The notes under the pieces were generated by a model that was not told the DNA's origin, did no database searches, and worked only from the letters and a program-made list of their open reading frames with translations. Shown one piece after another: positions 1-64,000 of a stretch of DNA of 64,000 nt. The stretch covers positions 20,090,001 to 20,154,000 of the forward strand of contig OZ076409.1 in assembly GCA_964187785.1 (NCBI GenBank), written 5' to 3'. A program made the position numbers and the translations under genes. This stretch comes from Amphiscolops sp. MND2022. Taxonomy: Eukaryota. Numbering within the stretch: position 1 is the stretch's first letter; every line of letters begins with the position of its first letter.

Positions 1-999
1 AATACATTTTGCAAAATGAAGGAGTGCCCAAATGAATTCGACCAAATAATTTTCTTCTATGAAAAGTGTCATGTCTTGTCCACGGTCTTTGAGAACACTC
101 TCATCAGTTCAACAGGACCATAAAAAAACCCAAAAACGTCACCCTTAAATCTCAGGAAGCGGTTTTCTCAAACATAACTTTTCGTAGATGGGCTCTTTGT
201 AAACACATTCCTGAAAACTCAATTTAAGGAGAGGGACAAGTAGAGAGAAAGATAGAGAGATGTTGAGAAATTTGAAATGTTTTGAAAATTTGTGGAATAT
301 TTTAATATTATAAAGAAGATTATCAACTTGGCAGTTTGTATGATTATATTAGAAATGATCATCTTTTTCTGAATATTTTCCGCCCGCATTAAATGGGGGA
401 GGAAAATCATAATCGGTGTTGCGTGTCCCTTCGACCTCACCTATAGTTACTTGACTATTTTAGTTACCAGAAACTAAAATAGACAAGTAAGTAAAACAGC
501 TTAGAGGGGGGAATGATATCTAAAGTCAAAAATGAAAATGAGATCTATAGGAAATGAGATCTAAACTATCAGAACGGGATTAATATCTAAAGGGAATAAG
601 ATCTAAAATCACTAGATTGAGAACTTATAATTTATATCCTATTCCCCCTCCCAAAATAGCAAGAAGCGGAAAATATCCTCCCAAAAGAAGGCGGAAAATA
701 TCCCAGTGCTTAGCGGGCGTCTTGTTGATGTTTGTAAACAAATTTTTGAAATCTCTCAAGACGTGTCTGGCTCCGGATCTTTTTCTCTCAGCACCCAAAA
801 GCGACTTGCGTTAGCAGAGGTGATATCAACAAAGAAAGAGACGCTCTTCTCTCCACACTCGAGTGTGCAACTTCACATTTTTATAGTAGCGGAAGATTAC
901 AAATTGTTAGGCCTAAGAAATATTTCAAAATTTCAAAACTGGACTTGATATCAAACGAAATGATCTTTACTTTAAATTTTGTATAACAAACAGTTTGTA

Positions 1000-3900
1000 A
1001 AACTGCTCATTTGTGAAACTTGTGATAGAAAATTTGTCAATCGATTGGGTTTAAATAGCCATCTCCGATCACAGATGCATCAATGTACCTCGAAAAAAAA
1101 CGAAGAGTTGCTTGCCCTCAATGTGATAAAACATTCTCTTGTCGACAAAATATGAATCGCCACACTCGAGAAATTCACAATTACATGGGACATAAATCGG
1201 TGGAACAGTGCTTTCTGTGTTCCTTCATAACGAAATGCATTCTGCATTTGTTTTCACATTCCAAAAATGTGCATAACAAAAACATCCATTGATTTGTTCG
1301 TTTTGCGTTACAACCTTTGGAGACACTGAGTCTCTTTATAGTCATCAGAAAGAAGTGCATGATTTGCCTCGCCCTATAACAGCACTAAATTATGGTGATA
1401 AACAACCCACGATTACAGCCAACAACGCTACCACACCAACTACAAAGCAGCGACTCAAAGACCACAATTGCTTTATGTACGGTTTAGCTACAGTGTGGCA
1501 TCGAAAGGTTGGATCAGCACTCCTCCCATCCGGACAACACCCACAACTCAAACGAACTGATCCCAGAAAATGCTCGGAAGCTAACCCTATTGCTCATTAA
1601 CCAAGGGATGAAATTGACATGCCTCTGGGTCTCGGACAAATTCCACGATTCGAAGAAATCAAAAAGTGCAGAACCAACCTTTTTCAGTAAGTAACTTTGA
1701 TTATCAAAGTCAGTTCATACTTTTGGATTTTAAAAACCGGAAAAGATCAGATATGGCGTTGTAAAAACTTTTCGAACCGATGAACATTTCATGCATTGCG
1801 AAGTTTCGTTATGTTTACAGATTCGAAGACCAATCAATTTTACCTGTTCGTGGTTCAAATAAAATTGGGAATCTTCTTGACGTCGACTTGCTGCTGTTGG
1901 AGGATGGCTTCACACATCACTATGTTCTAATAACCAATCTCAAAGCTTTGATTTGCACTGTGAAAAAATTAACAAACAACTATAAAGAGATATTCTGCGC
2001 AGTTGCTTCCACATTTCTGCAACACCGGACGTGTACGAGAGTTTCTTGCGAAGTTTTCTCTAAAATGAACAAGCAACTAAACATATGACCAACTCAAAAC
2101 TAAACGGTGAAATTCAGTAATCAAAAAGCACGCTGGTTCGCACAAGTTGTAATATATTTTGATTTGGAATCAATAATCCAACCACTTTCATAATGTTGTC
2201 AAGCAAGTCAGAATACTGAGACTACAGAACTGCACAAGCGGTGTGGGTTTTGCTTGGTAAGAGTAGAGCACGAAAAAAGAAACCATTGGTTATTCAACTC
2301 GGAAGATCAGAAGATTGTATAAAAACGCTGGTAAAAGCTGTGGGAACCATTGCCCGGGAAGTTCATCAGAGGAAACAGACTCAAAGGAACTTCACAGGAG
2401 ACGCATCGATAGACCCAGATGAAATGGTCGAGTGTTGAAATCGTGAGAAATCCTTTGAAGAAGAAGCTAAAGTATTGGACCATTGTCATCATACCAGAAG
2501 GTTTCTGGGTCTTGCTCACAACGAATGCAATCTAAAGTGCAGAACGCTCAATTTTATTCTGGTAATTTCACACCACTTATCGAACTAGGACTTACATCAC
2601 CTACGCAAAGAATTTCATCGTTTTGCCAAAGACTGCAGAATCATTGTCTTACAGCATATGAGCGAAAAATATATCAGTCTATCCGTTGGTGTACCAGTGC
2701 GAACCTATAAATACATAAATGGCTTCGAGAAAACCGTTTACGAATATCTCAGGTTTGTCCACTGGTTCCATTTCATGACCCCGTCACTTCAAAACAAGTG
2801 AGCTTCCTTCTTCCAGATACATTCAGTTATTTGGACAACCACTTTCGAGGTTACCCACAAGAAAAGCAGTCGCTTCATGCAAAAGGATTTTATCTTTTCT
2901 CTTATTTCGATTACGAAGCAAGATTTCAAAAGACTACACCGCCCCAACTCTTTGGTGGAAAAACTTGCTTAGAGAGGGAGACGTGAGTTGAGCATATTCG
3001 ATGACAAATGGAATCACGCAAAGTTGGTTTTCAAAACAATTGGCAGTGGACACCTAGGCGAATAACAAGACAAGAAACTGATACACTTCTTCCAGCTTGT
3101 GTGGTGAAAGAATTCAGAAGGGTGTGCTAAGAAATAGACAAACTCGACGGTGTACAATACTCCTCGAGCTCACAATTGTCAGGTGAAGCTTCCTTTTGAA
3201 ATTGCAAAGCAGACCGTTGTCTGATCAGCGAAAGAGGACACCTAGAGATTGAAAACATGATACACGGAGGAGTATCTTCATTTTTTGAGAAGCGCCATCT
3301 GAAATGTAACAACAAATATCTCGATAACTATGGTCCCACCCAAGAAGAACTTATGGATCATTGGTTGACGCCAACAACCTATACGGAGGAATAATAGAAA
3401 AGTGTACATTACCATTGAACAGCTTTACATCAGTTAACATTGATTTGCTGCATATACTGAACACTCAGAACGGGTCATCAATTTGTTACATTCTCGAAGT
3501 CGACCCAGAATATCCTGATAGTCTCCATGATTCACACCGCAGTTTTCTGCTGGTACAACAAGGTCGATTATTTCATACCAAGATTTCAGCTCGAGGCAAG
3601 ATGATATTTTAAAGGAAAATAAATCATTACACTTCCTCGGCGCAAAAAAAAACTAGTCAAGACACTGTCTGACAAGACAAACTATATAGTTCGTTTTATT
3701 ACTCTCAAGTTGTATGTCAGTCTTGGACGGAAAGTCGCAAAGGTTCATAAAGTATTACAGTTTCATCAGGCGAGTTTATTGAAACCTTACATTCAGCTGA
3801 ACACATTGAAGCGTCAAGAACCCAAAAACAAGTTTGAAAAAAATTTCTACAAGCACATGAAAAACAGCTGCTACCGAAAGACTCCAGAACGCAAACGGAA

Positions 3901-4620
3901 AAGGGTTGACAAATTTGTTGTTCGTTGTGAAAAGAAGTGAGAAAACTAACAGCCTAAAACTTTTTCCAGGACTTCGACGTTTTTGGCGAAATTCTGGCAG
4001 CATTTATAACCCGGGAGCGAACTTTCTTATGGAACAAGCATACTATCGTTGGTGTTACCATCCTTGACAGGGGCCAAGTACCACATGTATGCCTTCCACT
4101 AAAATGTTATTAATAAGAATTTTAATTGATTTACTCAGACAATGATTCACTGCTTTTTGGAACAAAAGGAAATGATTTCTACAAAAAACTCGAGAATAGT
4201 GAGTCTCTAAGACTACAGTTTAATTTGCCAAACTACCCTCATACCTATAGTCTGTACAACAATTCGCAAAAACTTGTGACACTCAAGTTCAACGATGCGT
4301 TTGAAGGAGCTGCGATTCAAGCGTTAATGGGGTTGAAACCCAAAACGTTTTCCATCCTCTCAGGTCTCAAACAAAACTTTTCAGCCGAAAGAGTCACACA
4401 GTCAACCCAAAGGACACTAAAGCATGAAATGTGCTGTCAGGGTATGCTCACAGGTCAATCATTCAAAACCATCAACACCAGAATTGGCTCAGTGAACTAC
4501 CAACTGCAGACAAGCAGGTTAAACAGAGTGTCTCTCAATTTCTTTGATTTGATGACAAGCGATACATTAAAGAAGACGGTTTTACCTGTTTGCCGCTGGG
4601 GCATTATGCAAAAAAGGTAA
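1000..4620 (+). pseudogene. Decayed Polinton/Maverick-type protein-primed DNA polymerase B with N-terminal C2H2 zinc fingers
   Basis: Motifs occur in the expected order across frameshifts: C2H2 fingers (CPQCDKTF..H..H, ~1110), HHYVLI, YFDLES (2155), DHCH..AHNECN (2478), KGFY..SYFD, IHGGVS, DANNLYGG (3367), YILEVD.EYP, KHMKNSCYRKT and YSDNDS (4132, degenerate YxDTDS). Confidence 0.85.
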
Positions 4621-5384
4621 TGCTGCTCTTGTTCAAGACATTTGGAACTATGTTGATTGGGGAGATGATTCAACCTCCCCCAGTCCACCTGGAGCGAATT
4701 TCTGCCATTGGGAAGGTTGCCAGTCAATGCTCAGGAAAGTAACGAGCAACGCTCTGGCACTCCCTACGAGTTTGATAACACGTACGATCAGATGCTAGAC
4801 TGGTCATCACCGGACCCTGGCGTTCATCAGGAAAGCTATTCGGAACAAGAACTCAACGACTACCCAGCAGACCTGGATCAATCTGGCGACGAGCAGTCAC
4901 TTACACTGAAATTTTCATTCCATAAGGAAGAAGCGGAAGATGTAAATCCAGAAAACTTCATTCTATCTAGCAATGAAGATGAAAGGAGGGTTTCATCGGA
5001 CACCCTAAGCAGCCATTCAAGTGCTATTCAAGTGATTGCGCTGTATACCGAGGATGAGAGAAACTTGCTGTCGGATATCCAATAATAATGGACTTTGGAA
5101 GCGACGATGAACCAAGGAAACAACGGAAACGGGTCAGAGTCAGGTATTTTGGAGAGCGAGAGCGAATAGAAACTTCATTATTCACCTAAAATACTGTTCA
5201 TGAAAGCTCAAGTTTCTTTGGTATGTTTACTTCATCAGTTTTGAGTGTGTTCACTAGTTCTGCAATAGTTCTTTTCATAGGCTGAGCAGCTGCGAGTTGT
5301 ATTGAGAAGTGAAAAATTCTAATATGACAGAACATCGGATTAATCTAAGATGGATCATTCGTAAGCATATATAGCGTATATGCA

Positions 5385-6060
5385 GTCTATTTTCCTCTAT
5401 GCAAAACCTTACTACATGCCAAAATGTCTAAGATTTGATATACACAAGGATATAAAGGATACCTGCAGTGTATCTTCTTTTTACAGTACCATACTACAAG
5501 CCAACAGCGCCTACGATTAGATACACACAAACATTTAGGGGATATATGCGGTCTATCGTTCTTTATACAGTAGCATACTACAAGCCGAAACTCTCTGAGA
5601 TTTGATATACACAACCTTATATAGGAAATATACAGTCTAACTTTCTTTAAACAGTACCCTACTACAAATCAAAACCGTCTAGGACAAGATATACACATGC
5701 GTATGTAGTGTATATTCAGTCTATCTTTAATTATACAGTAGTATACTGCATACCAAAACCACCCAAGATATGATATGTGTATACATTTATATAGTAAATG
5801 CAGTCTATCCATCATTATGCAGTAGCATACTACATGCCAAACCGGTCTAAGAATTGATATACACAAGCCTATGAGGGTTATATACAAACTATCTTTCTTT
5901 GTTTAGTAGCATACGCATGCAAAACCGTCTGAATCTTAATATACACAAGCATAAAAGGGATATATGCAGTCTAGCTTTTTTATACAGTACCATACTCCAT
6001 GCCAAAACTGTCAAAGTTCGGGTATACACAAACCTATATAGATATATGCTTTCTTTCGTC
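5385..6060. repeat. Diverged tandem repeat, ~84-bp unit, ~8 copies
   Basis: The anchor catactaca(a/t)gcc recurs at about 5408, 5491, 5574, 5658, 5742, 5827, 5910 and 5991, each followed by a gatatacaca-like motif. Confidence 0.85.
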
Positions 6061-7654
6061 ATTGAGTCACTCACTTTATGGTGGAACGAAAAAAAAGAAG
6101 ACTACTACCAACGATTTTTTCGTCTTTGGAAGGAACGAGAACGACAAAGGATCAATTAATTCAAGGGGGAGGTTGACTAGTTATAATTGGTTTGACATTT
6201 CCGCAGTGTGTCTGCCTAGTACTGAACACGTCGTAGGCGAGACTCTTTGCCGAACATCGACAACATTCAATACTAGTCAAACACGCCTTTATGGTGACTT
6301 GAGAGCTGGTAAAAAAAGGATTAAAAACAAACAAATTCGCTTCAGTGAATGACAGGAATCAAGTTAGAAAAATTTGAAAAGTCAGCTTTGATTGTCCTGG
6401 AAAAACTTGAATGTCTGAATGCCCTTCTAGAAAAAGTGCAAATTGAAAAAATTAAACTATTTGCGATTCCTAGTACATTTTGGAGAATGCCTTAGCCAAT
6501 GCTCGCACAGTTGTTAGCGTATCCCAGCCATTCGTTACTGAACAGTCTTTGCGTTTGCTAGCTACAAAACCTTCCTGGTCATATCTGATGTTGAAACCTC
6601 TGGGAGCAGGTGAAATGGTAAGATATATGCCTTTTGACTAGTCAGTGACACGAGTTTTCAAGGTCCATTCTCCTAGGATGTCGATTCTCTTGATGCCCCG
6701 ATAATTTTTTTTCAGCTGTTTTGCTCGCTGTTGTTTCCCTTTTGCAAACGTGTTCACCCATGATGATCTGACTCTTACCGTCTCCGACTGCAACGGCTAC
6801 CCAGAAACGGGATCATGAAAGATCCTCGTGTTGGTGACAAATGGCACCACCTTCGGCACAACAACCTGGAAGTTCTCTCTATCATCGCAACATGTTGACT
6901 TATTTGGCCTATCGAGAGAAACCTTTAACTAAAACCGGCTGAAATATATGCTTGCAAAATCGTACAAGACGGGGGAGGGGACAAGTTTGAAATTGAGAAG
7001 TCAGAGAAAGATGAAGATGACCTGCAAACGGAGAGGACGAACAGAATTCGAAAAGAGTTCTTTGCGATCACAAAGAAGACAATATGACAAAGGATCTGAA
7101 AATGACATCAAACTCGAAAACTTGTTGATTGGCAGAACGATGCGACATTTTATGAGAATTAAAACAAGACGAAAAGTCAGTTAAAACATATGACATCATT
7201 TACAGGCTGAACCAACGTTGGGAAGGAAATGTTTGAAGTTTCAATCTGAGAGGAACTGTTACTTCGAAAACACATATGCGACTTTCATGCTATTTATAGG
7301 GTTTGAACAATACTAAGATTTCAAGAAGTATTTATTGCTCAGAACACTTGGAGGTTACTCGGTTTTCAAAACAATTAAAAATTCATCAATCTAGCTCTTA
7401 TTGAGGTTTTACCCTCAGGATTTAATTTTGAATGATTATTTCCTCAAATTAAATTATACAGCAAAACACGCTCGCAGGAAATTATTTTGTTTGATAGAGT
7501 AAAACACACTCGCGGGAAATTTCTTTCATTATTTAGAATTCGGCTTAAGAAAACGGAAACTCACTCAGACACTCTTCATGTAACTGGTAACTTCTACAAA
7601 AAGTAGTTGAAGTCAAACACAATATAATTTTAAAGATAATCATTACCACATGAA

Positions 7655-7720
7655 ATGACTCGAACCCTAGTGGACGAGATCCAGGTCTTCTGTGAAGACT
7701 TTTAGTATCCACTCGGCCAC
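7655..7720 (-). mobile_element. tRNA-derived SINE head (pseudo-tRNA)
   Basis: The minus strand has A-box TGGCCGAGTGG and B-box GGTTCGAGTC but no acceptor stem. Confidence 0.5.
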
Positions 7721-7870
7721 TTTTTTGTCATTACATGTTTATGGTGATTATATCGTTTATTAAAACGCCAGAATCTCGGTCTTGTTGTGTTTATTGAGTT
7801 TAGTGTTTGAGCGAAAATATATTCCCAATACGAATGATTTATATACAATTACCTTCTCACAAAACCAGAA

Positions 7871-8020
7871 GCCCCATGGTGCAGTGGTGAGCGAGCTGAC
7901 TGCGGTCTTGGAGGTCGGGGGTCCGATCCCCGCCAACACCAAAAATATGTGGCTACCAATACTTAAGACCCGACTAAGCTGAAAACTCAAAACATTCACT
8001 CCTCCTGTAATCTATCAAAT
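7871..8020 (+). mobile_element. tRNA-derived SINE
   Basis: A-box TGGTGCAGTGG and B-box-like GGTCCGATCCC are at tRNA spacing; the acceptor stem does not pair. Confidence 0.55.
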
Positions 8021-8239
8021 ATCATGGATTTTTGTCATCAATCAAGTGCCATGTGTATCATCATGTTAGGAGGAGAAGACACACACCGGTGGGAACCCCA
8101 TAACAGCCACTATCCCGGTAGACCAGTTACAAAAAAACAACCAGCAAACTACTCATACCAGCCACTATCGAAATCGATGTGTAGAAACAAATTTTTGAAA
8201 AAGGTGCAATGATATACAGGTTTTTTCAAAAAAACTATA

Positions 8240-9615
8240 TGTAACAAAGTTTTTCGAAAGCATCTCTGCCTCTGTCTCTCATAGATCCTAGAACACATGC
8301 CGCATTGCCGATCTGAAGAGCCATTGAAATCTGTTGCCTTTTAAAGCTGCCAACTCATTGATCGTCGTGCGAACGACAGAGCAATTTACAGAAACGCATG
8401 ATGAAATTTTCACTGCTCGCGCCTAAAAAACTATGTACTTCCAGACCACCAGCTGAAAATGTTTCCATTGTCTATTAATTCGCTTTACTTCCCAATTTCA
8501 CGCGCTTCCGCATCGATGGTTCCACAAGGAGCCTTGATTCAGGCGACTGGGTGCAAGAGCATCCACAAACGTGACATCCCACACCAGCTGTTTGACCATT
8601 TCCCAAGGAATCAAGGGGTCACCGTCTGGGCGTTTGCCATCAGTTCGGTACAGTCCACGCGGTTCGAGCCTTTGACAGAACCCAACGTCTGCTATATGAA
8701 TTAAGGGTAGCATGACGACGTGAGAAGCGACCAGCAATCTTGGTGCAATAAAGACCGTGTAAACCGTCCCGTTCATCTCTTTAACCACAGTGGCACGAAT
8801 GTGCAATACAGACGTTGGCTCCGAGACGTAAACCAATTGAAATCCGAAGCTGCTGATCATCAAGTTTCAGACATAGGTTCTTGCGAGGAACGACGTTAAG
8901 CCATTAAGACCCGAATATGACTAGAGGATCGTTATAAAAGTTTTGAACGTCGGTCATCCATTCTAGAAATCAAATTTTGGATGGATTTGATATAGACAGG
9001 TTGTTTCAATTTTTGTTGTGTTCTATCGAGAGGACTTTCTTGTCTTTGTCAATCTCAACCGTTTCTCAAATGCTCTTGTAAACGAAACATCTTCGAATCT
9101 TTCCGAGAAAATCGTCATGGGAAAGTCACTCGCACGCTGAGGTTAAATTCGCACCCATTCATAAATGGTAGGTTAATCTGTGGTGTTTTTATCAAGGGGC
9201 AAGATTCTTGGGAACTATGCTGAAACCTTCGATTGTCGCTTTTTAGTGATGTCACCAAAAAATTCGCGTTTCTTGGATCATATTTTGTGTCCCAGTGTTT
9301 TTTTTTGAGATCTTCCAAAACAGTTATGTTATTTTCACTTAAATTTCCACCGTCAAGGTACCATAAGTTTATTTTCGACTCCAAACTGTCAATCAGATCT
9401 GAATGGAATCCTAAAATGAAACTGGAGAAACAGAATCTCCTTGCTGGGTCCCATCACAAGATTTGATCACCGCATCACCGTAAAAAAACCTTGGATGACT
9501 GTACGCCGAGTGAGAATATTTGTAAAGTTCAGGGTGTTTTTCAAAAGTTTTCTCTAGCTTGAATTGTCGCGATTTATCGAATTGAAAGCGTTTTGAAAGT
9601 CAGTTTTCTGAATTA
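8240..9615 (-). mobile_element. Degenerate CRE-clade non-LTR retrotransposon (RT plus restriction-like endonuclease)
   Basis: DFQNAFNSINR, WYLDGG (degenerate YLDDG), [18 protein letters not shown]....LVWDVT..DALAPS and C-terminal QQISMALQIGNAACVLGS, with many frameshifts. Confidence 0.8.
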
Positions 9616-9639
9616 TATTTCCTATGGACTGGTGGTTTT

Positions 9640-10470
9640 CAATCATACATGTTTGTAGGCGACAGTTGTCTGCATTCCTTCTGAATCTTTGAAGAAAATT
9701 AAAAGCTGAGTTGACGTTAGTTTGTAAATTATTGAACACCAATGTTCTGTCTAGAGTCATACTGATGTTTAGATCGTTTTCCAGATTCGCCATGAAATAG
9801 GGCGACAAATTCCGTTTGGATTTGACCATTCGGATTTTATTACAAACATGTATTGAGTGAGATGAACAATAATAAGAAAAAACAATGCGTTGTTTTGACT
9901 TCTTGGAGCAACAAAGGGGAAGGCAAGATAAAATGTGATTTGTGAAATCTTCAAGAGAACCTGGTTGTTGGTTGCAGTACATTCTGTTGTAAAGAGTGTC
10001 TAAAAGCGCTTTGAATAATTCCTTGTTGAAACTGCCACGTGAAAGTTGTCGAGCAGGGTGACTGTCATTTTGTAGGTCATTAATGTCAACGAACTCGCCA
10101 AAGATTGCAAAGTGGTCCGAGTATAACAAAGACGAGGGATAAGTGTTAGAGGGTGCTGAGTTAGTGAAGATTGGTTTCAAAGAGTTTCTTGTCTTATGTG
10201 TAGGAAATTGTACCATCTGAGCAAAATCGTTTTGTTTAAAAAACGAAAAGATTGATTGTTCATAGATGGAGATATTGTCGAAGGCAGTAGTTAGGTTAAA
10301 ATCTCCTAGTACAAAATTTTCAGGCTGCTCTGAAACTGCATTCTTGCGAATTTGCTCCAAATGAAACTCAAAACAGAACAGTAATTGATCGAGAGCAATA
10401 CGATAGTCGGAATAAGTGAAGATCGCGATCGTAACTAACGTCTGAAAGTCATGCACCGTAACCAAGGTCT
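9640..10470 (-). mobile_element. CR1-type LINE ORF2 fragment (APE endonuclease and linker)
   Basis: VLGDFN, QMVQFPTH, SDH and KQRIVFSYYCSSHSIH match the intact ORF2 at 21203 (KRLSLPFYYTSHSIH). Confidence 0.8.
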
Positions 10471-10498
10471 AAAATGAACACGAATAACGTTTAAAGAA

Positions 10499-10697
10499 TA
10501 ATGTGGGGTAATATAGGGTGTATGCACGCTCGCTCTCACCGTCGCAAAAACCAGCTGCCACTAAGATCGCTTCGCCATTCCCGTTTCCGTAGAGTCTTTA
10601 CTCCTGTTCGACCTCGCTCAGCAAGGTGGGAACATAAGCAGCCCCGAGGGGAGCGGGGCGCCGGAGGAAATGGGGGAATATCCGAGGCACGTTTTAA
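10499..10697 (+). repeat. ~200-bp multi-hairpin core repeat, copy 1
   Basis: taatgtgggg...cctgttcgacctcgct...ggaaatggggg aatatccgaggcacgtttt aligns to the reverse complement of 18441-18642. Confidence 0.9.
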
Positions 10698-11110
10698 TGT
10701 AGCAAAGAATGGGGTATTTTGAGATCCAATTCTTGTGTGATCGAAAAGTGTGATCAAAAATTGACCAAAAATTTCGCTATGGAATTGATCCGTTTTTGCT
10801 GTGTTTTTGCTCCTGCAAAGCGTTTAAAAGCGTTTGAAATACCTTAGGTACTTTTCCCTACCTAATATGGGGTCATATACGATGAATGAGGTTGCCATAA
10901 TACTGTCGATTTCCTGTGGGCACAAACTACGATTCCAGGAATTAGATCGAAACGCACTTCTGTAACTAAGATCTAAAGACTCAAGATCTAAATGTCATTT
11001 TTCGTTACTAAGATCTAGATAGTGCCAGCTCCGGAATCGTAACTAGAGTCTAAATTTTTGGGTGTTATTCCGGTTTTTGGGACGTTATTCCTTATTTACA
11101 ATTGATTTGA

Positions 11111-11402
11111 AGTAGAAAACGTGCCTTTGGTATGTCCCCACTTCCTCTAGTGCCCCGCGGCTTTTCGGGGCCGCTTATGTCCCCACATGCTATATGAGGT
11201 CGAACAGGAGCGAAGACCTAACGGGGCCGGATATCGCGAAGCGTGCATACATCGGGTTTGCGTCAATAGCTTCAAATTTTAACACGTCGAATTCCTAACG
11301 TTGATCTCCGTTCCCGCTAGGACTTTGCTCCTGGGCAACTTTATGGGAACATGAACTGCTCCAAGGGGCCGCGGGTCACTAGAGGAAGTAGGGGCATATC
11401 CC
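11111..11402. repeat. Two partial core copies in inverted orientation (11111-11255 minus, 11303-11402 plus)
   Basis: atgtccccacttcctctagtgccccgcgg on the left and ggggccgcgggtcactagaggaagtaggggcatat on the right. Confidence 0.8.
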
Positions 11403-14067
11403 ACGGCCAAAAAAAGTTATTTGAAAGCGCTAGGTATTTGAAAACGTGAAAACATTGACTCGATCTCAATTTCTTTGACCATTTTACTTCGAATTTGGTG
11501 ATAGATTGCGTATTCGCGAAATGGATTCGATCCTAACATCCACCGCCTACCAAAGGTATCTGTGAAAAGGTATATTTGGTTTTAACTTTTTAGAGGACGT
11601 TTCAGCGACATATTGTTGCCGAAACGTCTTGTTCCAACATGAAATACTTCAATAAAGGAGTAACTTAACTTTCACAAGAAGGGGAAAATTTCACGTTCCA
11701 AAGCAGAGCTTTCTCTGTGGAACCAGGAGCTGCAGGTGTCACATTGTACCCATTTATCGTTTGACCCTTCTTGCTTCTTGCATTTTTCACATTCGTAAGC
11801 ATTGGAGGCTGTTCGCAGGCGTCCTCGTGGTTTAGTCATTGACCTAGTGATGTTCCAGGGGACCAGTAACAATTAGTATCTGAAGCAATTAATAAGTTTG
11901 AGTAATGTGGACCTGATGCTTGACGTGGGATGAACGGTGTACAAAATCCCAATAAATCACATATCAATCAAACGAAACAACGAATGCATGTAGCACTCCG
12001 GTTAACATCATCAACGTTAGTCCTCTATACGGTACTCCCGAAACTTATTTGGACTTTATTCGTGGAACTAAAACATTGGACTCATTTGAAACACGTGTAA
12101 CACCTGTAGTCTTGTTTCATCTTTGAAACACCCGAAGATAGGATACGCTCGTTTTGCCAGAGCATCGATTACAGAAAAGCAACTGGCCCAGATCAAATTC
12201 CTGGAATAAGTTTCAAAAATTGTTCCAAGACCCTCAGCAAATCCATCAGCCAAATACTTTACAAAATCAAGCAGTCTGTTGTTTTCCCCTCGGTTTGGAA
12301 AATCTCGATTGTTAGTCCTGTCCACAAAAAAGGCTCAAAATCAGATGTTCTCAACTACCGAACCATGTCTCTTCTTTGCATAATCTCAAAAATCTTTGAA
12401 CGTTGTCTTTTTTATATTTGTATCCTCTCCTTGAACCGCTCTTTCATCCTGCACAATATGGTTTCCGCAAAGGTAGATCCTCAGTCCTACATTTATTGAT
12501 ATATGTTGAAATGATCTATAATGCACTCGAGTCGGGGCATTGTGAAGACGTAATATATTTTGACTACGAGAAAGCCTTTGAAAACGTGGATCACGGTTTA
12601 TTTTTGATGAAGCTCTCTAAGTTTGGCATTCATCGGAAAATACTGAAACTAATTGAATCCTATTTTACGAATCGCCAGCAGAGAATTCGCGTGAATGATC
12701 ACCTTTCATCACAAAAATAACGAGTGGAGTTCCCCAAAGCTCGATTATATCAAACTTATTTTTCCTCGTCTATATAAATGATCTACCGTCGTTATTCAAA
12801 TCTTCAATACCCCTGCTTTGCGCAGATGACGCTAAATTTATTGCAATAAAGAAACAAAAGCTCCATTTTCAGCTGGACTTGTCTCGAGTGAAAAGATGGA
12901 GTGATACGCATCAACTACCACCTAATGTCGACAATTCTTCCCTTCTTTCCTTCCATGCTAACCATGTGGAGTTCGACTTCTCTGGAGATGAAATTCGCCA
13001 AGTTACGACGCAGAAAGATCTTGGAATTTATATATCCGATGATATGAAATGGAATCATCAGATTAAGACCGCAGCAAAGAAAGCTCTCGGCGTGTTCTCC
13101 CAAACTCTCTGCTCATACTAAACTGAAAGTAAACAAGTCAATAGTTTCCCGTATTGATTTATGGGAGTACCTGTTGTTTTGAAAAGTCGAAAACACCATA
13201 TAACTCGAAGGAATTCAGAAGAAATGCTTAAAAGCCGATCTGACAGTTAGACCTAACAGTTAGATCTAATTCCATTAGACCCAAGCATTTAGATCAATGG
13301 CGTACACCCCAAACTGCACCAGCAATAGCAACTACAAAGTGCTACTACAACAAAGCCGACTTCTTCCACTTTCACTTTATTTGCAATTACAAAATATTTT
13401 AATGCTGTCAAAGATGCCCAGTGGATACTTTGTCTTCGATCCATCCTCTAGAGGCCCCGAGAGCACTGCGAACATCCGGTGATATCCAATTCGAACACGG
13501 AAAAAGGATGCTTCAACTAAGTGAACAAAGTTTCTTCTACCGAACAACTGCCTGGGTAAAGTAAATGGTCACTTGGCTTAATGCCATTTGGCTTAAAGTC
13601 ATTGGGCTTAATATAGTTGGTCACTTGGCTTAATTTTTTTAAGCTAAGTGTCTCGGGTATTGGTCACTTGGCTTAAAGTCATTTGATTTAAAACCACTTA
13701 GTTGAAAAAACGTTGCAGATTTTGTCGAATTTATCTTTATAACGTAGTCGGCGTATTATTATAACGTCATATCAAGTACCCCTCGCATATGTCCCCATTT
13801 CCTCTAGTGCCCTGCGGCCTCTTGGGGCCGCTTATATTCCCGTCTTGCTAAGCGAGGCCGAACAGGAGCAAAGACCTAGCGGAAACGGAGATCGCGAAGC
13901 GATCGTAGTGGGAGCTGGTCTTTGCGACGGTGAGGGCGAGCATGGATTCACCGCATATGCCCCACATTATGTTATTTCAGGGAGTTGACATATTTATTCC
14001 TTGAGTTGGAATGGAGTTGGCTTAATTTTGTGGTCACTTGGCTTAAAATTCTTAAACCAAATGACTC

Positions 14068-14300
14068 TATTAGGGCCTGGGCTCCTTCTGGTCGTAGCTG
14101 GGTTGTCGGAAGATTGGTGAAGAGTGGTTATTGTCAATACTTTATTTTGTGTTGTGAGTTGATAAAGTGATTCAGTCAAGTGAAGATAAAATAACCGGTA
14201 CATGTTTACAAACAACAATAATATACTAAATTAGTTCAGTCTGGTATAGTCTGAGATGGTTGACCTTTAATGGTCCTTTGACCTTCATCGATCTCTAACA
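14068..14300 (-). repeat. Copia 3' LTR
   Basis: Near-identical to 19255-19486 and adjacent to the PPT. Confidence 0.95.
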
Positions 14301-17300
14301 CCCCCGCTCGATGAGAGACTCCGAGGGTTGTTGTTTGATGATGGCGAACCACTGTGCTTGACCATCTGTCGTGTCAAGGCAGCGGTTGAGAGGGCTCTAT
14401 CCATCAGTTGAAAAGAAGCTGAAAGTCGTCATAGTCCAAGTGATAACATAAATACTATAATGAGAAATGTAAAATAATTGAGTTGTGAGGGAGGCAAGGG
14501 TTAAATTGTTGATTGGGGTGGCTGAATGACGAAGAGTAGCGATGAGAGCTCATTGAAGGCAGGCTTGGGTAGGTTCTTGGTGAAGATATCAGCCAAGTTG
14601 TTTTTTGTGGAGACATAAGACAGTTGAATGCGTTTGTCCTCAACCAGTTGACGGATGAAGTGGTGTCGGGTTTCTATGTGTTTAGCACGTTTTGGGCGAC
14701 AGGGTTGCTGGCCAGTGCGAGTGCCCCTTGATTGTCACCACACAACAGAACAGGCGTGTCCACCGTCATCAAACAGAAGAATGTGAGCAAGCCTTGCAAA
14801 TAGACTGCTTCCTGTGCAGCCAAAGCCAACGAAACATACTCGGCTTCGCAAGAGCTAAGTGCCACACACCCTTGCTTTTTGGACGCCCAAGAGACAACAC
14901 TACCAGAACGACTTAGTTTGAAGCAAAAACCCGAAGTTGACTTGCGATCGTCCTTGTCGGAATCCGAAAAACCAAAAAGTTCGAGATTTTCAGAGCGGTT
15001 ATACACAAGAGATAGAGACTCGGTGCCCTTGAGAAAACGGAGAAGGTGTTTCAATGCACACCAATGGGCTTTACCAGGATTTGACACGAATTGTGCTAAG
15101 TTATAGACAGCAAAGCAAATATCGGGGCGACTAACAACGGACAAATACATCAAGTTTCCAACTAAGCTACGATATTGTTTCTGTTCACAAATATCAAGTG
15201 AATTGTCACTACCTTCGATAGGGCAGTCCAATTTTGACTGTTTCGTATGGGGAATAGCTGGAGTACTGACTGGTTTACAATCAGACATATTACTTTTGCG
15301 CAAAAGGTCCTTTATATAGGACCGCTGACTAAGAGAAATGCGACCGCGTGACTGTTCAACATTGCATCCCAAAAACCAAGTCATTTTCCCACGATCATCG
15401 ATGCTGAATGCATCGCTGAGTTCCGCCTTGAAATCATGCAGCATTTTGTCGTTGTTTGAAAAGTACAAAATGTCGTCGACCCAAACTAGTACAAATAGTT
15501 GGGAACCATTAGTCCCATCGCAACGAAAAAGACAATGATCCTCGGCAGACTGTACAAATTCGTTCTTCAAAAACCACTGGGTTAAAGTTTTGTTCCATTC
15601 CCTCCCTGCTTGCTTTAAACCATAAAGGCATTTTTGAAGCTTGCAACAAAGTGTTTCACCATTAGCCCCCGCTTGCGCGAAGCCTTCTGGTTGTTCTATA
15701 TAAATTTCATCACTCAAGTTCGCATTGAGGAAGGTTGAACGGACGTCTAACTGAAAAACAAAAGTCGACCAAGAAGCAGCGAGCGCGAAACAAATCCTCA
15801 AGGTACAAAGTTTGGCAGTAGGCGCAAAAGTTTCATCGTAATCGTTCCCAAAAACTTGCGAAAACCCTTGGGCTACGAAACGAGCTTTGAATTTTTCAAT
15901 AGTTCCGTCGTCGTGTCGCTTAATTTTGAAAACCCACCGGCTTCCAATTGCTTTTCGGCCTGGGGGAAGCGGAGAAAGCACCCAGGTTTTGTTCTCAATA
16001 AGCGCATCGTACTCTATTTGAGTAGCTTCGATCTATTCGCTTTTAACCGATGACTTCATTGCTTCACGATAAGTTAGATTCTCATCGCTGTCATCCGTTA
16101 AAAGAACGTAGTCGTCTAGATACGCAGGCGGTTTGATAACTCTCGCACTACGAAACCGCAAAAAAGCACTACTTTCATTGGCATCATTGTTTTCAGATGA
16201 AACAACATCAACGGGGAAAGGAATCGTTTCAGTTTCGAAATCATTCAATGTTTCAGTCGGTAAAATAGGAACTGAAGACTTTTCGCAAAAATGTTTCTGT
16301 GTTTCAGTCAGAACTTGTTTCGGTGCCGGTTTTTTTGGTTACAAATGCTCGGATGTTTTGACTTGTGTGCGCAGCAAAAAAGTCGAAAGAAGTCTCATCA
16401 AAGGAGACGTTGCGAGAAAACGAAGTCTTTTTAGAATAAGGATTGTTCAAAATGTATGCTTCGGAATCCTCAGAATAACCAACGAAAACTTCTTTGGTGG
16501 CTTTATCGGAAAGTTTGTCTTGATGCGTTTCAATGTGTTTGAAAGCAGTACATCCAAAAACTTTCAAGTTGGGAAGATCTGGTTTTTTACCAAAAAACAT
16601 TTCTAAGGGCGTTTTACCTTTTGGTAAACTAACTGTGAGGCAACGATTTGAAATTTAAAAAGCAGTGTGTAAGGCCCGAACCCAGAATTCATTGCCGAGT
16701 TTTGCTGTTTTTAGCATGCAGCAAGCCATTTCAACTGTTGTTCGCCAGCGACGTTCACTCACACCATTTTGATGAGGCGAATAAGGGGCAGTATGCTCTC
16801 GTTTGATTCGGATTGATATACAAAAACTTCGAAAAGACTTGGAAATGTACTCTTTCCCATTATCAGAACGGATTGCTCTGGGCGTTCCGACTTGCGCACA
16901 AAAAACTTTGAATTTATCTAGGCACTCCTCTTTCAATTTGAGGAAATATACCGCTGAGTACCTGCTGTAGCTGTCCGTAAAAGAAATAGCGTATCGATTG
17001 CCACCAAGCGAAGTAGTTGGCATCGGTCCCAAAATGTCAGTGAAGACGAGATCAAGTTTCGAAGATTTTCGTTTCTACTTTTTTCGCGATACTGGTTGCC
17101 GTCGTGACTTAGAAATTTTGCAAACTTCACAACAACAAAGTTTATCAAAAGCACTGTGTTTCAAGCTCATCCCCGAAACATGATGAGCCAAACGTTTCAC
17201 ATTTTTGAAATTGTTGTGACCACAACACCGCTTCTTCGTTTTCGCCGGAAAAAGAGCAAAAATCAAATGTCTTTCCTTTCAAAACGTAAAGATTAGCGTG

Positions 17301-18284
17301 CTCTTCAAAAGGAATAGTTGCTCTTTCATTGACAAAAATGCTCAGAGACTTTCCGAAATTCACTTGAGCCCCGTTTTGTCTCAACTTGCTAACGCTGATC
17401 AAGTTATGAGAATGATCAGGAAGAAAAAGACAGTCGGAAAATGTCACACAGCGTTCGTCCCTTCTTTGTCCAAAAGTAAAAGAGAAACTTTTCCAACACC
17501 CTCAACTTGCGAAAAAGTCCCATTCGCATTTTTTACTTTGCGTTGTGTTTCTTCGCTAAAGTCGAACAACAGGGAACGGTCAAAAAACATATGCGAGGAA
17601 GCACCAGAGTCGATGACCAAAGTGTGCTCCTTCACCTCGCATTTTTGGCTAGTGAGTGCAGTCTCACTACCATCGCAAAAGAAAACTAAGTCCTCAGCTA
17701 GGTTTGACTCTCCTGTCTCAGCACTTGACTTAGGGTTCAAAAGAGGGTTTTTCTTGAAACATTTATTCTCTTCATGGCCAAAACGCCTGCAAAAGTTACA
17801 CTGGGATACTCTACAAATGGCTTGTTTATGTCCATTTTTACCGCAACGCCTACACTTTCCATTGAATTTTTCAGGTTTACGCGCGGAACTTTTCGCAAGA
17901 GTTCCTTTGGATAACAAGGCAACATTTTCATTGCTAGCTGTCGCAGTTTGTAGGTTACGAGAACTTTCTAAATTTTTTAATGCTTTTTTTACTTCCGCAA
18001 AAGACGCCTTATCTTTCGAAAAATCGTGCACAGTTTTGAAATAGTCATATTCGGAAGGCAAACCCTGAAGAACTATCGAAGTTAACATGTTTTCAGAAAC
18101 TTTCTCACCAGCGAGCTCCAACTGCTTACTCACATACTCCGCTCGAGTCAGGTAGTCAACCATGCTCTCCGTGGGCTCCTCGGTGTTTCGGTGCTGTTGA
18201 AGTGGTCCTGCAGTAGTTGCCATGCCTTCGGACCATCACCTTTGCAGTCGTTCGTCAGCATCAGGATACTGCGGCTGTCAAGAC

Positions 18285-18794
18285 GGGAACAAGACGTTTC
18301 GGCACAAGACGTTTCGGCAACAAGATGGCGGAAGACGTTTCGGCAACAAAATGTTGCCGAAACGTCTTTCACCTGCTGTGAAGACGTTTCGGCACCAAAG
18401 ACGTTTCGGCAACAAGAAGAATAATCTGTAGTTTTCTTTAGTATGAAACGTGCCCCATATATGTCCCCATTTCCTCTAGTGCCCCGCGGCCCCTTGGGGC
18501 CGCTTATATTCCCATCTTGCTAAGCGAGGTCGAACAGGAGCAAAGACCTAGCGGAAACGGAGATCGCGAAGCGATCGTAGTGGGAGCTGGTCTTTGCGAC
18601 GGTGAGGGCGAGCGTGCATACACCGAATATGCCCCCACATTAGAAGAGGAAAGTACTGAAAATTTGTTGCCGAAACGTCTTTCACCTGCTGTGAAGACGT
18701 TTCGGCACCAAAGACGTTTCGGCAACAAAAAGTTGCCGAAACGTCTTCCGCCATCTTGTTGCCGAAACGTCTTGTGCCGAAACGTCCGGAACCC
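18285..18794. mobile_element. Foldback element A (aagacgtttcggcaac inverted arrays) with core copy 18441-18642, inserted in Copia gag
   Basis: 8-bp TSD gtcaagac (18277-18284, 18795-18802) and long near-perfect terminal inverted repeats (TIRs). Removing the element restores gag LVQCLD|SRSIL. Confidence 0.92.
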
Positions 18795-19254
18795 GTCAAG
18801 ACACTGTACCAAGTACGCCCAAATTTCGTACTTCTTGTCATTCGTGCCAGCATCTGTTCCATTCAGCACGTTCAGGAGCTTCTTCGTGAAACAGAACCCC
18901 TCGAATCGCTCCTGCCACACAGCGAAGTCTTCTTCCTTGCCAGAGAACTGGAGATACTGCAAAGGTCGATCCATCCCTCACAAACTCCAACAAAAGCCCG
19001 AAGCAGGCAGAAAGAAGTAACTGAAACAAAAATGAGGGGAGCAAAACAGGGATTCCCACGAAGATAAGCTACAAAGTTAGCGAAAGCGAAACAGCGGTAA
19101 CGGACGGCATAAATAGCAAAAATTGTGGATATCCGAGACGCGAAAAGGAAAAATGGAGAGCGAAAAATAAGATCAGACGAGCATAGTCAAAGTAAGCAGA
19201 AAAAGGTTTTTTTAAGGAAAAAGGCAAACTCACCAAATTGCTGGGTCCCTAACC

Positions 19255-19486
19255 TTTAGGGCCTGGGCTCCTTCTGGTCGTAGCTGGGTTGTCGGAAGAT
19301 TGGTGAAGAGTGGTTATTGTCAATACTTTATTTTGTGTTGTGAGTTGATAAAGTGATTCAGTCAAGTGAAGATAAAATAACAGGTACATGTTTACAAACA
19401 ACAATAATATACTAAATTAGTTCAGTCTGGTATAGTCTGAGATGGTTGACCTTTAATGGTCCTTTGACCTTCATCGATCTCTAACA
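19255..19486 (-). repeat. Copia 5' LTR
   Basis: Starts TGTTAG on the minus strand and is followed by the PBS. Confidence 0.95.
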
Positions 19487-20380
19487 GACTCGACGAAAAA
19501 ATTAAGCCAAATGGTATTAAGCCAAGTGACTGGTAACCCTGGGTAAATCGTTTGCCCAGAGATGTCCAATTTGACGAACCTTTTGGCCTCAAACAACGCT
19601 TCCTAAAACACCTGTGGGCTCACTTCGACAGCTGTTACAATGAAATTGTCCGCTCAACATGAAGAATTTAATTTGGAACCACGAAATGTGAAAGGGAGAA
19701 TATCCCTGTACCACTCAACGACTAGTCATGTTCATACTACTTCTACGACTACTACTAAAAATATTACAACCTGCACTTTTTCTCGAAAAATAATACTCAC
19801 GGGTTATAGACGAAAATTCGATTTCAAATTCATCCAATCAGTTTGCAGTATAAACTAATATTCTGTTCGAGACAATTTTTCGTTTTCTGCTGTTCGTAAC
19901 TTTGGCTGTTTAGGAATTGCCCTTAAAATCAATTTTCGATACCTCCTTTTTTGCAACCAGGGGTGTGTATTTTCACCCACACCCCCCCCCCCCCAACATG
20001 ATGACGGCGGGCGGGAATAACGTCTAAGGAATAACGTCTAAATTTAAAACGGGAATAACGTCTAAATTTAAATCATTTTTCAGGAATAACGTCTAAAGTT
20101 TTGGACGTTATTCCCGTTTTTTTAGACGTTATTCCCGTTTTTTAGACGTTATTCCTGTTTTGAAAGTTGAACTTTCTGAAATCAAAAAAAATAAATTTCT
20201 GAATATTTTCACAACAAATGGCCGGCACAAAAATGGGTCCTGGCAAGTGTATCATTGTCTACGGTACCCTTAATTCGAACAACAACAATTCATAGTTATT
20301 TATTTTTCCCACTTAATGTGGGGGCGTTTTCGGTGTAGCCTAATTGTTGTGATAAACTTATTAAATAGTTTCCGGTTGTG

Positions 20381-21193
20381 ATGCCTCCAAAAAGACAGAC
20401 GAAGCAGACAAACAGCAAAAGTGCAACTACTGACCTCCTACCCTGTGCAAAAGAAACGTGTGGAAAATGTGATGTGGAGGTAGTTGACGGGGATTCAGCC
20501 CTGGCCTGTGAACAATGCCTCAGGTACTTCCACGGGGTCTGCTTGGGCGTAAACAATGCTGTGGTGACGGCAATGGGGAATCTCCCTGGGTGCTACTGGT
20601 TCTGTGAAGAGTGTGATGGACCTCAGCGGGCTCGTGTGGATCTGCCAAAGGAAACTGAAAAGCTAAGTAAAATGGTTTCTCATTTGAATACATTAGTAGC
20701 AAAGATTCCTCCTCTTGAGATACCAAAAACTCCTGATTCATCGACTGCTAAAATAATGAATGTAATGACTGACGATTATAAATGTCAAGTACGTATCTCT
20801 GGCATTGAAGAAACTCCTGAAAACACTGCATCAAAACAGATGATTAAAGATCAAGTTCAAATTGAAGAAGTCCTTGAGAAAATTGACTGTTCCTTCCCGA
20901 TCAAAGGTGTAAGACGAATGGGCCGCTATTACCCAGGACGCAAACGGAAAGTTTTAATAACATTCCAATCACCATGGGAAGCACGGCTGGTCATTGCCAA
21001 AGCGATTGAAAATAACCTCTTCCAGGAACACAAAGTACTGATTACTCCTGGGCTTTCCAAAGAAGACGCATTGCGCGAGAAAACGCTCCTGCAAAAGAGA
21101 TATGATATGATACAGAATGGCACTGATTCAAAAACTTTGAAAATTAGAAAACTTAAACTCTACCAAAATGGCAAGGAGGTTCAAATTGAATGA
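20381..21193 (+). CDS. CR1-type LINE ORF1 (PHD finger plus C-terminal domain)
   Basis: PHD pattern CGKC..ALACEQCLRYFHGVC..YWFCEEC, then VRISGIEE and RRMGRY..RKVLITF. It lies directly upstream of APE-RT. Confidence 0.9.
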   Translation: MPPKRQTKQTNSKSATTDLLPCAKETCGKCDVEVVDGDSALACEQCLRYFHGVCLGVNNAVVTAMGNLPGCYWFCEECDGPQRARVDLPKETEKLSKMVSHLNTLVAKIPPLEIPKTPDSSTAKIMNVMTDDYKCQVRISGIEETPENTASKQMIKDQVQIEEVLEKIDCSFPIKGVRRMGRYYPGRKRKVLITFQSPWEARLVIAKAIENNLFQEHKVLITPGLSKEDALREKTLLQKRYDMIQNGTDSKTLKIRKLKLYQNGKEVQIE

Positions 21194-21202
21194 CTCACAA
21201 AG

Positions 21203-24013
21203 TTGGAAGAAAAAGTTTCTAAAATTCTCTACTTGAATGTGCAAGGTCTCTTATCGTTCCAAAAATGTATTGATTTACAAAAGCTTTATCTGACTGGTTC
21301 ATATGATTTGATGCTGTTATGCGAAACCTGGTTTGACGAAAATGTTGAATCGATTATATTTCCTAATGACATCCCAACAGTCCTGAATCGAGCGGATCGG
21401 AAGGATGGTTCACATGGTGGTGTGGTGATATGTTCGAATACTTTGGATACATCTCCGGTCAAAACAAATTTCGACTTCGGTTGCGCTGTTATTTTCCAGA
21501 ACTGCTTGGTGATAGTTATTTATAATCCTCCCCTGACCAGCAAATACCGGATAATGGATAAACATCTCCTCAATTTTATTAAATCGGTTATTTGCAAAGC
21601 TTTTTGGTCGGTCGAGAAAAATATCTTAGTGTTAGGCGATTTCAATATCCCTTCGATTAATTGGGCACTCTTTCCCGCTCAAATTCCCGAGGAGTACTCC
21701 GAAGTTTTCAATTTCTTCATTCACAATGGCTTTGATCAATTAATTCATCAAACGACCCATGACGGAGGCAATATTCTAGACCTTTGTTTTGCAAACTTTG
21801 ACATTCAATCAATCTCTGTGTCGGGAAAAAATTTCCAATCTGACCACTTCGGAATAACTATTATTCTAGAAACTTTTCATCTTAAAAAGTGGGAAATGCC
21901 TCAATCCAACTCAACCTTCTCCCTTACTCCAGATGCGGTGGAAAACATAAAGCTTGACCTATCTGACAATATATTTTCAATGGTACAGCCAAATTCCGAA
22001 TCTACTTATAGCCAGAATTGGTTCGATAATTTCGACGAAATTCTGAAGAAACACATGAGAAAGAAACGTCAAAAGCGTTTGAGTCTACCGTTCTATTACA
22101 CTTCGCATTCGATTCACCTTTATAATCAATTGAAAACCCTTGCGTCTTCAACGAAAAATTACAACATATCAAAATTTATGTCAGTGAAAAAAGACCTCTT
22201 GGAGTCTATTGAGTTGGATATCCATTGTTTTGTTAACCATTTTGTTAGTAACAACACGAGAATGCATGACTGTTATAATCTAGTCAGATCTTTCAAAAAT
22301 TCTTCGTCCTATCCCTCAAAAATGACATGGGAGAAAAAGAATTTCTCTGGTAAACCTGATATTGCCAATGCTTTCAACGACTTTTTCTTTTGCCAATATC
22401 AAGAATGTTCAACTATCAAAAATTTCAACAACTTCGATGAATTAGAATTGAATGATGTTGAAATCACTCTAGATGAAGTGTACTCAGTTCTAAACTGTTG
22501 CACGAATGGAACTGGACCGGATGGTCTTTCTGGGTTTCTACTGCGACAGATTTCCAACGAATTTAGCATTCATTTTCTTAAATTGGCAGAACACATTCTC
22601 AGTACATCAATTTTCCCGGCAAACTGGAAAACAACTTTCATTAGACCAATGCACAAAAAGAAATGTAAAACGGTAATCGAAAATTACAGACCTGTAGCAT
22701 CTTTATCCCGTCTTTCAATTTGTTTTGAACGGCTCCTTTTTAAAAAACTTTATCCCCACTGCTCAAAAAAGATATCCCATTTACAGCATGGGTTCATGAA
22801 AAGCAAATCGATACAATCCCAATTGTTAATTCACTTAGATTACATATACAACAACCTTGACAGAGGAGATGAAGTTTTCACAGTTTATCTTGATTTCAGC
22901 AAAGCGTTTGATCGTGTTGATCATGAGATTTTATTGAAAAAGGTTGCCAGTTTTGGGATTGGTGGCAATATACTCAAACTCTTGAAAAGTTATCTCGAAG
23001 ATCGTGAACAACGAGTTAAAATTGACGACTGTCTCTCAACTGCCCTTCCAATCAAAAGTGGTGTCCCCCAAGGCTCGGTTATTGGACCTTTATTATTTTT
23101 AATCTTCATTAATGATTTGCCTGGTGTTTGTGTCGACTCAATAATGTTACTCTTTGCAGACGATTCGAAAATCTCAAATGCTGATCCCATTGAACTCCAG
23201 AATGATCTTATAAGGATTTATAACTGGGCGAAAGCAAATAAAATGGAATTCAATAACACGAAAACTGAACTACTATGGTTTACTCTTCATCGCTATAAAA
23301 TTTCTGATAGACGTGTATTGGTCTTTGATTCTAAAGATATTGAGTTTTCTACGGTCCCTATTAAAGATTTGGGTATCAATTTTACGTCTGATTTGAAATG
23401 GTCAGCCCACATCGATGTTCGTATTAGAAAAGCTTTTTCACGATTCATGATGTTAAAGCGGTCCTTACCGACTACCTTACCGGCTAATGTAAAATCACAA
23501 GTTTACAAACTTTATATCCTACCAATAATCACCTATGGATCAGTCCTATGGTTTCCCAACAAGACTGATATATCGAAATTAGAAGTCTTTCAAAATAAAG
23601 TTATTCGTTGGTTTGGACTTATAGATGATTATAAGGATCGGTTATTAGCCCTAAATTTGCTTCCCTTTTCTCTGCTGTTTCAGTTGAACGACCTCCTATT
23701 CCTACATCAATGTATTGTGAACGATTCTCCGATATGTTCAGGACTGCTCTACAAAGAATCTCTCCGCCATTATGACACCCGATTTTCATCACGAAAACTT
23801 CTCTTTAAAAAGAAAACAAGACTGAAGTCCACTGACAGCTTTTTCATAAACAGAGTTGTTAATCTAGCTAATTTCGTATCATCGAAATTCGAGATTGACT
23901 TCTTTGACACGACCTCATTTAAGCCTAAACTGAAAAATATTTTTCGAAACTACCTTAAATATGGCTATGATAAATCGGATTGTAGAAGGTTTTTGAAGTG
24001 CTATTGCTGTTGA
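21203..24013 (+). CDS. CR1-type LINE ORF2 (APE endonuclease plus reverse transcriptase), uninterrupted 936 codons
   Basis: APE motifs NVQGL, LCETW, LGDFN, LDL and SDH; RT motifs GPDG, NYRPVA, QHGF, LDFSKAFD, GVPQGS and FADD. The 3' UTR has a hairpin tctac-agaaaa-gtaga and a short cta tail to 24096. The start codon is uncertain. Confidence 0.95.
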   Translation: MEEKVSKILYLNVQGLLSFQKCIDLQKLYLTGSYDLMLLCETWFDENVESIIFPNDIPTVLNRADRKDGSHGGVVICSNTLDTSPVKTNFDFGCAVIFQNCLVIVIYNPPLTSKYRIMDKHLLNFIKSVICKAFWSVEKNILVLGDFNIPSINWALFPAQIPEEYSEVFNFFIHNGFDQLIHQTTHDGGNILDLCFANFDIQSISVSGKNFQSDHFGITIILETFHLKKWEMPQSNSTFSLTPDAVENIKLDLSDNIFSMVQPNSESTYSQNWFDNFDEILKKHMRKKRQKRLSLPFYYTSHSIHLYNQLKTLASSTKNYNISKFMSVKKDLLESIELDIHCFVNHFVSNNTRMHDCYNLVRSFKNSSSYPSKMTWEKKNFSGKPDIANAFNDFFFCQYQECSTIKNFNNFDELELNDVEITLDEVYSVLNCCTNGTGPDGLSGFLLRQISNEFSIHFLKLAEHILSTSIFPANWKTTFIRPMHKKKCKTVIENYRPVASLSRLSICFERLLFKKLYPHCSKKISHLQHGFMKSKSIQSQLLIHLDYIYNNLDRGDEVFTVYLDFSKAFDRVDHEILLKKVASFGIGGNILKLLKSYLEDREQRVKIDDCLSTALPIKSGVPQGSVIGPLLFLIFINDLPGVCVDSIMLLFADDSKISNADPIELQNDLIRIYNWAKANKMEFNNTKTELLWFTLHRYKISDRRVLVFDSKDIEFSTVPIKDLGINFTSDLKWSAHIDVRIRKAFSRFMMLKRSLPTTLPANVKSQVYKLYILPIITYGSVLWFPNKTDISKLEVFQNKVIRWFGLIDDYKDRLLALNLLPFSLLFQLNDLLFLHQCIVNDSPICSGLLYKESLRHYDTRFSSRKLLFKKKTRLKSTDSFFINRVVNLANFVSSKFEIDFFDTTSFKPKLKNIFRNYLKYGYDKSDCRRFLKCYCC

Positions 24014-27000
24014 TTTTTGTTTCTTATATTTTCAATCATAAATAATCAGGCTGTTTAATATCTACAGAAAAGTAGAATTTAAGTCTTTTACTACTACCTG
24101 TTCGACCTCGCTTAGCAAGATGGGAACATAAGCGGCCCCAAGGGGCCGCGGGGCACTAGAGGAAATGGGGACATATCCGAGACATGTTTTATACTTTGAA
24201 TCACTTCATAGCATCAGATCTTAATTGACCTGAATTTTTTCAAATTTAGACGCTATTCCCGTTTTTCGGACGTATTTCGACAAATTTTCTGTATTTTAGT
24301 CGTTTTTCTGTAATTAAGACGTTATTCCCGTTTTCAGGTTTAGACGTTATTCCTCTTTTTAGACGTTATTCCTCTGTTTAGACGTTGTTCCCGTTTTTTT
24401 AGACGTTATTCCCTAATATTTCAATTTAGATGTTATTCCTTTAGACGTTATTCCCGGTGGACCTTTAGACGTTATTCCTTAGACGTTATTCCCTCCTCTA
24501 CATGATGACACTCATGGTACTTGATTGATGAAGATCCATGGTATCTGATAGATTTTTGATACCCCGTGTGCGTTATAACTGTCAAGAGAACATATAGCCT
24601 TTTGATTGAATCGAAAAGTTTTAGAATTCGTAAATGACAACAACGAAGGCTTGTAATAGTAAATCGCGACGACGAGGTGAGAAATTGTCGAGTGAGGAGC
24701 TTACCAACACTCTGGCACAGATACCCGATAGTGTGTATTGGAAGTCTCTGTTCAGCTGGCGCCAGGATTTTGAAAGCAAGAAAAGCAGTTTCGAGAAATG
24801 TAATTCTCTGTGTTGATTGTTCCTTGACATATCCGTATCTCTTCAGTAATCTTTTGACGCGGCCTTCCTCTTTTTGCGTCTCCACGCCCCTCCGGTTCGG
24901 CCTTCGTCAGAAACGGCTGCTTGTCAAGCCTTTACTCCTGCATTCTGAGTACTAGGGGTATGAATATAAATGGCAAATATAATCGCATATAAATGGCAAA
25001 CTTTCAGCGTGACGAGAATGCATGAAGCTGTATACATATTGTCCTTTTCATCTCACTTGTTCTACTTATGTTTTCGTTTTTGCATAGTCTGTTATCTGTT
25101 TTTGCGACTCTCTATTCTCTGATACCTTTTTAGTGCAAAGCGAATTGGATCAAAAGTTTGGTAACATAATCCTGGATTGTGGAAACCGGAAATGTGATGG
25201 TACTACCAGCGCTCGCAGCTTTGAGGAAGTTGGAACTTTGGACCAAAGCATCTCTTTGAAATCAGTTGTTCAAAGTACAAGTGATTCGCTGAAAAAAGTA
25301 GATCATCACGTCAAGAAAATTGTGCCTATTTTCGCTCGCGAGAAACCTCATCTCAAAGCAAAGCGTTCTCAACAAACTGGGGATCAACGCTGGCATCATG
25401 AAGATCATTCGTTTGGAGATAGCGGCTATTATCGCTCAGATCGACATAGTATAGAGAATTGACGCTTTTCCATCGAATTTTAGAAAGCTAACATGTTGAA
25501 GTTTTTAAAAACTTGGCTGAGTAAAGCAATTTTCAAACGAGACGATAAATGCTAATCAGCTCATTTAGTAAGTCTGTCAATTGTCTAATGAGGTGTTGAC
25601 GGTGGATATCATTGCACTGACAACAAGTACGAAGATCCTGCAATAGTGCAAAAATGGATTTCGGATTCGCCTCCAGTTTTTACAGCCACTGGCGATTCAC
25701 AATTTCGGTACAAAGAGCCTCTTGGTACATATAACACGACCGCGCCCTTAATTGATTACTTACCCGCGAAATATATAGCAAGAAAAGACTGTCATCGCAG
25801 TGTCTTTGCCAATGTGACAGCAATTCATCACGCCATGTGTCCTTACGCCACGCATCAGTTACTGATATCCATCACTCATTTGTCGCTGGAGTTTCTTTAG
25901 AGGTGCTTGAAAGTTAGTGAGTTATGAAAGTGATGGATTTCGGTTGAAAGGCTACAGAAACCATCACCTCAATCGCCGATGCCTCTTCAAAGTAGTAGAA
26001 AAAACATTACCTCTGGATGTCCTTTTCAACATCAAAAAGGTCCCAATGTAGGTAAGCCTTTATTCAGTTGTGTCCGATCGAGCGTGATACCAAGACTGTT
26101 CATCTAGAATCTCCGAATCTTTGTTTCCAGACAATCGGCCTAGTCTCCGTACGCGCAGTCAAAGTGCACATGGAAGCTACTTAGAGCTGGAAATGAAGGT
26201 TGCGTATCAATACTCTTACATAGTTCAAGGACTAATTTAGTTCGACTATGTACTGCTTTAATCTTTCCCGTTCTACATTGACCTTTTCTTTTTTTTAGCT
26301 TCTATATTTTCCCATATTACCCGTTTTAAACTGTGGTTACAGCGTGTTTTTTGTTAACTCTGTATGAGCCCGACTATAATTCAGACTTTTTAAAGCTCTT
26401 GCCAACTGACACTTTCAGTGTCTTCACCGGAAAGTAAGAAAAATGGTTTCATTTCATATATTTGTGTGTGTGAAATTTTGAAGAAAAATCCGGACGTCTT
26501 TGATTTAAATTTTTGGATGACCGTATTCTGAGCTCAAATGCAATTTTTTGGAATGGCATTTTGACACCGCTATTAGCCGAGGATAAAATTACACTTCTTT
26601 GGTTTTTCATTTTCCCCGCAGAACGATCTTCGTTCAATATTATGATATTTTTCATTAAAACGAATCCAATTAGTGGTGCTCTGTGTCTTTTTAAAATGGT
26701 AGAATGCATGACTAAGATGAGATGAGTTCAACATAAAAATCGTTCAAGAAACGTCATCAAAAGTGCAAAGCAGAAGATTCGGACAGACTTTCGAATACAT
26801 CGGTGTATGATCAAAGACCGTGTACCCCATATGCAGAAGAAAACGTGGAGCCCCCTGTTGAGCCCGCTAACAGACTTTACTCGTTGCGAAACCCTACTTG
26901 TCATAAGCATACACAGATAATGAAATCTCCCTTCATTGCCCCTGACCACAGTTTCAGCCCTAAGATAAACAAAGGCGTGCCTAGAACAAATCAGAAGAAT

Positions 27001-27444
27001 TCAGTGATATCAGAAGTCAGCCCTTCTCTCAGGCAACAACTAACAGTAAACGAGAATAAGTGCGTTAACCTTCCCTCTTTCACCGTGTTTCGTGTTTTCG
27101 ATTTTGTAACTTTCGTCTAATTAGGAGATCGAGAAGTTGCGGAGATTTGCCCAAAGAAGAACAGCCGTTACTGACTAACCATATACATCTGGTTATTAAG
27201 ACTTCTGAAGTAATCTATCATTGACTATTTTTGACATCGCAGCACCAGTGCGGTGCTATGCGAAAATTTCTACTCTTTTGTGTTTTTTGAAGTTTTCAAT
27301 CTACTGGTTATCTTGTGTATGTCGATCCATCCATACTCCAAATTATTACAATTTTCTTTACAAATGACTTCTCGGTTTCAATTTTGAGCTCAGGGAGCCA
27401 CTATTAAGATCTAACGCCCAAGATGTAACTAAGGCATTGGCATA

Positions 27445-27570
27445 GCTGTTATACGTACGCTCGCTTTCGCCGTTAAATAGACCAGCTCTCTCTCGATCGC
27501 TTCGCAATTTTCGCTGCTGCTCGACCTCACTTTGCAAGACATCCACTGGCAACCGTGGGACTCTGGTGAG
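27445..27570 (+). repeat. Degenerate core copy between inverted agatctaacgcc / ggcgttagatct motifs
   Basis: acgctcgc..gaccagctc..cgatcgcttcgc..tcgacctc follows the core motif order. Confidence 0.55.
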
Positions 27571-28809
27571 TATAGAGACGTCGTTTAAAAATCAGAAAGG
27601 GTGCGAGCGGGTCATTATATGGAAAAATCTTAATAATTACATCTTAGACGTATGGCAGTGTCGGCATTTTGGATTTAATGCAAATTTTGCCTTTGAGCAT
27701 GTCAAATCGTTGAATTTTAGGCGTTAGATCTTATTCTAGTTTCCTTCACTCAGTACTATGTCACGTGATGTCATGAAAATAATGCTATGGATTAGATTTT
27801 TTGCATGTGGTTAGTTCCCAACGTGCGAACAACGTGAACTACCCTCCGGACCCTGATTACATTCCCCCAGTGCTGACAAGAGCAGCAGAACTGAGTCGTG
27901 AATACAAGAAAAGTAAAATGAGAGCCAAGCGAAAGGCCGAGGCTGCTGATCGGAAAATGTTGCGCAGGGTGAAACAGACTAATCGTAAAATCTGTCGCTT
28001 TGGGTATAGAGTGAAAGTCAACTCAGGGCGCAGATCCGCCCGCAGACGGGGTAACGAAGAATCATATGATCGGGAGTTCTTGGAACTACCTCGGTCTTCT
28101 GCCGATCGAACACAGTCTATTTCGTCCATGGTTGGTTTTTTCTTGCTTTCTTTTCTGAAATGTTCTTAAGATAATGTTCCCAGTCTAGAAAGTCTCCAAG
28201 TAGTGGATATTTTAGAAAGTATGCTGCTACATAGCAATAGATAGATCACTTCTCGTATAGGATGATTCAGTGTTTGGCTCATTCTGTTTAATTCATAAAC
28301 GGCAGTGGGTTTTCGTTCATTTATGAATTTGAATTTCCAACAAAAATCTACATTTTCCTATTTTCTCTCGAGGGCGGTAAATACTAAGGTTGTTATTGTT
28401 TTGCTTTTTCACGCCCTTAGAAAATATGAAGATGTGATGTGCATTTTTTGAATTTTGTTATTGAGAATAATGTTTTGAAACATTCAATTTGAACGCATAT
28501 GAGCGCAGTCAGCGTTGTTTCAGTACCATAGCAACAGAACCAATCGCACATTCGCTGTTGCGGGCCACTACCCACGAATGACCTACATTGACACGCCATC
28601 GGTTGAAATTAGCTTCTGAAAGGTGCCTGTTTATGTAAATCAAAACTCAATTGAATCAGTATTTGTGATGTAATTTGACCCAACCAAGTTCACATTTTCA
28701 ACCCAGTAACTTTTTCGAACTCCGCAGTCGTCACTTGTTAGAAAGCGTTAGCAATGAGATGCTTATTTCTAGATACGTAATGACTGGATTCTGACTAAAT
28801 CCTATAGAA

Positions 28810-29355
28810 ATGTTTGTTCATAAAGTACTCATGTTCTATTTTTTCTCCATATCCCTCAATGTTTTTATCATGCTCAAACTCGACGGTCCCACTGACTGGA
28901 GTTGGTTTCTGGTTTTGACCCCAATGTGGCTTCTAGACGCTCTCCTTTTGGCATTATCCCTCGCCCAAGTCTTCTTGTCCAATATCCCAGCTCTGGTCAG
29001 CTACAGTGGCACGCAAGACGAAGTACTGACGCGAACCCGCTCCTTCTGGTTTCTTTCCTTTGTCATCTGCAAAGTGGTTTTCCAGCTGTTGGTCTGCATG
29101 AGAGCTAGCAATATGATTTTGGCCCCAATTACTATTGTTATGATACCTTTATGGATAATTCTATTTGGCGTTTGTTTTGACCTTTTCTCAGCTTGTCTGG
29201 AAATTGTACAGCCTCCCGTGATGGAGTATGTGGAAGAAAGAAAGAGGAAGAAACAGAAAGTAGCGAACGACCAAAGCAATCAAGGCACCAGCTCATCAGA
29301 TCCCCCAAAACCCTGTTTCTCAGGTACCAAGAAAAATGACGAAAGCTCTCTTTGA
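28810..29355 (+). CDS. TMEM60: Transmembrane protein 60-like (TMEM60/TMEM185 family), single coding exon
   Basis: LKLDGPTDWSWFLVLTPMWLLD and IVMIPLW resemble the TMEM60 motifs LKLD...WNWFLIFIPVWIFD and VFIPLW. It has four hydrophobic segments. Confidence 0.82.
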   Translation: MFVHKVLMFYFFSISLNVFIMLKLDGPTDWSWFLVLTPMWLLDALLLALSLAQVFLSNIPALVSYSGTQDEVLTRTRSFWFLSFVICKVVFQLLVCMRASNMILAPITIVMIPLWIILFGVCFDLFSACLEIVQPPVMEYVEERKRKKQKVANDQSNQGTSSSDPPKPCFSGTKKNDESSL

Positions 29356-31546
29356 CAACTCGACTGCAATGTCTCTTTACTATAGTAGTTTTTTCATTCA
29401 GTATTTTTTTAAAAAATGAATGCGTCTATTGTGCTATTTTTGTAGCCCATATCACTATGCCATTTTAGATAATTGGCTGTTTAAATTATAATTTTTCTGA
29501 AAAGTTTTTTGTTCAAAAGTGTTATGCAAAAAAGGATGGTTATATTTTCGGATTTCTTGGACGTTAATTTTCTGCTATGATATAATCTATATAACTCAAT
29601 GGATTACCCAATTGAATGATGATCCCAGATCGATTTTTGTTTCTGCAGTGATAATGATGTTGTTTTCGGAGATGTTTCGCAATTGATTTTGAAATGCCGG
29701 AACAGCATTCAATTGCGATATCCTGGATAAAACTCCGTTCATCTTGTTTTCCGTCCCGCTCATGCTCATCTAATAAAACTCCACTCGTAAAATGCATGGC
29801 ATTTTTGATATGAGTATTCAAAGGTCGTGGAAGTTCCGTATTTCCGCGAATAAAAGCCGCTGTATACGTTATTTTTACTGCTTTCATTAGAGGGCGGCCA
29901 CTATTCAGGTGCCACTTTTATCATAATTATCTTAGTTACGTAGCTGATTTTGAAATCTGATTTTTGTGGAGCCAGCTTTGAGTTTCCAATGACTTAAAAT
30001 TTTGATTTTTAATCCAATGATTTTTAAAATGCAAATTGAAGCTTCTGGAGACGATGCGACCTTCTTTGTGCCTTGCATTGATGGAAAAATTATCTTCCTT
30101 TTCCATAGCTTCCTTCTTCCAAATAATAGTTACTTCGATTCAATTACAACCTGTGGATTCTATTTTAAAAAATTGCCGAATTTGAACCGCTATTTCTTAG
30201 CCGACGTGTATTTTTCAGGTTAATTTTTTTGAAATGAAAAAAAGGCAAATGAAAAATCTATTTCAAGTTTCTTAATCGGCGCTATATGAGGCAATTCGTT
30301 ACAACCGAAGTCAGGGCACCTTTTAGTGCTCAAAAATCGTGAAATACTCAAAATTACGAAGGACCTGTTTTTAGAAAGTTTGTAAATCAATACAGAGTAA
30401 CTTGAAAATGGGGCCATTTGGGTTCGTTGTTTCCCTCGTGGATATTGCCAAAATGTTGAAGTTTTCATAAAGGAACCCTTTTTGGAACTAAATATTCCAG
30501 ATGAAAATTCTTCATTCTAGCTTCGTAAGAAGGTTGATGTACTCATTTCGTCTAGGGGCCTTTTTGATGTTTTCGACAGATTAGCCCGATCTTAGTAAAC
30601 TATCTAGAACCCCATCTTCCGCCTAGCAAGACGTAAAAAGTGAAAATGCCCTATATCTGTATTCATACGTTGTACGCGAATCATTGTACGTTATATGCAT
30701 TATATCAAGCAATGTTATTATTCTAGTTCATTCGAGGAAAAATTAGGCCACCCATTTTTTCATTATGAGTTGCCGGTAAAATATGTTGAATTTATAAAAA
30801 GTGGAATTCTCGGTGACATCTGAAGAAGCCTGCCACTGTATTAATTTCAATTTTTTTTTCAAAAGGCTTCGATAAAAACTTTAAAACTTTCTTTGTTACT
30901 GTAGGCAACGCCCTGAATTTTTTTCGATCAAATCGGTAAACACGAAATCCCACATTTAATGTTCATTCTGACAACCTTTGCACAGATCAGTCACTTTAAA
31001 ATAACTTATACATGTCTTCTCAAAGTTATCGTGAACGTCATTTGACAGTAACATTCACCTAAATTGTTGTCGGTTTTGTCTATTTATCACATTAAAAATT
31101 CGCAATTGCCGAAATCAAACCCCAATAAGTTCAAAATCCGGAAAAATTCCGACCAAATTGTTCGATCCGCTCGACCCCGAAGATCATCAGTCTGAGAAAA
31201 GGTAGCATTACCATGTTTTCGTAGATTGTGAAGAGAATATGAAAATGTTTCACTTCTTTTTTGCCGAAATCTTTTGGTCTGGTTATTTTTTGTAGGGGCG
31301 CGAATAACGTCTAAAAGTGTTTCAGGAATAAAACTGTGCCTCTTTTCTTCTTTTTCAGTTTTTTGCGAATTATCAAAAACTTTTTGATGTATAGAAAGGA
31401 CCCTGAGTTTACAACCATGAAACCCCATTGAGATTTTCAGCATCAATGTACTTTTTGAAATTTTATTCAGCCTCACACTGAAAAGTCCAATTGTGGTGCT
31501 TCTTAGCGCTTTCGTATCATACCGTAGTATTTCTACAATTTATTCA

Positions 31547-32287
31547 AAAAGCGGGGAACGGCCCAAGTTGGTACCCCGTCCAGGGTTCAAACAGAGTGAA
31601 ATTCAAAAGGACAGTATTGTGAAAATTATGAAATTTACAGTGCCAAAAATATCCGAAGGAATCTCCAAAGACTGAAACAGCTTTTTCACTAACTCGAAAC
31701 ATCAAAAAACCCAATTTTTGAACAAAATTTGATATTTTTTTGCTTTTCTGGGAAAGTCTCATAGAAACACCCAAAAACAGACCCTTCCAGTTCGCAAAAC
31801 ACTTTTTCCAAGCCCAAATACTTCTTTTAAAGTCAAAGGATAACCCTTCGACATGATCAAAAAGTTTTTTCTCACAGATATTGAGAAAACTCTCATCAGT
31901 CCCTCAGGACCGAAAAAATGACCAGAGGTGTCACCCTCAAGACTCAATAAGCTATTCGCTTTGAGAGAAAACCTCAAAAAAACCAAAAATTATGGTAAAA
32001 ATTGAAAGGGGCTTCGGTAATTAAAAAATCAGCAAAAAATTGCAAAGTACCAAAAAACCCATAGGTACCGGGGATCCTTTAGTCTTCTACCTTTGCAAGC
32101 ATAGAAATTTTGGTTTAGTGCGGGACTCGAACCCACGTACTCTTGCCTTTCAGACACCGTCATCAGAACTGGAAATCGCTGTAACCGCTAGGCCAAAACA
32201 CCAGAGCAAGCAACTTGCAGAAATCTGCCAGTTCGTTGTCATGAAACTGCTGTAGTCGGCTTTTCTACTAGAAGCGCCGGCTAAAAA
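31547..32287 (-). mobile_element. DINE-1/HINE-like non-autonomous Helentron
   Basis: Degenerate family ends ggggaacggcccaagttggtacc and gaagcgccggctaaaaa. Confidence 0.6.
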
Positions 32288-32698
32288 GTCGCCTTTAAAA
32301 AGCTACAGGAATAAATATTCCCCTTCTTTAAAAAGCTACATCAGACCAGAAGGGCCCCCTTTTAAATTTTTCCGAAACTGCGATTTTTAGAATGTAAAAC
32401 ATTCAGACAACTGCGCTTGCAGGCCTTGAGCGGTTGCCGATATGGGCGTTCCTGGTATGATTAAGAGGTAGATCAGTAAAAATACCGCAACTTGTTTTCA
32501 TGTTTAAAAAAACTAATTAAATTGGTTGTTTTTCCGCTAAAATTTTTCATTTGCTTTTTTAATGCTCATTTCATAGCAATTTTTCGCGCTAATTCAGTGA
32601 TGGGTGGGCTTGGGCCTTCCCGTTTCTTTCAGTTGAGTGTTTGATTTGTTGGTTGTTCAGTACTTCAAATTGCTTTTTATTTTGGCGTGAGATCCGAA

Positions 32699-33109
32699 AT
32701 GACTGAAGAGGAAGTGCTACATAGAGGAGGTTGCCACTGTGGTGCAGTCAAATGGACGTTTTTGGCTCCCAGCGATTTGGATGTTTTCGATTGTAATTGT
32801 TCCATTTGCTACAAAAAGTCGTTGTTTCACGTTATTGTTCCAGAGGAAAAATTCACACTTCTACAAGGAGAGGAATGTCTTACTATTTACCAGTTCAACA
32901 AGAAAATAGCTGTTCATCCGTTCTGCAAGTTCTGTGGAACCGAATCGTTCTATAGACCCAGGTCCAATCCCAATGGCTACGGTATCATGTACAGATGCAT
33001 TGAAGGTGATACGTTGAAGAACGTCACGTTCCATAAAGTAGATGGCCAAAATTGGGAGCTGACTGTGCCTGGAAACCAGCTTTTGGCTTCAAAAACTCCT
33101 AAGAAGTGA
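32699..33109 (+). CDS. CENPV: Centromere protein V / GFA-family zinc-binding protein
   Basis: HRGGCHCGAV, DCNCSIC, HPFCKFCG and PRSNP motifs; ATG at 32699. Confidence 0.92.
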   Translation: MTEEEVLHRGGCHCGAVKWTFLAPSDLDVFDCNCSICYKKSLFHVIVPEEKFTLLQGEECLTIYQFNKKIAVHPFCKFCGTESFYRPRSNPNGYGIMYRCIEGDTLKNVTFHKVDGQNWELTVPGNQLLASKTPKK

Positions 33110-33133
33110 GAAAAATTATTAGTTGCTGAGAAC

Positions 33134-33390
33134 GGTGGCAGGACAAAATAACCAAAGTCAAAATAGCCAAAGTCAAAATAGCCCATGCCATAATATCCAA
33201 AATGCCAAAATAGCCAATGCCAAAATAACCAACGCCAAATAAGCCAATACCAAAACAGCCAAAGTAACACTATAACATTGGCTATCATGTCACGTTGGCT
33301 ATTTTGTCACTTTGGCTATCATGTTGGATATTTTGGCATTGGCTATTATGGCATTGGTTATTATGACTTAGGATATTCTGACATGTAACC
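33134..33390. mobile_element. Foldback MITE with ~15-bp aaaatagccaaagtc inverted arrays, no core
   Basis: 9-bp TSD gctgagaac (33125-33133, 33391-33399) and GG...CC termini. Confidence 0.9.
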
Positions 33391-33759
33391 GCTGAGAACA
33401 CATATCGGAGATGAAACCAAATTGCTATTAATTCGTCGGTTTTCGCAATTAATTGCATTATCGCATTTATACAAAAATTTTATTTCATCAAAATTCTGTA
33501 AACGTCTATTAGTTACAATTTTTTTAATTCATATATTTTTCTACCCAAACCTTTTTTAATTTGATTTCAAAATCGATTGTTTCATTCTCAATATCATATT
33601 ACCATTTGATTGGTATCGCGACTTGATTTATCATTCCGTAGAGTGGGTATCAAGTGTAGACGTGAAAGTCTTGTTTCTCCTTTTTCAGTTCTTCGTGACT
33701 GGCAAACAGTCATTTTTTTGATGACAAAACTCAGTCTTTCAATTTCCGTATCTGTTTTG

Positions 33760-34334
33760 AACAAGACGAACGTGTAAAGTCGGCGCTATATCTGAGGCTC
33801 AAAAAACGCAAAGTTTTTAAAATTGTAAAAGGGGACTCTTTCAACTTTTTGAAAATCCACTTTGTTGCAAAATATCAAGAAAATTGAAGGGGACCCTTTG
33901 GAGACATAAAAAAATTCGAAAATTTTTTGAAGAAGTTTTTGAAGAAGTTTTTGAAAAAAAAAACAAAAAATGAGAGTTTTGAAACGGTCTCATAGTGCCA
34001 AAAAACTTGAAAGGGGAGACCCTTTGGGCTTTTTGAAACTTCAGTTTGCTGCAGAATATCAAAAAACTTGAAGGGGTACCCTTTGGCGACAAAAAAAAAC
34101 GAAAAGTCACACAGTGCCGAAAAAAATTCAAAGGGGACCCTTACGTTAAAAAATGAGTACACGAAAGGGGGGGGGGACCCTTTGCACTAACTCAGATGCG
34201 ATTCCGCTTGCCGGTCCAGTACTTTAGTAGTTCTGTAAAAAGTGTCCACTTCGCATACATTCTGTGGTCTGACGAAAAAAAAACTTGCCACTGTAATAGC
34301 CGGCCTCATTTTGATAAAATGCGTCGACTAAAAA
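33760..34334 (-). mobile_element. DINE-1/HINE-like element
   Basis: Ends aacaagacg..aagtcggcgc and gcgtcgactaaaaa, with internal gggaccctttg repeats. Confidence 0.7.
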
Positions 34335-34956
34335 TATACCAATTTGATTCCGTATGCACCTTGAGCTGAGCAGTAATCATTTTACTCATCGAATGATTCC
34401 AGCTTTTCTACCGAAGATCCGGATAAGCGATGCTTAAGTTGTGACTATCTTGGAGGTTTCATTTTGACTGAAGTGAAATTTTTCAGTTGAACAATTTTCT
34501 GAATTGTAGTTTCTTCGTGATGGTGCTTGTACTGACAATAGCATATTAACAACTGTTGTTCAAAGCTTTTTTGAGAAAGGTATAGGGTTGCTGTTTTTAT
34601 GGGTCAAGGAATTTCATGAAAATTGGATTTTGCCAAAAGGAATTTTGGAGAAATCTCATCAACGTTAGGGGTTGCTCTGAAAAAAACCTATTAATGTTTT
34701 ACGAACCCAGCCGTCCTCCTTCCAAAGTGCTTGGCGCCCTTCGGGTCGGTGTTCGTGAAAACCAGCAGCTAGTGGCAGTTCGCTTCGTTTTGGTCCTGCG
34801 TTTACTGCACTAGAGGTATGTGAATCACGATTCCCTTCTTTAGAAGTCGTTTGTTGTCAAAAATTTTGAAGGTTAGATCTTATGTAGATACTTACAGTCT
34901 CTCGACTTGACAGTTTGAAATTTTTGGACTACAAATGAACATTTTGCCCGCCACCA

Positions 34957-35751
34957 TTTTTAGTGGGCGCTTTTCGAAGAAAAGAACCGACTATCGCAGT
35001 GGTTCCCACCGAGTTATAAGCCTTTCTATAAGTTGTAACTTACTTCGATTTGCCACTTGGCCTAGATTCCCACTCAGATTTCCTAGAGACGAGGTCTGAG
35101 AAGCAAGAGGAGTGGGTGGGTTTGATCCTCGCACTAAACCAAAAAAAATATGCTTGAAAAAGTTGAGATGCGACCAAAGGGACCCTTTGTGTTTTTGTTC
35201 GGCACTGCAACTATTTTCCGACAGTTTTTTGAAGCGAAGTGCCTCATTCATTATTAGCAGAAACGAAGCGTTTTGCGAGCACATAGGTCCACCTTAGGTT
35301 TTTTCGGCACAATACGACTCACCGAAAAAATGGTTTAAAAAATAGAAAAAGTTTGGAACGTTTTTTGTAGTTTTCTGTAAAGGATTATCGTTGGTTTATT
35401 TTTGGTCATGTTGGTTCGCAATAAGTTTTTTTATAAAACCCGGTTTTTTTGGCATTGTAACTTTTTGTCAAATATGTCTTTTGGTCAAAGGGTACCCCTT
35501 CACTTCCATATGTTTGCGGCTCGGAAAGTGTTTTGCAAACCTAAAGGGTCTTTTTGGGTTTTTTTTGGCGCTATGAGACTTTGAGGAGGAGAAAATGGAC
35601 ATTTCAAAAAGTTGTTCTGATGTTTCGAGAATTTTTCGGCGCTGTAAATGAGAGAATCCTTCGCAACAGTCAGTGTCCTTTCGCTTATACAAAACACTTT
35701 GCTCTTTTTAAACCTTGAGTGGGCGCCGACTTGGGCCGTTCCCGGTTTGTT
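34957..35751 (+). mobile_element. DINE-1/HINE-like element
   Basis: 5' tttttagtgggcgc; 3' gcgccgactt followed by a hairpin and ttgtt. Confidence 0.7.
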
Positions 35752-35857
35752 ACATATTCATCTGGCACAATTTTGATCGGAATTACAGGGATGCTTTTTG
35801 TTTTGAAATCAAGCAAAAAACTTATAAAAGTTATTGCCACATTCCAAAGGGAGAAGG

Positions 35858-37286
35858 AACAAGCCGGGACCGGCCCGAGTCGGCGCCATATCCAAGGCTC
35901 AAAAATAGCAAAAAGACTTCCAAGTGTCAAGTATTCTCTTTTACATTACTCGAAAATCAAAAATTTTTCGAAAAAATGACATACTCAAAAAAATGGACCG
36001 AGTGGCGCGCCGGGGCCCGCTAGCGCGAGCCCCTGGCGCGCTAAAAGGGGGACACTTCCGAAAATGTCAACATTTTTGTCGCAGTTGAAGGGGGACCCTT
36101 TGGAGAAAAACAAATTTTCGAAAAAAGGTCTCACAATGCCGAAAAACTGAAAGGGGAACCTTTGGGATTTTTTAACACCCAATCTGTTGTAAAATTTTAA
36201 AGAAATTGAAGGGGGACCCTTTGGAGAGAAATTTTTTTTAAAGTCTCACAATGCCGAAAAGCTGAAAGGGGACCCTTTGGGGTTTTTCAACATCCATTCT
36301 GACGCAAAACAGCAAAAAAATTGAAAGGGGACCCTTTATGGAAAAAAATTTTCCGAACAATGTCTCGCAGTGCCAAAAAAAATTGAAAGGGGGGCCCTTT
36401 GGTCTCGCCGGGTATGGTATGTTACGCGGAAAAACAGGAAAAACTTTTTTGGTTCAGTTCGCTAGGCCAAATGGTGCAATTTGGTGCAATAATATTTTGT
36501 AGAACTTTTAAGAACTATTTTGGTCAGTTCGTGTGGATAGAAAACAAGCCGGGACCGGCCCAAGTCGGCGCCATATCCAAGGCTCAAAAATAGCAAAAAG
36601 ACTTCCAAGTGTCAAGTATTCTTTTACAGTACTCGAAAATCGAAAATTTTTCGAAAAAAAATTTTTTTGAAAAAATTACATACTAAAAAAATGGACCGAG
36701 TGGCGCGCCGGGGCTCGCTAGCGCGAGCCCCTGGCGCGCTAAAGTCTCACAATGCCGAAAAACTGAAAGGGGGGACCCTTTGAGGTTTTTCAACATCCAT
36801 TCTGTCGCAAAACATGAAAAAATTGAAGAAAAAATTTTTTTCATTTTCGGGAAAAAAATCTCACAATGCCGAAAAAAACTGAAAGGGGGGACCCTTTGAG
36901 GTTTTTCAACATCCATTCTGTCGCAAAACATCAAAAAAATGCAGGGGGGACCCTTTGGGGAAAAAATTTCGAAAAAAAAATTCCGAAAAAAATGTCTCGC
37001 AGTGCCGAAAAAAATTGAAAGAGGGACTCTTTGGTCTCGCCCGGTTTGGTATGTTGCGCGGAAAAACAGGTAAAACCATTTTGGTTCAGTTCGCTAGACC
37101 AAATAGTAAATAGTGCATTTTGGTGCAATAATATTTTGTAGAACTTTTGTAGAACTATTTTGGTCAGTTCGTGTGGATAGAAAAAAAAAGAGTCACTATA
37201 ATAGTCGCGTTTCACTTCATGAAGCGCCGACTAAAAAAGAGTCACTATAATAGTCGCGTTTCACTTCATGAAGCGCCGACTAAAAA
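35858..37286 (-). mobile_element. Tandem pair of DINE-1/HINE-like elements with internal tandem repeats
   Basis: The end aacaagccgggaccggccc(a/g)agtcggcgcc occurs at 35858 and 36543. The other end gaagcgccgactaaaaa is duplicated at 37221 and 37270. Confidence 0.8.
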
Positions 37287-37661
37287 TAATATAGTTGTAT
37301 ATATGATAGTTATAACACTTATTTTTCTCTTTTGGCACCCCAGTGTACTTTAAGAAGCAAATAGTTCTCTGTTTTGTTGGTGTTGAAAAACATCATACGT
37401 TATGAAAGCAATGATTATTTTAGGGTTCAAATGAGGCTCCTTGTCCCAACATAGTTTCCTTAAATAGGTGTTTATTAATGATTAGAAACACTTCTCAAGT
37501 CATCAAGTTTTCCCTGAGACCAGAATACAACATAAGCTGCTTACCTGTGTCGTAACTCGTGATACTTTTCTGTTGTAAAAATATTTTCATCCCAAATGGT
37601 TCCAGATTTGCTGATGTTTCCCTTGCCTTCTGGGTAGACATATAAAAGACTATTTCGTACG

Positions 37662-38144
37662 ATGACATCATCAACAGCTCAGATAACAGAAGACCTTGAA
37701 GCCAAGATCCTGAAGTACGAAAGCTACGTGAATGACGTTCTCAAGAGAGACTTGAAACTAGTTTTGGACCAACTTGAACAAGTGAATTTGGAGTGTGTGG
37801 AGTACTTGAACACGAAAGCAATCATCGAAACAATCATTGACAACCAAATAACTGGCAATTTGAAAGCCAAGTATGACTTAGGCTGCAACTTCTACGTCAC
37901 TGCCAAGATCCCAGATACCAGTATGATCATTGTGAAGGTTGGGTTGGGCATATTCGTGGAGCTGACTCTACCCGAAGCATTGGATTTCATAGACACTCAT
38001 GTGAAAAAATTAGAAGAGATGGCAGAGATTTTGGACAAACGAATAGTTAAAATTAGAGCCTACATCAAAGTTACTTTACAGGGTTTGCGGGAACTTCAGG
38101 GCATATCGCCCTCTGATTCCACGCCGAGATGTGTTGATTTCTAA
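37662..38144 (+). CDS. UXT: Protein UXT (prefoldin alpha-like), single coding exon
   Basis: KILKYESYVNDVLKRDL, DLGCNFYVTAKIPDTSMIIVKVGLGIFVELTLPEALDFI and LQGLRELQG. Confidence 0.93.
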   Translation: MTSSTAQITEDLEAKILKYESYVNDVLKRDLKLVLDQLEQVNLECVEYLNTKAIIETIIDNQITGNLKAKYDLGCNFYVTAKIPDTSMIIVKVGLGIFVELTLPEALDFIDTHVKKLEEMAEILDKRIVKIRAYIKVTLQGLRELQGISPSDSTPRCVDF

Positions 38145-39047
38145 ATTATTTTGATCGAAATTGCTTGTATTGTTTTTTCTTTTATTTTTTCGTTTTTTCT
38201 CTGGTGCTATTTTGACAAAATTTTTGAAAAATAGTTGTTTCCCAACTGAATGCTATATCTAGATACGGAAATGATAACGCAGATCAATGGTTGTAGGCGT
38301 TTTGAAGTTGCCATCTGAGTTTTTCCATGTTTTTGGAGCAACGATTTCGATGTAAAGCTCTTTTATATTAATGTAGAGAGCAGCAATGTGGAAAGTTTTT
38401 TGCATGGTCGGTTTCATTAACAAGTCGGTGCGTGCTCAAATGCGTGAAATTTTAAGCAAGTTTAAGCGATTTTGTACTGTGTTCAAAGAAGTTGTTCGTT
38501 CGGTTACTCTTGTTATATTTCTGGCGTTATTTTTTTAAAAAAATCATCTTTATTGACAGGCTGGAATTTATGGTATTGCCGAATCGGTTTATTTTTTCAG
38601 CGTCTTAATAAAATGTTGTTTATTTGCAAAAGCAGTTGGTAACTGATTGAAGTTTAAGGAGATTATTCGAGTGCTCGGGGCTGGAGCTATACAAACTTTG
38701 AATCAAGAAGTATGTTTGAAGTGAGTATAGCTGCTAGCTAGGTTTCTAGTGTTTTGTTTCCTCCTCGTTTGAAGTGAAGATCTGGTCTCCATTCTTCTCG
38801 CTTTTACTTCGGTTACTTTAAACTAGTCTGTACTCCTCGCATTGCCCAATGTGTCATTAAATGGACAGGTCTGTTCTTCAGACACGATGGTTTGTAAGTT
38901 CTATTTAGGTAAACACGCATGGTATTAACAAACTCGAGACAAGACGGCAGATTAACTGAAGTCGATAGCAGAATTAATATAAACTTTTATCAACCAATGA
39001 GCAAATATTTAAAGCGGTTTCTATTACTTTTCAGAGTGTTGTAATAT

Positions 39048-40613
39048 ATGTACTTTCCACCAGATCAGCTTCTAATTGGCTCTCCCCATCAATCTGATTC
39101 GATCTCGACGCCGTTTGCTGCTAAGCTGTCAGAGGGTTTTCCAGTAACACCCAATTTATCTTCTAGCAGAGTGCGCAAAAGTCGCCTAAAAAGATTTCTG
39201 TTCGGCTCCACAAATGGATCTGCAAACGGACTTGGCTTCGGACAAGACTCTCACCAACGAAATCTGAACCGCGGTGGAGGCGGCAGCAACGGTATGGGCG
39301 GCAATGTTTACCTGTCTAAGAGGCCGCTCAAAGCACCGATTTTACAACCTCCTGATTATGTGGTCGATTCGCAGATCTTTATCGACAGTTACATCGAGAT
39401 AGAATCGCAACTTTTGGGCTGTTTACGGGATGTTCAACGCAGTTTCTGTCTAAACTCTCGCAAAACTGTTCTGCAGACAATCGACAAAGCGAAACAATTG
39501 GGTCAGTTGCCATACACTTATCAGCCATGTGATGAGATCATTGTCAGTCTGTCGGTGCATAATGTGAAATTGTTGCGACGCGAGAACGATTCCCTCATTC
39601 AGAGAATTTTCCTGCATGAAATAGACTCGGTCGGCATGGTTGTAGATTGTGCCGTCACTTATGTACTCATCAAAATTGTAACTACCCCCAGTGGAGCTAA
39701 GCGAACCAGCGAGTGCCGTCTTCTCATTTTAAAATTTGTCAATAGCAGCCAAGCTGATGAACTGTGCGCTCTGTTCAAGCAACTTTTTGCATCTCTTTTC
39801 AACGAAACCGCGCTTCGCATTTTAGCACCCTCGCCATTCAGAATCGCTAACTCTTCATCTCCAAAGGTCTCCCCACAGTCTCACCCATCAGGGTCCCATT
39901 CCGTCCAGGGCTCCTCGGACCAAAGTCCATTCAAGAATGGCCATAGCAACCAGGCCATGTCGGGCAGTGGGGGACCTAACAGTTCCATGCAGCAGATATC
40001 TTCGAGAACATCTTCCATGGCGTTCGAAAATTCCGGAAAAGGGCTGAGACCCACTAGTTTCATGGCAGATTCTTTCGGATTACAGAAGAGCAATTCAATG
40101 TATTACGATTCTTCGCCTTGCTATTCGCCTTCTGTCAGAAGTGGTGACTTTCCTATGGCGAGCAGTCTGCCAAAAAACAACAACCACTTTCATCAAAGGG
40201 CCCTCAGCGAGATGCCCGACAACAGTTCCAGTGCTTCTTCAAGCTGTTTGAAACCCACAACACCTCGTGCTAAATCATTTCAAAATCAAGACTTACATTC
40301 CAACAAGGCCTTCTTGCAAGAGCTAGACAAAATTTTGAGTCCTTCGGAGCTTGAGACGTTCATAAGCATTATAGACGCTTACAAAACTGGAGGCTCGGTG
40401 GCTGAATTCATCGAAGACCTGGGTAATTTATTGGGCAATGAAAGACTTCACATCATTCGTCATATGAGCAAGTTTCTACCGAATGATCATGACACCAGTC
40501 AGCTCAACTCAATGTTGCAACAGAGACATTCCCATCGCAGGTCAACCGTCAGGGCTAATGACAGCTCATCGGTGTCATCGCAGAGTTTGGTCATTCCCGA
40601 AGAGAGAATCCTC
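39048..40613 (+). CDS. CCM2: Cerebral cavernous malformations 2 (malcavernin), coding exon 1: PTB and harmonin-homology domains
   Basis: KRPLK..SYIEIE..LG..IDKAKQLGQLP..LSVHNVKL..RIFLHEI is a CCM2-type PTB domain. LSPSELETF..YKTGGSVAEF..LGNER is a harmonin-homology domain. A phase-0 donor gttagt is at 40614. Confidence 0.88.
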
Positions 40614-42445
40614 GTTAGTTTTGTTGCTCATTTTTTCTTGCCTACTCAAATAGTGTGTTCGTCTTTTTTTCAACGTAGTGATGTTCGGCGAGGGTTTTCC
40701 TTGCGTACTTCTCAACCTATTTCATCTATATAACCTGATTCCCGTCCCCAGTTTTAATTTGCAAATGACGTGACAATGGTTCATTTTCGATGTCTTAGGT
40801 CATTTTAAAAAATCAAAAATTGTTGTCAGTATTCGAATGCACTTTCATGCGAGCAAATTTCATCCTCATTAAAGAACGCTATACCGGAGCTGTGAATCTT
40901 CTCGATAAAATGCGCATAATAGTATCATCCTTCTAATTAAGTGCTGAAACTAGAAAAACTGGGCTTTTAACAAAAGTTTTATGTAAGAAAATGGTTAAGT
41001 AAAATTAAGTATCCCGTTTTTTTTTACAAGTTAGTTCTAAGTAGCCTATCAAAGAATCCTAGTTTGGTACTTATAAGTGAGCGTTAATGATGTTTTGTTT
41101 TGTTGTCTTCTGGTGTTGCAATTTTCGAAGTAAATGTCAGAACATGCTTCGAGTAAACGTCATTACCGTGTCTGTCAATGTCGCTCCACTTTAATTTCTA
41201 TCTTTGCTTTCGTGGTCACTTAGTTTCTATTTCTGACATTGGGCTGGCATAACTGAAATTAAATTAGTGAGAGTTTAAGCATTCATGTGGAAAAATATGG
41301 TAAATTTCACTTGGATTTTGGAGGCTTTGGGTGGGCCGCCTTCTATCTATTAAAAGGCCTTCACTTGCATACCAAAACGATATCATAGATTTATGAGACC
41401 ACTGAAATAGGCCATCCTGATCTCTAGTAACTATAGTAAGCCGCCATTGACGTGACCTTCACGTGCGATACACTTTAGAATGCCACTATCTTCATGATTG
41501 ATGGAGCATTTGTGAACGAAATGTGTTTTTGGATTTGTCTCCAACACATTAAAAGGTTAATCACTGATTAAAGAATCGGGGCGTGATGGACGCAACAACA
41601 CAATTTGCCTCTTAAGGTTGTGAGAGAGATGTAATACATTGGCAAAACAGGCATCGAAGAATCGAGATAGTGTACGTATAAACACGGAAAGAAGTTGTAT
41701 AAACTCAGCGGTGATGTAAAGTTTTATCAGCTATTGAATTGTGACCAACTTTTGTTACCATTTCTCGGAACTGTTTCTTCGAAGAATGTGTTTTTCACAT
41801 ATCTTAACAAGGATATTTCCCTTCACAGTGTTTTGAGGAAATGAAACCAGATTTTACGCATTAGGTTTTCTTTTTAGGCGGCTGATGTGAATGAAATCAG
41901 TTTTTCAAGAATATGCAGATTTTTTGTGAAATATCATCCTAGTTGGAATTAACGAGCTCCAAGGCATCTCTAGAATATCTTTAGATATTGAAATGCGAGT
42001 CCAGGTAATTTGAATCATTTCACGTAACTCATTTTTTGTTGGGACCATGAATCGATGAAAATCACAAATTTTCGATATATTGTACATCAAAACCCTTATC
42101 AAACAATCAAAAGCAGTTTTTTCCATAATTTCGCACTCAATTTTTTTGGCAGTGGTCCCAATCGAAAGACAATAAACTTTAAATTGATTCAAGTAGATAT
42201 GATTTTTCTGATTTTGTTTCTGAAATGGTCGATCGAAAATGGCACAAAATTTCATGTTTTTTTTGGGCACTGGGATTACAGTCGCCGTTTTTTGTGAAAA
42301 AAAGTGACCGACTCTTGGTGACTAGATTTTTTTCTTCAGACCTCAGACCTCACACTGAAAGGTCCACTTTTTACCGAACTTTTTTTTCCACATTGACTTT
42401 TTTCCGAAATTTTTTGATGTCGCCAAAGTGTCCCCTTTTTGGTTA

Positions 42446-43392
42446 TTAGTCCGCACTTTTCTAGTGAAAAGTGCCCAACTATTCCAGTGGCTAGTTTTTC
42501 TTTTTTTCGTCTGACCAAATAGCTCAACCTGTATACCATTTTTTCCATTTTTTGTGCATTATGCACTTTTACCGAAAGTACTCAGTACTTGATTTTGAAC
42601 GCATCCAAAAGTCTCTAGCTTGAAATACAAAACGCAGAAGGGTCCCCTTTCCAATTTTTCGGAACTATGAAACTTTCGCCGCCTCTTTTTTGGCTTTGTG
42701 AGTCTTTTTCTCGAAATTTTTTAATGTCTCCAAAGGGTCCCCCTCATTTTTTTGATATTTTGCAACTGGGTGGATGTTGAAAAAGCCCATAGGGCCTCCT
42801 TTCACATTTTTCGGCACTATAAGATTTTTCGATAAGCCTTTATTTATGCTTGGAAAGGTAGGAGAAAGACCAGAGGGTCCCCTCTTTGTTTTTCTTCGGT
42901 GCTATGCGACTTTTCTGATTTTTTCTAAGCCACCGAGTTGCCCTCCTTCGATCTTTAGCAGAAACAGCGTTTTGCGAGTATAGAGGGCTCCTTAGACCTT
43001 TCGGCACTATGAAAAATTGAAAAATTGGAACCAAAAGTTTTCCCACTCAATTGTCGGTGTTTTGAGGTTTTCTGCTAAGGATATTTGTTTTCCAAGTCTT
43101 GAGGGTGACGTCTTCGGTTATTTTTTTGGTCCTGTGAGAGAGATGAGAGTTTTCTCAATACCTGTGAATACGGTTTTTTGGCACTGTGCGACTTTTCTTC
43201 AACATGTAGGTTTTTCTGATGTTTTCAGTTCAGAAAAAAAATTGTTTTCGAGTCTCAAGGGTACCTCTTCGGTTATTTTTTGGCTCTGTATGATGATCGA
43301 AAAGTTTCAATACTTGGCCCCTGAATATTTCAAACACTTTGCTCTTTTTGAACCTTGAGCGGGGCACCGACTTGGGCCGTTCCCGGCTTGTT
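42446..43392 (+). mobile_element. DINE-1/HINE-like element in the CCM2 intron
   Basis: 3' end gcaccgacttgggccgttcccggcttgtt; 5' end ttagtccgcac. Confidence 0.7.
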
Positions 43393-45499
43393 TTGTTTTA
43401 GATCAGCGCGGTATTCGAACCCCATGTACATGTAATGCGCCGTAGGATAATTTAACAGTACTCCTATAAGATCGCTTAGAAAAGCAAAGGTCTGATTTCT
43501 CTGTCAACTTTGAAAAGGTATACCAGCTTATAATTATTTGGAACTCTATTGCAGACAACAATTGAGCTTTGGTAAATTCATTGTTAAGCTTTTTTCCTTG
43601 TAGCGTGAGACATCTGAAAAAAATGTTCGGAACAGCATGCAAAGGTTTTATAAGTAAAGGACGTTCCGAAGCACGAGGTTTACTGATCTACGAACATTAT
43701 GCTCTCACAAAAAGGGGTTAATGTTCTTAAAAGGGGTGGCGTTACCTAAATCAATTGATAATTTGCATTTTGTTCTTTCAAGTCCAATAAACTCAATAAT
43801 TCAACTTGAAGTGGCGCCAGTGTTCAAACATCTGTGATTGTGTATTGATAAGCAAATACCCAGAACGAAATTAGAACCCACTGAAAAGGGAAATTGGCTT
43901 ATACAGCAAACTAAGCTTTGTGAAGTCATTAAAGAACAGAGTTTCCTTTTAATATTGTCACTAAAACCACCAATTTATGATAATTATGAAATGGAAGTTG
44001 GCGGTAAAAGAACAGGTCGCTAACATTTCACTTAACTGCTTCGTTCTAGGTATACTGTGGCATTGTCAAATTAATTGCTAAGAGGAATGATGAACATGCA
44101 TTCAGCCAAATTTTTGAGAATTTGACACTTCGAAAGTCAATTAATACATCATCTTGTCAGACCTTGATTAGGAAGAAACACGCCAGGAACGACCGGCCCA
44201 AGTCAGTGCCACACTTAAGGCTCGAAAAGATTCCTTCAGATTAGTTCAGGAGCTCGTTTTTTTTCAGATATAGAAATCTGACTGTCGAAAATGTGGGTTT
44301 GAATAATTTGGGTTCTTTCCGCCCTCCATATTGTTTTGCATTATCTTAAATTACTCAAATGGCTTTTGTCTCCTAGCTTATGAAAAGGGCAAAAATTATA
44401 TCGTGGGTCATTTTGGTTCCTATTTTAGCATCCCAAGAAAACCCTATTTATTTTCTTCCATCGAAATGGAAATCCTTTTGTGCAGTATTTCGGTAAAAAC
44501 TAATTGTTCTATTTTTGAATTCGCAGCGTTTTGAAACGTAACTGCTATATTCGAGCTGTAAATAGTAGAACACCGACTAAAAACTTGAGTTGCCAAAGGA
44601 CAGGTGTTTAAACTTGCTGACTGTCAATTAGTTCATTTGTTTCATAGCATGATCTGATTTTACAAATCTGAGTGCAACCGGATGATTTTCATCGATTTGA
44701 ATCATTTTCGCTGCGATTTTCAGCGCCCATGTTTAAAATATTTTCTAATGTCTAATTTTCCTGAAACTTGATTCAAATAAGTTTTCACTCTTTCAGTTCT
44801 TCCGAAAGTTAAGTACCTATTTAACGGCAAATTATTTTTGTTGTTTATATCAAGTTGGTATGCCATTCAGCATGAATGTACTTGAAAATGTTTTTATTTT
44901 TGTCTGCAACTGGTCTGGTGGTCAATTAAAAGCTTGTTATAACATAGTTTGTCAAGTGGTACATGCCATAAGTGGTAATGTTTTTAACATTGATTTGAGC
45001 GTGTGAAAATCTTGGTTTCAGATCGAAACCCTACGACAATAATTGTTTTAGCAAACTTCTTACTGAAATCGTGATTGTTATTTGGATTACAGGCTAGTAA
45101 TTGTCGAAATTCGTGTTTGTTTATTTTATTGGTGTTACATGTTACAATTGAGTTCCCTTCGGAATTTTATCATTTTTGACCGTAGTTGTGGCAAAGGCTA
45201 CACGCAGATTTTTGAGGCAACAAAGATTCTTAGCAGTTCCAGAAAAGGTTATATATAGCACCTGAACTACGAGACAAGATTGGGGTGATGAAAAAACACT
45301 TAACAGACATCAGCTTAAGTTTATAAACAATCCCGCTTCGAATACAAATTTTCAAGTAACGTACCAAAATTTGGTAGGAAACTTTTATGTACAGATTTGA
45401 CAGTACTTTGACAACTATGAAAACTGTCCCATTTTGTGTATCAATTATGTTTGTTTTCTCACAACTCGAAAGCATAAAAAAGAACGCTGTTTGTTACAG

Positions 45500-46297
45500 G
45501 GAGGACGCGTGTACAGCTTCAACAGTTCATCACAGAATGTGGATGTGATGGCGAGCAATAGTCAATACATATCGCAAGACTCTGCAGTCGCCTCAGAAGG
45601 GGGCGAAGTGGGCGTGGTGTCTCCCCCTGGCTCTGCCCAGGAGCTCTCCTCCCCCGCAAACAGCAGTATGTCCACGGGCAGTAACACTTCCTCCTTCAAC
45701 CAATACGAACACAGGAACACGAGTGGGGGCAAGTCAGTGGGCGGCGGAGCAGCCGTCAAGGTCAGCAGTCACGCCCCCCACGGCTCCAGATCCAAAGACC
45801 AACAGCACCGTAAGGGCAAGACTGGAGGAGGTTCCAGAGGAGAGCGCGAGGTGGTTGCCAGTGGAGACACCAGAGGGGTATCCAAACGGCCCTCCAAAAA
45901 CCAGAGGAATGAGTTGGCGGAAGCCACTTCACACGCAGTTTCAAAAGACTACGACGAAGGTGCTAGTAGCAACGACAATAACAGGACCACCGACGAACTG
46001 CCCCGGGAACTGCTCGAGTTGGATTGCATGTTGGCTGAAATGGGGGGCACAATCTCGCCTTGCAATACTATTGGAACTGAAAGTGCAACTTCTAACACAA
46101 TTAAAGACGAAAACAAGACGTTAGAGGCCCCTTCTGGGTGTGCTTCTAACCAAGTTTCTGTTACGCTCGCTGACCAAAAATCGGCAGAATCGTATTCGGG
46201 CAACACGTCTGGAAACACGTTTTCACGCCGACATAGACCCATGGAATTGCCCGACGACTGCCCTCCTAATTTAAAAGCAGTTTTCAGCCCTAATTGA
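45500..46297 (+). CDS. CCM2: Probable CCM2 terminal coding exon (low-complexity, S/G-rich)
   Basis: The acceptor ttgttacag at 45499 is phase 0 and joins in frame to 40613. The segment is GC-richer than its flanks, and AATAAA follows at ~46380. Confidence 0.7.
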   Translation, partial: GGRVYSFNSSSQNVDVMASNSQYISQDSAVASEGGEVGVVSPPGSAQELSSPANSSMSTGSNTSSFNQYEHRNTSGGKSVGGGAAVKVSSHAPHGSRSKDQQHRKGKTGGGSRGEREVVASGDTRGVSKRPSKNQRNELAEATSHAVSKDYDEGASSNDNNRTTDELPRELLELDCMLAEMGGTISPCNTIGTESATSNTIKDENKTLEAPSGCASNQVSVTLADQKSAESYSGNTSGNTFSRRHRPMELPDDCPPNLKAVFSPN

Positions 46298-46695
46298 AAC
46301 TGCTCGCAGCTTAATATGTGAAATATTTCATGCAATATCTTTTAGCATTTTAATTTCAACTGCTTCATGCGCAATTTCGAATAAAAATTGGAATTTTTAA
46401 TTTAATTGAGTATAATTCACAATTTTAGATGGTTCTTTTCTGTAGAAATGGGAAAGGGTTACTGAGAGTTATAAGTAAAAACCCTTCTGAAATTCAAAGT
46501 ACTACTCAATGTTTCCAGATTAGGAAAACTAATAGGTCAGTTTCAACTACATTAACGCCACCTTTTGTCTCAAGTAAAAAGTATGATTTGTAGAGTTTTC
46601 TGTTTTTCAAGACAGGAGAGCTTCCTATGAGGATGGCACTACGAGAATAATATGTTTGATTCATTATCCCGAGTTGCCACCATTCTTCGACATCC

Positions 46696-47122
46696 TTTTA
46701 GTCGTTGCATATTGAAGAAAACGTGCCCGACTACTACGTTGATTAGTTTTTCTCCAGACGAGAGAACAGACTTTCGCGGCAAGTCCCCCATTTGGAATAG
46801 TGTTTAGGATACCTGCTTCGCAAGCAGGAGGTCGCGAGTTCTAATTTCTCGCGGAACTTTAAATTTTTTTTCATTGTTTCTGAATCTACCCGGGATCAAA
46901 GGGCCCCTTCGATTTTTTCATGTTTTCACTTTGAGTTTATCTTCAAAAAAATTTCCACCACATTGGTTCTTGTTTTCAGTTGCAGCGTTTTCGAAAGGCT
47001 CCCTTTGTGATTTTTCCGGCTTTCGTGTATGTGAGATTTTTCATAAAAGCCCTGAGTATATTCAAAGACTGTGCTTCCTGAGCCGTTAGCTGGGCGACGA
47101 CTTGAGACGCTCTCGTCTTATT
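46696..47122 (+). mobile_element. Degenerate DINE-1/HINE-like element
   Basis: ttttagtcg..cccgacta at the 5' end and ggcgacgacttgagacgctctcgtcttatt at the 3' end. Confidence 0.55.
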
Positions 47123-47930
47123 CTTCTTTCAGCTCTATCAGATCAACAATGTCGATACCGTAAATGTATTTTCCACAATCGATTTTGAAAACTGATCAAT
47201 TTACGGTTACAGGTCGTTTGCATTAGAATAACTGCTACCAGGCAGTTTTACATTACACGTATTTTGGATCCTTTTGTAGCATGTCAATCATTTCAACAAA
47301 ATTGCAGTTAACTTGATTTTCAATGTTCACAAATTACTCTTACTCCGTAGTAACCCCTGTAGAAGCAAAATTTCTAGTGCCGTATGTACCTGATGAACGT
47401 ATGCGAACGAACGCGTTCAGTACGTGCACAAAAATCAATGATTTGAAAGATTTTTCAACTTTTTAGCTCATTTTCGGCATTTCACAATATTTTCGAATTT
47501 TTCGTTGGAAGTTATTTTTTGGCAAATTCTAATATTGTCCCGCAATCCGAGATACATTGAAATAAACAACAGAAAAACATATGCGTTTTTAACGGAAAAA
47601 AGCGCGCGCAAACCGAGCCAAGTCTCAAAAACAACTTACATGAAAAAGATAGAAATCTCTATAGATCTTGAGCATAAAGTAGCCATTTGTAGATTTTTTT
47701 GGTCAGTTCGAGTGGATCGAAAAACAAATGACTAAAAGCCACCATATCCGGTAGTCTGTTTCGCGTACGGCGACAACTCATATCAAGCGACAACATATCA
47801 GGCGACAAGTCATGTCAATTTGAAAAAGCAACAACTCATGTCAATCAAAACTCGTATCATAATATCAAAATCTATATAGGAAAATTTGATTTAAATATTT
47901 TAATAGAGAAAATTAGTTAATTGCTGAATA

Positions 47931-49121
47931 CAGTACTGTGATTAAGAAAACGTTCCCCGGGCGATTTTAGGCTCGATTTGCTCGAAATCAGTTGAGAATT
48001 TTTAAACATTAGAAATAAAAGTTTCTTAGAATTTCATCTAGTTTATATTAGTGTTTTTTAGTCGGCGCTTTTATTTTAATAAAAGAGCCCGACTATTACA
48101 GTCACTCGTTTTTTAGTCGGCGCTTTTCTCAAGAAAAGAGCCCGACTATTACAGTCACTCGTTTTTTAAGACAGACTCGAAGCGACGAACGTTAAAATTA
48201 ACGTTCAACTACTAAATACTAAACTACTAGACCGGCAAACGGGGAGCGCATTTAGGAGAGTGCAAAGGACGAGACTATACAAAACAGGACGAGACAATAG
48301 GGTTTGAGTTTTTTTTCGCACTGTGCGACTTTTTCGATTTTTTTGTCTCCAAAGGGTCCCCCCTTCAAGTTTTTAGATATTTTACAGCAAATGGAAGTTT
48401 CAAAAAGCCCAAAGGGTCTCCCCTTTCAAGTTTTTCGGCACTATGAGACTGGCTCAAAATTCTTATTTTTCGATTTTTCGTTTTTTTTTCAAAAAACCCA
48501 AAGGGTCCCCCTTTTGCAATTTCAAAAAGTTTCAACATTTTGAGCCTTAGATATGGCGCCGACTTTAGACGTTCCCGTCTTGTTTAATTTTTCTGGGACA
48601 AAAATTGACAGTTACAATTAGCTGGTTCTGACCAAATTTGGGGCTTTTTTCCGTTTTACCAATTTTTGACCGGTTTATCCACAATTTTTTTGGCAAGTTT
48701 TGTGCTCAAGTAACTCGCACAAATCTACTGAATCTATGGATATTTTTCGATTTCAAAAATTATCAACCGCTTTTGAAATATGCTCGAAAGGTAAAATTTT
48801 TTCGATTTACATGTATTAAGATAGGAAATGAACGTTTCGCGGCGGAAAACCGGTTATTTTTTCATTTAGAATGTTTTTGAAACAAAAAATATATCATGGA
48901 ATTCTAACAATATGCAAAATTCGATAAATTTAAAAGTTTCAGAAAAATATTTCAAAAACCTGCCCAAAACTGGGAAAATAGCAGAAGTGTTCTTTCTGCG
49001 CCGGAGATTTCACTTGATGCGCCAATCAGAATTGAAAATGAGAGCAAATACGCAATTCTAATTGGTTGATAATTAGGGGGATAGGGGGCATAGGGGGACG
49101 ATTTTTTTAATCACAGTACTG
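47931..49121. mobile_element. Tc1/mariner-type MITE nested in the foldback
   Basis: TIRs cagtactgtgattaa / ttaatcacagtactg, flanked by TA on both sides. Confidence 0.8.
48054..48584 (+). mobile_element. DINE-1/HINE-like element nested in the MITE
   Basis: Duplicated 5' ttagtcggcgc..cccgacta and 3' ggcgccgactttagacgttcccgtcttgtt. Confidence 0.78.
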
Positions 49122-49625
49122 TAGTTACTAGAAATAATGAAACAGTAACAAGATTTTATGGTAAATATCAGTGTCATGGATATAATCACTCGCTTATCAT
49201 ACCTTCATCCAAAAGGGTTGCAGAGAAAATAATGTTGAGTATAGCGCATAAAATGGAAAATAATCCCAAATTTCTAATTGTAGTTAATTATAAATTATTA
49301 CAATTGGATATTATCAAAATTTAGGTATTTGCAACCTGTAGACAAACCTGATATGAGTTGTCACTTTTTCCTAATCGGTATGACTTATCGCTTGATATGA
49401 GTTGTCGGTTTCTCAATTTGATATAAGTTGTCGCCTGATATGAGTTGTCGCTTTCTCAATTTGATATGGGTTATCGCCTGATATGAGTTGTCGCTATGCC
49501 TGTTTCGTATAGTGTCTACAATAGGAAAATTTTATTTTCTAGTAAATTGATTCTAATTTTATCATCGTAACTACCCATAAATAAAGTAAAGTTAGTGTTT
49601 TTAAATAAGTCAAGTGAGACTTCTA

Positions 49626-49923
49626 TCAGTTGAGGTCGTCTTTTGGTTCTTTCACTAGACTCTGAAATTGGGGCAGGTCTGACTTCATGACCGATATGGA
49701 GAAGGAGCCTTTTACAGTGTCATCGGCGGAAGACTTGCCGCAAGTTGTTTCGGAATGACGGCAGGACGAGGAAGCGAAGGAGCCGGCAGTCATGTTCTGA
49801 TTAATCCTTTCGTCAACCTCGTTCATAAGCTGCTGGTCTGAAATCTTTCTGAAACTGGGATGGATCCTGCTGAGTAACTGGAACAGGACAAGACAATGGA
49901 TAGTCCTATTCTGCAGCCATTCT
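49626..49923 (-). CDS. Terminal exon of an unidentified spliced minus-strand gene
   Basis: Acceptor tttttcag, phase 2, in frame with exon 54062-54221; stop at 49626-49628. Confidence 0.6.
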
Positions 49924-50176
49924 CTGAAAAACGAACGAACAACTTTGGGAAACATTCAGTGAAAAGTTGTACAACCATCAAAGAGATTTGAAAAACGAAC
50001 TATTTTTCTTCAACAAAACACCTCGTTCAGATGATCTTTTTGAGATATCTTCACAAAGATTCGAAGCGTGAACGATTCCAGGATTGAGAGAGCAAAGTTT
50101 TATGTATCATACAGACAAGCCCAAAGTAATAAAACTGTAAAAAATAACATCCATGAAGAACAAGTATGTCAGTTCG

Positions 50177-50673
50177 TTTTTTAGTCGGCGTTTTCGAAAA
50201 AAAAACACGACTCTTACAGTAGCTAGTTTTTTTTGTCCGTTCAACGCGATCGGTCCACTTTTTTTGTTCATTTGTTCAACTTCTTGGCCGAGAGGTTAAC
50301 ACGTATTTTCTGGAGTCTGAGAAGCGTGGGTTCGAGTGTCGCACTAAACCACAAATTTTTTATGCTTCCAAAAGTAGAGGGGAGACCAAAGGGTTCCCCC
50401 TTTGCGGTTTTTTCTCGGCACTATGCGACATTTTTCCGAAAATTTTTGATTCTATCAAAGGGTACACGCTTGAATTTTTTGAAGTTTTCGGTTTGCAAAA
50501 AAAAATCAAATAAGCCTAAAGGGTCTCTTTTTGGGTTTTTCGGCAATATGCGACTTTTTTTACCAAATACTTTTTTTTGAAAAAAAAATTTTCTCAAGTT
50601 TTTTCCAATTGTTGTTCCTTGAATATTTTTGAGCCTTAGATATGAAGCCGACTTGGGCCGTTACCGACTTGTT
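50177..50673 (+). mobile_element. DINE-1/HINE-like element
   Basis: ttttttagtcggcg at the 5' end and gccgacttgggccgttaccgacttgtt at the 3' end. Confidence 0.72.
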
Positions 50674-52268
50674 TAAAATTTAATTGATCGTTTCTAAAAT
50701 CGAAACTCTATTCCAAATGGTGAAAAATTGGATTATCTGAGTCTACAATACAATATATTGGAATAATTATTCCCGGCCACAAAGAAATGAAGAGGTTCAA
50801 CAGAATTATCAGCAGTCGGGTGGCTGAATTCTATGAAATTTCACATTTTCCTAAACTTTGCCCAAGTCCGAATGACTTGATTGATTTCAATACCTCATTT
50901 CTGAAAATTAGCAATTATCTCAGCGAAAATTGAATTGTTACCAGATGTGGAGAGATTTTTTTAACTTTTCGCGGAATGTTACTTGAATTACAAAAATTAA
51001 ATTAAAACTCGAGAAATGATCGAAATTATCATTATCCTAAGTGAAATAAGTAAAATCAGAAATACAAAAGTTTGCTGCTGTGAAAGAATTATATTGTGAG
51101 GAGTTATCATTGTTAATGCACTGTCTGTCACGTAAAGTTAAAAACTTTGGAGTTCTGTTTTCATAAGCCATTCTCACACCATATCACGCCTCATATTTAG
51201 CGTGACCCCCTCAAAGGCACACCTAAATTCTTGACATATCAGTCGTAATTTCAACTTCTTTTTGGAGCCAAATTTGAATTGCCGGAATGCAAATAGGACA
51301 AGATATCAATCGCTAGCCCACCAAGTTTCAGTCAATTCAATCTGCCGCTGGTCTTACAGACAGGCGTTTAGGACGCACTGAAGTTGACAGCTAGCTCATA
51401 TAAGAGCCAGGATTATGACAAATTCGCCTATAACTCACGGAACGGCGACTTTTTGAATTAAAAGTTTATTCAAAACTAAATAAATACCAAAATTGAATTA
51501 ACGAAATAATTTTTATCAAAATAAATAACCAGGAGATTGTCATTTTCCGAAAAAATTGAAAGTGTCGACGTGTTTGTGAAACATGATTTTAGAAACTTCA
51601 GGCAGATTTATTAACAACGCTACTTCAATATATAAATATACAGCTAAACTACAAATAAACATAACTTGTAGATTGAGAAAAAAACCTGGAGGAAAGCGAA
51701 ATTGACAACTGGTGGAAATACATACTTGAGACGTACTTTACAAGAAAACAATATTGAAAGAACCCAAATTGCTTTTAGGAGTTGGAAAAAATTCGACAAC
51801 TTATGCAATCGTATCTTTTTTTCTCCTGACCTTTTCATGAAAATTTCAAATTTCTCAAAAACAGTCCATACGAATTTCATAAAATTTTGCACAGTCATTC
51901 TACACCCAAAGGGGCCCCTGCGTGCTCAAAGGCACCAAAATCCTATGACTGAAATGTTAGAAACATAGCCAAAAATAGCCCAAAACTGACTAAAAAACGA
52001 CCATTTTTGGACTTTTTCAATTTTCTCAAAAACTGTCCATACGATTCGAACGAAATTTTCTACAGTCTATCTGCACCATATTATGGTCCTATGTGTGCAT
52101 TGGCATCAAAATGGCATGACTGGAACTCGAACGAGTCAGAAAGAAAAAGACCCAAGTTGGCTCCTTTACCGCACATGAGGCTCTGGTTCTGAATAATCTT
52201 TATCAGAGTTTTCGGTGCTGTGAAACCATTCATCGAATTACTCGGCTCAAATGTGACTTCTTGATCTA

Positions 52269-52902
52269 CAGTAGTGATTCTAGAAGAAGCAAAACAGCAT
52301 GAGGAAAGAGCAAATAAACAAATATTATTGGCTAATCAAGGTCTCACGCGCTCATTTCATTGGTCGAGAGCGATTTCCAAAACATCATTTTTTAGTTTTT
52401 TGAATTTTTGAGCCACTTACAAATTTTTCGGTTTCAAAATAATTTTGACAAAAAAATTCCCTCAAACATTTCGAATCTGACAATATAATTTTTTTCTCGA
52501 GAATAATCTAAATTGCATTAGTATGAGCTTGTTGTAAGTTGTTAAACTTCGAAATCGTATCTTAATACTTGTATTTTCGAAGTCTAATTTTACAGCGTAT
52601 TTTTTCTACCATTTTAGGATGAATTCTACATCAAAACATATCAAGGGCTTCAGTTAAATCAGGCGAGTCGATTGCACATAAAATTTCTCTAAAATTTTAA
52701 GCAAAAGTTGACTAAAAAGAGAAAAACCTCAATTTTGACCTAAATTTGGTTAAGAATGGCCTATCGTAACTTCTACAATTTTCATCGAATAACCTTCAAA
52801 ATACATATTTGTAAACTTGATAAAAATCTAAGAAACTTTCATTTTTATCATTTTTCAAAAACTGCTGAGGTTTTAGAATTGCTTTTAGAAATATCACTAC
52901 TG
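52269..52902. mobile_element. Tc1/mariner-type MITE
   Basis: TA|cagtagtgat ... atcactactg|TA. Confidence 0.6.
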
Positions 52903-53287
52903 TAGGTCCTAGAATTGTTTTCAATTGAGGGCGAAAAACTTCAACTTTCAAAAATAGCAAAAAAATGCTATGGTCATGGTTACTAAAGTCCTTTGACCAC
53001 AGTTTTGAGGCGACTATCTGGGATATTCCTAAAAGCGAGCATGTATTTTCGACTTCTAGAAGGGGCAACGTGCATGCAACAAGCTTAATATTACCGTATT
53101 TCTTCGAATACAGCCTTGTGCATATTAGTTCGATCATTTGTCTATTTTCACACACTATGTTTAATTTAATTTTTTCACGTTTTGATTTCACGCCGAACAT
53201 TTAACTTCCTTGTATTTCAACAACACATACACTGTTGCTTTCCACCAAGTTGTCAGTTTGAATTTCTGTGCGGTTAGCAAAGCAATA

Positions 53288-53488
53288 ATGCCAGGCAAAA
53301 CAGTGTCTGAATGTGTCAGAAAATTGATCCTTCAAAAAACGCGGGAAACATATAGCCAACGGCAAATTTCGAAAATGCTATTAGTACCACAAGCAACCAT
53401 TTCCAATATTATTTCGCATTATCGAAAGGTGGGTACGCTGTCGCCTTTGCGGAGACAAGGGAGGACGCCCAAAATCAGAGTGATTTGA
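53288..53488 (+). pseudogene. Tc1-like transposase N-terminal HTH fragment
   Basis: MPGKTVSECVRKLI..SQRQISKML.VPQATISNIISHYRKVG...RQGRTPK; no DDE domain follows. Confidence 0.7.
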
Positions 53489-54061
53489 CAGAGTGATCGA
53501 ACTAATATGCACAAGGCTGTAGAAGTTGCCACCGAATATAGACCGCCCTGATTAGAAGCCACATTAGGGCTAAAAAATTATTCCTAAAATCCATAACTTA
53601 CCGTATTTCTTCGAATATAGGCCACAGAATAAATACGGCCGAAACTTAGAAGCCGCCGCATGCAATCGAAGAAATACTGTAACAGAATTAACTGTAGAAA
53701 CAATATAAGTTTCGAGGCTCCATTTTTTGTGCTTTAAGCAAATGTATTTTTTATCATCATCCTTAAGAACAGTTATTGAGAAAACTTTCATCAAACTCAG
53801 TACCAAAAAGTAACCGAAGAGGGCACTTCAAAAACTCTTCCGTAACAAAAAACATTAACAAATAATTTGTGGAGAAAAAGAATTTTTCCACTAAAAAATT
53901 CGTTGAAAAGCAAAATTATTTTTTTTGAAGCTGTTGGTTCCATACGCTATTGGTTGAAGCGTACTCATTTTCATTTAAGCTGATATTTAGCTAGAGATAA
54001 AAAGTCGCAACAATGGGAACGGACGAGGAGAGCCAATTACGTAATAGTGGCGATACTTTAC

Positions 54062-54221
54062 CTTTCTTCCCGAATCATAGGTTGCACGTCTTTTGTTTCG
54101 TAGTAAATTTTGAAGTGGTTGAGGCCCTTGAGAAAAGTGGACACTTGACTCGCTGCCAAATTGTCAATTTCAGATTTAAGCACGTCTTCCAGTTTGTGGA
54201 TCTGGGCTTTGCATCGTGTAT
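54062..54221 (-). CDS. Internal exon of the unidentified minus-strand gene
   Basis: Acceptor tttcattcag and donor gtaaag. The 160-bp open frame encodes DTRCKAQIHKLEDVLKSEIDNLAASQVSTFLKGLNHFKIYYETKDVQPMIREER. Confidence 0.62.
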
Positions 54222-54678
54222 CTGAATGAAACTGAAGGGAAATATTTTCAAAGTAGTAGTTAGAGAACGATTGTAAGATGCCCGAGGTAGTAAGAGCCTT
54301 TTACTTGTTTAGAGCGTCAATGGCTTCTTAAGACTACACTAGCTACCGAACAAGTTCTAGTGAACTATAATATACTCCTATCATTCATAGGACTTGTAAT
54401 GTACGACGACTTTCCACCTCATTACATCATCGGATTCCATATCAATTTTTGCATGAAAATTCGCGATCAAAACATCACTGAATGAAATGCAAAAACTTTT
54501 GTTAGTCGATCTTTTGGAAGTAAACTTTAACAAGACACCCGCTGACCAGCAGGATATTTTCCGTCGAAACTCTTCTTGCAATGACATATTTTTGAGGCTC
54601 AAGAGTAGCTATTGCACTTTGAAAACTTGGAAAATTTTCTTTTTCGACAACTTTGCTGTCATTTGAGAAATTTTTCTA

Positions 54679-55961
54679 AGAAACTGTAGATGTATTTTTA
54701 AAAAAAATTAAGTAAACTTTAACAAAACGCCCGCTGACAGCAGGTTATTTTCCGCCGAAACTGTTCTGGCAATGACACATTTTTGAGACACAAGAGTAGC
54801 TATTGCACTTTGAAAACGCTCAAAAATTTGATGAAAAAAGGCTTGACACTTTTTGAGTAATGTCATCCCACTTGAGAAGGAAACACTTCAAGAACACACC
54901 AAACACCTATTTGTTTTAGGTCGGCATGTGTGTATACCAAAACCTGACCAATCAAGTATTTTATAATTTTGCGCCAAGTCGCCAAACATGTTGAAACTTG
55001 GAAAATTTTCTTTTTCGACAGCTTTGCTGTCATTTGAGAAATTTTTCTAAGAAACTGTAGATGTCTTTTCAAAAACGCCCATTGGATAACGGGGTATGTT
55101 GTTCTTGCAGTTGTTCTTGCAATACAAAAAAGCTCGAAAGGTTTACAAAAAAGTATATCAACTATTCAAACACAAAAAATGAATTATCAACTCATTTTAA
55201 GTCGTTCAGACGAAAATTTAACATATAAAAAGTTGTAAATTTCCCATTGTGAACATTCTGCATGCCTGTTGAAAAATTTCAGACTTTTAGAATACTACGA
55301 AATTTTGGTAAAAAACTATTTTGGTCATTTTGAGGCTCTTTTCAAAGATGAAACTGCACTTGACGTTCAAGAAGCCTACTGAATAACGCATTTGTTCACT
55401 GTTGAACGTTTTCGTTTTTCCATAGATGGAAATGTCTCAAAAAAGTCAAAACTTTGCATTAGAAACGTTGAATTGGGATTTTTAAATTCCGATATTCAAA
55501 GGGTCTTTTTCGTAGTGATTTTGATGAAAAATATTGCAACTCTCTTTTCAAAATAGCATACTGCATAGCTAGTTTATTCGTTTTCGAGTGTTTTGAAATT
55601 TCCTATTCACAAAAGTGTTCAAAATTGTACACAAACTGCACGAAAAACCACAAACTGCAAAGGTTTGGGTTTTGATATTTTGGGGTGTGTCTTTCACGAA
55701 ACTCATGAATGACTTTTCAATGAAATAATCGATGTTTTGACGTTTAACAATTAATGTAGGTTATGTAATTTCACTTTTGAGTCAACGATTTACGAGGAAG
55801 TCAGCATGGTTAGTTGAACATTTTACTTGATTTTGTGGGAATTTGAATACTTAGCTGAATTTGCTGGTATTGTAGATTTGAATCAATTCAACTGAATATT
55901 TCACAAACTGATTTTCTTCTACGAAAACTACCCCAGGAAGTGTAGTCGCTTCTAACGGCAA
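54679..55961 (+). repeat. ~1.28-kb direct repeat, left copy
   Basis: Colinear with 61095-62383 from agaaactgtagatg to ctaacggcaa; visibly diverged. Confidence 0.9.
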
Positions 55962-55970
55962 ATTCAAATC

Positions 55971-58900
55971 ATGACAACTCCTTCTCATGTCCAAGTGGAA
56001 CAGAGGGCTAGAAGTTTGTCTTTAAGAAACTTTACCAAAGCATGTAACATGTATGAGAGTTTTCTATCTAAAGTTGAAATATCTGCCCAAAGAAATCCAG
56101 TTGTGCTTTGACGACATTGTGAATACATGGAATCTTCTTCAAGAAAAGCAAAATGAGGGTTTGCTTAAATTAGAAAATGAAATGTACGATAATGAAATTT
56201 CTTGGATTGACGAGACTGAAAACCGATTTCATGCTGTGAGATCGAAACAGTTCCAACTAGATAATTTACTGAAAGAAGAGAAAATGCAAAGGGAAAAAAG
56301 GAAATAGAAAAGAATGCTATAAAGCTCGCGGAATCAGATGTACTGAAACGTCAAGATGAAATAAGACAGTTAGAAAAATGAAAAAAGTACAAGGTTGAAG
56401 TCAATCGATTACACAACATTTGTCAATCATTTGAAAACCTTCCAAAAGTTACCGAACGAGTTTTGAAGAAAGTTAAAAATACGACTTCGATAAACAATAC
56501 ATAGAAGTGAAGATTGTCATTGATTCTCTTTCTGAATAAGTAAACCAGGAGTCATCTTTCCAAAAAAACAATGAGCTTACTGAAATTTCCACAAAGTTTT
56601 TTGATATGACGTATGCCGCCTCCAGTTCAGGACCTTTTCAGTCCGAAAACGGCAGGGGTGATGTTTTGCAAGACATTAAACCTTTTACATACATGGAAAA
56701 ACTCAATGTTCTAAGTTCAGCAGAAACTGCAGAGACTGGCCTTAATTCAGAAAAGATTTTGAAAAACAAATTGAAAATGTGATGAAGGATGAAGCTACTG
56801 TGTTGTACGCTCTGAGAAACGCTTTACCCGATAACATAAAAAGTTTAGTGCGGAATATGAGTGATGATTCAAAAAAATGTGGAGACGTTTAGAAGAACGG
56901 TTTGGCGATGAAGGTAAGTATGCCGAAATTGTGCTAAACGACATAAAGCACTACAAACCTATGCGAGAAAATGAAGAACGTCGTCTGTTGAATTTTATTT
57001 ATATTATTCATAAAGCTGATCTAGAACTGAAAAACCTGGGACGTGAATCAGAAATTAAGAACGATACAATCATTTCAATCATTGAAGAAAAGCTACCTAG
57101 ACGAATGGAGAAGAAATTGATATACCGACTTTTTGACAATGAGAGTACAATTGATATAAGTGATAAGTTTCCAGGATTCTTCAAAATTTTACTCGAAAGA
57201 AAAATGCTAATTGAATATGAGATCAACTTGACGAAACGTAACAAAGATGATATCAAAGGAAATGTGAAAACGACCATTACGAAAAGTTAAGAACTAATTT
57301 TGCGGAAAACAAGTGGCTTCTTCACCTGAGTGGAACTCATAAATTTGAAGACTGGCGATTGTTTCTGGACAGAACTGCAAAGGAAAGAGCTGATTTTGTT
57401 AAAAATAATTGTGCTCGTATCAATTGTCTCGTCGCTGGGCACACATCCGGATCTTGTCGCACTGGAAAATTTTGCAGCAAAGCTGAATGCGGTCAAAATC
57501 ATCATCTTCTTTTACACGATGATAATTTTCTAACCAACAGAAAAGAAAAAACCGGTTTATCTGCAAGATATGAGGTTTCGAACAACTCAGAAAAAAAGTT
57601 TACTGCAGATTATGCCTATTGAAGTCAGCTCTGGTTCAAACAAACAAGAAGTACTAGCCCTATGGGATTTTGGGTCTACAGTTTCTTTATTCTCAACAAA
57701 GTAGCCAATAACTTGAAGCTTAAAGGAAAACATGTGTCGATTACAATGGAAACATTGGGCAGAGTTGTCAAAAAACAAACGAATCTTTTTGTTATGCAAA
57801 TCAAGGACCGGAAAAACAATCTACTTCAATTTGAAGCTTACGGAATTAATGAAATATCTAGAGATATGTACAATACAGAACTGCAGAGGAAACTGTCTCC
57901 AGAGAATTTCAACTGCCAAGATAGTCAAGAAGCTCAATTTGGTTTACTCTTAGGTTTGAACGTGGTTCAGTATCATCTTCCGTACCTGTGAAAAAAAAGA
58001 TTAACTTCGTCTTGTTTGAGAATGCTTTTGGTAAATGTGTTAGTGGTAGTAGCTACCAATCGTCTAGATATACCTTCACCAACGTTAACTTCGTGCAGAC
58101 AGCTGTCACTATGGAATACTTTTACAATGTTGAAAACTTAGGAATTGCTTGAAACCCCAAATGTGGCAGCCCCCAATGTGGGAGTTGTCTTCTAGGTTCC
58201 TCCGAGTTTTAATTCAAGAAACAAAAAGAGTTAGCACTAATTGAAAAGAATTTGACTGTTTGTGATAAAGTTTTTACTGCCAAGTACCCATTAATAAAAA
58301 GTTCAAAGCAATTGCCGAAGAACTTCCACGTTGCAGTGAAGATGTTGTTTATTACTGAAAGGAGGTTAATGAAAAATCCTGTTCTTTCGAAAACGTACCA
58401 AAGTCAAAATGATGATATGATAGAAAAAGGAGTCGCGAAGAAGATGTCAGGAGAAGATTTAGATTGTTACGGTCCAGTGCATTATATCTGCCATCATTAA
58501 GTAATGAAGCAAAACTCAGCTTCTACTCTTTGTCGAATAGTTTTCAGTGAACGCTTCTGCTAACTACAAAAATTACGTTTTAAACGAGTATTGGGCTAGC
58601 TGACTTGATCTTCTGTGCAATCTTTTCCGTATTCTAGTCAAATTCAGAAAAAATTTCGTTGGATTAATCGACAATGTAAAAAAATGTATCATACTGTGCG
58701 ATTAGATCCTAAAGATTAACAGACACATCGTTTTTTGTGGAGAGACTTCCGACTAGATGATAAGTCACTTCTTTCGGGGACAGACCCGCAGCAACAATTG
58801 CACAGCTTGCTTTAAGGAAAACAGCCGAAACGGCAAATGATGAGTACTCGGGAGAAAAAAAGTTATTCAAAGTTCCACTTATTTGGATGACATTGTCGAC

Positions 58901-61095
58901 AGCGTCCATGATCATGACGTAGCCAACACCCGAACCAAAAAAAGGAATGTTAGCTGAAGGATCTTTCAAAATCAAAAATAGACCTATTGAGGTTATAACA
59001 AGCCCCATCTAGTATAGTAGGTCTCGCAGCTCATGAAAAAAGTTTTGGGACTTTACTGGAATTTGCAGAAAGATGTTTCTGAATTGAAGTCGAATATTGT
59101 TATCAAATCAAAACTAGGAAAAGAACCCATCAAAACGTATCATGCGGTAGAAGATCTCAAAAGGGATGGTATTGGCAATTTAACAAGACGCCAAGCGTTG
59201 AGTCAAGTCAATTCCATTTACAACCCCTTAGGATTAGCAATACCATTCATTGCAAGAACTAAAAAACTGATGCGAAAAACATGTAATTCAGAGGAAGTTT
59301 CTGATTGGGATGATGCCTTATGGGATGAATTCGCTACTGAATCGATTTTGTTGTTTTAACAATTTTTTGAAATGACAGAATTGAGTTTACTCTTTACATT
59401 AGACAGTATCAGAGCGTTGGTGATCCATTACTTGTGATATTCAGTGATTTCTCCATAGATGCTTTTGGGGAAGTTGCCTACTCTGTATAGAATCTCGCAA
59501 ACGTGACTAGTGAAGCTCGGCTAATCTTTGCTAAAACCAGACTAGCCCCGAAGAAGCAAATGTCTATTGTACGACTGGAATTGTTGTTCCTTTTCAAACA
59601 TTCCAGACTCAATTTTAAAGATGTGAACTTCGTTTGTGATTCTGAAGATGTAAGAGCAATGATACAAACGGACTCTTATGGTTTTAACACTTTCACTGGA
59701 ATGAGACTGGGTGAAATTCAGGATACTGAAAATCGGAACACTTTATGTTGGGTCTCAGTTGATTTCTAGAGGATCTTCTTCGAAAGAACTCAGAGCCGAT
59801 CGCCGAGGGCAAACAGGACCTTCATTTCTCAGAACTTCTATGTTTGAATGGTTACTACAACAAAGAATGTATGCGATAGAGCTACTGCCAGAAGTAATTC
59901 ACTGCAAAACGTTTCTAGTTAATCAAAGAAATTCAACTCCATTTGTGGATTTTGACGCTACTAGATTTTCAAGTGTTAACTCACTTGTCCGAACTGTTGC
60001 CCGAGTCCTATCAGTTTATTCCTCAAGATCGTTCAGGAAAGTCAAAGATATTCCGAAAACCGAAAAATTGAAAGAAGCCTGGGAAACTATAGTGAGTTCT
60101 GAATAAAATCAGATTATGACCAATTTTCAAGAAGGGAAATTTGATCCATTGGATGCTTTCCTGAACCCTAATGCAATTATTCATGTTGGCCGGAAATTCA
60201 ACAGGCAGTTCCTTTGATTCCAAAGTCGCAATTAGTTGAACTTGTTGATCAAAGATGCCTACGAAATGGGAAATGGTGGAGTTTTACACACAGCCAGCAA
60301 AGTCAGAACAAAAGTTTGGGTTGTTCATTTGTTGAAACTAGTGAAATTTATCCTGAAGAATTGCACCAGTTGTATTATTTTCAACAAAACCAGAGCTGTT
60401 CAGTTAATGGGAGCACAAACTGATGGAAGAACTCAACTTTCGTATCCTTTCGCAAGAAATTGCGTTGATCTTTTTGGACCGTATGAAGTTGAGGATTTTT
60501 TCAGAAAAATAACTGTGAAGAAAGTGTACGCAGCTATATTTACATGTTTGTTTTCCAGAGCAGTTTACTTAGACATTATTTTAAGCTACTCAACAGAAAA
60601 CTTCTTGCAAACATCCCGAAGAGTTGTTACTATAAGAGGTTACCCGAGGTTTTTCATTCAGATTCTGGGACACAATTGGTTGGTGCAAGCAGGCAACTCC
60701 AAAGTGTTTACTGAATTCTCGATCGTGATATTTTGTCAAAAGAACTGCTTTTTAAGGGAATTAGATGAGAATTTGCTCCAGGCTCTGCACCTTGGAGTCA
60801 TGCATGTGCAGAGTCATTAACTGCTTCTGTGAAAAAACGCTTGTTTTTCGCAATTGGTAGTCAAGTTTTAACCCTTCAGGTGTTCCAGACAGTGCATTTT
60901 GAGACAGCTAATTTGCTCAATGATCGTCCAATTGGCAGGCATCCTACTCAACCCGAAGATGGTTTTTATTTGTCTCCTAATAGTCTTCTACTTGGTCGAA
61001 CAATGAATCAACAAACCGTGTCTTTTATGCATGTCAAAACAGCAAAGTTGGCAGGACATAGACTTTTTGAAACTATTATGAATTCGTTCTTCTGA
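55971..61095 (+). mobile_element. Degenerate BEL/Pao LTR-retrotransposon internal region (gag-PR-RT-RH-IN)
   Basis: NCLVAGH..C....C....C..NHH.LLH knuckles, LWDFGS, YLDDIVD, KVLGLYW, YNPLG, RLAPKKQMSIVRLEL, VDLFGP and LNDRPI; many stops and frameshifts. Confidence 0.92.
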
Positions 61096-62383
61096 GAAAC
61101 TGTAGATGTATTTTAAAAAAAGTGAGGTCAATTAAACAAAACGCCCACTGACAGCTGGTTATTTTCCGCCGAAACTGTTCTGGCATTGACACATTTTTGA
61201 GACACAAGGGTAGCTATTGCACTTTGAAAGGGCACAAAAATTTGATGAAGAAAGGCTTGACACTTTTTGAGTAATGTCATCCCACTTGAGAAGGAAACAC
61301 TTCAAGAACACACCAAACACCTATTTGTTTTAGGTCGGCGTGTGTGTATTCCAAAACCTGACCAATCAATTTTTTTTGGATTTTTGCGCCAAAAGGTCAA
61401 AAATTTAAAAACTTGGAAAATTTTCTATTTCGACAACATTGCTGTCACTTGAGAAATTTTTCTAAGAGACTGTAGATGTCTTTTTAAAAACGCCTATTGG
61501 ATAACGGGTCCAGTTGTTCTTGCAATACAAAAGCGCTCGGAAAGTTTACAAAAAGTATATCAACTATTCAAACACAAAAAGAACTTTCAACTCATTTTAA
61601 ATCGTTCTGACGAACTTTTAACATATAAAAGTTGAAATTTCCTGTTGTGAACATTCTTCATGCCTATTCAAAAAGTTTAGACTTTTAGAATAATACTAAA
61701 TTTTGGTAAAAACTGCCAATAATGGCTTTTTTAAAACTTTTTTGGTCATTTTGTGGCTCTTTTCTAACATGAAACTGCAATTGACATTCAAGAAGCCTAC
61801 TGAATAACACATTTGTTCGATGTGGAACGTTTTCATTCTTCCATTGATGGAAACGTCTCGAAAAAGTTAGAACTTTGCATTAGAAACGTTGAATTGGTAT
61901 TTTTCTATTTCCGATTCTCCAGGGTCTTTTTTGTAGTGATTTTGAAGAACAATATTGCAACTCTCTCTTCAAAATAGCATACAGCATAACTAGTTTATTC
62001 GTTTTCGAGTGTTTTGAAATTTCTTATTCACAAAAGTGTTCAAAATTGTACAGAAAATTCACGAACAACCACAAACTGCAAAGGTTTGGGATTTATTATT
62101 TTGGAATGTGTCTTTCAAGAAACTCATGAATGACTTTTCAATGAAATAATTGATGTTTTGGTGTTTAACAGTTATTGTACGTTATGTAATTTCACTTTTG
62201 AGTCAACGATTTACGAGAAAGTTAGCATGGTTAGTAAACATTTTACTTGCTTTTGTGGGAATTTGAATACTGAGCTATTTTTGCTGGTATTGTAGATTTG
62301 AATCAATTCAACTGAAGTCTTTACAAACACTGATTGTGTTCCACGAAAACTACCCGACGAAGAGTAGTCTTCCCTAACGGCAA
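61095..62383 (+). repeat. ~1.28-kb direct repeat, right copy
   Basis: Colinear with 54679-55961. Confidence 0.9.
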
Positions 62384-63566
62384 TGAAATTGAGGCATAAT
62401 TCCTTTGATAGCTTGCATTTTTTCAAAATGTTTACTAGAGATTATTTTCAAATCCATTGTTCCGAAGGTATGACTTACGAAATCGTTCAAACTCTCGGAA
62501 AAAAGAGCCAATTTTTGACTTTTCAGTGGTTCTAGGGACATTTTGAGGCTTTTTTCGAACAAAAAACTGCAATTGATTTTCAAAAACTCTACTCTACTTT
62601 GCTGTTCAATATTTTCATTTTTCTATTATACGAAATTTCCGAAATATCCAAAAAAATCGTTTTTCGGAAAAATTTTGTATTTTAGACCCTATTAGATCAT
62701 TCTGAGATAATGGTCTACCTAGGAAACTACAAAGTCCTTCAATAGGCGTACTGCATAGCATGATATATTGTCTGGAGCTTTAGGACCATCTAGTTCACGA
62801 AAGGTTTCACAAACTATCACTGAGAAAATGAAACAACTTTTTCGATTCATATTGAGACATTTTCCAAACACAAATCAGCATATACCTCCCACAAAGCCAA
62901 CTGGCTGTCAATTGTATAAAAACGGTAAAAATCTGAAATTTTTGGATTGTTTTTTCAATTTCGGTCTCAGTTTGAGGCATTTTTTCTTCAAAAAATTGCA
63001 TTCATTTCTTCGAAAAGGCTCTTGGGTAACAAACTTTTTCCGTTTTGAACGTTTGCAACGTTCTTAGCCGAAAATTTGACAAAAATTGCACAAAAACGTT
63101 AAAAATTGGAAAAGTTTGCAGTTTTATTGTTTTTGGGGTGATTTTTGAGTCATTCTGGGGTCTTTGGGGTCAACCAGAAAAGTCCAAAAATCTCTAATAA
63201 AAATACATAACGCGTGATACTAATTTTACGTCAGTTGAATTCTATGGGTGAAACCCTTTAGCTTAGTTATAAATTTGGTGCTCGTCAAATTTTGTAAAAA
63301 CTCAATCGATTTATATATTTTCTTTTTCCACATGAAATATGGATGGAAAATAACAACTTTCCTTTAACAACAAGCCAAACTCTCCTATGACTATTTGGTT
63401 ACGTTAATTGAGAAAAACCGTGATCTTATCCACCGTTTAGACAACAGGCCAGTTCGGTAAGAGCACAGTAATTTGATAGCAAATACTTCAAAATTTTTTT
63501 ACTGAGCCTACTGTTTTCTACTGTTTTGTTTTTACGGGAGAATTATTTGGGATTTTGTTCACTGAC

Positions 63567-63689
63567 CAATGACGCAATCAAGGTCTTGGAAGTTTCCCAG
63601 CCCAAGAGAAGACAGGTATTTCTCCATGATACATTTGGGCAATCTCACAAACAGTCTGTTGAGATTCTCCCTCACCGCATCTTCGTCAA
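63567..63689 (-). CDS. Internal exon of the unidentified minus-strand gene
   Basis: Acceptor tttcag and donor gtcagt. The 123-bp phase 1-1 exon encodes DEDAVRENLNRLFVRLPKCIMEKYLSSLGLGNFQDLDCVI. Confidence 0.6.
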
Positions 63690-64000
63690 CTGAAACTCGT
63701 CATTCAACTATTCAAATTTTACCAAATGACGTCATTGAAATGAATGTCCAAAATGGACGATTAACGATGAACGATGAACTTCAAGTTTAAAATGAAAGAA
63801 AGTATCATTCGTTAAGGTAGAGTTTAGACCAAGGAGAATGTTTCGGCATTTTCTGCATGATTGAAACTACGCCGTTTGTTGAGTTCAAGGGAAACTTATA
63901 AGATATTGAAAGATAATTTTCTTCGTGTCTTTCTCAATTCCCCGATAATTGGTTTCAAGTAGTTCATCAATGCTAATAAAGACCCATTCAAAAAATACTC

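Follow-up and report, generated by a model that had tools for sequence, protein, structure and literature searches.

The window, by which we mean the whole 64,000-nucleotide stretch of Amphiscolops sp. MND2022 that was analysed (contig OZ076409.1, positions 20,090,001 to 20,154,000), contains three foldback elements, A, B and C, each with a copy of the same core sequence, core 1 (Table 1). As the original prediction stated, the elements and their cores lie at these positions, each element has its own target-site duplication (TSD; 8, 8 and 10 bp), the C piece at 24097-24176 differs from the A copy by one base when read by eye, and the core is absent from both foldbacks at 33134 and 47764. Several details of the locus had to be revised. 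Element A does not lie next to B, but within a copia-type LTR retroelement (LTRs 99.6% identical, 5-bp target duplication) that is itself inserted in the right arm of B. The core is present in B, but is common to A only from about position 13781, the first ~13 bases not being shared. The core of C is in two pieces as described; the cause of the split is a full-length non-LTR retroelement, and about 80 bp of the core are missing, replaced by it. In addition, three older core copies and one distant relative had been missed.

Cores A and B are 95.1% identical over 184 bp (E 8e-78), and for core A and the right-hand C piece the figure is 92.9% over 99 bp. The E value between A and B, together with the finding that a reversed-pattern control word had 0 matches genome-wide, excludes chance.

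Table 1. Core copies, shells and interrupting retroelements in the window
Feature	Position	Strand	Remarks
Older core 1 copy	10499..10694	-	85% to A; adjoins degenerate D-type arrays
Older truncated core 1 copy	11111..11243	+	D-type shell
Older truncated core 1 copy	11303..11401	-	H-type linker
Shell B miniature element	13560..19538	+	~550 bp if intact; LTR element interrupts right arm; 8-bp TSD at 13552-13559 and 19539-19546
Core 1 in shell B	13781..13969	+	short 5-prime form
Copia-type LTR retroelement	14068..19486	-	within B right arm; Pfam RVT_2 and gag
Shell A miniature element	18285..18794	+	inserted in the copia LTR element; 8-bp TSD at 18277-18284 and 18795-18802
Core 1 in shell A	18441..18642	+	reference copy
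Shell C element, subtype C2	20006..24499	+	core reversed; 10-bp TSD at 19996-20005 and 24500-24509
3-prime piece of core 1 in shell C	20314..20337	-	
Full-length non-LTR retroelement	20338..24096	+	interrupts core 1 of shell C; short trinucleotide tail
Spliced leader of the non-LTR retroelement	20338..20368		
PHD-finger ORF of the non-LTR retroelement	20369..21193		
Endonuclease and reverse transcriptase ORF of the non-LTR retroelement	21194..24013		
5-prime piece of core 1 in shell C	24097..24195	-	
Distant core 1 relative	27439..27539	-	between short arrays; profile E 1e-12

Shells, their parents and a second core

Does the observation hold beyond the window? A genome-wide exact search found 3,358 occurrences of a 30-base word of core 1, and the carriers are thousands of miniature transposons of about a dozen shell types. 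Inverted repeats span 37 of 60 consecutive cores as against 25 of 400 random places; a less strict shell test, satisfied by a repeated 10-mer flanking just one side, failed to discriminate (56/60 cores, 256/400 random places). No exact core words occurred in metagenome or viral contigs, and a host source for the core was seen neither in an 800-kb sample nor in the 58 copies covered out of 60 consecutive ones.

For each of A, B and C we took exact ends in genome order and followed the first 30. Among the A ends, 27 lead into the core and three into coding sequence, with none empty; 29 B ends have the core by Blast and the thirtieth shows its first bases, so that no empty shell of either family was found among 60 ends. 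The core is whole or partial in 24 C ends, three others have a core-less look (L271, L286, L299) and three were left unclassified; within family C the core occurs in either orientation. The suggestion that the core is not required stands in that some families lack it, but nearly all sampled non-coding copies of A and B contain it.

The full-length parents of A (L219-221, L223, L225, L231), B (L222) and C (L234) are loci matching PF10551 (Mule transposase) with the same arrays at both ends, the C frame being only 328 amino acids long. All core matches at these loci fall outside the ends of the parents, except for one nested B copy in L225. The transposases are 41% (A-B), 27% (A-C) and 25% (B-C) identical; a quick tree with long branches, including that of C, was used only alongside these pairwise values. 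When A and C were scanned, A showed an N-terminal Flywch finger (E 8e-7) and C had no Pfam match. The shells have 8-10 bp target duplications and arrayed inverted repeats, and these sequence features mark A, B and C as termini of distinct Mutator-like transposons of the Phantom-type foldback kind. No coding parent was found for shells D-J and others.

Miniature A has only 97 and 101 terminal bases in common with its parent. The elements are not classic deletion derivatives, since only ~85-125 terminal bases are common to A or B and their parents and the core is absent from the parents. The interior comes from outside the parent, as in Pack-Mules.

A second core, core 2, is distantly related to core 1 (4,820 exact words), has two blocks in common with it, is carried by many other foldback families and behaves like core 1; shell J was found with either. 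The core 2 copies first taken to lie inside the coding parents L210 and L181 belong to separate miniature elements next to them. At loci L207 and L197 core 2 has a nested appearance.

Constancy, borders and nested insertion

Core 1 is a non-coding, G+C-rich sequence of ~190 bp with three short hairpins and imperfect direct repeats at both ends. It is about 99% constant between families: the central 141 bp show 0-5 substitutions (mean 2.1) among 11 family consensuses, several of them derived from 2-8 copies and some from copies chosen by likeness to the core. The linkers common to different shells are trimmed and diverging, whereas the core is whole and nearly constant. Their differences amount to 4/57, 5/51, 2/41, 3/36, 5/109 and 29/97 bases (most 5-30%), with 0/19 in two short ones, and subtypes C1 and C2 have linkers 30% apart beside cores that are one base apart.

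Sites with shared variants number 14/435 in cores and 94/1,465 in arms (P 0.009, duplicated loci counted separately), a deficit that is significant in C1 only (B, P 0.18; C2, P 0.75). Private mutations are likewise rarer in cores (1.3%) than in arms (2.0%; P 0.0003), which is expected by gene conversion but not by selection on replication alone. Each family has one to four diagnostic core bases of its own, kept in most copies, and in the chimeras B/D, B/A and F/D these bases switch within the core, placing the crossover inside it. Remnants of older shells persist as linkers, namely D shells with C-type arrays, I shells with C1 linkers and B with a core 2 flank.

The borders of the core are ragged and graded, variable on the 5-prime side and fairly sharp on the 3-prime side, and neither a target duplication of its own nor a tail was seen. 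Folded as RNA, the core gives z -2.6, with 2/200 shuffles equally stable, and a similar value holds for the other strand (z -2.4); its folding as DNA is unremarkable (z -1.5). Rfam gave no family-level match in 10000-25000 or for the core alone, and the window contains no tRNA gene. Comparison by eye with consensus features gave no support for a ribozyme, 7SL or polymerase III boxes. A Sine was rejected as well, as the core is without a tRNA-, 5S- or 7SL-derived head, a simple-repeat tail, its own target duplication and dispersed insertion.

Insertion points fall inside an older core in 7/30 A, 6/30 B and 1/30 C elements compared to 0/160 random points. A core lies within 1.5 kb (<=1.5 kb) upstream of 38 of the 90 A, B and C insertions but of only 5/160 random points, and successive cores are <2 kb apart in 19/99 gaps where 0.75 are expected. 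Within elements, 15 of 28 nested insertions hit the core as against 11.7 expected; there is thus no concentration in the core, the hot zone is the whole element, and host promoters or the arrays could be the cause. Site-specific targeting of the core was rejected, as the insertion points are spread. Core loci are rich, too, in leader-headed retrocopies, for which a different enzyme is used: 18 occur in 858 kb of these loci as against 1 in an evenly spaced sample of 800 kb.

Two readings had been offered at the outset. That of a cassette exchanged among families agrees with the different Mutator-like shells (transposases 25-41% identical), the core-less parents and the chimeras that switch diagnostic bases in the core. 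That of a separate mobile module targeting foldback centres was not borne out, given the graded borders, the linkers common to several shells and the lack of empty A and B shells among 60 ends; targeting seems to run the opposite way, in that it is transposons that land on cores. The sampled cores do not lie mostly outside foldbacks, and the shells are not one homologous family.

Possible explanations and known systems

Why is the same core found between unrelated ends? With about even confidence, we read it from the sequence patterns as a passenger without gene or ends of its own that sits between the termini of many families of Mutator-like foldbacks and is probably relayed from one to another because it renders its locus accessible; new transposons would be baited and then capture it. 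Such accessibility would also be the likely reason why the core has been kept. We propose that the site would be held open by a host factor that binds the core; that new ends would come to surround an old core either through two insertions, one on each side, or through gap repair after excision with a nearby template, an internal deletion coming afterwards; and that miniature elements with an intact core would be mobilised or recaptured more often, purging core changes. Core-core recombination would add arm swaps and some homogenisation. More tentatively, it is possible that cores 1 and 2 represent a novel kind of selfish DNA that has no gene and no ends, and that would recruit a host factor, bait active Mutator transposase, be re-shelled and outlive its carrier families.

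The main rival, which we regard as unlikely, is a recombination hub without function: the core would have been captured long ago, and gene conversion and crossing over among thousands of clustered copies would keep it uniform and shuffle the arms. This agrees with the crossovers inside the core, the scarcity of private core mutations and the divergence of the C1 and C2 linkers beside almost identical cores; yet heavy conversion would erase the diagnostic bases that persist in each family, and the gain of a whole core by new shells, the absence of empty A and B shells and the same pattern in the second core would be left unexplained. It appears improbable, too, that the relay is neutral, i.e. 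that transposases favour the same host sites, such as promoters, and nest there, with passive inheritance of whatever occupied the centre of the miniature element that first became abundant. Insertions along the whole element and the accumulation of retrocopies at the same places fit such hot spots, as does the finding that core 1 is near none of the 30 best-scoring Mutator loci of other families, by which targeting differs by family. Passive inheritance is, however, at odds with linkers that are trimmed and diverge around a whole and nearly constant core, and with the excess of inverted repeats across cores over random places.

It is quite improbable that the core was captured and retained for a function at the RNA level, of the sort suggested for the Tm1 histone-hairpin class, be it as a structured non-coding RNA or as part of a host RNA gene. 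The stability of the fold and the near constancy between families speak for this, but the opposite strand folds about equally, Rfam gave no match, both orientations occur within family C, and the variation is too low for a covariation test. Very improbable, finally, is a core that is itself a non-autonomous mobile element, of the rolling-circle, recombinase or short retroelement type, inserting into foldback centres. Its fairly sharp 3-prime border, its hairpins and imperfect terminal direct repeats, and the occurrence of shell J with core 1 or core 2 would suit such an element, whereas the variable 5-prime border, the linkers common to shells, the lack of a target duplication, a tail and a tRNA or Rfam head, and the absence of empty A and B shells would not. 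The core had no match in 16 Helitron loci (ten 3.5-kb and six 10-kb stretches, from 152 matches, with some 5-prime ends outside) and did not occur within 1.5 kb of four PF00589 recombinase loci, a profile that may miss divergent recombinases; these 16 + 4 loci comprised 108.5 kb in all. The ragged borders, the lack of an own target duplication and the lack of matches in Rfam and in these 20 Helitron and recombinase loci indicate that the core is probably not self-mobile.

This genome is a testable case for the question of how miniature elements whose interior is unrelated to their parent arise, and why they outnumber it: the interior is a defined sequence of 190 bp, the three parents have distant transposases, there are young copies that are identical, and core 2 provides a natural replicate. 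If the core acts as we suppose for the baited passenger, a non-coding module that travels from one transposon family to another could itself be a unit of selection and would build hot spots of insertion and recombination at thousands of sites; the core would, moreover, be a candidate for a portable regulatory element in a bilaterian lineage that branched early.

Drosophila FB-NOF has a central protein-coding module in one foldback shell only; the likeness is a separate central module in a foldback shell, but here the module is non-coding and crosses families. Rice Stowaway interiors and Arabidopsis Vandal anti-silencing motifs are non-coding and raise mobility, and by analogy core 1 would aid movement too, although theirs are family-specific and core 1 occurs in many families. 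Dine-1, a Helentron-associated non-autonomous element, is short, hairpin-rich, non-coding and found within other elements, as is the core, whose borders, however, lack precise ends or sub-terminal inverted repeats and which had no match in the sampled Helitron loci. Pack-type elements, for which a double-insertion capture model has been proposed, carry varied gene fragments that decay, whereas here the same non-coding cassette appears to be recaptured repeatedly and stays nearly constant. The likeness to Pack-Mules, which are mentioned in PMC3169594, lies in cut-and-paste ends that enclose non-parental sequence. Tm1 of root-knot nematodes is a Phantom-type Mutator foldback (PMC3169594). It has a Flywch and Mule transposase, asymmetric motifs at its termini, inverted repeats with 13-15 bp array units and 9-bp target duplications, and its non-coding class has a conserved interior, the histone hairpin. 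Our elements resemble it in the Mule transposase, joined in A by the Flywch finger, the arrayed inverted repeats, the asymmetric terminal motifs, the target duplications and the conserved non-coding interior. As described in PMC3169594, the Tm1 interior belongs to one family, while here a single core spans families with transposase identities of 25-41%, and core 2 behaves likewise.

Shared core and nested elements in the window

The original prediction, that three foldback elements A, B and C carry the same core yet each has its own target duplication and terminal arrays, was borne out: all duplications and arrays are present, and their cores are 93-95% identical. The shared core is real, genome-wide and more extensive than had been claimed, and the window also holds three older copies and one distant relative that had been overlooked. 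Element A sits within a copia LTR element, itself inside the right arm of B, and a full-length non-LTR retroelement interrupts the core of C. The first 31 bases of this retroelement match an acoel spliced leader described in PMC9911081, so the host is probably an acoel.

Features of the window (window positions)
Feature	Position	Target duplication	Remarks
Element A	18285-18794	8 bp	own array
Element B	13560-19538	8 bp	own array
Element C	20006-24499	10 bp	own array
Spliced leader	20338-20368		heads a retroelement
Third, more distant core variant	27439-27539		flanked by short arrays
Core-less foldback	33134-33390	9 bp	257 bp
Another abundant A+T-rich repeat family	31500-51000		tandem units of 115, 49 and 53 bp; unrelated to the core
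Open frame	39045-40733		562 residues; Pfam CCM2_C match
Direct repeat	54671-55961 and 61087-62383		1.3 kb, 87% identity

Occupancy of the shells and their coding parents

In the 1.07-Gb genome, of which the window is contig 1, 20090001-20154000, a search with the A core yielded no fewer than 1,230 candidates, the top 40 of which are identical; in the copies examined, the left arm was of type A in 30/30 and the right arm in 29/30. One 30-base word of this core (core 1) occurs 3,358 times and its reversed control not once, while four copies in an evenly spaced 800-kb sample extrapolate to some 5,000 across the genome, a figure with a large margin of error. Core 1 is clustered, since 19 of the 99 gaps among the first 100 matches are below 2 kb (0.75 expected). 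An inverted 12-mer pair spans the core in 37 of 60 cases (first consecutive matches, contig 1) against 25 of 400 random places, and nearly all of 58/60 consecutive copies are flanked, on one side or both, by an identifiable arm or linker of a shell. Visual inspection distinguishes about 15 types of shell around core 1; a consensus was built for the 11 groups with enough copies, two being subtypes of C.

Genome-wide, the exact left end was counted 111 times for A, 730 times for B and 181 times for C. Among the first 30 A ends, 27 are followed by the core, three are coding and none is empty; of the first 30 B ends, 29 have the core, and in the other an insertion beginning with the spliced leader (leader-headed) cuts it after its first bases. 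The first 30 C ends comprise 24 with a whole or partial core, three apparently core-less and three ambiguous. On the first 30 ends each, non-coding A and B elements almost always carry the core.

Coding elements carrying the arrays at both ends were found for all three types; the Mule domain search gave 150 scored matches, and 70 loci were examined. Flywch and Mule domains were detected in the A transposase, Mule alone in that of C. Transposase identities of 41% (A-B), 27% (A-C) and 25% (B-C), together with a quick tree in which A groups with B and C lies elsewhere on a long branch, identify the shells as separate families of one superfamily. These parents lack the core, as core matches fall beyond their ends (exception: a B copy nested in locus L225), and miniature A has 97 + 101 terminal bases in common with its parent and no more. 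The core-less foldback has coding parents as well (L186, L191, L199, L200). About 20 Mutator families with differing arrays, and left termini differing from right, occur at L171-L240; some distant ones appear to have terminal motifs in common.

Is the pattern confined to one core? Shell J encloses a second core, about 140 bp long (L337; L331-L360), a 30-base word of which occurs 4,820 times; its first 30 copies were judged by eye to occupy about a dozen distinct shells. Core 2 is a replicate of the core 1 pattern. The two match in two collinear blocks (23/29 and 29/41 bases), their whole-length score was equalled by 20 of 2,000 shuffles, and stronger window tests used windows chosen after looking. 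Shell J is also found with core 1 (L389, L400), so at least one shell accepts either core. Further core types may exist.

Constancy, exchange and origin of the core

Across 236 near-complete copies, differences between families lie mainly at both core ends. Pairs of consensuses show 0-5 differences in the central 141 bp, whereas linkers common to the same pairs are 5-30% divergent, with two 19-bp stretches free of differences. In copies sampled by ends, several-copy variants occupy 14/435 core sites against 94/1,465 arm sites (P 0.009, alone significant only in C1, and generous because copies are non-independent and duplicates were kept), which fits selection on replicating copies. Private changes (1.3% in core, 2.0% in arms, with the same non-independence and retained duplicates) suggest some gene conversion as well.

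Core borders are graded: A and E have a right linker in common, C1, F, G and I another, D shells enclose C-type array remnants, and B retains a flank of core 2. In chimeras with arms from two families, diagnostic bases switch inside the core (L068, L259, L035). Insertion points fall inside core 1 or 2 in 14/90 cases against 0/160 random points, and a core lies at most 1.5 kb upstream in 38/90 against 5/160, counts that include a few B cases which are neighbours or possible rearrangements. Within elements, insertions showed no preference for core over arms (15/28; 11.7 expected). Leader-headed retrocopies number 18 in 858 kb of these loci, the window's own included, against one in the 800-kb sample, an about 17-fold higher density that points more to general accessibility than to one transposase. 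The leader also heads retroelements or retrocopies at L008, L011, L025, L065, L079, L153, L219, L222, L274, L294, L304 and L310; trans-spliced transcripts are retroposed whole and gather at foldback clusters. Tandem arrangements, namely a B-left/D-right chimera repeated head-to-tail (L068, 113-820) and 1.7-kb units each containing a B element (L087-L089), are possible seeds of satellite DNA.

From graded borders, chimeras, insertions at cores and the retrocopy excess we infer a relay. The site of the core would be accessible, a new transposon would insert there, deletion or gap repair would leave the old core enclosed by new ends, and copies with an intact core would amplify better. Pure recombination is a possible alternative, as is a neutral relay. 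The core is unlikely to be a mobile element in its own right: neither a target duplication nor a tail of its own was seen, and core matches were absent from 16 of 152 Helitron loci and from 4/4 recombinase loci. Folding hints faintly at an RNA role, but no Rfam match was found. Among the Helitron-type elements there are several classes with open frames of 1,300-2,600 residues (L415-L420), and many near-identical 2,375-residue copies cluster at 73-76 Mb of contig 1; at L412-L414 a recombinase-like match recurs every 993 bp inside one 1,055-residue frame.

Comparison with known systems

We found no report of an interior common to unrelated inverted repeats in the full-text literature searched, which covers few subscription journals, and could not match one conserved passenger across distant families, in two versions, to a known system. 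We tentatively consider, at less than even chance, that the core represents a class of selfish module without ends that would be new. Pack-type capture, FB-NOF, Stowaway, Vandal and Dine-1 also served as comparisons. Both the shells and the route of capture belong to known kinds, the shells being close to the Phantom type described for Tm1 (PMC3169594).

Follow-up and report, generated by a model that had tools for sequence, protein, structure and literature searches.

Introduction

All LINEs face the need to regenerate their 5′ end, which they are known to do either from an internal promoter or by being co-transcribed with a fixed target. The LINEs closest to the one described here are those of the CR1/L2 lineages of the Jockey group, which have two ORFs, a PHD finger in ORF1, an APE endonuclease and a reverse transcriptase, and whose 3′ end carries a small stem and a tail of short tandem repeats, without a TSD of their own; the PHD finger in ORF1 is found in both the CR1 and the L2 lineage (PMC4120745, PMC4316615, available portions). 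The acoel LINE shares these traits, but its 5′ end is a spliced leader followed by a 12-nt UTR, and a single UGA separates its two in-frame ORFs.

Spliced leaders in genomic DNA have been described in the retrogenes of dinoflagellates, where a DNA-encoded 5′ leader marks a reverse-transcribed, trans-spliced RNA and the AG in the leader can be a later acceptor (PMC5585692, PMC3942190, both in part). The acoel case resembles them in these respects, but the tagged sequence is an autonomous retrotransposon and the host is an animal. A link between non-LTR elements and the spliced leader is also a feature of CRE/SLACS/CZAR and NeSL, which have a single ORF, a restriction-like endonuclease and SL genes as targets (PMC3636483, excerpted). 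By contrast, the acoel LINE encodes an APE, and it shows variable sequence upstream of the leader and no adjoining SL intron. We considered whether it might be an SL-gene-targeting element and rejected this, given its APE domain and its flanks, which consist of MITE core and unrelated DNA.

Two further systems bear on the locus. In Xenopus, the LINE Tx1 lies inside Tx1D, a non-autonomous DNA transposon (PMC4494074, partial text), an arrangement similar to the present one. In Paramecium LINE Group 3, ORF1 and ORF2 share a frame and readthrough of the ORF1 stop has been proposed (PMC5405496, in the portion available); the acoel element, alike in this, belongs to another clade and another host, and its junction is UGA-C, in a position that recurs in a sister family of 38–43% identity. 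Here we describe a locus in a window of 64,000 nucleotides from Amphiscolops sp. MND2022 (Table 1), where a LINE headed by a spliced leader probably landed once in the core of a foldback MITE, and whose family probably copies itself from leader-trans-spliced RNA.

Table 1. Features of the nested locus and reference sites in the window
Feature	Position	Strand	Remark
Left TSD of foldback shell, 10 bp	19996..20005	.	once at paralogous empty site
Left arm of foldback MITE	20006..20313	.	4 reverse and 3 forward 14-bp units (20014–20155), plus spacer
First 24 bp of shared ~200-bp core	20314..20337	+	22/24 identical to core 18440–18642; final TA assignable to core or LINE
Spliced leader, 31 nt, ends in AG	20338..20368	+	matches PMC9911081 leader
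LINE 5′ UTR, 12 nt	20369..20380	+	joins SL to ORF1 without a break in X1 record 1 and X2 record 6
ORF1, 270 aa	20381..21193	+	N-terminal PHD finger
Single in-frame TGA, then C, between ORF1 and ORF2	21191..21193	+	candidate readthrough site
ORF2 frame, 939 codons	21194..24013	+	APE endonuclease and reverse transcriptase; first in-frame ATG 21311
LINE 3′ UTR	24014..24096	+	5-bp stem (24061–24076), short ACT-repeat tail (24090–24096)
Last 99 bp of core	24097..24195	+	with GC-rich hairpin
Right arm of foldback MITE	24196..24499	.	10 forward units (24246–24492)
Right TSD of foldback shell, 10 bp	24500..24509	.	
Reference: intact 203-bp core without LINE	18440..18642	-	in shell with different repeat unit
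Reference: paralogous empty site for shell insertion point	8009..8092	-	

Results

The foldback shell and its split core

DNA transposons of the MULE/foldback kind are recognized by long inverted arms built from tandem units, and by a TSD of 9–11 bp. The shell fits a non-autonomous member of this kind, with arms of this build (308 bp on the left, 304 bp on the right, with an outer inverted repeat of 57 nt, 89%) and a TSD, ACATGATGAC, that is an exact 10-mer at both ends; the same search gave an exact 10-mer match in 10 of 20,000 random position pairs. At the empty site both flanks of the shell align and the ACATGATGAC motif is present once. The exact 10-mer, the two repeat arms and the empty site thus bear out the initial annotation, which had described a unit bounded by a TSD and inverted arrays. 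The only Rfam matches on the palindromic arms were miRNA-like and below threshold. A second core-bearing shell in the window also has a TSD of 10 bp and a third has one of 8 bp. Nesting is frequent, with a copia element inside another core-bearing shell and a third shell inside the copia. The ~0.8-kb shell is probably a non-autonomous DNA transposon unrelated to the LINE, which took it as a target by chance.

The two ends of the core flank the LINE, as had been reported, the 3′ piece being 92.9% identical to the reference core over 99 nt. The middle of the core is indeed absent, but its size against the reference is 80 bp (82 bp if the terminal TA is the LINE's) and not ~78 bp. Three full cores in the window are free of the LINE, and in run X1, one of four considered below, records 3 and 4 begin at 24097 and run upstream into an intact core middle, with 27 of 30 letters matching the segment that is absent at the LINE locus. 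No tRNA was found in the cores by ARAGORN, and no Rfam family above the gathering score.

Anatomy and class of the LINE

The LINE is intact within the core, with both ORFs present as first described. The PHD finger of ORF1 matches PF00628 (E = 6.1e-5) with 23.4 bits, just below the Pfam cut-off of 24, and ORF1 homologues match PF27108 (PHD_Pygo). ORF2 matches Exo_endo_phos_2 (Pfam, E = 2.9e-9) and RVT_1 (E = 9.8e-30), its motifs ETW, GDFN, SDH, PQGS and FADD are all intact, and its nearest solved protein is L1 ORF2p. By its sequence, the element is an APE-type non-LTR retrotransposon of the Jockey group (CR1/L2); the PHD finger, occurring in both lineages, does not fix the exact clade. The 3′ end consists of a 5-bp stem and 2.3 ACT repeats; of the hairpin and cta tail noted earlier, the short repeat tail is thus present, while the hairpin amounts to this stem, in a 3′ UTR that folds no better than shuffles (z = 0.26). 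No TSD of the LINE's own is visible at the locus, in agreement with the earlier observation.

The ORF2 cluster holds 106 members; among the 15 listed, six have 924 aa and 99.4–99.7% identity, none of them identical to the window. As its sequences indicate, the LINE family is young and multicopy. In searches for other copies, metagenome contigs yielded only seven distant loci (27–38%), and no copies were found in GTDB genomes or in viral contigs.

A spliced leader at the 5′ end

The first 31 nt of the LINE are identical (31/31) to the first 31 of the 32 nt of the Symsagittifera roscoffensis spliced leader printed in PMC9911081; base 32 of the published leader is A, and the window has T there. 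This species has a published genome and RNA-seq, and 30.2% of its genes are trans-spliced (PMC9911081). The leader has one copy in the window (0.00 expected), with no fragments of at least 12 nt elsewhere in it. It joins the LINE exactly at its sole internal AG, and is followed by 12 nt, an ATG and the complete ORF1. Since the next letters are TTTCC and not GT, the stretch is not an SL RNA gene. The ~43-bp leader initially annotated is therefore present, but 31 of its 43 nt are a spliced leader, which had been overlooked.

The locus has the marks of a retrocopy, namely an exact leader joined at its 3′ AG with no SL intron after it, and copies that begin at the leader within different flanks (the window, X1 record 1 and X2 record 6, three copies only). 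Since the element opens with the spliced leader, followed by 12 nt and the start codon, trans-spliced RNA is the most likely source of full-length copies. A literature search, with most subscription papers and Repbase notes outside its reach, turned up no autonomous LINE with an SL cap from any animal.

Other copies and the origin of the nested arrangement

Other copies of the LINE were judged from contigs of four runs (X1–X4), of which X1 may be the window's own sample. The account covers 28 of 275 pieces, 22 of 69 loose ends and 40 of 225 differences; the remainder may conceal a bridging contig or an outron-bearing copy. X1 record 1 covers 20336–21075 without a difference and has 281 unrelated letters upstream (depth 2.3), while X2 record 6 covers 20337–20400 with 3 differences and 40 other letters upstream; copies of the ~100% subfamily and of the ~95% subfamily of the LINE alike begin with the leader. 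Loose ends before 20336–20338 occur in 7, 3 and 3 contigs of X2, X3 and X4, respectively, which may be leader-only contigs and not LINE copies. All five tail-reaching pieces among those listed stop at the tail, at 24094, 24096 (three pieces) and 24097, the last with 14 further letters that do not fit (on a side inferred from the record coordinates); contig ends may also arise from low coverage. Depth in X2–X4 is zero over 24146–24316 and the outer flanks are poorly covered in every run, and these gaps were not counted as evidence.

For a one-off nested insertion the initial annotation had foreseen other copies with unrelated flanks, an end at the cta tail and a longer 5′ UTR. The unrelated 5′ flanks and the stop at the tail were found, but no longer 5′ UTR: the start of the other copies coincides with that of the window copy, since both lie at the spliced leader's 5′ end. 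A one-off nested insertion is most likely, because the flanks differ, the tail pieces stop at 24094–24097 and cores free of the LINE exist, and these observations favour the simplest reading offered at the outset, in which the LINE entered the core and part of the target was deleted.

Tx1C composites and Pack-MULEs are further systems with which a LINE within a non-autonomous DNA transposon may be compared. As the two arms and the TSD are undamaged, the copy could in principle be mobilised by a transposase acting in trans, but it is very improbable that the 4.5-kb unit spreads as one Pack-MULE-like or Tx1C-like DNA transposon with a working reverse transcriptase, as the headline of the initial annotation had it. 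The other copies break at both 20337/20338 and 24096/24097, no listed piece bridges the latter, and neither junction has a second copy among the pieces listed from the four runs; the X1 copy that is identical over 740 bp has another flank, and the TSD is accounted for by the empty shell's own insertion. Unlike Tx1, Tx1C and Pack-MULEs, the acoel LINE shows no sign of targeting, nor of composite copies that recur, in the listed pieces.

Still harder to credit is the proposal that the LINE itself terminates in the two core pieces, with the short cores as non-autonomous SINE partners; only a ~10-nt likeness between the tail and the core middle speaks for it. X1 record 1 and X2 record 6 contradict it, the 5′ end of the LINE is the spliced leader, its contigs end at the ACT tail, and the cores lie in DNA-transposon shells with 8–10 bp TSDs and hold neither a tRNA nor an Rfam family above the gathering score.

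A preference of the LINE for the core as a target would have a precedent in the insertion of Tx1 into Tx1D (PMC4494074, in part), and the last 16 nt of the LINE resemble 14 nt of the intact core just 5′ of the break. This weak likeness is equalled by 3.5% of window 14-mers for two cores, 0.3% for a third and 14% for a fourth, and 18 of 380 14-mers within the core score equally well. Such targeting is unlikely: both other copies with a visible 5′ flank lie outside the core (2/2, a small sample), none of the listed tail pieces continues into core sequence, and X1 and the window hold intact cores.

The ORF1/ORF2 junction

ORF1 and ORF2 share one frame across a single UGA-C, a feature missed in the initial annotation. 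No AUG precedes the first endonuclease strand, the first ATG being codon 40 of the ORF2 frame, and the stop lies 15 codons before the conserved endonuclease Asn. It aligns with a W in P0167 and in the sister-family proteins P0144, P0146 and P0137. That the sister family has its junction at this very codon suggests that ORF2 may be expressed by UGA readthrough, a reading with which the in-frame UGA-C and the lack of an AUG before essential ORF2 residues agree, although the W at the sister-family junction may be TGG and not TGA. We dropped the idea that this W marks a natural ORF1-ORF2 fusion, since P0132 reads the ORF2 stop as W and the protein collection therefore includes gene calls that read TGA as W. 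A search for longer ORF1 relatives gave none, yet it also missed P0144, itself such a protein, so that this blank is uninformative. No stimulatory structure was found after the UGA (folding z = +1.28).

Discussion

According to the explanation that we favour, the LINE was probably inserted once, by target-primed reverse transcription, with the loss of 80 bp of target. Trans-splicing, at a site 12 nt before the ORF1 AUG, would supply its RNA with the leader, which complete reverse transcription would then write into DNA. The terminal AG of the integrated leader could act as the acceptor in the next cycle, and transcription from any upstream promoter would then restore the same LINE 5′ end; re-splicing would leave no relic, because the sole internal AG is the 3′ end of the leader. 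The ORF2 protein would be made via UGA-C readthrough or AUG-less reinitiation.

A self-restoring cycle is unnecessary if the leader-headed copies of the nested LINE are the processed daughters of a master with its own promoter and outron, or if the leader was captured once as the LINE's own 5′ sequence, and we give this alternative only slightly less than an even chance. The Caenorhabditis elegans element Cer1 has its own promoter and makes SL1 trans-spliced RNA (PMC3315495, in part), and a promoter role has been proposed for the leader relics in retrogenes of dinoflagellates (PMC5585692, available text). A master copy is at odds with the absence, among the 22 of 69 loose ends listed, of any before 20369, where an outron would join, with the presence of the leader in the ~100% as well as the ~95% subfamily, and with the start at the leader of all three copies that have a 5′ flank.

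Under the favoured reading, with its self-restoring leader, the LINE may need no promoter of its own. In some retroviruses gag-pol is made by readthrough, which offers a comparison for the ORF1-ORF2 fusion. More tentatively, and with less than an even chance, the whole may amount to a promoter-independent animal LINE, with transcription borrowed from its surroundings at each landing site, its own leader as trans-splice acceptor, a capped full-length 5′ end regained in each cycle and an ORF1-ORF2 fusion made by UGA readthrough.

Leader matches in this genome include retrocopies and not SL RNA genes alone, which calls for caution in their use. The leader-headed full-length copies of this young multicopy family point to a third solution to the 5′-end problem of LINEs, trans-splicing, a reading that can be tested on existing data.

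Shells, Cores and Nesting in the Window

The components named in the initial annotation of an intact CR1 packaged in a foldback shell, i.e., target-site duplication (TSD), arms, split core and LINE, were all located in the window (see the table). The 10-bp repeat bounding the shell is a true TSD, since its motif is single at a related, paralogous empty site that can be aligned to both shell flanks; an exact 10-bp match was reached by 10 of 20000 random position pairs. The arms (308 and 304 bp) are made of a 14-bp unit, and the shell retains the first 24 bp and the last 99 bp of the ~200-bp core; the gap claimed between them is present, but its size is 80 bp, measured against the core at 18440-18642, rather than ~78 bp. 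The core, which contains a GC-rich hairpin and three internal subrepeats and in which no tRNA and no known RNA family were identified, is carried by different DNA-transposon families: at least three repeat units and two lengths of TSD occur among its shells. Another core-bearing shell encloses a copia-type element within which a further core-bearing shell lies, a nesting three levels deep (shell, copia, shell) over 13551-19547. This arrangement indicates that nesting is ordinary in this window.

Coordinates of the shell, its LINE and related features (window positions)
Feature	Position	Remark
Shell TSD	19996-20005; 24500-24509	exact 10-bp repeat bounding the unit
LINE	20338-24096	within the core of the shell
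Spliced leader	20338-20368	31 nt
ORF1 stop	21191-21193	TGA, then C
First in-frame ORF2 ATG	21311	
Full cores without LINE (n = 3)	18440-18642; about 13775-13969; about 10499-10697	adjoin different repeat units
Partial cores (n = 2)	11100-11208; 11343-11401	
Paralogous empty site	8009-8092 (-)	single motif copy
TSD of shell enclosing copia	13551-13560; 19538-19547	10 bp
Copia-type repeats	ending at 14300 and 19486	104 bp exactly identical
TSD of shell within copia	18277-18284; 18795-18802	8 bp
Decayed LINE remnants	9581-10447 (-); 12176-13097 (+)	26-44% identity to ORF2

Other Copies of the LINE

Contigs from four of the 12 listed sequencing runs (X1-X4) were placed on 19700-24800, and the results rest on 28 of 275 contig pieces and 22 of 69 loose ends (non-matching contig remainders) listed. 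In X1, which has a depth of 2-3 and may be the window's own sample, one contig (record 1) matches 20336-21075 without difference and carries 281 unrelated letters upstream, and two others (records 3 and 4) start at 24097 and extend upstream into an intact core middle. One X2 contig (record 6) matches 20337-20400 behind 40 other letters. At the 3′ end, the five listed pieces that extend as far as the tail all break off at 24094-24097 without entering the core; low coverage can also make contig ends. Copies with unrelated flanks that stop at the tail, the outcome named in the initial annotation as speaking for a one-off insertion, are thus what the X1-X4 contigs contain; they do not support a composite of LINE and shell, and they contradict the proposal that the core ends are the LINE's own ends. 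A preference of the LINE for the core as a target is weakly suggested by a resemblance between its tail and the target sequence just 5′ of the break; for two of four cores, 3.5% of the 14-mers in the window score as well, but the 5′ flanks of the X1 and X2 copies are unrelated to the core and no listed tail piece enters it.

Anatomy and Translation of the LINE

By its anatomy the LINE belongs to the CR1/L2 lineage, the PHD being present in CR1 as well as L2 elements (PMC4120745, in excerpt). ORF1 encodes 270 aa with a PHD, and the ORF2 frame comprises 939 codons with APE and RT, their motifs intact. The cluster of ORF2 proteins comprises 106 members; of the 15 listed, six have a length of 924 aa and share 99.4-99.7% identity with the window ORF2, and a second subfamily stands at 92-94% identity. 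Of the hairpin claimed for the 3′ end, a 5-bp stem is present but its folding is not significant.

ORF2 goes on in the frame of ORF1 beyond the stop, and its first in-frame ATG lies downstream of the first endonuclease strand with the conserved Asn. The simplest reading is that UGA-C would be read through to make ORF2, with a published parallel in Paramecium Group 3 LINEs (PMC5405496, in excerpt), and its rival is an AUG-less reinitiation, reinitiation being used by SART1 and L1 (PMC5972666, in excerpt); on folding, no structure stands out in the sequence after the ORF1 stop. A sister family shares 38% identity in ORF1 and 43% in ORF2. Three of its proteins are annotated as fusions that place W at the aligned junction codon and Gln next after it; the annotated start of four others lies immediately downstream of that codon. 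Since the ORF2 stop appears as W in the protein P0132, the protein collection holds TGA=W calls, and the junction W is probably TGA, with TGG as the alternative. In P0132, P0167, P0144, P0146 and P0137, all proteins of that collection, TGA was apparently called as W, producing false ORF1-ORF2 fusions and C-terminal extensions.

A Spliced Leader at the 5′ End

The LINE begins with the first 31 of the 32 letters of the published Symsagittifera roscoffensis trans-splicing leader (PMC9911081 and its bioRxiv version, in excerpt), the 32nd base of which differs from that of the window; the identification came from a full-text literature search, which led to the S. roscoffensis genome report. On this match the host would be S. 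roscoffensis or a relative that has an identical leader. The leader occurs once in the window (chance expectation 0.00). Behind it come 12 nt and then the ORF1 ATG, with no GT, which sets it apart from an SL RNA gene. The leader at the 5′ end of the LINE is genuine, and its junction exactly at AG would fit splicing better than template switching.

The leader bin has depths of 2036, 267 and 1540 in X2, X3 and X4 vs. about 44, 12 and 32-42 over the body of the LINE, a contig depth that does not equal copy number, and sequence varies on either side of it. Further contigs of X1-X4 that bear the leader likewise have the TA or A of 20336-20337, which matches the core as well; these two bases may be true first leader bases and, at the 5′ junction, a microhomology of 2 nt. 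Three X2 contigs match the leader and the 12-nt UTR over most of its length, and behind 20379 they run into a different sequence that opens with ATG (agreement 0.71); they may represent a separate element family headed in the same way. One X3 contig (depth 2.1) joins 20369 to 20336, giving two leader copies 23 letters apart, and resembles the stacked leader relics of dinoflagellate retrogenes.

Among known systems, as excerpted in the sources, leader-tagged retrogenes occur in dinoflagellates (PMC5585692, PMC3942190), CRE and NeSL insert into SL genes (PMC3636483), Tx1 targets a DNA transposon (PMC4494074) and Cer1 RNA is trans-spliced (PMC3315495). A literature search, largely of titles and abstract starts, found no animal LINE that is both autonomous and SL-capped, and the novelty lies in this 5′ end, the insertion of the LINE into a shell being ordinary.

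A Possible Copying Cycle

The leader heads three LINE copies (window, X1 record 1 and X2 record 6) in three different flanks, which suggests full reverse transcription of trans-spliced RNA. Within the 31-nt leader AG occurs solely as the last two bases, and the upstream A at 20337 forms a second AG. Were a copy transcribed from upstream, the terminal AG of its integrated leader could act as the trans-splice acceptor, and re-splicing there would restore the 5′ end of the parent and leave no relic. Such a self-restoring cycle carries about the same weight as its rivals, a single capture of the leader or a master copy equipped with a promoter and an outron (the pre-mRNA part 5′ of the acceptor) of its own. 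Re-use of the terminal AG as acceptor, if it occurs, would free the LINE family from the need for an internal promoter.
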